Shown in pieces: positions 1-33,332 of a DNA stretch of 33,332 nucleotides (the first letter of the stretch is position 1; each line of letters starts with the position of its first letter). The stretch spans positions 62,001 through 95,332 of the forward strand of contig JYFJ02001019.1 in the NCBI GenBank assembly GCA_000934665.2. Direction: 5' to 3'. Under the pieces are notes generated by a model, which searched no databases, was not told where the DNA came from, and saw only the letters and a program-made list of their open reading frames with translations. The stretch is from Catajapyx aquilonaris (Eukaryota). Made by a program: the position numbers and the translations under genes.

Positions 1-333
1 AATAATAATAATAATAATAATCCGGGTAGAGCTTGACCTCATCAGAGGTACGAGTATATAGCATGGACCTTCATTTGTGTCTCGTACATATATTGGAGCC
101 TTTTTATGTAACGCCCGGGCCCATGGGCAGGATGACAGGAGGGGATGTGCAAAGTGCAGTGCAATGTCTTGGGTGTGGTCATTTTGTGAACTCCCTGGGT
201 GGATTAGTCTGGAAATGCCATCCGAGACAAAGCCAGAGATGTCCCAACTCTGCACGAGATGAAGGGGGGAACCCCAGGCTGGGACCTTAACATCCGTGGG
301 CGCATACGTTACCGCAGCTCCACTCCGCCTCCC
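1..333 (-). mobile_element. tRNA-derived SINE, copy 1 (B-box deleted, (ATT)n tail)
   Basis: Bases ~100-333 align by eye with the copy at 31819-32171; the (AAT)n run at 1-21 is the tail; the head lacks the GTTCGATC segment. Confidence 0.8.
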
Positions 334-822
334 TCTATTTCGGCACTACAACCATATTTAGCATTTTCAGTAAAATTACAAAGCAGAGATGGTGGGTTAG
401 GTTTCTTTTATTTTGGTTATTGTATGATTATCAAGTCAGTTTCATTGCATATTATAGGTGGTAGAATTCTTGTCTATTCCTTTGAATCAAATTTACACCG
501 TGGGTGCTTGCCTGGGTGTAAGGCACAGTTGGCTCCATGTGAGAACATGCAGTCTGGATGACTGAACAAGGGACCCTAGTGTAGGGGATTCACTGATTAT
601 AATATGTAATAAATTAATATGATTTTTGAAATATGTTGTTAGTCATATTACCATCACCACTTCAGAGTAATCCATATGACAAAGACTGGGCATACTTGAT
701 AGTTATGTATGTAACAAGAGCATTGCTTAAGTACACTTTCTCAATTCCACAATAGATTTTACTTATGGGATATGGCTGATATGAGTTGTATTTTACTAAT
801 CTGTTTGCTCTCCTTTGTGTAG

Positions 823-1283
823 GTAATTTTCACACGGCAGGTTCACCCATATGCCCAGCTCTGCAAGCAGTACAGTGCCTGCCCGGAAGATGGTGTATTT
901 GGAATTTGTTTTGAAGATGAGGGCCTTCGCAGAGCATATGATTCCCTCCTAGAGCAGCGCTGCCGTTGCTGCCGTCACCGCCCTACCTTCCCATCTTTCA
1001 AGTTATTACAAGAACATGTTCGGAGGGAGCATGAGCTCTTCTACTGTGACCTATGTGTGGAACATCTGCGCATATTTACCTTTGAGAGGAGGTGTTATTC
1101 CAGAAAGGATCTGGCCAGGCATAGGAGGAAGGGAGACCCAGATGACACTTCCCACCGAGGTCACCCAAATTGTGAATTCTGTGACCGTCGGTACATAGAT
1201 TCAGACGAGCTCTATCGGCACTTGAGAAAGGACCACCTGTTTTGCCACTTTTGTGATGCGGATGGGTCACACAAATTCTACAG
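823..1283 (+). CDS. ZNF598: ZNF598 internal exon (C2H2 zinc-finger region)
   Basis: Acceptor ctcctttgtgtAG (821-822), donor GTatat at 1284; encodes VIFTRQ...HELFYCDLCVEHLRIFTFERRCYSRKDLARH...HLFCHFCDADGSHKFY. Confidence 0.93.
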
Positions 1284-4200
1284 GTATATCCACATTCCAT
1301 CATATGTAGTAATGAGCCAGTTTAAGTAGAAGGATTCTGGACTAGTTATCCTGAGTTAGGAATCGCCTGAGTAATGTCACATTATAAGAGTGGGAAGGAT
1401 AATGATCACCATTTACATAGGGTACGGTATTCCAACTATCTGGGTCATGTTAGTTGTGCGATTTCGCTGAAGTTGTCATTTTTGTGTAGCATTGTATGCC
1501 CCAATCCAGGTGCTCAGTATTCCCAGGAGGGGTCAAATACAGCAGCTTCTATGCAGTACACTTGGGCACCTCAATTGGGGTGCAACAAAAAAAATAACAG
1601 CTTGGAGAAAATTTTTCCATAACTAAAAGAACCCACATAATTGGAACACACTGTATATCACCGTGGATGTGGCTTTGGTGCTCTGAAATGAAACTGTAGC
1701 CAGGGAAAAGAAATTTAACAGCCTTGTAGTCAGCCCAACTCACAGACAGACTTTGAATGCAATTTTACTGACATCCACAGTGAATGGCCACCAATTATTT
1801 TTATTATTCTTTTTTGTGTAGAGCCCTCCAAATATTTACAAAAAATATGAGATGGCACCCCCCCAATTAGGGTGAAGTTCTTATGCATGTTTCACATGAG
1901 AGATGAAGTTTTCAGTGACTGCTCTTTGCAGTTCCTACGACTACCTGCGAGAGCACTTCCGAGACACCCACTATCTCTGTGAAGATGGTGAATGCAGGAT
2001 GGAAGCCTTCACCTCAGTCTTCCGCACTGAGATTGATCTCAAGGGTAAGTAGGGCCTATGCCCATCACTGATTGGATCACAAAAGGTTAACTGTGGGACT
2101 CACATGTGCGTGTTCATACTTATAAATGGCTGTAAAGGGATGAGGCGTATCATTGCATCTTTCAAATTTTAAATTCAATTCTACCACTATTGATTAGCAA
2201 TATTTAATTATACTTCCATATCGTAACGTTGGCAAAGTAAAAAGTTGTGCCTAGTTTAAAAGCATGTATCATCACTAGACTTTTCTCGGCAGCTCATAAA
2301 GCATCAACCCATTCTAAGAATTTGGGTAAGGCAGCAGCGAAGCAAGCGAGGTTATTGGAGCTAGAATTCACTTTGGCTCCAAGAAGAGGTGAGGAAGAGG
2401 AGCGTAGAGGAGGGCGGAAAGGGCACAGGCGTGACCCTGGAGTTGATGTTGAAGCTGAACCACTACCAGGAGGGCTGGACACAGCAAGCCAGAAGGACTT
2501 TCCAACTCTACTAGGTGGTGGAGCAGGGAGGGCCCTTGTCCCCCAAGGAAGCATGGCTCACAGATTAGCTGTCAATAATGGGTTAACTGTTAGAACATAT
2601 CGGCCCAGAGCTAAAGCCGCCTTGGATGAAGAAGATTTCCCAAGCTTAGGGGCCAGTGTTGGTGCAAATCCCAGGCCAAATCCTCCACCTCAGCAGCGCC
2701 CAAATGTCTCCATACGTGTAAGTTCCTCAGGGGCTAAACCAACACAAGTTGCTCCTAGGGTTACCCGGATGACTTCAACTAATAACATCCGCTGGGCCGA
2801 AACTGAAGATTTTCCGGCACTTGGGCCAGGGACCGGGCGCTCCAGTGTTTGGACACCACACACAGGGACAGGAGCCTGGAGTGGAGGTGGACCTGAGTCA
2901 TCTTGTCCAAAAAATGAACCTGTCCAACCCACACCTGAACCAGAAAAAACGAAGCTGACCTCCTTAGCAGTGACACCAACATTTACAGCACTTACTAAGA
3001 GCAAGAAGAAAGCAAGTTCGGTAATGATTCCAGTTGGAGGTGCCAACTACTCCAATGGGGTCAAGAAGGTTGAGTCGGTGGATCCAGATCCAGAGCCTCC
3101 ACCCCAGGCAGCAAAATCAGAGCTAAAAGTTGGGTCACTCTCAAGAGCTAAGGGACCACCCCCTGGTTTTGCATCTGGGCAGAACCCACCACCTGGGTTT
3201 TCACCAAAGGATTCCCCAGAGCACTCGTACGTCCAGCCAGTAGACTTTCCCCAACGGAATAGGGATTTGGTGACTCTGATTAAAAGTTTGCTGGATGAGG
3301 CGGCATTTGGGCGTTTCCGGAGCCTCTCTGGAAAGTTCCGAGGCGGACAGCTGTCAGCAGAAGAATACTACTGGCAGTGTGTGGATGTGTTGGGGTATGA
3401 GTCATTTCGGCAAGTTTTCCAGGAGCTGCTGGTACTTCTACCTGATATCTCCAGGCAACAGGTTAGATTTTCAGTTTCACAATTTTTTGTATTGAATAAA
3501 CACTATTGTAGTTTCCATTGCCAAACTAGGGAAAAAGCAGAGGCACATTAGTATTAGTTTAATTTCTTTTGTGCAGAAAGTGTAGCTATCTCAGTAGATG
3601 GCTGCATTACTGTGACATGATTGAAAAAGGAAATTGCAGGTGTAAACGTGGCTCCCAATGGCTGTGGCCCAACATATTTGCTTTGAAATTCCTGAACTGG
3701 ATTTTCTACATGACATCAGGTTTATATTAGCATTTTCTTTGGATTATTAAGGTGTGTTTACATATGAGTCATTTGATTGTGCCATGTCATCGCTAAACGA
3801 TAACAACGCTGAGTAACCAGAATTGTTTGAGGCATATCTCGATTGTTACTTTCACCTCAAACAACATCAGTAACTCTTGTTACTCAGCGTTATCATCACT
3901 CGGTGAAGACATCGCGTGATCAAATTGCCCACATGTAAACACACCTTTATTCAGCATTTTCTCTGTTGCAGGGAGGTTAAGGCATGTGAAGAGATCGTTT
4001 ATACAGTCGAAATTTGTGTTTGAGGATCCTCAAGTCCCTTGTGTGAAATGGCGTAGAATTTGCACATAACCTAAGCACATCTTCCCATATTCTTTAAATC
4101 TTCTCTAGGTTACTTATAATACCTAATATGATGTAAATTAAATGATATGTGAGTAATTTTAGACTGGATTGTATTGCTTAGCATGTGGCTAATTCAAATT

Positions 4201-5544
4201 CTTCTTTTTGGAATGGACTTCAAAATTACTATTTTTAAAAAATCTTTCCATACACGGTTGGCTGAATTGCAGATGCAGAACCTGCAGATAACAGAGTGCT
4301 CACAGTATTTTGTGACCAAAATATCCTCTGTCAGTATAAATTGAACACAAGACCTCCAAGATGACATTAAATGAGACAGGCATGGGATTTTGATCTAAAT
4401 GAAGCTTTCACCAGAATTGCAATGAGATTTTAGTGCAGTGGCAGATGAGACATGGCTCTACGTAGGGCCAGTTGCACCGATACCGCGTGTGGCATATGAT
4501 AAACCCGCAGTTCTTTCGGAAAATTCATACAAATTTGTGTGGATTTTCTGAAAGAACCACCGGTTTATCATGTACGCTGGGTGCAACCAGCCCCTAGTCA
4601 CATGTTTGTTAAAGTAAATCAATGTAAGCAACTGAAGGGTTTGCAGTGTTGCAAGAGCTGCAATCAAACCATGATGGCCTAAGGCAGTGGCTCCCAACAG
4701 AGGTCCTGCAAAAAAAAATATCATATAGTGTCCTGCTTGTGCAATTTATTTGTGTTTATAGTTTGATATAAGTATCCCCAGTACTGGTTGAATGGTATTG
4801 CAACTCTATTTACTATTTCACTTTTCACTGTGAAATATTGCATATGACTAGTCACAAGAAGTAGTATGTATACTGACAAGTGAGTGTAAAGTTATGGATG
4901 CCTTCAGATGCCTCGAGCAAAAAAAAAAGGTAGCGAACCACTGACCTAAGGTGTGTCCAAGGAGTTTCCTGGCCCAACAAGGCCGAAACTGTCACAGGGC
5001 AGGAGTGGTCAGGAACACAAAGTGACCATCTTGGCCAGGTTGACTATCTGCAAAGAGGTCTCCTGGCTGGCCAAGGTTGTGGCCCAGGCATGCTCAATAA
5101 GCAGCCCTCCCCATGAACTGATCTCCCTCTCCCTCCCTCTCAAATCACCAAACTACTCGAGAGGGGTTAATGTGGTCACTGATGGTGGCAAAACAGAAGA
5201 AATCACCTTGGGCTGCCAGAATTAGACCCATAATGTACAGTACACTTTACCTGATAGTATTCAGTATTTTGGGGAAAACTGTTACCCATAGCATTCATTG
5301 TGCTTTCTCTCTCTCAAAGGCTTTGCTGACGGTTCACCGAACCTGGAGCAGGCGAGAGCAAGCCAAGGAAGAGTCCAGCTCATCTTTTGTGGAGTGTGCC
5401 ACCTGCGGACAAGTGCTCCTTTCAAGAGACCTGAAATCACATGTCACCACACACTCACTACACAACCACTTCCCATCACTACCAGCTGCATCAACGTCGA
5501 GAATCACTACAATTGGAAGCCAACAAAAGTCTTGGCGGAAGTAA
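823..5544 (+). CDS. ZNF598: E3 ubiquitin ligase ZNF598 (Hel2 homologue), 5'-partial; join(823..1283,1932..2044,2293..3461,5320..5544)
   Basis: The spliced frame is continuous across GT-AG introns (1968 nt including stop). It contains YSRKDLARHRRKGDPDDTSHRGHP-C-FCD, YLREHFR..HYLCE..C..F..VFRTEIDLKAH, PPPGF motifs, LLVLLPD..RQQ and a C-terminal CxxC zinc finger followed by FPSL, all characteristic of ZNF598. The RING-coding exon(s) are not in the window. Confidence 0.95.
1425..1653. mobile_element. Degenerate Tc1/mariner-type MITE
   Basis: Imperfect ~35-bp inverted ends (cggtattccaactatctgggtcatgttagtt / aactaaaagaacccacataattggaacacactg) with TA on both sides. Confidence 0.55.
1932..2044 (+). 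CDS. ZNF598: ZNF598 internal exon
   Basis: Acceptor gctctttgcAG, donor GTaagt at 2045; encodes SYDYLREHFRDTHYLCEDGECRMEAFTSVFRTEIDLK (too short for the ORF track). Confidence 0.93.
2293..3461 (+). CDS. ZNF598: ZNF598 large exon (low-complexity region, PPPGF motifs, start of C-terminal helical domain)
   Basis: Acceptor ttttctcggcAG, donor GTtaga at 3462; lies inside ORF 2247..3551 and its phases are compatible with the flanking exons. Confidence 0.92.
3750..3946. mobile_element. PIF/Harbinger-type palindromic MITE
   Basis: TIR aggtgtgtttacat / atgtaaacacacct, 3-bp TTA duplication (3747-3749, 3947-3949); the arms stay roughly complementary inward. Confidence 0.75.
4004..4305 (+). mobile_element. 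Tigger/pogo-type MITE resembling MER2/MER2B
   Basis: Starts TA-CAGTCG and ends ggttggctgaattgcagatgcagaacctgcagata...cacag-TA; the internal 4024-4138 segment closely follows my recollection of the MER2 consensus. Confidence 0.7.
4465..4593. mobile_element. PIF/Harbinger-type MITE (same TIR family as 25390-27356)
   Basis: TIR gggccagttgcacc / ggtgcaaccagccc; the interior is also self-complementary (atgataaacc..gttctttcggaaaat / attttctgaaagaac..ggtttatcat). Confidence 0.7.
4685..4943. mobile_element. hAT (Charlie-like) MITE
   Basis: Ends cagtggctcccaac / gtagcgaaccactg; 8-bp TSD gcctaagg (4677-4684) / acctaagg (4944-4951). Confidence 0.7.
5320..5544 (+). CDS. ZNF598: ZNF598 last coding exon
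   Basis: Acceptor ctttctctctctcaaAG; encodes ALLTVH...ECATCGQVLLSRDLKSHVTTHSLHNHFPSL...WRK then TAA. Confidence 0.9.
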   Translation, partial: ALLTVHRTWSRREQAKEESSSSFVECATCGQVLLSRDLKSHVTTHSLHNHFPSLPAASTSRITTIGSQQKSWRK

Positions 5545-6182
5545 ATTGTGCTTCACCATTTGCCGCCCTGAATTTTTCAACCAACCTTTGTATGCAGAAC
5601 CCCACATTATTGTGCTAATTTTGGCCAATCCAAATTTCAACTGTACATGGTGAAATTTGTAACATGGACCTGGCAACATGTTGGATTTATGAAATATGTC
5701 AAGAGTGTCAAATCAAGACCTTAAAAAATAATGCACTTTGCATGTTTTATTTATGCATGCAACACCAATGTATCAAGTCATTTACCTTGCAGTGCTTCTG
5801 TTAAAGAGCATGCAAAGTGTCAAACAACCTTTAATTTTTCTAGGGTCACCATGTTTTTCAAGGATGTTCCCATGTTTACCCCCAATTTTCCCTACCAGCA
5901 GTAAAAATAAAAATTTCAACCACAAATATATTCCTACTGTCAAACGATTTTATTATCACGTAGTTACATTTCAACACAGTTCCCTTCCTTCCCCATCTCT
6001 CGTCAGCAGAGTTGAATGTCCCTCTTGAAATCCATCTTAATTTTTGCCCCCGAAACAGCCCCACCCTATACACACACACACAAATTCCCCAACAAAGAGT
6101 GCAATTCCCCAGTCCACTGGCTATAATGAACGTGACTGTCGCATTTTCTACACCCAATATCCATACTTGTCATTCAATGATT

Positions 6183-6321
6183 TTATCTCTTCTCCCCACT
6201 CCCTCCTTCCCTCTCCCTCCTCCTTTCTTTTGAATGAGATCGCCTTCTGCTGCTCCCATGGGACCTGGATGACCTGTGACCCCGGTCTCCACGCTCCCTG
6301 CTATGCGAGCGGTGATGGGAC
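6183..6321 (-). CDS. LUC7L: LUC7 last coding exon (RS tail)
   Basis: Acceptor aatttttgcAG; phase 2 matches exon 5; SHHRSHSRERGDR...GEKR then TAA. Confidence 0.85.
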
Positions 6322-9300
6322 CTGCAAAAATTATAGCAAATGTTAAACATGTATAGTTCTGGAATAATTACAAACTGCATTGGCAGAAGGGACCACTTTC
6401 ACAGCCCAGTCCTGAAGTACTTGACTGAATTTTTTCTAGGTGAAGTCGAATTCTGGCAACGTCCATGTGGGCAACCAACCTTTTCCGTGCCTATAACACT
6501 GGTTCCCAAACTTTTTTGGTCGCTGCCCACCTAATGAGCCATTTACACCTCGTCACCTCCTTACTGAGAGCTGCAAAAATCATGCTACACGATATATGTA
6601 TTGGTTTTTTTTTACGTACTGTGCTCTTGCTCCTCATTTCACAAGATCATTATTTTATAGTTTACAAAAAAATGTAAATCTCGCGGCCCATAGTTTGGGA
6701 ACCACTGGCCTATAAGCATCTGGGAACCAACCTGTTTTGGGATGGCCCAAACATCCCAGTGCAACCAGAGAAATAATTTAAAGATAGTCAGCTTTTGGAA
6801 GCAATATTCCTCGTGAAACTTAATCGACATTGGGAATGCAGAAGACACTTGCGAACTTGGGCTGACTATGCCTTGCCATTGCAACTTCACGTGTGTCACT
6901 ATGTCACAAGAGTCTCTGACATTCACAATTGTACATACAAGTGGGTGTTAAACCCTCTCCAAGCTACCCAACTGTTCCACCTACTTCTACAAGGCAGCTT
7001 CAAGGCAGCCACTGTGAAGATCGCAAAGGAATAATGGCCAACTACACCTGCAGTATCCTTGTAGAATATGGCCAATTCAATATTCCTTGGGCTCTCCCTA
7101 CACATCACTTGATTACAAACCTAGGGGAGCGGCTCCTAGATCGGCGCCTCTTTTCCCGTGAGGATGATCTAGATGACTTGGAGTGCCTGGATCGTGAATG
7201 GGATCTTGATCGAGACCTATGGCCTGAGCCTCCTCTCCTACCCCCATGGGATCCTTGCCCTCCCCCTCTGCCACTTCCATCACCTGGAGATCCACCTCTC
7301 CATTCTTCACCCCCACCACCAACTGCTCCTCCCATTGGCCCACCCATTACACCAGCCCTCCCACCCACATCATCCCTATCTCGATCATCCCTCTTCTTGC
7401 GACGGCGCTCCTCCACATTCTTCTGCAAGCAAAGAGAGTTAAAAAGATGCCATTAGTCTCATGTCACAGGGAAGAAGAATCAAGAAAATTCACGTCAGCA
7501 AGCCCTTTACGACTCCATTCTCTACCACAGCGTTTCTCAACATTTTTACCCTTGCGGAACCCCTGAAATAATATTCTCAGGAAATGAGGAAATCTCAGGA
7601 AACACCTTCAAAAAATTATTATATTATACTTTAAAATAATTTACATGTGATCAGCCTATGCAACACTATTTCTCGCGGAACGCCGGTTGAGAAACGCTGC
7701 TCTAGCATCTCCACAGCCATGTGCCAAATTGGCTTTCCCTCCCAAGCTAAACCAGAATTACAAGGGCGAATCAGAAAGTAATTGAAAACCTTTTTAATTC
7801 ATAAGTTTCACTAGAAAAACTGAAATTGTGATATACATATGAAAGGGCAAGTCTTTCTGTAATTTTAGACAAAATCACCATACACTTTGGTGCATTTGTC
7901 CCAGAGGGACACTAGTTTTCCCATACCGATGCAGAAAAAAGCGTCAGGCTGGGTGGGAAACCATTGGGGGATGGCCTCTTTCACTTCCTTGATGGCCTGC
8001 CTGGTGCTTCTTCATTGGTCTAAAGAGATGGTAGACCATTAAAACCACCTCTTTGGACCAAAAAAGAAGCACCTGGCAGGTCAGAACATCAGCGACATCG
8101 AGGAAGTGAAAGAGGCCATCCCCCACTGGCTTCCCACCCAGTCCGACACTTTTTTTCTGCAGGGGTATGGAAAAACTAGTGTCCTGCTGAGACAAATGCA
8201 CCCAAATGTATGGTGACTCTGTCTAAAATTAGAGAAAGACTTGTCCTTTTATATGTACAGGGTGTATCAGAAGTCAGTGCCTATTTTTATTTCCAAATAA
8301 CTTTCCAAAGGCAGTGAAACATGATTCAAAATGTGCAGGAAATCATGAGAATTTATCTGGGTGACACCTCATTGACACCTTGCTACTGTGTCGAGCACAG
8401 CTTGACACTTCTTCCGCGGGGGCGCTGTTAGCAGGTGCAGGTGGACACGTCTTTGTATGGTGGCGCTGATAACGCAGAGAGCGAGAGAGGTGGTCCAACA
8501 TTTTGTTCACAGCTGACCCTGTTATCAGCGCCACCACGGCAAGACGTGTCAACCTGTGCCTGATAACAGCGCCCTGCAGAAGAAGTGTCAAGCTGCACCC
8601 GACACAGTAGCAAGGTGTCACTGAGGTATCACCCAGATAAATTCTCATGATTTCCCGCACATTTTCAATCATGTTTCACTTCCGTAGGTGTCCTCGTTGT
8701 AAATGTATTCAGAAATAAAAATACGCCCCGACTTCTGATACACCCTGTATATCTCAATTGCAGTTTTTCTGGTGAAACTTCCGAATTTAAAAAGTTTTCA
8801 ATTACCTTCTGATTCGCCCTCGTATATTCTTGAAACATTTTAACTCACCTTGCATCATTATTTTATTGGTGCCTTTTTTCATGTAATACCAGTAACCAAT
8901 AGCTCTCGCGCCCATATTATATTTCACCTGATTGCAAGTTCAAGTAAGATTCAAGTGATTAATTATGCAAAGATCATGTATATGTGATCAAATCCAACAT
9001 TACAAGTACTGGATGTCATACTCCATTCTATGTTACTGTTCAGGTGTTGAGGTTTAAAGGTACACAGAACACAATGCATGATAACTCTACATGATGATAT
9101 GGGAGTTATGAAATAGTTGCACACCCCTACTTTTAACAGTAATGCGTCTGAACAGGTTCGGTAATTTTGGCATGAAAGATCTGTAATCCTTTAGGGACAT
9201 GGTTTAGAACTAATACTCACCTGCAGTTCTGCAAGCTTCTCCCTGATCTTGATGAACCCAAGATGCAGCTTCCCTCCAAAATGATCGGCCAGCCTACGAT

Positions 9301-12300
9301 CATTATCATGAATGCCGAGGTAAGCTGAGCAGACCTCACACACTCGTAGCTTCTGCTGCTGGTAGCTGGACGCAGGCATAGAGTTTCTGTACTCCTGCTC
9401 AGCTGCAGCCTTCCTCTTCCTCAAATCCTCAATCTCCTCCATGAGCCGCATGCTCTCCTCAACATGTCCTTCAGCACCCAGCTGCTCGGCCCGGGCCAGC
9501 TTCTTCCCGATCTGCTCTGCCAGCTCATGCACCTTGTTGGCCTTCGCTGCCACCTCTGCAGACAACTCCTCTTGGGTTTCAGCCAGTCGCTTCTTGGCCA
9601 ATTCAGTGCGCCGGTCACAGTCAGCTATGAATGCCTGAAGGTGCTCCATTGCCTGATTAACGAAACACAGTGAAGTTGGTACTTTCCATGAACAGGCTTC
9701 ATGTGAAAATGCCCCTAACCAACACATCACCAGCATGGGCTAGTCCCAAGCAGTTAATGGAAACAAACTGACTATTCCAGAAATTGTTGTTTGAAAAAAA
9801 ACCGTCCCATTATCTGACATGCAGTGACACCATCCTAGGCGGTCCCAGGGGCTGATAAAATCAAGTTTTCTTATATCTGTAAAGGACACTTAGGTGCAGT
9901 GCCGGACAGGAATAGTGAAGTACCGGTGGTCACCAGTATTTCACCATTCCTGTCTGGCACTGCACATTACTTGCCATGTAAAATGCAACTTACCTTTTAA
10001 TAATTTAAGCACTATCCACCTTAGAATACTTGACCTTTCAGTACAGAATATTTGGTATGAAAAACAAACTGTGAATAAAATGTTCATTATTTAAAAACTT
10101 ATTTTGCATGGTTTTCTGTACAAAATAAACAAAATCATAAATCAAAATCATAAAAAGGCGCTCTCATGCTATACCGGAAGAGTACTGCACACACTACTGT
10201 ACAGTAGTACACTACTTTGTACAGTACCCTACCGGTATAGCATGAGAGTGCCTGCTTCAGTGCAACCCGCAAGGCTAAAAAGCCGTTCAACCCGGTTCAA
10301 CCCACTACTGCACCTGCCAGTCCGAGCCAGTCAATTCGAACAGAAAGGATGTGACTTCATGTCATACGGCCATCATAAATAAATTGATTACTGCAGTATT
10401 TCTAATTGTTTTATAAAACCAGCCGGGGTTGTCGCCACCTACGATTTTTCCCACGCCCTCCCCGTGACTCTGAAACACCCTGTATAATTAGTCGACAACA
10501 CTTCTGGCCAACTTCGACCTCATCACCTATCAGGAGTCAGCATTTTTTGATTGAGTCTTAAACCCTAATTTTTAAAGCACATGTCAATGTCTCCGGATAT
10601 TGTTACTCACATCTATGTCATAGTAGTAGTCCTTCTCACTGCTGGCCTGCTCATAGTCAGCTCTCAAAGCCAAGTCGTGGATCTTGGGACAGTCTCCTAG
10701 GTCCATGCGCTGCCAAGGGGTGGAATTACAACAACACATGGTACATGCATGCTATCAGACTTCACTGTTATGTTGTTTTTCAAGTCACTAACATCTTCTT
10801 GCAAGGAATAAGCACAGCCCAGTCTTTTATGAATTACATTTCACTATTATTCCAAGCCAAGAGTTTGCCTCCTGTACCGATATACAGTACAGCATGTAAC
10901 CAGAATAAGTTTGTTGTAGCAGGTGTCTTTCATGCTGCTTATAAGGCCAGGAGTGCACCAGCACAAGTTTTGCTTGAAACCAGCAATGGGGCAACCCATC
11001 CTGAGAGTGTCTAAACTCCTTTATTCTATGGTGCTCACACGCCAGATGTTTCGGCCAAAAAGTGAAGCACCTGACTTGATACTGATGTCAATACACACTG
11101 TAAAGTTATGCTCATGTGTGAAGTTCAGAATAAACTTTCCATATAAGGCTTACATAATTGTAATCTGAATTTTAACCTAAACTATCTACAACAATTAACA
11201 AAATATGCAATGGAGCCTGTGCTGATCACTATAATTACGTGGCCAAATAAATTCAGCTAAGTTTCCAATTCCAGCATTCTCTGGGTTGGTATTTTATCCC
11301 ATGATCGGCAACATAGTGACATGTGATGATGGGTAGCTTATTCCTTGATTCAACGACAGTTTGCTACTCTCAATCCCCTCTCCCACAACAACTGGAAATT
11401 AAATTTTAAGAACAAAGTATATGTATATAAAAAAAGACGAGGACACAAAGTGTGTTTGAAAATTCCATTAAAAAGGTGTCTGAATAAGTTTCAGTCAGGT
11501 AGAGCAGCAAGACTTGCCGTGCCTGAGTTTTGGGAGCAGAGCAGGCAGACACACACTCAAGCAGGGCAGACAGATATGGGGAGTGTAGGCTCTTTACAAT
11601 TGTTGGTAATGATTGTTCACAGATCCTACAACAAACATCTGGCTAGAAAAAATAAACCCAAATTTTTGAGCCAACTCCCTATCCCATCCCGGGCACAGAC
11701 ACCAAAATTTCCAATGTTCACCACATTGCCAACCATGATGCTGCATTTAAAACAATTCCGATGATAACTCCAGCAGAAGTTGCTCAACTCTTCATAAGTG
11801 GTCTTATAGAACTGTCACACAGACACTGTAGAATGTACATGATACTAGAAAGGGTTGTACTATTCAAGTTGGTAGAGAATCATCAGGTTGCTTTTCTTGC
11901 AGAGCATCTTGGTTGACCCACACGTTCCTGTCTTCCTTCCCCACCTCCCCATCCAACAAGCCCTTCCAATCTTCAAACACAACTTGAACTCTGTAATTGT
12001 GCAACTCACGGTCGGTACGTACCCACAACACGCCCGACACTCATTAACCGGTCCACTTCTCCATTAAGCGAAGGACGGTTTGCTCCTCATCATCATGAAT
12101 CCATTGTGTGATTTGGTCCTCACAGCCAACCTCCCCAACCATCCCAGATATACGTACCCAACAATGCTTCCCTCCTTTGGACAAACTCTCTCACTCAGTG
12201 TGCAAGACACTGGTACGTACCCATACACCTCTTGACTCTGCATACGTGTGCCTCTTCAAAACAAGCACTCACACTCTCTCTCACATTCATACATATGTAC

Positions 12301-15300
12301 AACACATTCACTACGTACCAATTATTTCTCTACCGCCTGTTTTGTGTCTTTAAAAATTAACATATCCAGATTCACTTGTAGAGTGACAAGGAGAATGACA
12401 CTCACAGCTTTCAATCATTCATCCCCACCCTTCTGAGTAATACATGAAAAGAAATATGAGGCCAGCCACATGAGTCCATCAAAAGCATTGAACAGAAAGA
12501 GGCGTGCAATTAATGTATGATTGCCATTATTCTTACTGGCCTCTGAACCAAGGTCTTCTGCAGAATCAGGTTAAATCTCAGCTTTGAAAAATGTATTAAT
12601 GGTTCCCTCCCACCACATACCCAACAGGCCATTTTCTTAGTATACGTTTCCATTTCACAATACTGTACTTACCAAATTTGGGACCCTTCATGAATCGATA
12701 ATCAGCAACCCCAAATAGAGAAGACTATTTTCTTTTTTCTTTGGCGTTAATATACGTACAAGTCCACGCCACGACCTATACTTACAGAATCTTTCCCACC
12801 CCAGACACAAACAAATTGACCACCAACTCTGAAAGAGGAGCCAAAATGTCAGACTTTCCAGGCTCATGACACATACCTCACCCCAACACACACTTTCAGC
12901 CCACACTGTTGCTCCTAATCCTCTGCTACCAACTCTCTCTCTCTGGTCATATCAGGAAACCTACATCAAATCTAGTCCCAATTCTGTACTCAAAGTAATG
13001 TAATACACTGAACCTGAATCAGATCTCGTTCGCAATAATTTCCCAACTACATGACAATTCACTCCCCTTGCAAAGTGATCAAATACCAAATCCCCACATT
13101 CATCAATTGTAGATTCCTATATAATCCATAATTCACAGACATGTATCAACTGAAGCGATCTACTATTGCATCCCTTTTGGATTGCATCAACTGCATGGAC
13201 TGCAAAATAATAGATTCCTCCTAGGCTAATTTTTGTTACAAGCCACTATAATTTTTAACAGACTTCATTGATAATGATATCAGTTACATAAAAAAGGGAC
13301 TCTGTTTAATCCTATTGTGATACTGCTAAATTTTACCTTTGAAATTCACACATACGTAATTTTAAATATTAAACTGCCAGTAATGCTAGCCACCTTCAAT
13401 AATTGGTTTCAATATGAGAGATGACAACTGATTTTTCAAGTAGTCGTGTATTGTTTGCTATGAGTTACAATTTTAATTCAATTATGCAACGCTGGTTGTA
13501 CTGTGTGATGCTCCTTCAAACGGGGTGACACAATGGGATATGGGAAACCAAACTTCTTTAAATGATAGTTTCAGTGAACAATCAGTGGTCTAAAATCAGT
13601 AATTTCTACCAATAATAATCGAAAAATTGAAATATCTTCCATGCTAGTCACACCAGTGCAGTGGCTATTTTAATTTTTTAAAAATTTCAAGCTGTAATTA
13701 CAGATTTTTGAAATACCGGAATTCATAGGACAAAACTACGCTTCTGCCTTGGATCTACAGGGTGGTCGGTAAATGGCGCACAAGCTTCAGGTAGCGAGAT
13801 TACTTGTGAAAAACCAGTACATGGTAGTGAAGGTCATATTGCTCTACGATGCCTGGTTAGGGTTCACAAGCTCTCCAAAGTTTGGACCAAATCATGATGT
13901 CACATCCGCCCGCGAAATTCAAACACTACCGTATCGCTGCCGTACGTGGTGTGTTGCTAGGCGTTGCCGTGTTGACACCCCCCACATTTCCATCCGACAA
14001 TGGAACGGTATAAACTTGCCGGGATGTTGCCAGGCATTGCCATACCTTCGTCGCCGCGTGCCTGGTAACATCCCTGCGAGTTTATACGGTTCCATTGTTG
14101 GGTGAACATGAGGGGGATGTCAACATGGCAACCCCTGGCAACGAACCACAGACAGTAGCAATATGGTAGTGTTTGAATTTCGCGGGTGGATGTGATGTCA
14201 TGATTTGGCCCAAACTTTGGAGGCCTCGTGAGCCCTAACCAATATGACCTTCACTTCCATATACTGGTTTTTCACAAGGTATCTCGCTACCTGAAGCTTG
14301 TGCGCCATTTACCGACCACCCTGTATATTTTTTAAAAATCTCCACTAAAAATTATCATGCTCCACCAAAAGAAGCACACCTTTGAAATTTATTTATGAAC
14401 CCTTCACGAACCACAAAATGAAACAAAATGCGCCATATCATTCTCCCGCAAAAATATTAATGTACATGTGTGGGCTTGAAAAGATGAGTGCAAGAGGTTG
14501 GTGCAGGGTAGGCTCCAATCGAATTATTATTCTCCAGGCATAAGCCTGAAGTTTTGATATGTTCCAGGGTCAAAGTGTCAACTTACCGTTGAGGACAGGA
14601 TCTCATGTGGGCAGCATCCCAGCAGAAAGCTCTTGCACACACGTGGATCAGAAAACTTCACCTGAAACCGGTTGTTCTCTCCTGAAATTGAAAAACAATT
14701 TAGCTCCATTGCATTGCTCTAAATATTACAGCCTAACTCACTCACACTATCAATTTAAATCCTAATGGAATTAGTGTTTTCATCTCCATTAATAAGTAAA
14801 ATGCATTCATAAAAACCTGTATATTCCTTTATGCCAAATAACCCTACCAGACATCCTGAGCATGAACCTGGCTAGCACATTATTCTGACTGCTTCAAGTG
14901 CAAGCAACAATGCTGACAAAATTCAGTCTCAAAGCGCGTACGCTATTCTCCCCTGTCTTAACTTAATTATGCCTACCCTATCCTAATGCAACAAGCATAT
15001 TAAAGGTGGTTTACTACCCACCTGTTGTTATTTCAAATCTGTGCCATGTCACAGTTTCTTGTATTGGCAGCATGATCAGTAAATACCGGCATTTCCAACC
15101 CTTATTCCCTTCCCTCAACACGTTCCAGAGCATAATTTATATTGAGCTAATATTGCAACTAGAGCATTACATCAATTCTACGATTGGCCTGGGCTATACG
15201 TATATAACACCTTGGAGGGTGAGCTCACAAGTGCATCAGTGTCTGCTTAGCCTGAAAATTAATTCTCAAGTCCCTACTTGAAAGCAAGAGGTAAAACCTG

Positions 15301-18012
15301 GGGCCAAACCTTTGAGGCGAGGGTTCAGATAGCAATGTGAATTTTAACACAGTCCTACATACACATGGCCTGGCAGGGTTGAACCAAAATGTCGGAGTCG
15401 AGTCCGGATTTTTAGTCGCGACAAAACCCTGAAATAGGCACTTAAGAGCACTCTCTAGGCTCGGCAACCCATTGTTGCGGGGAGCCCGTCGCGGCCCGGC
15501 CCGTGAGTTTGACACTTCTTCCTCTCACTGTCACGGTCGCAAATATGGAGGTATCGGCATGAAACTGGAGTATCTGGACGCAAAAGAGTTGCACTTTGAG
15601 ATGGTGGGTTTATTTTTCTCCCGGGGCGATATTTGCGGTCGCCGCGGCCAGGTACAGTTTTTTTATTTTGACCCGCAATCACTCCTTTCCATGTCGGTAC
15701 CAGTGAGATTCGAGACCATCACGAGGTTTTTACGCCGAATTACCGTAAGTGTGTGAAAGGGCACGAGTGTGGCAGTCTTGGTTTGGCCAAACTTTGGGAC
15801 GAAAAATACCCCATGAACAATAAGAACTCGCACGAAGAACGCGACGATCTGGCAGCGCCGCGCTGACTGCCAGCTCCGTAACCACGGCGACGGGGATAAG
15901 GTAGAGCGCTAATTATTAGAATTAGGGGCCTAGTCTAGTGACCCAGGGTAAGCTTGCCCAGGGGCAATCACCATGGAAGCATATGAAAAAGGATAGCAGT
16001 AAACAACCAGTTACCCCAGGGGGCAAGCTACCCCGGGTCACCAGACTATATACCTTAATGGCTGGCCACTGGCGGCGATCGAGTCATGTACCAAGATGGT
16101 AGCGCCTTACCTAGCGGCCAATTCTGAAACATTTGGGTCGACTCCGATTGACTGGAGTAGAACAGGAGGCATTTAAGACTCCAGCCAATTGGAGTGGACC
16201 AACATGGTTCAGAATTGACTGCTAGGTAATACCATCTTGGTACATGACTCGATCGCCGTGGCCACCACCCCTTGGTAGGGGAGAACAGCTAAGCTCACAG
16301 GTGTAGCAATGTATAATGTATACAAGTGACTGGGGCTGCTCTGAACTCTACCACTTACAGCGCATTTCCACTTGCACAGTTTGTTACCAAATATTTTCTA
16401 GATTATCCTCTGATTGGAACCACCTTCCGGCTCATACGTGTCACAGCAACATGATTCGTATTACTTCTTAACCATTTTGATCCTTTCAAAAGCACATAAA
16501 ATAGTCTGCAAAAACACCAAACATACCTCTGAAGGAATAGGTCTGGAATAGGCCCAAAAAGTCTCGGAAATTGCTTCAGAAAGTTCAAAAACAACACCAC
16601 CACCATCACGACATTACCCTATAAGGGGTAGTCAGCAATGAAGGGAGACACTAGTTAACCCCACATATTAACTAAATTAAAACTTGTCAAAATAAAACTA
16701 TAAACTACCTGTCCCATCCCCTCCCTCTATACCTCCATCCTCCTCTATTTCTCTTCCATGAACTTTTTCCATGGTGACATGGAAAAAGTTCAAAAACCAT
16801 CCCAAAATAGGCATGAAACGGCTCAAAATGCTAGAATTGGCAGAATAGTTCCTAAAACCATAAAATAGGCAATTTGAGGCACTATAAAACATACACTTTC
16901 CACATCCTGCACTTATGAACTACAGTAAAACTTCTACAGAAGATTCGAGTTAGAGAAGTTTGGATTTTTTAAAACACACAACTCTATAAGGAAGCCTGCC
17001 TTTATATCCAGCGACGAAAGGTGTTCAATAGTTAGAAATAACCATCATGTAACACTTACAATGTTTCTCGTTGATTTGTTGTTAAAAAAAACTCAGTTAC
17101 GGACATTTGCCTACTCTTAGATTCAAGAATTCAATTGTCACAATCGAGTCAAACACTTCTTTCGGTACGTCTGGTAGATGGAGATCAGGAAATTGAACCT
17201 TTCTGTACATGTGGCCTACTCTCTATACCCTTTGGCTGGGAAATGAGAAAATTTTCCGTACTCGCCAACATGAACTTCGACTTAGGGAGACTGAAAATGC
17301 ATTGAAATCCCATCATAAGGACCTTCCAGCACTTATGGAAATTCGAGTTAGGGAAGTTTATTTCCTGTTATTTTACATTGTGAGCAACCAAGCTCATCAT
17401 TTTCTTCAACTTATAGAGAACTTCCAACTTGGGGAAGTTCGACTTGCAGAAGTTTTACTGTACATATATCTCTTCACAAAACCATCCCAACTGCAAAGGA
17501 ACTAAATAGGCATTTGCCTAAAAATCCGGACTTTAGTCGTGAGCAACAAACACGTCTTTTTGCATGAACTACTGTAAGAGTTATAGCTAATTTACAACGG
17601 CAAATCTCCTTTGGATGGATACTATTCCGTGGACATCCATTCTGCTTGCTACTAATTTGGAGCATTAAATTCAATGCAGGTTGCACTTTACAAGTAATTT
17701 CACCATAGGCAATAAAATTCAAATTGAATCCAAAGCAAATAGAATTCCGTAACATATAGGGCAACATTCCTACAAATGCAATTAAAATTAAACTACGCGT
17801 GCAAATGAGAAGGCAATGGTTAAGTGAGGGTTGGTCTCAACGAACCATGTGGCACCGTACATACAAATGTATCAACACTGCCCATACGAGGCCCCTCCCG
17901 CTAGGCCTAGTTGGGAAAGGCAGTGATATGTAAGTGTTCGATCCCACGTACCGTTCCGGCCCGTGCCCATGAGCTGGTCAAGCATAGCCCTGATCTGGTC
18001 GTGGGCCGACAT
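6183..18012 (-). CDS. LUC7L: Luc7-like U1 snRNP protein (LUC7L/LUC7L2 type), 375 aa; complement(join(6183..6321,7121..7422,9221..9652,10611..10709,14587..14681,17952..18012))
   Basis: The spliced frame (1128 nt) reads MSAHDQIRAMLDQLMGTGRNG-ENNRFQVKFSDPRVCKSFLLGCCPHEILSST-RMDLGDCPKIHDLALRADYE...KLRVCEVCSAYLGIHDNDRRLADHFGGKLHLGF...RS domain. Both LUC7 zinc fingers are present and all introns are GT-AG. Confidence 0.96.
6497..6707. mobile_element. hAT (Charlie-like) MITE
   Basis: TIR cactggttcccaaact / agtttgggaaccactg; perfect 8-bp TSD gcctataa (6489-6496, 6708-6715). Confidence 0.88.
7121..7422 (-). CDS. LUC7L: LUC7 coding exon 5 (G-rich and RS region)
   Basis: Acceptor ctctttgcttgcAG, donor TAG/GTTTGT; KNVEERRRKK...RSRSRSP. 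Confidence 0.88.
7528..7699. mobile_element. hAT MITE
   Basis: TIR cagcgtttctcaac / gttgagaaacgctg; 8-bp TSD ctctacca / ctctagca. Confidence 0.85.
7761..8822. mobile_element. Palindromic mariner-derived element (host of 8258-8747)
   Basis: TIR caagggcgaatcagaaagtaattgaaaac / gttttcaattaccttctgattcgccctcg, TA flanks; ~230-bp arms are complementary once the inner insertion is removed. Confidence 0.85.
8258..8747. mobile_element. Tc1/mariner-type palindromic MITE nested in 7761-8822
   Basis: TIR cagggtgtatcagaagtc / gacttctgatacaccctg; TA duplication; long complementary arms. Confidence 0.88.
9221..9652 (-). CDS. LUC7L: LUC7 coding exon 4 (coiled coil and second zinc finger)
   Basis: Lies inside ORF 9191..9736; acceptor ttcgttaatcAG, donor CAG/GTGAGT; 432 nt. 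Confidence 0.95.
9891..10316. mobile_element. Possible degenerate DNA-transposon MITE
   Basis: Short inverted ends aggtgcagt / actgcacct; no convincing TSD. Confidence 0.35.
10611..10709 (-). CDS. LUC7L: LUC7 coding exon 3
   Basis: Acceptor ccccttggcAG, donor GAT/GTGAGT; 99 nt; RMDLGDCPKIHDLALRADYEQASSEKDYYYDID. Confidence 0.93.
12004..12876 (-). promoter_or_regulatory. Cluster of 12 5'-splice-site-like hexamers in LUC7 intron 2 (putative splicing-regulatory/decoy array)
   Basis: Sense-strand GTGAGT/GTAAGT/GTACGT/GTATGT with the G of GT at 12876, 12785, 12759, 12672, 12620, 12405, 12318, 12272, 12220, 12157, 12022 and 12009. Confidence 0.65.
13758..14323. mobile_element. Tc1/mariner-type palindromic MITE
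   Basis: Perfect ~43-bp TIR cagggtggtcggtaaatggcgcacaagcttcaggtagcgagat; TA flanks; the whole element folds back imperfectly. Confidence 0.92.
14587..14681 (-). CDS. LUC7L: LUC7 coding exon 2
   Basis: Acceptor tttttcaatttcAG, donor ACG/GTAAGT; 95 nt; VCKSFLLGCCPH. Confidence 0.93.
15931..16048. mobile_element. Small MITE / inverted repeat
   Basis: Arms tagtctagtgacccagggtaagcttgccc / gggcaagctaccccgggtcaccagacta. Confidence 0.7.
16063..16264. repeat. ~200-bp foldback palindrome (MITE-like)
   Basis: cggcgatcgagtcatgtaccaagatggta / taccatcttggtacatgactcgatcgccg; complementarity continues to a short central spacer near 16160-16175. Confidence 0.8.
16593..16784 (-). mobile_element. Very short 3'-end retrocopy related to the RTE element at 18934
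   Basis: ~16600-16714 matches ~18943-19055; 13-bp TSD aaagttcaaaaac (16580-16592, 16785-16797). Confidence 0.75.
16923..17460. mobile_element. pogo/Tigger-type MITE
   Basis: TIR cagtaaaacttct / agaagttttactg with TA flanks; internal repeats of ttcgagttag(a/g)gaag. Confidence 0.8.
17952..18012 (-). CDS. LUC7L: LUC7 coding exon 1
   Basis: gcagccATG start; MSAHDQIRAMLDQLMGTGRN; donor ACG/GTACGT; 61 nt. Confidence 0.93.
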
Positions 18013-18350
18013 GGCTGCTCTCTCTCCCGATCCAGACAGCCAAAAACCCAAAGAGAAGAAGAACCGGGGACGGGGATCGACAAGCCTTCTTCTCCCAGCA
18101 GCTATCGCCGAACGGACGGACTGGTTGGTGGGACTGGACTGGGAGACAGAGACGCTGGTGACGTCACAAACCAACCCTCCCCAACGATTTGGCAAATGGA
18201 ACGAACAGAGACTGTTTGTAAAAAGCAGGAGCGAAATCAGACAGAAATGCTCTACTCAGGCCGGTAGAGGGAGGCCATGGAGAAGCTTTGCCATGGAGCT
18301 TCGGAGAGAAGCGACGAGAGGGCGTGCGCTGCTCTGCTGGAGATGAAATT
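18013..18350 (-). promoter_or_regulatory. LUC7 5'UTR/promoter, CpG-rich, with palindromic CRE-like site GTGACGTCAC (18158-18167)
   Basis: GC/CpG-rich segment directly upstream of the ATG; contains a perfect TGACGTCA motif. The transcription start cannot be determined. Confidence 0.45.
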
Positions 18351-19443
18351 ATGAATTTTTTCAGGGCTAATAATTATTAGCTCTTGATATTACCAGGTTA
18401 TATTACAGGTTACAAGCGAAGGCTTATTACTTCGAGCAAGTGTAACGAGTCTTTCTAAACGGGGTCATAGGAGGAGGAGGGATACCGGTATTCATATTAT
18501 TGATTACGTAAGAGCGCGTAAGAGATGTGCACTCTAACTCGGTTAGAGTATTGCCAATCATACCATATAATTTTCACACAAACTTATCATACAGTCCAAC
18601 AACATTTTTACTAATTCTCTGGCTAGTAAAAAGTGGGACTGGCTGTAGAGAATTTGCAACTATCTTGTCATTTAAAATGGTCACAGAGAGAGCTAACTTG
18701 TCAGAATTGTAATTTGAATTTTTTTGTGACATGATGTTGTGTACAACCTGTTCACTAGAACTTATATTTAATGTAATAAATTCTTGCTCCAAGCTGGTTA
18801 CACAATGTGGCAATATCTCAAATGGGATATGAAAATGGGGAATCATGGATAAGCACACACTGATTCTAGTAAAAGTTATGGTAGAGAACAATATGTGACT
18901 CAAAAAATTGGCCATCATTTGCCACAGTTATAACAACAAACAACACCATCACAACACTTCCCTGTAAGGGGTAGTCAGCGATGAAAGGAGATGCAAGTTA
19001 CCCTCACATATGAACTAAATTAAATCTTGTTAAAATAAAACTTAACTACCTGTCCACATCACACACCTGCCCATCTCAGATGACGGACAAGGTGACAGGT
19101 ACCCTGAGCCACAATGTGCTGGCCAGCAGGATATCCTGTCCGACCACTCCGACACCCTGGTCCCTCTGTCTACTTCACTCCCATCCTAAGTTAAGGCATG
19201 CAGGCCCTACTCCGCCGTGTACCGAGCGCCCACCCACCCGATCCTGCAGCCGCCTGGTGTGTAATTGTCTGCATGATGAATGCTACTGTCATCTCCCGTG
19301 TGCCTCCCTCCTCCTCCATTAGTCACCCACATTAACTAACCTAAGCCATTTACATCTATCCAAACAAACAACCTTAGCCTCAGCCACGACAATGGTCCTC
19401 TTGACACATGAACGTCTAGGCTTAACACTCGCAACACCCTTAA

Positions 19444-19685
19444 CCCTTAACTATACTTAGATGGAGCCTCAGCGGCTCCAACCACCATTTAAACGTGATG
19501 TAACTTGTTAATAAAGCCATAAACAAGGCCCGTTTTTCTGTCGAAATATGCTGACTCAGTCAGCATGTGATTTTCACGTCTTCGGAAGCCTATATAAATT
19601 ATCTGAACTGCACTTTCTGTATGTGAAAAGCCCAATATAACAATTTAGCTGATAAGCAGAGATTTAAATATACCAGTGGTGCTGC
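19444..19685. mobile_element. Possible piggyBac-like end fragment interrupting the RTE ORF
   Basis: Begins TTAA-CCCTTAA where RTE coding similarity stops; no matching right end found. Confidence 0.35.
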
Positions 19686-20067
19686 TCAGGCTCTACCTGG
19701 TCCAACCATGTCTTCCTAGGCCTAAACCCTTGCCCATCTTACCAGCGACTCCACCCAAATAAACCTTCTTCACAATCTCCTCCTCCTTCATCCTCTCTAC
19801 ATGGCCAAACCACCTTACAGTAGACATACATACCTTATCTTTAAGCTTTAACAGTCTCTGTAACATTACACCTCTGCAAAATCTCCTCATTCCTAAATCC
19901 TCCGACTTGGTAACCCCACAAACAGCCCGGAGATAACGGATCTCTGTAGCCAACACCCTACTCTTATGCCTATCTGACCAAACCCACGCCTCACTACCAT
20001 ACATAAGTGAAGGAGCAATAACGTGAGAATAGAAAGACAACCTATATAGGCAGAAGATAAGTCCTTA

Positions 20068-20987
20068 CGAGGGGTGTTATATAAGTTCGTGGTTTCAAGT
20101 AGACATACGCGAGGCATGACAAAGAAACTATTTTATTTCTCAACATAGTCCCCACACCGGTCAATACACTTGTCCATCTTCGTGGCAACTTCTCCAAACC
20201 GCTCCGGTAGAAGGAAGAATGTCACCCCACCAAGACGTCCTCCACAGCTGCCTTGACCTCTTCGTCACTCCCATGGAGTCGACCCCGTAGGTGTTTCTTC
20301 ATGTTCGGGAACAGGTAGAGGTACCCAGGTTTCATCCTGTGTGACCAGACAAGCGTAAAATCCTTCTGCATCAGCATTCAGCAGGTGCAAATTTGATTGC
20401 GACATCTCCCGACGCACCGCCTTCTGTTCTGGCGACAACATTCGGGGTACCCATCGTGCTGACACCTTCCACAGGCGCAGGTGGTCATGTAGTATGGTGT
20501 GGATGAAAATTGTTGAGATGCCCACCACCTCAGCAAGGTACCTGATAGTCAGTCTTCGGTCTCCCATCACTAGTTCCTCCACTTTGGCCACATTTTCTTC
20601 AGTGGTGGAACACACGGGTCTTCCGGAGCGGGGGTCGTCTTCTAGGCTGTCTCGGCCTTGTTTGGAGAGGGCAGTCCACTTCTGGATCATGCTGTATGAT
20701 GGTGCATCGCCAGCCAATGTATCCTTCATGTCCTCAAAGATGTCCTTGGCACCCATTCCCTTTGCCACCAGGTACTGGATGACCGCGCGATGTGCGATGT
20801 TCGCCATCTTCACAATATGCTGCACACCCTTTCACATCCGAATTATTTCTGAACCCAAGGACTTTGACACCTATGTCAATTGGGTGGATATAGGGGTTTG
20901 AAGGGTGGCTCGATTTAATGGCGCTGTTTAGCTTCCGCATTTGCTTCTCCTTCTAGGCGAAACCACGAACTTATATAACACCCCTCG
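20068..20987 (-). mobile_element. Mariner transposon, internal-deletion derivative (920 bp)
   Basis: Perfect 29-bp TIR cgaggggtgttatataagttcgtggtttc; TA duplication; removing the element rejoins the RTE frame (..RNKDLS..). Confidence 0.95.
20265..20807 (-). pseudogene. Truncated mariner transposase (DNA-binding domains, WVPR motif and first catalytic Asp only)
   Basis: MANIAHRAVIQYL...LEDDPRSGRP...DRRLTIRYLA...KVSARWVPRMLS...LVTQDETWV, then a jump out of frame into the C-terminal YLFPNMKKHLRG..SDEEVKAAV segment. Confidence 0.88.
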
Positions 20988-21260
20988 TATTTCTAGAAAA
21001 CTTACTTGTGGAACCTATTATTTCAACCCGGAACTAACTCTCCTGTCTAACTCCCCATCCATTCTAGCATTACTCTCAAGTACACTACCCAGGTATACAA
21101 ACTGGTTGACACAGTTATAAAAATTACAATTCCAGCAGGTTCCTCGTACCTTTGGTACATACAGTGAAACCTGTCACGTTGGCCACCTCCCTATGTTGGA
21201 CATTATTTTTGGAACCAACAAAAAGCCTATACCTTGTATAGTAGTATGTATGTATGTAGA

Positions 21261-21400
21261 GGGAGACAAAGCGGCGCTGCGGTAACGTATGCGCCCACAG
21301 ATGTTAAGTTCCCGGGTTCGATCCCAGCCCGGGGACACCCCCTTCATCTCGTGCAGAGTTGAGCGGCCATCTCTGGCTTCATCTTGGGTGGTATTTTCTG
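21261..21400 (+). mobile_element. tRNA-derived SINE head, copy 2
   Basis: A-box-like cggcgctgcgg, B-box gggttcgatccc (~21314-21325), then cccccttcatctcgtgcagagttg shared with the other copies. Confidence 0.8.
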
Positions 21401-21552
21401 TACATTCTGTACAGCAACAGCTGAGTTGCATGTTTGACTGGTCATCCCTCTCTTCCCTAGACTTGGATGTGGAAGTTGGGCATCTTTGGAAATATCCCTC
21501 TTTAATCACAATATTTTCTTGGCCACATGACAAACAAGTATTTTGTGACATT

Positions 21553-21895
21553 GGGGCCGTCCAGACGGGCCAACCTTAGCCGCGGCCAGCCGCGGCTGGT
21601 CGAGGCCGCGACGGTTCACACGGCAACGGCCACGGCTCAGAAGTTGGCCAAGTTGGCCGACTTCCTGGAAGTTGGCTCGCAGCTTGGCCACAGCTTGGCC
21701 TCGGCGACGGATACTGCGCGTCACTTGTTTTTCGTCGCTGCCATGACTACCGGCCACTATTACAAATGCGGGTGGCTGTTATTAAAATATGTGCCCGTCT
21801 GAACGGGTACCGTGGCCAGCCGTGGCTCCGCAAGCCGGAGCCGGGGCCAGGGCCGCGGCCAGCCGCGGCTAAGGTTGGCCCCTCTGGACGGCCCC
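21553..21895. mobile_element. GC-rich MITE, probably PIF/Harbinger-type
   Basis: ~34-bp TIR ggggccgtccagacgggccaaccttagccgcggc with one mismatch; internal gccgcggc / ttggcc repeats. Confidence 0.85.
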
Positions 21896-22607
21896 AATTA
21901 TTCCTGAAGCAGGAGCCTATCTATGAGATAGTATCTTAGTAATCTAATCATATGAGGCATAATAATTATCAGCAAATAGCCAAACACCAAAATATGCCTA
22001 AACTAAAGGGATCAACTGGGTTGGTGAAGAGTGACTGTCTGTTCCTCCAAGATCTGAAATGCCTGCGCTGACTTTGTAGCCTATGAACTCGAGCTATCTA
22101 ATGCTCTCCATCAGCCACTGACATTGGTTTATAAATCAAACACATTGGTTTCTTCCACTTGCTATTGGGTGCAGAGGCACTCAATAACTTGGGACACTGG
22201 TGTGGGATTCAATAATTATGTCTCACCCTTGGTCATAACAGACTCAAGCAACTATGCCCATGTCATCGTAAGAAGGAAGGTGGAGTATCCTTGTGTTCTC
22301 ATTAAGTCTAACACATTTTCTTGAAACCCTGGGGGACACAGGTTGGAGTTACTAATCCTTCTCACAACCTTCTCTAGAGTTACTGTAGTGATGTGTCTTA
22401 CCATTACTAGATCACATTTGTCAAACCCCTGATAACACTTTAGCTAATTGTTACAAGTCCAACTTGATTGCGAAACACAATACTGAGGAAACTTTATTCC
22501 ACAAAACTCTCACCTACATGAAAAGGACAACACCACATAACTTCTCCATGCAGGTTTTTAATCAGGTAAATGATTATTGTAAAGAAGCAAGTGAAAGACA
22601 GTGTTGC

Positions 22608-22715
22608 TCACTCCTTTTGCTGCACCCGTACAAATCTGGCTGTGTTGGAAAAGTACTTTGCATTGGCTTCACTGACTTTCTTCTCAGCAGCTTGTGGGTT
22701 CACTATCTCCAACCC
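22608..22715 (-). CDS. PRPF31: PRPF31 last coding exon
   Basis: Acceptor ttttttgttgcAG; GLEIVNPQAAEKKVSEANAKYFSNTARFVRVQQKE then TGA; minus-strand AATAAA at 22493-22498. Confidence 0.93.
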   Translation of the reverse strand, partial: GLEIVNPQAAEKKVSEANAKYFSNTARFVRVQQKE

Positions 22716-25700
22716 CTGCAACAAAAAATATAAACACCAGTTACAATTTTGTCTACATGCTGTACGTGCTGAAGTATGAAGAGTAGGTCCCTGTTCATTG
22801 TAAACCCACCCTTAATAATTATATGAAGTGGAATGAGGAATACTTCACTCCTGCCAGAAGGGTTTAGCACATTTTAAAAATGGCTCCAACTAGTGACCTC
22901 GTATACCTGTCAATAAAACTCGGCAATTCAAATTGGCATAATCTAGAAAGTTCATAGCCAATTAGGGCCTCAAATGATCCATCCAAAGGTCAACAGAAAA
23001 TAGATTTCATAGCACCTGAGAGTAACTGTGCAAAAAGTAACTTATTAAAAATTCAAAATGCTACAGACAATATTCAGTTTACTACACAGGAGCTAAACTG
23101 GCAGTTTTGTACTATTCCCTCATGAGTATCATTATATGACATTAACGTTACGGTGATGCCATCCAGGATATATTCCCCTGGCAGTTGGCACCAGTGGGCA
23201 GGGATTAACATATGACATCATTTCCACTCACCTGCAAAGGTGTGAATGCAACAGATGAGGCTGTTCCAGACACATGCTTCTTGACACTAGTTGATCCTCC
23301 CCACACTTGCTGCTGTCTCTGAAGATTCTTCTGCAGTGCTTTTGAAATCCTGACCTTGGTTTTCTCATCAATCTGTGCCATTCTGACTTTCCCTGCACCA
23401 GCTTTACCCAGCTGACCCCTGCTGTATCCGAGGTCAGCTTGGTAGGCATCATCTTCAATCTCTCCAAAGCTGATCCGGTTTGCCTGTTTGCGAAGCTCCG
23501 TAACGGCATACCGCTCTTTCATCTTCCTCACTCTTCGACCACCTCTTTTCTTACGTGGTGGATCAACAGGTTTGGGAAGAGGTTTGACTGCTTTTACTGG
23601 TGGTGGTTCTTGGAGCTTGTCCAGCTTCTTCTCAATCTCTTCCCTCATAATCTTTCCAACACTCCCATCGCTGCACTCATGAAATGCATCAACACGTGCA
23701 GCCATAGTACACTTATTGGCAACTAGACGTGCTGCTTTTCGATGCATATCAGAAGGAGTGCCCTGAACTATATGAGAATGGTACACAAATCCAGTGTGTG
23801 GTAGGACTGCAGCATGGTTGAACCCAGATGGAGCTTTCCGTTGGGCGCCAAGGACAAGGACGTTGCATGCAGGCATCTTGGATAGCTTGGTCAGTCCACC
23901 AGCCACTCCTGAATGAGGTTCAGAAAACAAGAACAATTAAACACTGAAACAGGATCATGAACCTGCCTCAGTCACCCCTGGGCAGTTCTTGCCATGCCCC
24001 TCCCACTGGAAGTGGTCTTTGCCCTGGTCAGGCTGGGCAAAGACAACCAACAAGTTATCCTTCTCCCTGGCAGGTCAGAGAAAATCTCACCTTGTCTCAT
24101 CTTGTAACAATAACGTGCATGTCATCTACATATTCCATTATTTAATTCTGGTGGTGGAACTCAGCAAGAAAACTGGCATGATGGCATCTACAGTATATCC
24201 ATTGGTCACAGATCTGTGATCCGAAATCACAGATAGGTAGCCTGCTACCTAAGCATGTTGAAACCATTGCAAGCAAATGCTTCTATTTCCGAGTTGCAAA
24301 AACATGATCCTCAGTCTCATTATTTTGTATTATTCAAATTCATTATTAGGGAGATGACATGATGCTGGAAAATGGACACTTGAGCCCAGGGGCCATTTAT
24401 ACAGTTCTGGGAAATCTGGACTCATTTCAGAAGTGATCTGGTTCACAAAATGAAGCATTTATGATGAATGGATGATCATTGGACCATTCACTGGATCAGG
24501 TCTCCTCCCTGCATTGTCCCCAGCTATTGTCTTTGCCAAATTTCAATAACTCTCCAGCAACACACAAATGATTTGCCCTCATCACCATTGGAAATCACTA
24601 ATTGGAAAGACCCTAGCAAAAATGTTACATCATGAGGCTGAAAGATAGTTTTCCTTGCCAGCCTTCCTCTCGCCATGGTGATACAACATACTTCACTCAC
24701 TTGACATAGCCTGGTTTAAATCCAGTTGCTCTAGATCCCAACCTATGGGTCATGAAGCCTTTCTCAGGGGGTTGCACAGTTATTTTTACTGGCAATAAAT
24801 TCCGTCGAAAAATTTCACCAGGATTTAAACACTTAATTACATGTTTTAATATGTATACACTAGCCTACATCAATCTTGCTGGGGGGGTTTGTTGCCGGAT
24901 ACTTGACCATTATAAAAGGGGGTCATGACCCGAAATACGTTGGGAACCACTGATCTATATGAAGTCCAGGTCAGAGACGGTTGAAAATGCAATGTAATGA
25001 ACCTGCTCTGGAACAAGTTTCTTCGGTGGTGTGTAAAAATTGCCCCATTGTAAGCACATTTACGTAGATAAATACAAAGAAAAACTGGTAATGATCCTCA
25101 TGACCCAATTACCGTATTACCTCTCATAAACCAGCATGCTGAAATAACCCGGGGATGGCCGGAATGCCGCAATAGCCGAGGTAGATTTCTGTAATTTTGA
25201 TTCTTGCCAAATTATTTGGAATGCTTCTGGTACCGTTCTAAAATAATGTTATAATGAAAATGGGCGAGTATACAGGCTGAGAGAATATGCAAGTTCTGTC
25301 CAGTGCATATAAAAAATGTAGTGTGTGAGACAAATTCCATCATTAGCCTGCTTTGACAGGGGAACCCCCTGCTCCAACATACTGTTTAAGGGCCGGTTGC
25401 ACCGGTTGTGGTATATGGGAAGGTATATTTTTTATTTATTTATTTATTTTTTATTTAATTTACCCCGTGATCGTGGCTCATTTTGGGGGACAAAACCACA
25501 TGTGTATTACATACAGATTAGGTATGTGTGCATTAATGCTCATTTGTATTTACAATTTTGATCACGTTTTGAAAAAAGGTGAACAATTTATGAACATCTG
25601 GTTTTTGACTATTGGTGAAGAGCATCAAGATCTGGTCAGGTGGAAATTTAGGTATATCAAACAGGTGTTTCCGCCTTGGAGGTATGAACAAGGGGCACTC

Positions 25701-28700
25701 GTAGATTATGCGAAAAATTGAACAGTTTACCTGCCAATTGCACCATACACACTGTTCCTCTGATTCTATTTTAAATTGCTCGTTTTGTTTTAATTTTATA
25801 TAGCGGGAGTTATTTCGCAAATTCGCTAACAACCGAATGTGGGATATTGGCAGGTCTATCTTAAAATAGCTTTCTCTCTGGAATTCGTCTTTTACCTCTT
25901 TGTAGCTTATATATCTACTAGTTTTTTGTAGTCTGTTTATTAAATCATTTTTAAGCGCCAGTTCAATTGTTTCAAGGATCTTTGGGAGCTCATCTGCCGA
26001 CTTTTTCCAATTTGCTGCTAGAGGTTGGAAGGTTTTCGAACAACTTGCCAGCCAATTTAACCTGTTTTTCGGGCTTAATTCTTTTTGTGTGGTGTATAAG
26101 TATGCTGCTTTAAGGAGTTCATTTTTTGAGTTTGTTTCTATATTAAGTATAAATTTAAGTGTTGCTCTGGCAACATTTAAAGTAAGTGGGATTACTCCTG
26201 TTTCTAAATAGACAAAGTATGCTGCTGTCGTCCGTGGTAGGTTCAAAAACTTCTTTCGGAAGTAAGTTTGGACCTGGAGTATCTCTGCTAAGTGCTGGGG
26301 TCCCCATATTGGGCATGCGTACAATAGGACTGGCACAATGTGGGCATTGAAAAGTTTCAATGCCACCATGAGGTCTCTAAGTTTCAATTTAATGAAGACC
26401 GGCCAGAGTGAATTTATTGCGGCTATAGCCTTTCTTTTGAAAAATTCCGCTGCCTCGTTCATTTTGCCGGAGCACTTAAAAGGGACCCCTAGATATGTAT
26501 AGGATGATTCGTTTTTAATTTTTTGATCTTGCCAGAAGAAAGTTTTCCCGGGTTTTCTTCCACCCTTGTGGAAGCAAACAAGTTTGGTTTTGTCTAAGTT
26601 TATTTGTAGCTCGTTCTCTCTAAAATATTCAACTAATATATTTATATTTCTCTGCATATAACATGGGTTGTCTGTAAGCAGTATTATATCATCCGCGTAA
26701 GCCAAAAGCAATATATCCTCTTGTCCTGGACCAAAATTTACACCTTTAGCACCTGCGGCTGCTAACTCTGCATGGAGATCCGCTAAATATAGATCGAATA
26801 GGAATGGGCTTAAAGGTTCACCCTGTGGTAGACCTGTCGTTATCTTAATTAGCTCTGTATTGTGTTCCGAAACTATACTATGGGAAGGTATATGAAAGAA
26901 CCCTGCACCGCGGGTACCCAGTATAAACCATGAAAAACCGCGGGTTTATTCTATAGCGTTGCACCGGTCCAGATAAACGCGGGGTTATCAGTAGTACACT
27001 GGCCCATGAGACGTAAGTGGGCAAAAATTTGGGAGAGCGCTGATTGGATCGCAGCACCTGTGGCGTCATGGAAGTATGGCTAGTCGTCTAGTATCTACGG
27101 CAACCATGTGGCAGGGTAGCCACATGGTGTCACACAATTCATGAAATCCCTAGCACCAGTCCGCAACCATGACGACACCCATAAACCCGCGGTATAAGCA
27201 ACTTGCGCTGCTGGATCGGCGGGTAGATGGATCCGGCAGTAAATGGGAGGGAGAACGGGCCGTTTTAGAAAAACCGTAGGTGGCGCAACACTCCTCGCGG
27301 TATATCGGAGTGAAAACCCGCCGTTTTCCATATACCGCGGCCGGTGCAACCAGCCATAAATAGAGATGATTGCCAGACCCTGCAATTAAAAACAATAATG
27401 GAACGGGTGCCCTATTCAGAAAATGTGCCTTTTCGATAGGCTTGATGTGAATTTCAATTTTCAGGCAAATGTTAAGTTCGGAAAGGATAATGTAACTTAG
27501 GTCAAAACCTCACCTTATACCGGCATACCTCACCTTATAATGGCATGCATGTATAGTCACCAAATCGCGCATTTCTAAAAACTGGTTGACCTCGACTACA
27601 TTGGCATGCCGCTTTATGTGAGGTAATACGGTATGACAGAAACAAATGAACCTCGATGTCATATTTTTACAAAATCTGGCAAAGCACTGATTTTGAAATT
27701 GATTTAATTCCTTGCAAGTTAGTGATTATTGTAAATTTTCATGTTTTCAAGTTTTGTCAGAGTGTTTACACAGCTCTAATATTTGTAACTATATTATTGA
27801 GTAGTTCTGTAATGCAGGCCTACTTTAAACTAACATTGTTTTTTACCAAGCCTTTTCATCAGAATAATATATTTATTTATTTATATTTATTTACCCCATT
27901 GTTACCCTTTCGGGTTTGGGGGGGGGGGGGGGGGNCCGATTACATCAGAGCCGCTCCGGAGCAGTAGAGCCGGGTGCGGAGCGAGTCTGGAGTTTCTTTG
28001 GGAGCTTGCCAGCTTGCTCCGGAGCTGGACCCGGTTACGGAGCGGGTTCAGAGCGGTTCAGAGCTTGGTTAGGTCATACATTCCAACTCAACGGGTGGAA
28101 AGGCAGTAAAACCGCTGGATTTACTCCAGCGTATGTGTCATGTTTTCATGCTGGCAGAATGACTTTCCAAGCACCCGCGATACAGGGTGTACCGTAAATG
28201 TCACATTTTTATGTCATACACATTCTTGTATGTTACAATAATTACGTCATATGCATTTTTGTATGTTACAATAATTATGTCATATGCATTTGTTGTATGT
28301 TACAATATGATATTGTAACATACAAAAAATGCGTATGACATAAAATGTGACATACAACAAATGCATACGCCCATTAGCTCTTGGTATGACATGAAAATGT
28401 GACATCCAAAAAATGGGTATGACATATTGTGACATCCAAAAAATAAGTATGGCATATTGTAACGTACAAAAAATGCGCATGGCATAAAAATGTGGCATGC
28501 AACAAGTCCGTATGACATGAAAATGTGACATCCAAAAAATGGGTATGACATAATTATTGTAACATACAAAAATGTGTATGACATAAAAACGTGACATTTG
28601 TGGTACACCCTGTATTGCAGATGCTTGGAAATGTCATTCTGCCAGCATGAAAACATGATGCATACGTTGGAGTAAATCCAGCGGTTTTTCTGCCTTTCAA

Positions 28701-30836
28701 CTGCCTTTGAGTTGGAATGTATGATCTAACCAAGCTCTGAACCGCTCTGAACCCGCTCCGGAACCGGGTTCACCTCCGGAGCCGTTGGCCCGAACCAAAC
28801 TCCGGACCTGCTCCGACCTTGGCTCCACTCTGCTCCTAAACCCGCTCGAACCCGAACCAAGCTCCGATGCTCGCTCCGGACCCGGCTCTACTGCTCCGGA
28901 GCGGCTCCGATGTTATCGGGTTCACAGAGCAAGGGTTCGGTTCGGTTCACTACCCTGCTTTCAATAGCTTTACCCAGCCCCCCGCAACTCCCTCTCCTTT
29001 TGCGTGTGCTTAGCGAGTCACCTATCCCCGGATGTGGCGCACTGTACCAAATCACATTCAGGTGGATGACTTCTGAACCGCTCCCCCCCTGGGACCCAAA
29101 AAATATAGTTTCAATCAGCAATTTTAAGGTGTTAAAACGTACATGTGCAAATATTGTAGCTTGTGTGAACTTGAACAGCATAAAAAAATTTCGCCTGCGG
29201 CGGGCCTCTTCGTTCTTCCCTCACATAACCCCCCCCCCTGCAAATTTCCTGGCTACGTCGCTGGCTCTGAACCTACCGAAACGGTCAATTCCCATTCAGC
29301 TCTCATCCACAGATCCAACCATATGGAGAGTTCCAAACTGGGGCTGAATGGGAATTGACCGTTTAGGTAGGTTCAGAGCAATTCAGAAGTCGTCGGCCCG
29401 AATGTGATTTGGTACAGTGCTCCACATCCGGGGATATGGGACTTGCTAATCGCACGGCATTCCCCATAAGGCTAGATAGGATTTGCGAGAGGCTGGCTTT
29501 ACCTCAGATCTGAGATGCCTTAAGGAAGTGCCATTTCCTTACCCATTAACTTTGCTGCTGTTGACGCTCCAACAATAATCGACAGGTTGGGTGCAACATA
29601 TGCCATTCTGCTTTCAACGTACTCGTAGATCTTCATTTTGAATGCATCGAGTTCAACTGCCATGTCACAGGCTTCTACGATCCGATCTAACTCCTCCGAG
29701 GTGAGCAGTTGTCCTTGTGTTGTTGAGGCTGTGACTGACACCACCATGATAGTGGCTTGGGACAAGAACTTCTGCAGGGCTTCGTTATTCTTGGCCCGGT
29801 CAAGGTAATTTCCCAGCTCCCTCACTGTTCTCATATAATCAAGGGGGCCTACTACCAGTGACTCCAGTTCTGGGAATCGCTTTGAATATTTGTCACGGGC
29901 AAACTTGTGCACAATACCTGAAACAGTAACAGAATATTATTCGCTCACCATATTCTATGATTAAGACATTACAGCTACACCAATAAGGCTACAAATGCAA
30001 AAAATATTAATATTATAAAATATTAATTAAGAAAGGATGCAGAGTTGGAACGTAATGTGACTTGAAAAATAACATAATGAAGCGGAGCATTTACTCACCT
30101 ATCTCATTGTCAATCTCAACTGCAAGGTTGTTGGCCTCAACAATAAGCTGGTACTCAGGATCCACCTCTATTGGTCCAATCCTGACCCTATGTTTTCCTT
30201 TTCCGGCATCAATCTGTTCCATGATGCGCCGAAGCTGATCTGAGTCTCTCAGTTTGGCCAGCTGGCGAACTGACTCCACACCAACGGATGACCATGCCAC
30301 TGACAAAGATCATACAAGTACAGTCGAAATAACATGAAGAAAAGTAATGTTAACTACAACTAGCCCTGTAACTCAGGTAACGAAATCTTATACTTGGCCG
30401 ACTCATGAGCGAAAGCATAAAATGTCCAATTGATCATCTAATATGACTGTGTAACAACATGATTAAAATATTCCGGCAGTTTTGCTGGTACCATTTAGCT
30501 GGTTAACTAACACATTGTAATTGATCGTGTATCTTCCTTTCATCGCGTTGGGCCAGTTTTCCTTTCTTCTCCCATATTATGTATTAAACAGTGCAACTTG
30601 TGTTTTTTTTCCTCCTTCCCCCCCATGAAAGAAAGCATGTTAAAGATTTCCTTCCGTCCAGAAGACGTTTCGGTAGCCCCAGTGAGCATGATACCTTCTT
30701 TTTGTATGGATTCAGCGGTGGTAGGGGCTTCTTCCGGCCCTGCTGCTGGAACAGGCTCGTCCACCTGCATGTCCTCTTCCATGTCCCCATCGTCCCCTTC
30801 CTCCAGGTCAGCCAGAAGCTCGTCGGCAAGAGACAT
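22608..30836 (-). CDS. PRPF31: U4/U6 snRNP protein Prp31, 500 aa; complement(join(22608..22715,23232..23908,29543..29917,30099..30299,30695..30836))
   Basis: The spliced frame (1503 nt) reads MSLADELLADLEE...DPEYQLIVEANNLAVEIDNEI...HKFARDKYSKRFPELESLV...GGLTKLSKMPACN...RKKRGGRRVRKMKER...SGTASSVAFTPLQGLEIVNPQAAE, the canonical NOSIC/Nop/Prp31_C sequence; all introns are GT-AG. Confidence 0.97.
23232..23908 (-). CDS. PRPF31: PRPF31 coding exon 4
   Basis: Acceptor cctcattcAG, donor CAG/GTGAGT; lies inside ORF 23205..23936. Confidence 0.95.
24736..24952. mobile_element. Degraded hAT (Charlie/MER5-like) MITE
   Basis: Right end gggtcatgacccgaaatacgttgggaaccactg is intact; left end tcccaacctatgggtcatga lacks the terminal cagtggt. 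Confidence 0.6.
25429..26878 (-). mobile_element. 5'-truncated non-LTR retrotransposon (inner layer of nest)
   Basis: 15-bp TSD tatgggaaggtatat (25414-25428, 26879-26893); (TAAA)n tail; uninterrupted RT frame. Confidence 0.93.
25533..26876 (-). pseudogene. C-terminal part of LINE ORF2 (RT motifs and C-terminal Cys cluster), no start codon
   Basis: The frame is open from the truncation point: IVSEHNTELIKITTGLPQGEPLSPFLFDLYLADL...LLAYADD...YTYLGV...LLYACPIWG...CVWCN...ECP. Confidence 0.9.
27868..27935 (-). other. LINE-like 3' tail followed by a poly-G run and an undetermined base (probable assembly gap at 27935)
   Basis: The minus strand reads ...acaatggggtaaataaatataaataaataaat, similar to the ggggtaaat(taaa)n end of the 25429 LINE; a G run and N follow on the plus strand. 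Confidence 0.55.
27936..28957. mobile_element. Large foldback element, probably hAT-type; left terminus lost at the gap
   Basis: 27936-28180 is largely complementary to 28615-28919; right terminus ggttcggttcggttcactaccctg; gctccgga-type subterminal repeats. Confidence 0.75.
28183..28612. mobile_element. Tc1/mariner-type MITE with internal tandem repeats
   Basis: TIR cagggtgtacc..aaatgtcac / gtgacattt..ggtacaccctg; TA flanks; repeated ~30-nt tatgacat..aaatgtgacat.caaaaaatg units. Confidence 0.85.
29003..29456. mobile_element. Palindromic MITE-like element interrupted by a hAT end fragment (~29084-29263)
   Basis: tatccccggatgtggcgcactgtaccaaatcacattc / gaatgtgatttggtacagtgctccacatccggggata and gctctgaacctacc..cggtcaattcccattcagc / gctgaatgggaattgaccg..gtaggttcagagc; the insert ends in ggctacgtcgctg. 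Confidence 0.75.
29543..29917 (-). CDS. PRPF31: PRPF31 coding exon 3
   Basis: Acceptor gttactgtttcAG, donor TGG/GTAAGG; IVHKFARDKYSKRFPELES...AAKLM. Confidence 0.95.
30099..30299 (-). CDS. PRPF31: PRPF31 coding exon 2
   Basis: Acceptor atctttgtcAG, donor TAG/GTGAGT; SVRQLAKLRDS...IDNEI. Confidence 0.92.
30695..30836 (-). CDS. PRPF31: PRPF31 first coding exon
   Basis: MSLADELLADLEEG...IQKE; donor AAG/GTATCA; 142 nt. Confidence 0.9.
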
Positions 30837-31728
30837 GTTCTACGACTGATTCAGGAACAACTGTGCACGCCAGACAGGACGGAGACAAATCGACAATTCA
30901 GTCGAGATCAACAACACGTAAACGAATCACGACGAATACTAACCAAGGCTATTTCTTGCGAATGCGAATGTTGAAGCATATCTGCCGCAGGGAGCGCTAG
31001 TGGGTAAGGGTACAGTTCGTGCGGACTGGTGGGCGCCGCCATAGCTGCCAGAGGGTGTCACTTCCTCCATGCGACTGCAGCTCCCTCCAGGCCAGACCAG
31101 GCCTCACTCTCCGGCTCGCTCTCCGGCTCGCTCTCCAGGCAAGACGACGTGACTGGAGTGGAGAACCTCCTGCCTCCAGTGGACGGCATGAGAGAAGCGC
31201 ACCCAGTGGAGTGCCCCCGTCCCTCATCCCTGCCCCGGTGGTGATTGAAGCCACTGCCGACTCCGCTCGTAGTTCTTCGGATGCCAGAAATATGACAGCT
31301 ACCCTAGGACATCACACCAACAGATCCAGACTAGGTGACCACACTCTCAGCACGTGAGCACTGGGGGAAGTGCACGTGTCATTGCGTGCTCCGAAGGTCA
31401 AGGTTGCACGCATTGTTATTACAAGGCCACAGAGCACCACAACTTTAATGTTATGACTGCAAGTTTAGGGAGTGATTTCAGACGTCCAGTTGGTCTTAGA
31501 CGGGTGCGGGGGAATCAACTCTTAATAGGATAGTCAAGTTTTGTCCTTTCCATGCACTAACCACTGCAGAAACCCAAACTTTCGGATGATTAGGTGCTTG
31601 CAAACACATGTTGTCATGTGTGCTTTATAATTTTCGATGTAAGTTTCCTTATGAAAGACATTCTATGAGTGGCTTTGCTGCATTTTTGTTTCTCTAAGAC
31701 ATCATGCTTTATTTGAATAGGGACACTA

Positions 31729-32240
31729 AAGTGTGGAAAACCAAACAACGATCTGACGTCATCGTTTCTTACATTGTTGCTTTTTGTTGCTACTGTTTAC
31801 TCATATTGTTCTGTGAGGTTTTTTTAAAAAAATTATCTTTAGCTATTTACCTCCCTGCATCGTCCCGCACGGAGGGAACCTATATTTCATCTGTTGCACA
31901 TAGCATACAAACAGTGTGGGACCTTTAACGTAGCGCCTGGGCCCACGGGCAGGGTGACTGGGAGGGGATGTGCAAGGTGCAAGTGCAATTCTCAAACGGT
32001 ACATTTTGTGAACTCCCCCGGGTGAATTAGCCTGAGGAGATTCCACCCGAAACGAAGCCAGAGACGACCCAACTCTGCACGAGATGAAGGGGGGAATCTC
32101 GGGCTGGGATCGAACCCAGGACCTTAACGTCCGTGGGCGCATATGTTTCCGCAGCGCCACTTCTTCTCCCCTATTGTTCTGTGAGGGTATTTCCATGGAA
32201 ACCTTGATCACGTCAGATTGGCGGTTCGTTTTCCGCACTG
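31729..32240. mobile_element. Degenerate Tc1/mariner-type MITE hosting SINE copy 3
   Basis: Inverted ends agtgtggaaaaccaaacaacgatctgacgtcatc / gatcacgtcagattggcggttcgttttccgcactg; TA flanks. Confidence 0.65.
31819..32171 (-). mobile_element. Full-length tRNA-derived SINE, copy 3
   Basis: Minus strand has A-box tggcgctgcgg, B-box ggttcgatccc and an A-rich tail; 15-bp TSD tattgttctgtgagg (31804-31818, 32172-32186). Confidence 0.9.
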
Positions 32241-33332
32241 TAGCAAGTGCAACCCTCCAGATTTGGGGCAAACCTTTCCAATGAGCGCACTTTAATCCTC
32301 CCATTCTGTTCGTTTTGTTTGGTGGACAGATCTTCTTGTAGTAAATGCCATCTATAGGATGAATGTAGTATATGTATTCCATATAAGAACAGATCCTGAG
32401 GTAATGAAGTGACTGCAAAACTTTGTAAACGGGTCTACATGAAGTGGCTAGAACTAATAGTGCAGATCCACAAACACTTCAGCCCATTTCAGCATTACGT
32501 AATACACTGTGCATGTCAGAAATGAGCTCATGACAAATAGTGGAAATATCGTGGACTCTTGCATATCTTGCCTTAGTTCTTATTAGGTGAGTATGACAAT
32601 CTCTGCAATATTTGAGACAATTCCAGTCATCGTCGTCATACACTATGTCGCATTTCTCACAGCATATCTCAAAAAAATTGATGACAGCAAATAATGAGGA
32701 ATAATTACCTCCTCGTTCCCTTGCATGACCAGATACAAAAATTCGGGAGCACTGGTCAGGTCAGGTGGTCACAGAAATAAGGAGGGGAGGGGTGAACAAA
32801 GTGCAGGCCGGTCAGGCTGGACGGAGTTGTTCCTGCTCACAGGAAAATATGAGGGGCGTTAGGAAATTCTTTACAATTTATTTTTTTGCCACAAATACAG
32901 GGCCCTTGCAGGTCAGCAGATAGGCACTCACAGGCAGGCGTGGTGGACGAGTCGGGAATGACTCGGCTCGCTGTGTGGAAGGTAACCCTGCCCGAGAGTT
33001 TCCTTTCGCCTGCATCAGGAGGGTCTCTGACCCGCACCTTGGAGGCGTCTGGCAACTTAACTTCCAGGGAGACTGCACATGGGCCAGTTTCAAACGTTGC
33101 ACTTGCATCTGTGTCTCCTCCCCAAAAATCCCCATTCCCTTCCCGATGTCCTTTCTCCCTTGCACAGTGTCCGAAGAAAATACAGGGTGTAAATCCTAAG
33201 CGTGTCACCAGAAAAGGGTGGTAGATGGTGCAGGTGTGAGCATTTTTGCATAAGGAACTAGGGGTCGGAAACGCACCCTCACCGAGTTACTCCCCTTTCA
33301 AGTTTGCGTCAGGCAGTGTGCAAGAGGCACAC

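Follow-up and report, generated by a model that had tools for sequence, protein, structure and literature searches.

One important question raised by this locus is whether a mammalian-type transposon lies within an arthropod gene and, if so, whether it got there by transfer between phyla, as had been proposed in an earlier note on this DNA. The pogo/Tigger transposases bind the terminal repeats of their elements, cut the elements out and paste them into TA sites. A Tigger-type miniature transposon of about 300 bases, decayed and flanked by TA, was found at positions 4004–4305 (forward strand) of the window, i.e. the whole 33,332-nucleotide stretch of DNA that was analysed, by means of profile, blastn and alignment, and it belongs to the main 336-bp form of a family present throughout the genome. 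A profile made from 22 family copies (the window copy included) aligned exactly to 4004–4305; the letters quoted in the earlier note begin at 4024. The right target-site TA is located at 4306–4307 and the probable left one at 4002–4003, an assignment that rests on reading positions 4004–4009 (forward strand) as all that remains of the left-hand terminal inverted repeat (TIR). Comparison with full-length copies indicates that about six bases of this TIR survive and that about 47 bases after them have been deleted. The decayed right TIR, of about 24 bases, occupies positions 4281–4305 on the same strand, as judged from the window sequence and from the inverted ends of the family consensus. Both the TA-flanked element and its decayed Tigger 3' terminus, as previously described, were therefore found where expected. 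A TIR pair was looked for inside the window and was not found, because the left repeat is reduced to those six or so bases. The copy is also immobile, because the approximately 47 bases after the sixth are gone and most of the left repeat with them. Identity to the family consensus was 79% by blastn (4024–4303) and 75% in the 41-copy alignment. The element is short and non-coding, with no open reading frame of at least 70 amino acids over it, and an Rfam search over 3900–4400 returned a single match at chance level (E 0.98). As a relic of a non-autonomous pogo/Tigger DNA transposon, the window copy is inert and shows no sign of function.

The surroundings of the element were then read from sequence and homology. 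A ZNF598 exon with the PAH domain (2292–3461, forward strand, 5' boundary approximate; PF23202, E 1.5e-15) ends immediately before a GT, and the last coding exon of the gene, with a C2H2 finger (5320–5544, forward strand; PF23208, E 1.4e-08), starts after an AG in the same frame. This arrangement places the element in a predicted GT-AG intron of phase 0 and 1858 bases (3462–5319, forward strand), and the ZNF598 intron named in the earlier note is borne out to that extent. Matching sequencing runs numbered five, from two studies, with no RNA run among those listed. A possible 3' splice site lies at 3960–3971, where the reading frame requires no exon. Two further repeats share the intron, namely another miniature inverted-repeat element with 79-base arms at 3746–3950, with relatives in the flanks of two family loci (L084 and L087), and a hairpin-like element at 4465–4593, with abutting arms of 38 bases and outer arms of 14 bases. 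Among the matches listed for the zinc-finger exon (120 of 672), every named protein was from an arthropod, at 52–68% identity, and stick insects, horseshoe crabs, spiders and beetles were about equally near. In a ZNF598 tree (157 columns, 45 rows) the host appeared to fall outside the sampled insect orders, the chelicerates and the malacostracans. On ZNF598 homology the host is thus arthropod-like, with no close relative in the database, in agreement with the arthropod character already ascribed to the flanks. Elsewhere in the window, all on the reverse strand, a LUC7-like gene (7100–18100) and a Prp31 gene (23205–30600) were recognised, as well as a Mariner-like transposase remnant (HTH_32, 20265–20831) and a reverse transcriptase frame of 470 amino acids (RVT_1, 25533–26945), both of which are inside or between host genes. 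The observed/expected ratio of CpG was 0.35–0.5 over the first 12 kb, which suggests gene-body methylation.

The element is one of many. When it was used as query, 23 matches were obtained in its own genome, and a fuller copy gave at least 41 (40 of 75 candidates scored). A terminal-repeat pattern gave 27 matches, as against none for the reversed control, and at least 59 distinct loci remained among those fetched after removal of duplicates. A genome-wide consensus, one of the checks suggested in advance, was built from 41 copies; it comprises 335 columns plus the first base, i.e. the 336-bp main form. The consensus ends are inverted repeats matching at 20 of 24 positions, and the TIRs, of about 20–24 bp and starting with CAG, are those of a pogo/Tigger MITE. 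TA was present at 35 of 51 scorable ends (19 of 30 on the left and 16 of 21 on the right), according to a hand count that covered the loci from the DNA search and left out those found by the TA-bearing pattern. The copies are about 77% identical to the consensus, with a median divergence of 21% outside CpG sites, and are 65% alike in pairwise comparison (median of 584 pairs). At 17 consensus sites CpG has decayed to both TG and CA, which is the decay pattern of methylated DNA. The copies of this family are old. One of them (L010:1349–1732) is a palindromic rearranged copy, with two left halves tail to tail and the right end outside.

A resident family of this size bears on the suspicion that mammalian DNA had contaminated the assembly or had been mis-joined in it. 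The junctions of the window copy are known from the assembly sequence alone, which leaves some room for this explanation. Against it, further repeats known from the window or from host transposase loci recur in the flanks of 23 of the 55 other loci, other host elements break up several copies, and the window copy has TA at both ends and sits inside an arthropod intron; moreover, the arthropod forms differ from the human form described below. Because of the many loci, the host repeats in the flanks and the copies split by host elements, the family is, on the evidence of the assembled DNA, part of the host genome, and the likelihood of contamination is close to negligible. Exact and degenerate family patterns gave no match in viral contigs, GTDB genomes and metagenomes, collections that are mostly microbial and hence uninformative. 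One copy (L025) compared by blastn with plasmids and phages gave no match either.

A mammalian relative was provided by the human lncRNA ENST00000563647.1 (981 bases), printed in Table S2 of PMC6578592, which holds a complete, TA-flanked 342-bp relative of the arthropod family; the element goes unnamed in the available portion of that article. It came to light when six short motifs of the family were sought in full-text articles; two of them are present exactly, so that the search is biased toward a good match. We take this 342-bp copy to be a probable MER2, an identification backed only by its length and divergence. In the comparisons made here it stands for human MER2, a 345-bp element that belongs to the Mariner/Tc1 class in Repbase and to MER2_type/Tigger in RepeatMasker.

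When the human copy was aligned by eye with the arthropod consensus, 110 of the first 140 positions matched without gaps; 20,000 shuffles averaged 36 matches and never exceeded 57, and the likeness, as far as these letters tell, is not due to chance. The by-eye alignment continued with 55 of 59 matches at consensus positions 141–205, with three short indels, and with 48 of 67, ungapped, at positions 269–335. In total, 213 of 266 positions (80%) agree between this one human copy and the consensus, again by eye, and 198 of 235 (84%) when the 31 inferred CpG columns are set aside. The left 205 and right 67 bases are collinear, and the best-conserved non-coding block (4024–4175, forward strand, in the window) is common to all forms of the family and, by eye, to the human copy. 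The similarity runs through the non-coding interior; confinement to the TIRs, which had been named beforehand as an outcome that would speak against transfer, was not what the alignment showed. The two also have decayed CpG sites in common, and of 16 CpG sites that were deduced from the arthropod copies alone and could be compared, 12 are TG or CA in the human copy. On the same columns, native copies scored by leave-one-out had a median identity of 77% (range 69–84%), with 7 of 37 at 80% or more. The human copy hence fits the arthropod consensus as well as the native copies do, although this sets a pairwise by-eye alignment of the sole mammalian copy compared, which favours the human copy, against copies scored in a multiple alignment. 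Between the window copy and the human copy 63 of 84 ungapped positions agreed (75%), the median for the other arthropod copies there being 72% (35 copies).

These values can be set against the published divergence of the human families. MER2 (345 bp) has a median divergence of 18.5% from its own consensus and MER2B (336 bp) of 19.2% (from the accessible part of PMC1914374). Since the human copy lies 20% from the arthropod consensus, and MER2 copies 18.5% from their own, we infer that the two ancestral elements were only a few percent apart. An identity of 80% in non-coding sequence (by eye), as against 65% between copies within one genome, is far above what the divergence of the hosts would leave. 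Descent from a bilaterian ancestor, with the sub-terminal sequence kept by transposase binding, would require precisely such preservation. Sub-terminal regions can carry binding sites. Tigger elements occur in many animal groups (PMC9219625, as far as available). However, vertical descent would have to account for 80% identity over 266 non-coding bases, mostly ungapped, in a family whose copies in this genome are only 65% alike, and the activity of human MER2 has been placed near the divergence of the placental orders (PMC1914374, as far as available); it is accordingly a very improbable explanation. Non-coding identity of this degree is too high to have survived the arthropod–vertebrate split, and therefore the parent of the two families most probably moved horizontally.

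The internal structure of the copies indicates what kind of element would have moved. A middle block of the human copy is absent from the window copy and from the main arthropod form, which carry instead an internal block (block Q, at 4176–4215 of the window, forward strand) that the human copy lacks. The human-type middle block is nevertheless present in 11 longer arthropod copies, and 42 of 48 positions agree between the human copy and one long form (L087). Four copies (L157, L051, L050 and L085) exceed the human copy in length and combine its middle block with blocks that it lacks; in the first three of them both blocks are present, with more sequence between. In none of the 11 block-bearing arthropod copies does the block run directly into the right end, which is its arrangement in the human copy. 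Judged against this one human copy, the window copy lacks an internal block of MER2 type abutting the right end, and it is not MER2 itself, because the human internal block is absent. The MER2 likeness claimed in the earlier note must hence be divided: homology to a human repeat through the non-coding interior stands (213 of 266 by eye), but the window copy should not be equated with MER2. The window copy is rather, as its sequence would have it, a sister deletion derivative of MER2, alike in the way it works and with a shared origin. MER2B may share the block at 4176–4215, in which the earlier note saw a likeness to that variant (4182–4215), the agreement established here being one of length (336 bp).

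As the window copy is without the human internal block and longer arthropod copies have it, the miniatures appear to have arisen separately from one parent, and the simplest reading is that a longer parent was active in both lineages and was shortened separately in each. Alternatively, a finished mammalian miniature (MER2 or MER2B) could have moved from a mammal to the arthropod, where a resident transposase multiplied it. The listed length of MER2B, 336 bp, is also that of the main arthropod form, a likeness of length alone, and non-autonomous elements can transfer. A finished miniature would not, however, explain the four arthropod copies of greater length than the human one that contain its block together with blocks that it lacks, nor the absence of the human junction from all 11 copies, and this route is considered unlikely. 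The element that moved was most likely the autonomous parent, and it is very probable that this parent crossed between phyla horizontally, either directly or via other hosts. Cross-phylum transfer, as originally suggested, is accordingly retained as the best explanation of the non-coding identity (80% by eye) in a resident family, with the parent as the element that would have moved.

A parent with the family ends was searched for in the genome. None was found near 50 of the 54 DDE_1 loci, a search that could have passed over a parent with 20% or more decay, nor near the other Tigger-like frames given by a Tigger-protein search, and walking outward from the interiors of the long copies yielded only further short copies. 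This tells somewhat against the proposed transfer of a parent. A single-copy, intact Tigger-type transposase frame (L059:829–2544, G000:C1465) was considered as the parent and rejected for now, as neither its flanks nor the 18 kb around it contain the family ends, and no terminal repeats were seen. Among 8,000 candidates scored, its best relatives were from elephant (68%), dugong (66%), opossum (63%) and lizards (61–63%), as compared with 48% for the nearest named arthropod protein, and it fell among amniote relatives in a quick tree. Its neighbours are MATH-BTB-like genes and host repeats; it has a possible splice acceptor just upstream and gave no match in viral contigs. We take it to be Tigger7/MER44-like. 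It is possibly a domesticated gene, and its affinities suggest that Tigger elements were exchanged with amniotes on more than one occasion. In translations, the surrounding loci L158 and L159 (G000:C1465:28500–48585) appear as a tandem array of MATH-BTB (SPOP-like) frames. Six other loci (L053, L056, L058 and L060–L062) contain intact pogo/Tigger-like frames of 500–590 amino acids, some with changed catalytic motifs and with no terminal repeats seen; they are candidate domesticated transposases.

The following course of events would account for these observations. An autonomous Tigger element almost the same as the MER2-type source would, as the parent, once have been active in this arthropod lineage, where its transposase bound the 24-bp terminal repeats and moved elements into TA sites. 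Gap repair would have generated nested, internally deleted forms of about 140, 336 and 450–600 bp, which spread. The parent would then have died out and its copies decayed, fastest at CpG sites; the window copy, having landed in the ZNF598 intron, would have been stripped of most of its left repeat. Early placental mammals would have been reached by the same parent, which would there have given rise to a separate set of miniatures with different breakpoints.

Transfer of DNA transposons between arthropods and mammals is already an established phenomenon. MER2 and MER2B are listed under Mariner/Tc1 in PMC5753468 (available part), and Tigger transfers between Eutheria and arthropods have been reported (PMC9219625). 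In what is accessible of the latter, the superfamily, the TA target and the pair of host groups are the same as here; unlike the present case, the work used autonomous elements and transposase distances. MER2 does not occur in the available text of PMC9219625, and three family motifs gave no match in its supplement, the long entries of which were covered in part. Transfers of Mariner-1_Tbel and Mariner1_BT between insects and mammals have also been described, Mariner_Tbel being dated to 100–69 million years ago (PMC3517439, available part). Those cases too involve a DNA transposon common to insects and mammals, but, as described there, they concern Mariner rather than Tigger, a few mammal lineages and computed consensus identities above 95%, whereas the comparison made here was by eye. 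Like the human copy, the arthropod family is TA-flanked; unlike it, the window copy and the main form have another middle block, and the main form is 336 bp long against 345 bp for MER2. The literature searched, with subscription journals and Repbase reports outside its scope, yielded no account of an arthropod family of MER2 type. The presence in an arthropod of a Tigger miniature family of mammalian type is real and well supported, although not fully computed.

The human genome contains thousands of MER2-type repeats, whose activity fell around the placental radiation (PMC1914374, available part). Tentatively, and with a good deal less confidence than the transfer itself, this arthropod lineage or a close relative may have been the reservoir from which early placental mammals received the MER2 parent. 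The longer copies would then keep pieces of the parent that link the human miniatures, L059 would have entered in the same way and been kept as a single-copy gene, and Tigger exchange with amniotes would have taken place more than once. The near-identical arthropod family is a concrete place to look for the source of the MER2-type invasion, and its longer copies help to rebuild the untranslated ends of the parent.

Follow-up and report, generated by a model that had tools for sequence, protein, structure and literature searches.

Why does a single intron of a LUC7 gene carry a dozen sequences resembling 5' splice sites within 873 nt, and are they used by the splicing machinery or only tolerated by it? 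The locus was analysed in a window of 33,332 nt from Catajapyx aquilonaris (contig JYFJ02001019.1, positions 62,001 to 95,332 of the forward strand), and all coordinates below are those of the window. Judged from its sequence, the host is a LUC7 gene, as originally proposed, is of LUC7L type and encodes a U1-associated factor: the peptide of exon 4 matches Pfam LUC7 (E 3.7e-46) and exhibits 94% identity to insect Luc7-like proteins, and the array lies in intron 2. The RNA data were the contigs of one public run (X1) of the same species, which are spliced and therefore RNA-derived. The exons are as follows.

17952..18012, minus strand: LUC7 exon 1, coding part; ATG at 18012; donor acg/GTACGTGG; joint 14680/17951 (cut +1)
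14587..14681, minus strand: LUC7 exon 2; donor acg/GTAAGTTG; phase 0 at its end; joints from RNA contigs
10611..10709, minus strand: LUC7 exon 3 (RMDLGDC...); acceptor ...ccccttggcag; donor gat/GTGAGTAA
9221..9652, minus strand: LUC7 exon 4; joints from RNA contigs; Pfam LUC7
7121..7422, minus strand: LUC7 exon 5, Gly-rich and RS region; joints from RNA contigs
5983..6321, minus strand: LUC7 exon 6, up to the reach of the contig; stop codon 6183-6185

The twelve minus-strand GT[AG][ACT]GT hexamers of the original prediction were all recovered in the sequence check, at the same positions and with the same upstream triplets, and the exonic AG is missing in 11 of the 12. Eleven of them follow an internal acceptor at 12828, at +43, +69, +156 and +208 nt and then at seven more places within 820 nt. 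The sites and the domain that holds them are given below, the G of each GT being the higher coordinate.

12871..12876, minus strand: gag/GTATGT; the sole site to precede the 12828 acceptor, and the sole one with exonic AG
12780..12785, minus strand: tct/GTAAGTAT; 43 nt past the acceptor; Balance +3; its use shifts the frame
12754..12759, minus strand: ctt/GTACGTAT; 69 nt past the acceptor; the sole in-frame choice
12667..12672, minus strand: ttg/GTAAGTAC; the best predicted U1 duplex of the array, -10.5 kcal/mol
12615..12620, minus strand: tgg/GTATGTGG; hexamer site of the array
12400..12405, minus strand: gct/GTGAGTGT; uncut in an RNA contig
12313..12318, minus strand: ttg/GTACGTAG; uncut in an RNA contig
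12267..12272, minus strand: agt/GTGAGTGC; uncut in an RNA contig
12215..12220, minus strand: tgg/GTACGTAC; uncut in an RNA contig
12152..12157, minus strand: tgg/GTACGTAT; uncut in an RNA contig
12017..12022, minus strand: tgg/GTACGTAC; uncut in an RNA contig
12004..12009, minus strand: acc/GTGAGTTG; uncut in an RNA contig
11700..13186, minus strand: domain with the array, G-rich and C-poor on the sense strand (G 0.23-0.35, C 0.11-0.18)

The predicted enrichment over chance was confirmed, since 5000 dinucleotide-preserving shuffles of 12004-12879 yielded 1.85 hexamers on average (sd 1.35, maximum 8) and none reached 12. As a control for looking elsewhere, the whole window was shuffled block by block and the largest count per 873-nt window was taken on either strand; the top count per shuffle averaged 4.2 (maximum 9), and 0 of 1000 reached 12. 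Elsewhere the minus strand carries 0-4 hexamers per kb; on the plus strand, the array region has 2. A measure independent of the motif gave a comparable picture: 12 GT sites in the array region are predicted to pair with U1 at -7 kcal/mol or lower, whereas the rate elsewhere is 2.24 per 876 nt and the plus strand of this region has none. A single longer word, (G)GTACGTA, makes up five of the twelve sites; GTACGT occurs 5 times against 0.13 expected, and the remaining three hexamers together 7 times against about 1.7. The array is not a CpG island, because its CpG observed/expected ratio of 0.56 is close to the 0.54 of the other introns of the gene; five of its 20 CpGs lie inside GTACGT. The array is also no tandem repeat, as had been asserted: TRF gave nothing relevant, the window contains no second copy, and the repeat search of the array returned a single 12-nt word, GGTACGTACCCA, present three times (two exact, one at 83%). 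A transposon fragment was rejected as well, the open reading frames of the region having no Pfam family at the gathering threshold and the window no other copies.

The sites had further been described as right-handed, and this description holds in part. With Balance computed by the definition of PMC11842720, the array ranges from 0 to +3 with a mean of +1.5, the first donor after the acceptor reaching +3, and exon-side consensus matches (11/36) stay near background, but the right-handed character is partly built into the choice of hexamer. Outside the hexamer, G at -1 and A at +7 are each found in 7/12 sites (P 0.027 and P 0.003, respectively), and these positions support the predicted pairing with U1. 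The predicted duplex energies range from -5.8 to -10.5 kcal/mol for 11 of the 12 sites and are thus comparable to those of the real donors of the gene (-6.2 to -14.1 kcal/mol). GTACGT is itself a genuine donor here, at the end of exon 1 (acg/GTACGT), and the productive donors of exons 1-3 likewise have no exonic AG.

Three features link the array to the processing of the transcript.

12829..12853, minus strand: alternative 3' splice site, a pyrimidine tract with its AG (tctgacattttggctcctctttcag); 12828 is the first base of exon '2a'
12688..12690, minus strand: TGA in frame with exon 2 upon use of the 12828 acceptor (codon 99)
10710..12593, minus strand: 3' part of intron 2 kept in RNA and joined to spliced exons 3-6

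The joint 12828/14587, with GT..AG ends and a depth of 10.8, ties exon 2 to the internal acceptor; it was observed in one contig, with 29 letters on its shorter side and the flag 'between: not known'. Exon 2 being joined to 12828, 11/12 motifs are therefore located downstream of a used acceptor. The pyrimidine fraction is 0.77 for this acceptor and 0.68 for that of exon 3. A recursive splice site was considered and rejected, the sequence at 12828 reading cag/AGTTGG with no donor rebuilt after the AG. A further contig (record 3) runs unbroken from 10610 to 12593 with 4 other letters, carries seven array motifs uncut and has introns 3, 4 and 5 spliced out, so that intron sequence is retained in an RNA whose other introns are spliced, as is expected of a detained intron; introns 1 and 3 of the gene contain zero-depth bins, while 10710-12593 is covered. 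The 12828 joint and the retained part were observed on different contigs and thus need not belong to one molecule. Entry at 12828 leads to a premature stop in every version except that of the 69-nt donor, which stays open, and the 43-nt version (first donor) shifts the frame, which then closes in exon 3. The suggested poison exon or intron detention is thus borne out with respect to the acceptor joint, the retained part and the in-frame stop, but not with respect to the array donors: among the 15 joints listed, of 21 in total, none starts from any of the twelve, the junctions foreseen from them to the exon 3 acceptor are absent from the same set, and seven of the sites remain uncut in one contig.

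The array probably acts as a group of 5' splice sites within a switch that makes the pre-mRNA of this U1-associated factor splice unproductively, the cluster defining either a poison exon or a partial intron retention; binding of U1 and LUC7, exon definition, what becomes of the RNA, and feedback by LUC7 are the parts of this reading that we infer. U1 snRNP would sit on the cluster, and its hold on sites with consensus on the intron side only would be expected to gain from a LUC7L-type protein. Bound U1 would define an exon across the strong 12828 acceptor, such that exon 2 would be spliced there instead of to exon 3, and either one cluster donor would be used (poison exon) or the 2.1 kb still separating the acceptor from exon 3 would stay in. 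The frame would close early either way, at 12688-12690 or, after the 43-nt version, in exon 3, and the RNA would yield no LUC7, its fate being NMD or nuclear retention. A higher LUC7 level would accordingly give more of the unproductive form, a negative feedback; as the productive donors of exons 1-3 lack exonic AG too, more LUC7 need not favour the unproductive path alone.

As to conservation among arthropods, put forward as a check, the feature recurs in relatives. With one representative per lineage, the intron before exon 3 contains 44 sense motifs in 11 lineages against 19.03 expected (P 7e-7), with 10 in antisense, whereas the window's intron 2 aligns with that of no relative, and any conservation is therefore one of feature and not of sequence. 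The other introns of the same loci hold 22 motifs against 19.5 expected, and five motifs were reached in 1/138 windows of the non-LUC7 flanks. Among the 44 sites of the relatives, 43 have a Balance of at least +1 and one has exonic AG. In the termite-like loci (n=3) a common block is conserved at about 0.9, as high as exon 3, and includes four invariant sites; the cladoceran-like L026, a single transcript-like contig, shares the layout of the window, its exon 2 being accompanied by an internal acceptor, by a pair of GTAAGT left uncut and by the exon 3 acceptor, likewise uncut, and this internal acceptor and both GTAAGT are kept in the genomic loci L050 and L052. Lineages with no excess were also found, namely L073 (1 vs 0.78), L063 (1 vs 0.49), L061 (1 vs 1.40), L068 (0) and L069 (1 vs 1.48), and intron 2 is merely 57-79 nt long in two clades.

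Three other explanations were weighed against a splicing switch. An internal promoter is unlikely; its transcripts would begin within intron 2, run into exon 3 and give an N-terminally shortened LUC7 from the Met of RMDLGDC, and the U1 sites would then aid elongation near the promoter or guard against premature polyadenylation, with no role in feedback. Contig record 3 does begin at 12593, within the array, but a contig end is no transcript start; L031 begins in the intron and continues into exons 3-4, yet exon 2 is joined to 12828 in the window and L026 has exons 1 and 2 together with the retained part on one contig. An MDLGEC start is present in 5/19 aligned arthropod LUC7 proteins (P0002, P0009, P0029, P0034, P0083), P0018 and P0020 have other short N-termini joined ahead of RMDLG, and an AATAAA is located at 11025, downstream of the array, whereas the CpG ratio of the array does not exceed that of the gene's remaining introns.

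It is also quite improbable that the array is a neutral by-product of G/T-rich, C-poor old intronic DNA, perhaps a decayed repeat with the word GGTACGTA, in which case 12828 would represent splicing noise and the retained RNA unfinished pre-mRNA. The 1.5-kb G-rich, C-poor domain around the array would suit such an origin, but the dinucleotide shuffles, which keep this composition, still yield just 1.85 hexamers, and the flanks of intron 2 beside the array hold 1 vs 1.6 expected and 0 vs 1.4 expected. The predominance of one word in five of the 12 sites points towards a repeat; against this, the region has no Pfam-matching reading frame, and the bins of 11072-12472 show a depth of exactly 24 at 80% likeness, which equals that of the spanning record 3 and suggests, as far as the listed pieces go (the table has 234 further rows), no further contig and no expressed repeat family, contig depth being a weak measure. 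Retained introns are common in metatranscriptome contigs (L011, L019, L042), but introns 1 and 3 of this gene have zero-depth bins while 10710-12593 is covered; and although the array sequence finds no alignment in relatives, independent lineages display the excess in the same intron. Very improbable is a site for another factor, DNA-binding with a palindromic TACGTA core or RNA-binding, for which the (G)GTACGTA/ACGTA word would be the target and the donor likeness incidental, since the occurrence of ACGTA (7 vs 0.7 expected, two copies outside any GT hexamer) and of two copies of the palindrome GGTACGTACC is set against the genuine use of GTACGT as a donor, by exon 1 in this gene and in L039 and by exon 2 in L074, its presence in the L038, L074, L047 and L019 clusters, mixed with GTAAGT and GTGAGT, and the seven array sites that do not contain the word.

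A splicing switch of this kind has several known counterparts. The U11 snRNP-binding splicing enhancer is a tandem pair of U12-type 5' splice sites with the motif TATCCTT; such an enhancer was rejected for the array, as none of the 7 TATCCTT matches falls within 10710-14586. In U11-48K and U11/U12-65K the bound snRNP activates isoforms that are unproductive, and nuclear retention of the RNA can follow; the likeness consists of unspliced 5' splice-site copies carried by a gene for an snRNP component, with snRNP binding established there, while the minor spliceosome and U12-type motifs set that system apart (PMC5473595).

As described by Rosel-Hillgartner et al. 2013 (PMC3798272), exon 7a of U1-70K (SNRNP70) needs a cluster of three cryptic 5' splice sites and U1 binding. 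Both cases exhibit a host gene linked to U1 snRNP, an intronic alternative 3' splice site followed by a cryptic 5' splice-site cluster, and a non-productive RNA with a stop upon acceptor use. The intron region of U1-70K is conserved among relatives; for LUC7, it is the motif cluster that recurs. They differ further in that three sites are found there and 11 downstream of the acceptor in the arthropod LUC7 gene, that a core U1 protein is sensed via U1C, that one case is vertebrate and the other arthropod, and that U1 binding and site dependence were established by mutation, pull-down and antisense oligonucleotides, whereas the LUC7 array is known from sequence and RNA contigs. For the human PTC exon of LUC7L and alternative exon 2 of LUC7L2, regulation by LUC7 level was demonstrated via minigenes (Kenny et al. 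2025, PMC11842720); the protein family is the same, self-regulation acts through a frame-stopping exon, with the feedback proposed in our case, and the deciding right-handed 5' splice site has a Balance of +3, as does the first donor here (tct/GTAAGT). Unlike the array, a single 5' splice site acts there, in an alternative second exon, and a positional homologue was rejected since the exon of the arthropod gene comes after exon 2 and before exon 3, the human position following the wording of that paper. Decoy exons and detained introns (SF3B1 intron 4, OGT) combine cryptic sites in a long intron with retention of this intron in RNA of an RNA-processing gene that is spliced elsewhere, whereas here the upstream intron part is removed and just the part past the internal acceptor is kept (PMC6097662, PMC7373989, PMC4281565). 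The ultraconserved pseudo-5' splice site of Enox is likewise an arthropod intronic look-alike, U1-bound, unspliced and setting the level of productive mRNA, but it is a single site silencing an upstream exon, and in Drosophila S2 cells the knockdown of both LUC7 homologues had no effect on it (PMC13100119). With respect to novelty, the literature search gave nothing on an arthropod LUC7 gene, while work on human LUC7L/LUC7L2 (PMC11842720) and on U1-70K (PMC3798272) has already published the principle. The principle is known; the gene is new here and the form unusually large.

Lying just past a used, frame-breaking acceptor, the array is therefore most likely a dial that limits a component of the splicing machinery itself. 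More tentatively, and with some doubt, arthropod LUC7L genes may possess, within intron 1, 2 or 3, a multi-copy 'sensor' made of 5' splice sites that match on the intron side only, with an origin apart from the vertebrate poison exon and with two jobs. In the first, the array would turn on the upstream acceptor via exon definition; in the second, half-spliced RNA would be held in the nucleus, because many U1 particles would occupy sites that are not all usable. If this is true, the copy number, which varies widely, from two in cladoceran-like and four in termite-like lineages to 12 in the array described here, would set the gain of the feedback.

The gene hosting the donor-like array proved to be LUC7, as had been proposed from the sequence, with a product of the LUC7L type (Pfam LUC7, E 3.7e-46). 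Exon 4 exhibits 94% identity to the Luc7-like proteins of odonate, mayfly, stick-insect, termite and orthopteran and 92% to that of decapod, and C. aquilonaris' own LUC7 protein was not among the matches of the same protein search. The gene model, in which the array falls within intron 2, was derived from RNA-contig joints together with translation, as listed below.

LUC7 gene model, from RNA-contig joints and translation
to 17952, minus strand, LUC7 exon 1
14681-14587, minus strand, LUC7 exon 2
14586-10710, minus strand, intron 2, host of the array
10709-10611, minus strand, LUC7 exon 3
9652-9221, minus strand, LUC7 exon 4
7422-7121, minus strand, LUC7 exon 5
from 6321, minus strand, LUC7 exon 6

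The neighbors of LUC7 are a Prp31 gene with Nop and Prp31_C domains (23205-30839, minus) and a ZNF598-like gene (PAH_ZNF598; 823-3551, plus); LUC7 and Prp31, both of them spliceosome genes, share one strand in head-to-tail order. A reverse-transcriptase ORF (RVT_1, 470 aa; 25533-26945, minus) and a second ORF that matches HTH_32 below threshold (20265-20831, minus), both between LUC7 and Prp31, are probably mobile-element remains, and the single N of the window (27935) is located inside a G run.

All twelve GT[AG][ACT]GT hexamers of the original prediction were recovered at 12004-12879 on the minus strand with the upstream triplets described, the remaining minus strand containing 39 in 32 kb (0-4 per kb) and the opposite, plus strand of the array region two. 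Dinucleotide-preserving shuffles of the 876 bases of the array region gave 1.85 expected sites (sd 1.35, max 8), with at least 12 in 0 of 5000, which bears out the predicted enrichment; the scan statistic, defined as the highest count in any 873-nt stretch of either strand and correcting for the choice of place, averaged 4.2 (max 9) in block-wise shuffles of the entire window and reached at least 12 in 0 of 1000. U1 duplex energies, calculated for the -3 to +8 stretch against the U1 5' end with no use of the hexamer list, identified 12 GT sites with pairing of -7 kcal/mol or lower in the array, 2.24 per 876 nt elsewhere and none on the plus strand; the duplex is free to shift its register, which makes it a rough measure, used alongside the Balance score (as defined in PMC11842720). 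Within the same gene, the two parts of intron 2 flanking the array contain 1 site (1.6 expected) and none (1.4 expected); the counts for introns 3, 4 and 5 match expectation, and intron 1 contains 8 against 3.8. TRF, repeat search and self-BLAST of the window detected no repeat structure except one 12-nt shared word, in agreement with the claim that the sites form no tandem repeat, and self-BLAST found no second array copy in the window. Five of the sites share one longer word, (G)GTACGTA, with five copies of GTACGT (0.13 expected) and seven of ACGTA (0.7 expected), and the CpG observed/expected ratio is 0.56 in the array and 0.54 in the other introns of the gene. Rfam over 10500-14800 returned sub-threshold matches only, the six ORFs of the array region gave one sub-threshold Pfam match (DUF3848, 13.2 bits, cut-off 30) and nothing else, and no U12-type motif was found in intron 2.

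The labeling of the sites as right-handed is partly a consequence of picking hexamers with +5G and +6T, and the exon side is at background, with 11 of 36 positions matched. The positions unused in site choice do lean towards U1 pairing, -1G being present in 7 of the 12 sites (P 0.027) and +7A likewise in 7 (P 0.003). The donor of LUC7 exon 1 reads acg/GTACGTGG, so GTACGT is a working donor in C. aquilonaris. As a further observation, no exonic AG precedes the productive donors of exons 1, 2 and 3 (17951, 14586 and 10610), either here or in any genomic relative examined (loci L032-L076; acg/, atg/, act/, gat/, gac/), because these exons end in fixed codons, and the first three introns therefore begin with intron-side-only donors.

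No run registered as RNA was listed for the stretch, and the RNA evidence came from X1, the only public sequencing run containing it, which is of unknown kind and, differing at 4 of 1984 bases, belongs to the same species; its contigs, which hold no information on levels, starts or ends, skip introns 1, 3, 4 and 5 with GT..AG ends and are therefore RNA-derived. The end of exon 2 (14587) is joined to an intron-internal acceptor at 12828 in a contig of depth 10.8, the skipped part having GT..AG ends and the joint, flagged 'between: not known', being supported on its shorter side by just 29 letters. The pyrimidine share of this acceptor (tctgacattttggctcctctttcag/AGTTGG) is 0.77, the second highest among the six acceptors of the gene, that of exon 3 being 0.68, and recursive splicing at 12828 was ruled out by the sequence there. 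A different contig of 3059 nt has introns 3, 4 and 5 spliced and is continuous from exon 3 to 12593, so that the last 1.9 kb of intron 2 is retained, including seven array sites that remain uncut; since introns 1 and 3 have zero-depth bins in the same X1 table, this retained part is not general unspliced background. The canonical exon 2-exon 3 joint was not among the 15 of 21 joints listed and no piece over 12594-12799 was among the pieces listed, and no inference was drawn from either. Exon 2 ends in phase 0, and entry at 12828 leads to a TGA at 12690-12688, codon 99. Eleven array donors lie downstream of the acceptor, among which 12785 would define a 43-nt exon with shifted frame, 12759 a 69-nt exon with the frame kept, and all those after 12759 an exon containing the TGA stop. 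The layout of intron 2 comprises a strong internal acceptor, a run of 5' splice sites and a stop.

Elsewhere in intron 2, a nested inverted repeat occupies 13753-14328, with arms 13854-14036/14059-14241 at 84% and a second pair 13753-13841/14240-14328 at 94%. Many X1 contigs pile up there (13 at 14280), which gives it the look of a mobile element that is repeated and forms a hairpin, and Rfam on this hairpin gave only a sub-threshold mir-499-like match (29.8 bits, gathering 60). Many X1 contigs also cover parts of introns 1, 4 and 5, with depth up to 298 at 17143-17609.

Relatives were surveyed by scanning metagenome contigs with an arthropod LUC7 protein alignment, giving 76 loci whose exons were mapped with the window's own peptides, and exon 2 is directly joined to exon 3 in most of the transcript-like contigs. 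L026, for which the closest named protein is a cladoceran one, carries 326 nt after exon 2, ending at an uncut exon 3 acceptor and containing two uncut GTAAGT, the first of which supplies an in-frame TAA. Genomic loci L050 and L052 align to this insert, with the acceptor GGTGCAG/TGATGTT exactly at its junction and both GTAAGT within conserved blocks; their intron 2 is ~690 nt long and the adjacent exon blocks are ~45 nt apart. The L031 transcript has exons 3-4 spliced and retains 958 nt ahead of exon 3, whose acceptor is uncut; these 958 nt contain 6 sites, 1.9 being expected. Of 19 named LUC7 proteins from arthropods that were aligned, 5 have the Met of RMDLGEC as their first residue and 2 carry different short N-terminal sequences ahead of it, which fits, indirectly, widespread transcripts that would lose the frame upstream of exon 3. 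A transcript-like contig (L028:124-202) has exon 1 separated by ~77 nt of unrelated sequence from an out-of-frame exon 3, and is a further unproductive LUC7 isoform at the 5' end. An internal promoter within intron 2 would agree with the contig end at 12593 and with the MDLGEC isoforms, but is at odds with the exon 2-12828 joint and with L026, and is considered unlikely.

For the lineage count, one representative was taken from each of 11 lineages, including those with no excess, and sites were counted in the intron preceding exon 3; for contigs that do not reach exon 2, the count covered at most 4 kb ahead of exon 3. The sense strand contains 44 sites where 19.03 are expected (Poisson P 7e-7) and the antisense 10, with 33 against 12.3 remaining once the 4-kb termite flank is subtracted; Balance is at least +1 in 43 of the 44, exonic AG occurs in 1 and +7A in 22. 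Other introns of the same loci contain 22 sites against 19.5, and among 138 windows (873 nt each) of non-LUC7 flank a single one has 5 sites and none has 6 or more. L073, L063 and the short termite-like contigs L061, L068 and L069 show no excess, and intron 2 is just 57-79 nt long in two clades. The motif excess before exon 3 recurs among the relatives, but the sequence of the window's own intron 2 gave chance-level blastn matches only and aligns with none of the 76 loci. Three termite-like loci have 87-89% pairwise identity over the 4 kb upstream of exon 3 and share a conserved block ~2.4-3.0 kb upstream of it, where most 100-column bins have 88-100% of their columns identical across the three loci (66% in an indel-bearing bin), compared with 92-95% in exon 3 and ~77% in the remainder; the block contains four invariant sites, gta/GTGAGT, cct/GTAAGT, ccc/GTGAGT and tct/GTAAGT. 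The position of the cluster within the gene is not fixed among lineages. Clusters seen after the fact in other 5' introns are those of L047 intron 3 (L047:6283-7060; 6 sites against 0.55, three of them GTACGT), L019 intron 1 (L019:945-1725; 5 against 0.84) and L042 intron 3 (L042:280-820; 3 against 0.78). In L074, intron 2 (L074:9357-10001) has a ~64-nt local duplication whose copies both begin tggGTACGTAAAAA, a word of the type seen in the window's array, and the exon 2 donor reads acg/GTACGTAT. Neutral composition as the origin of the array is contradicted by the shuffles, by the flanking-intron controls and by this recurrence in relatives, and appears quite improbable. That the ACGTA word is a site for another factor is very improbable, as GTACGT serves as a genuine donor in the LUC7 gene here and also in L074 and L039.

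LUC7 proteins were recently shown to distinguish two classes of 5' splice site. In human cells, inclusion of an exon with a stop codon in the LUC7L and LUC7L2 transcripts is promoted by these same proteins via one right-handed 5' splice site, a control abolished once its handedness is swapped (PMC11842720). From the layout of intron 2 together with this human control, the array is therefore read as the predicted U1-binding side of an exon-definition switch. From the binding step onwards, we infer that U1 would bind array sites, with LUC7 helping on those matching on the intron side only, and that bound U1 would mark exon 2a, the alternative exon starting at 12828, switching on its acceptor. 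The RNA would then be spliced onward from an array donor or keep its downstream part unspliced, and neither form would yield protein. As the productive donors of exons 1-3 are without exonic AG in every lineage examined, LUC7 should aid both paths, and the outcome would depend on competition between them.

Self-sensing by snRNPs via splice-site copies is described for U1-70K (PMC3798272) and U11-48K/65K (PMC5473595). The array is likened in its working to the U1-70K switch and to the human LUC7L switch; its likeness to the U11 enhancer of the 48K and 65K genes is one of principle. Because it lies in a different intron, the array is not classed as homologous to the human LUC7L exon. No description of an arthropod LUC7 gene with such an array was found in the literature searched, and the array size and the half-spliced product are the notable distinctive features here.

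LUC7 models beginning at MDLGEC may derive from unproductive transcripts, which is a warning for annotation. This dozen-site natural array represents a strong, easily mutated substrate for the reading of intron-side-only sites by LUC7-loaded U1, and its site number suggests an evolvable gain control. The array would bring snRNP self-sensing to another U1 factor and to arthropods.
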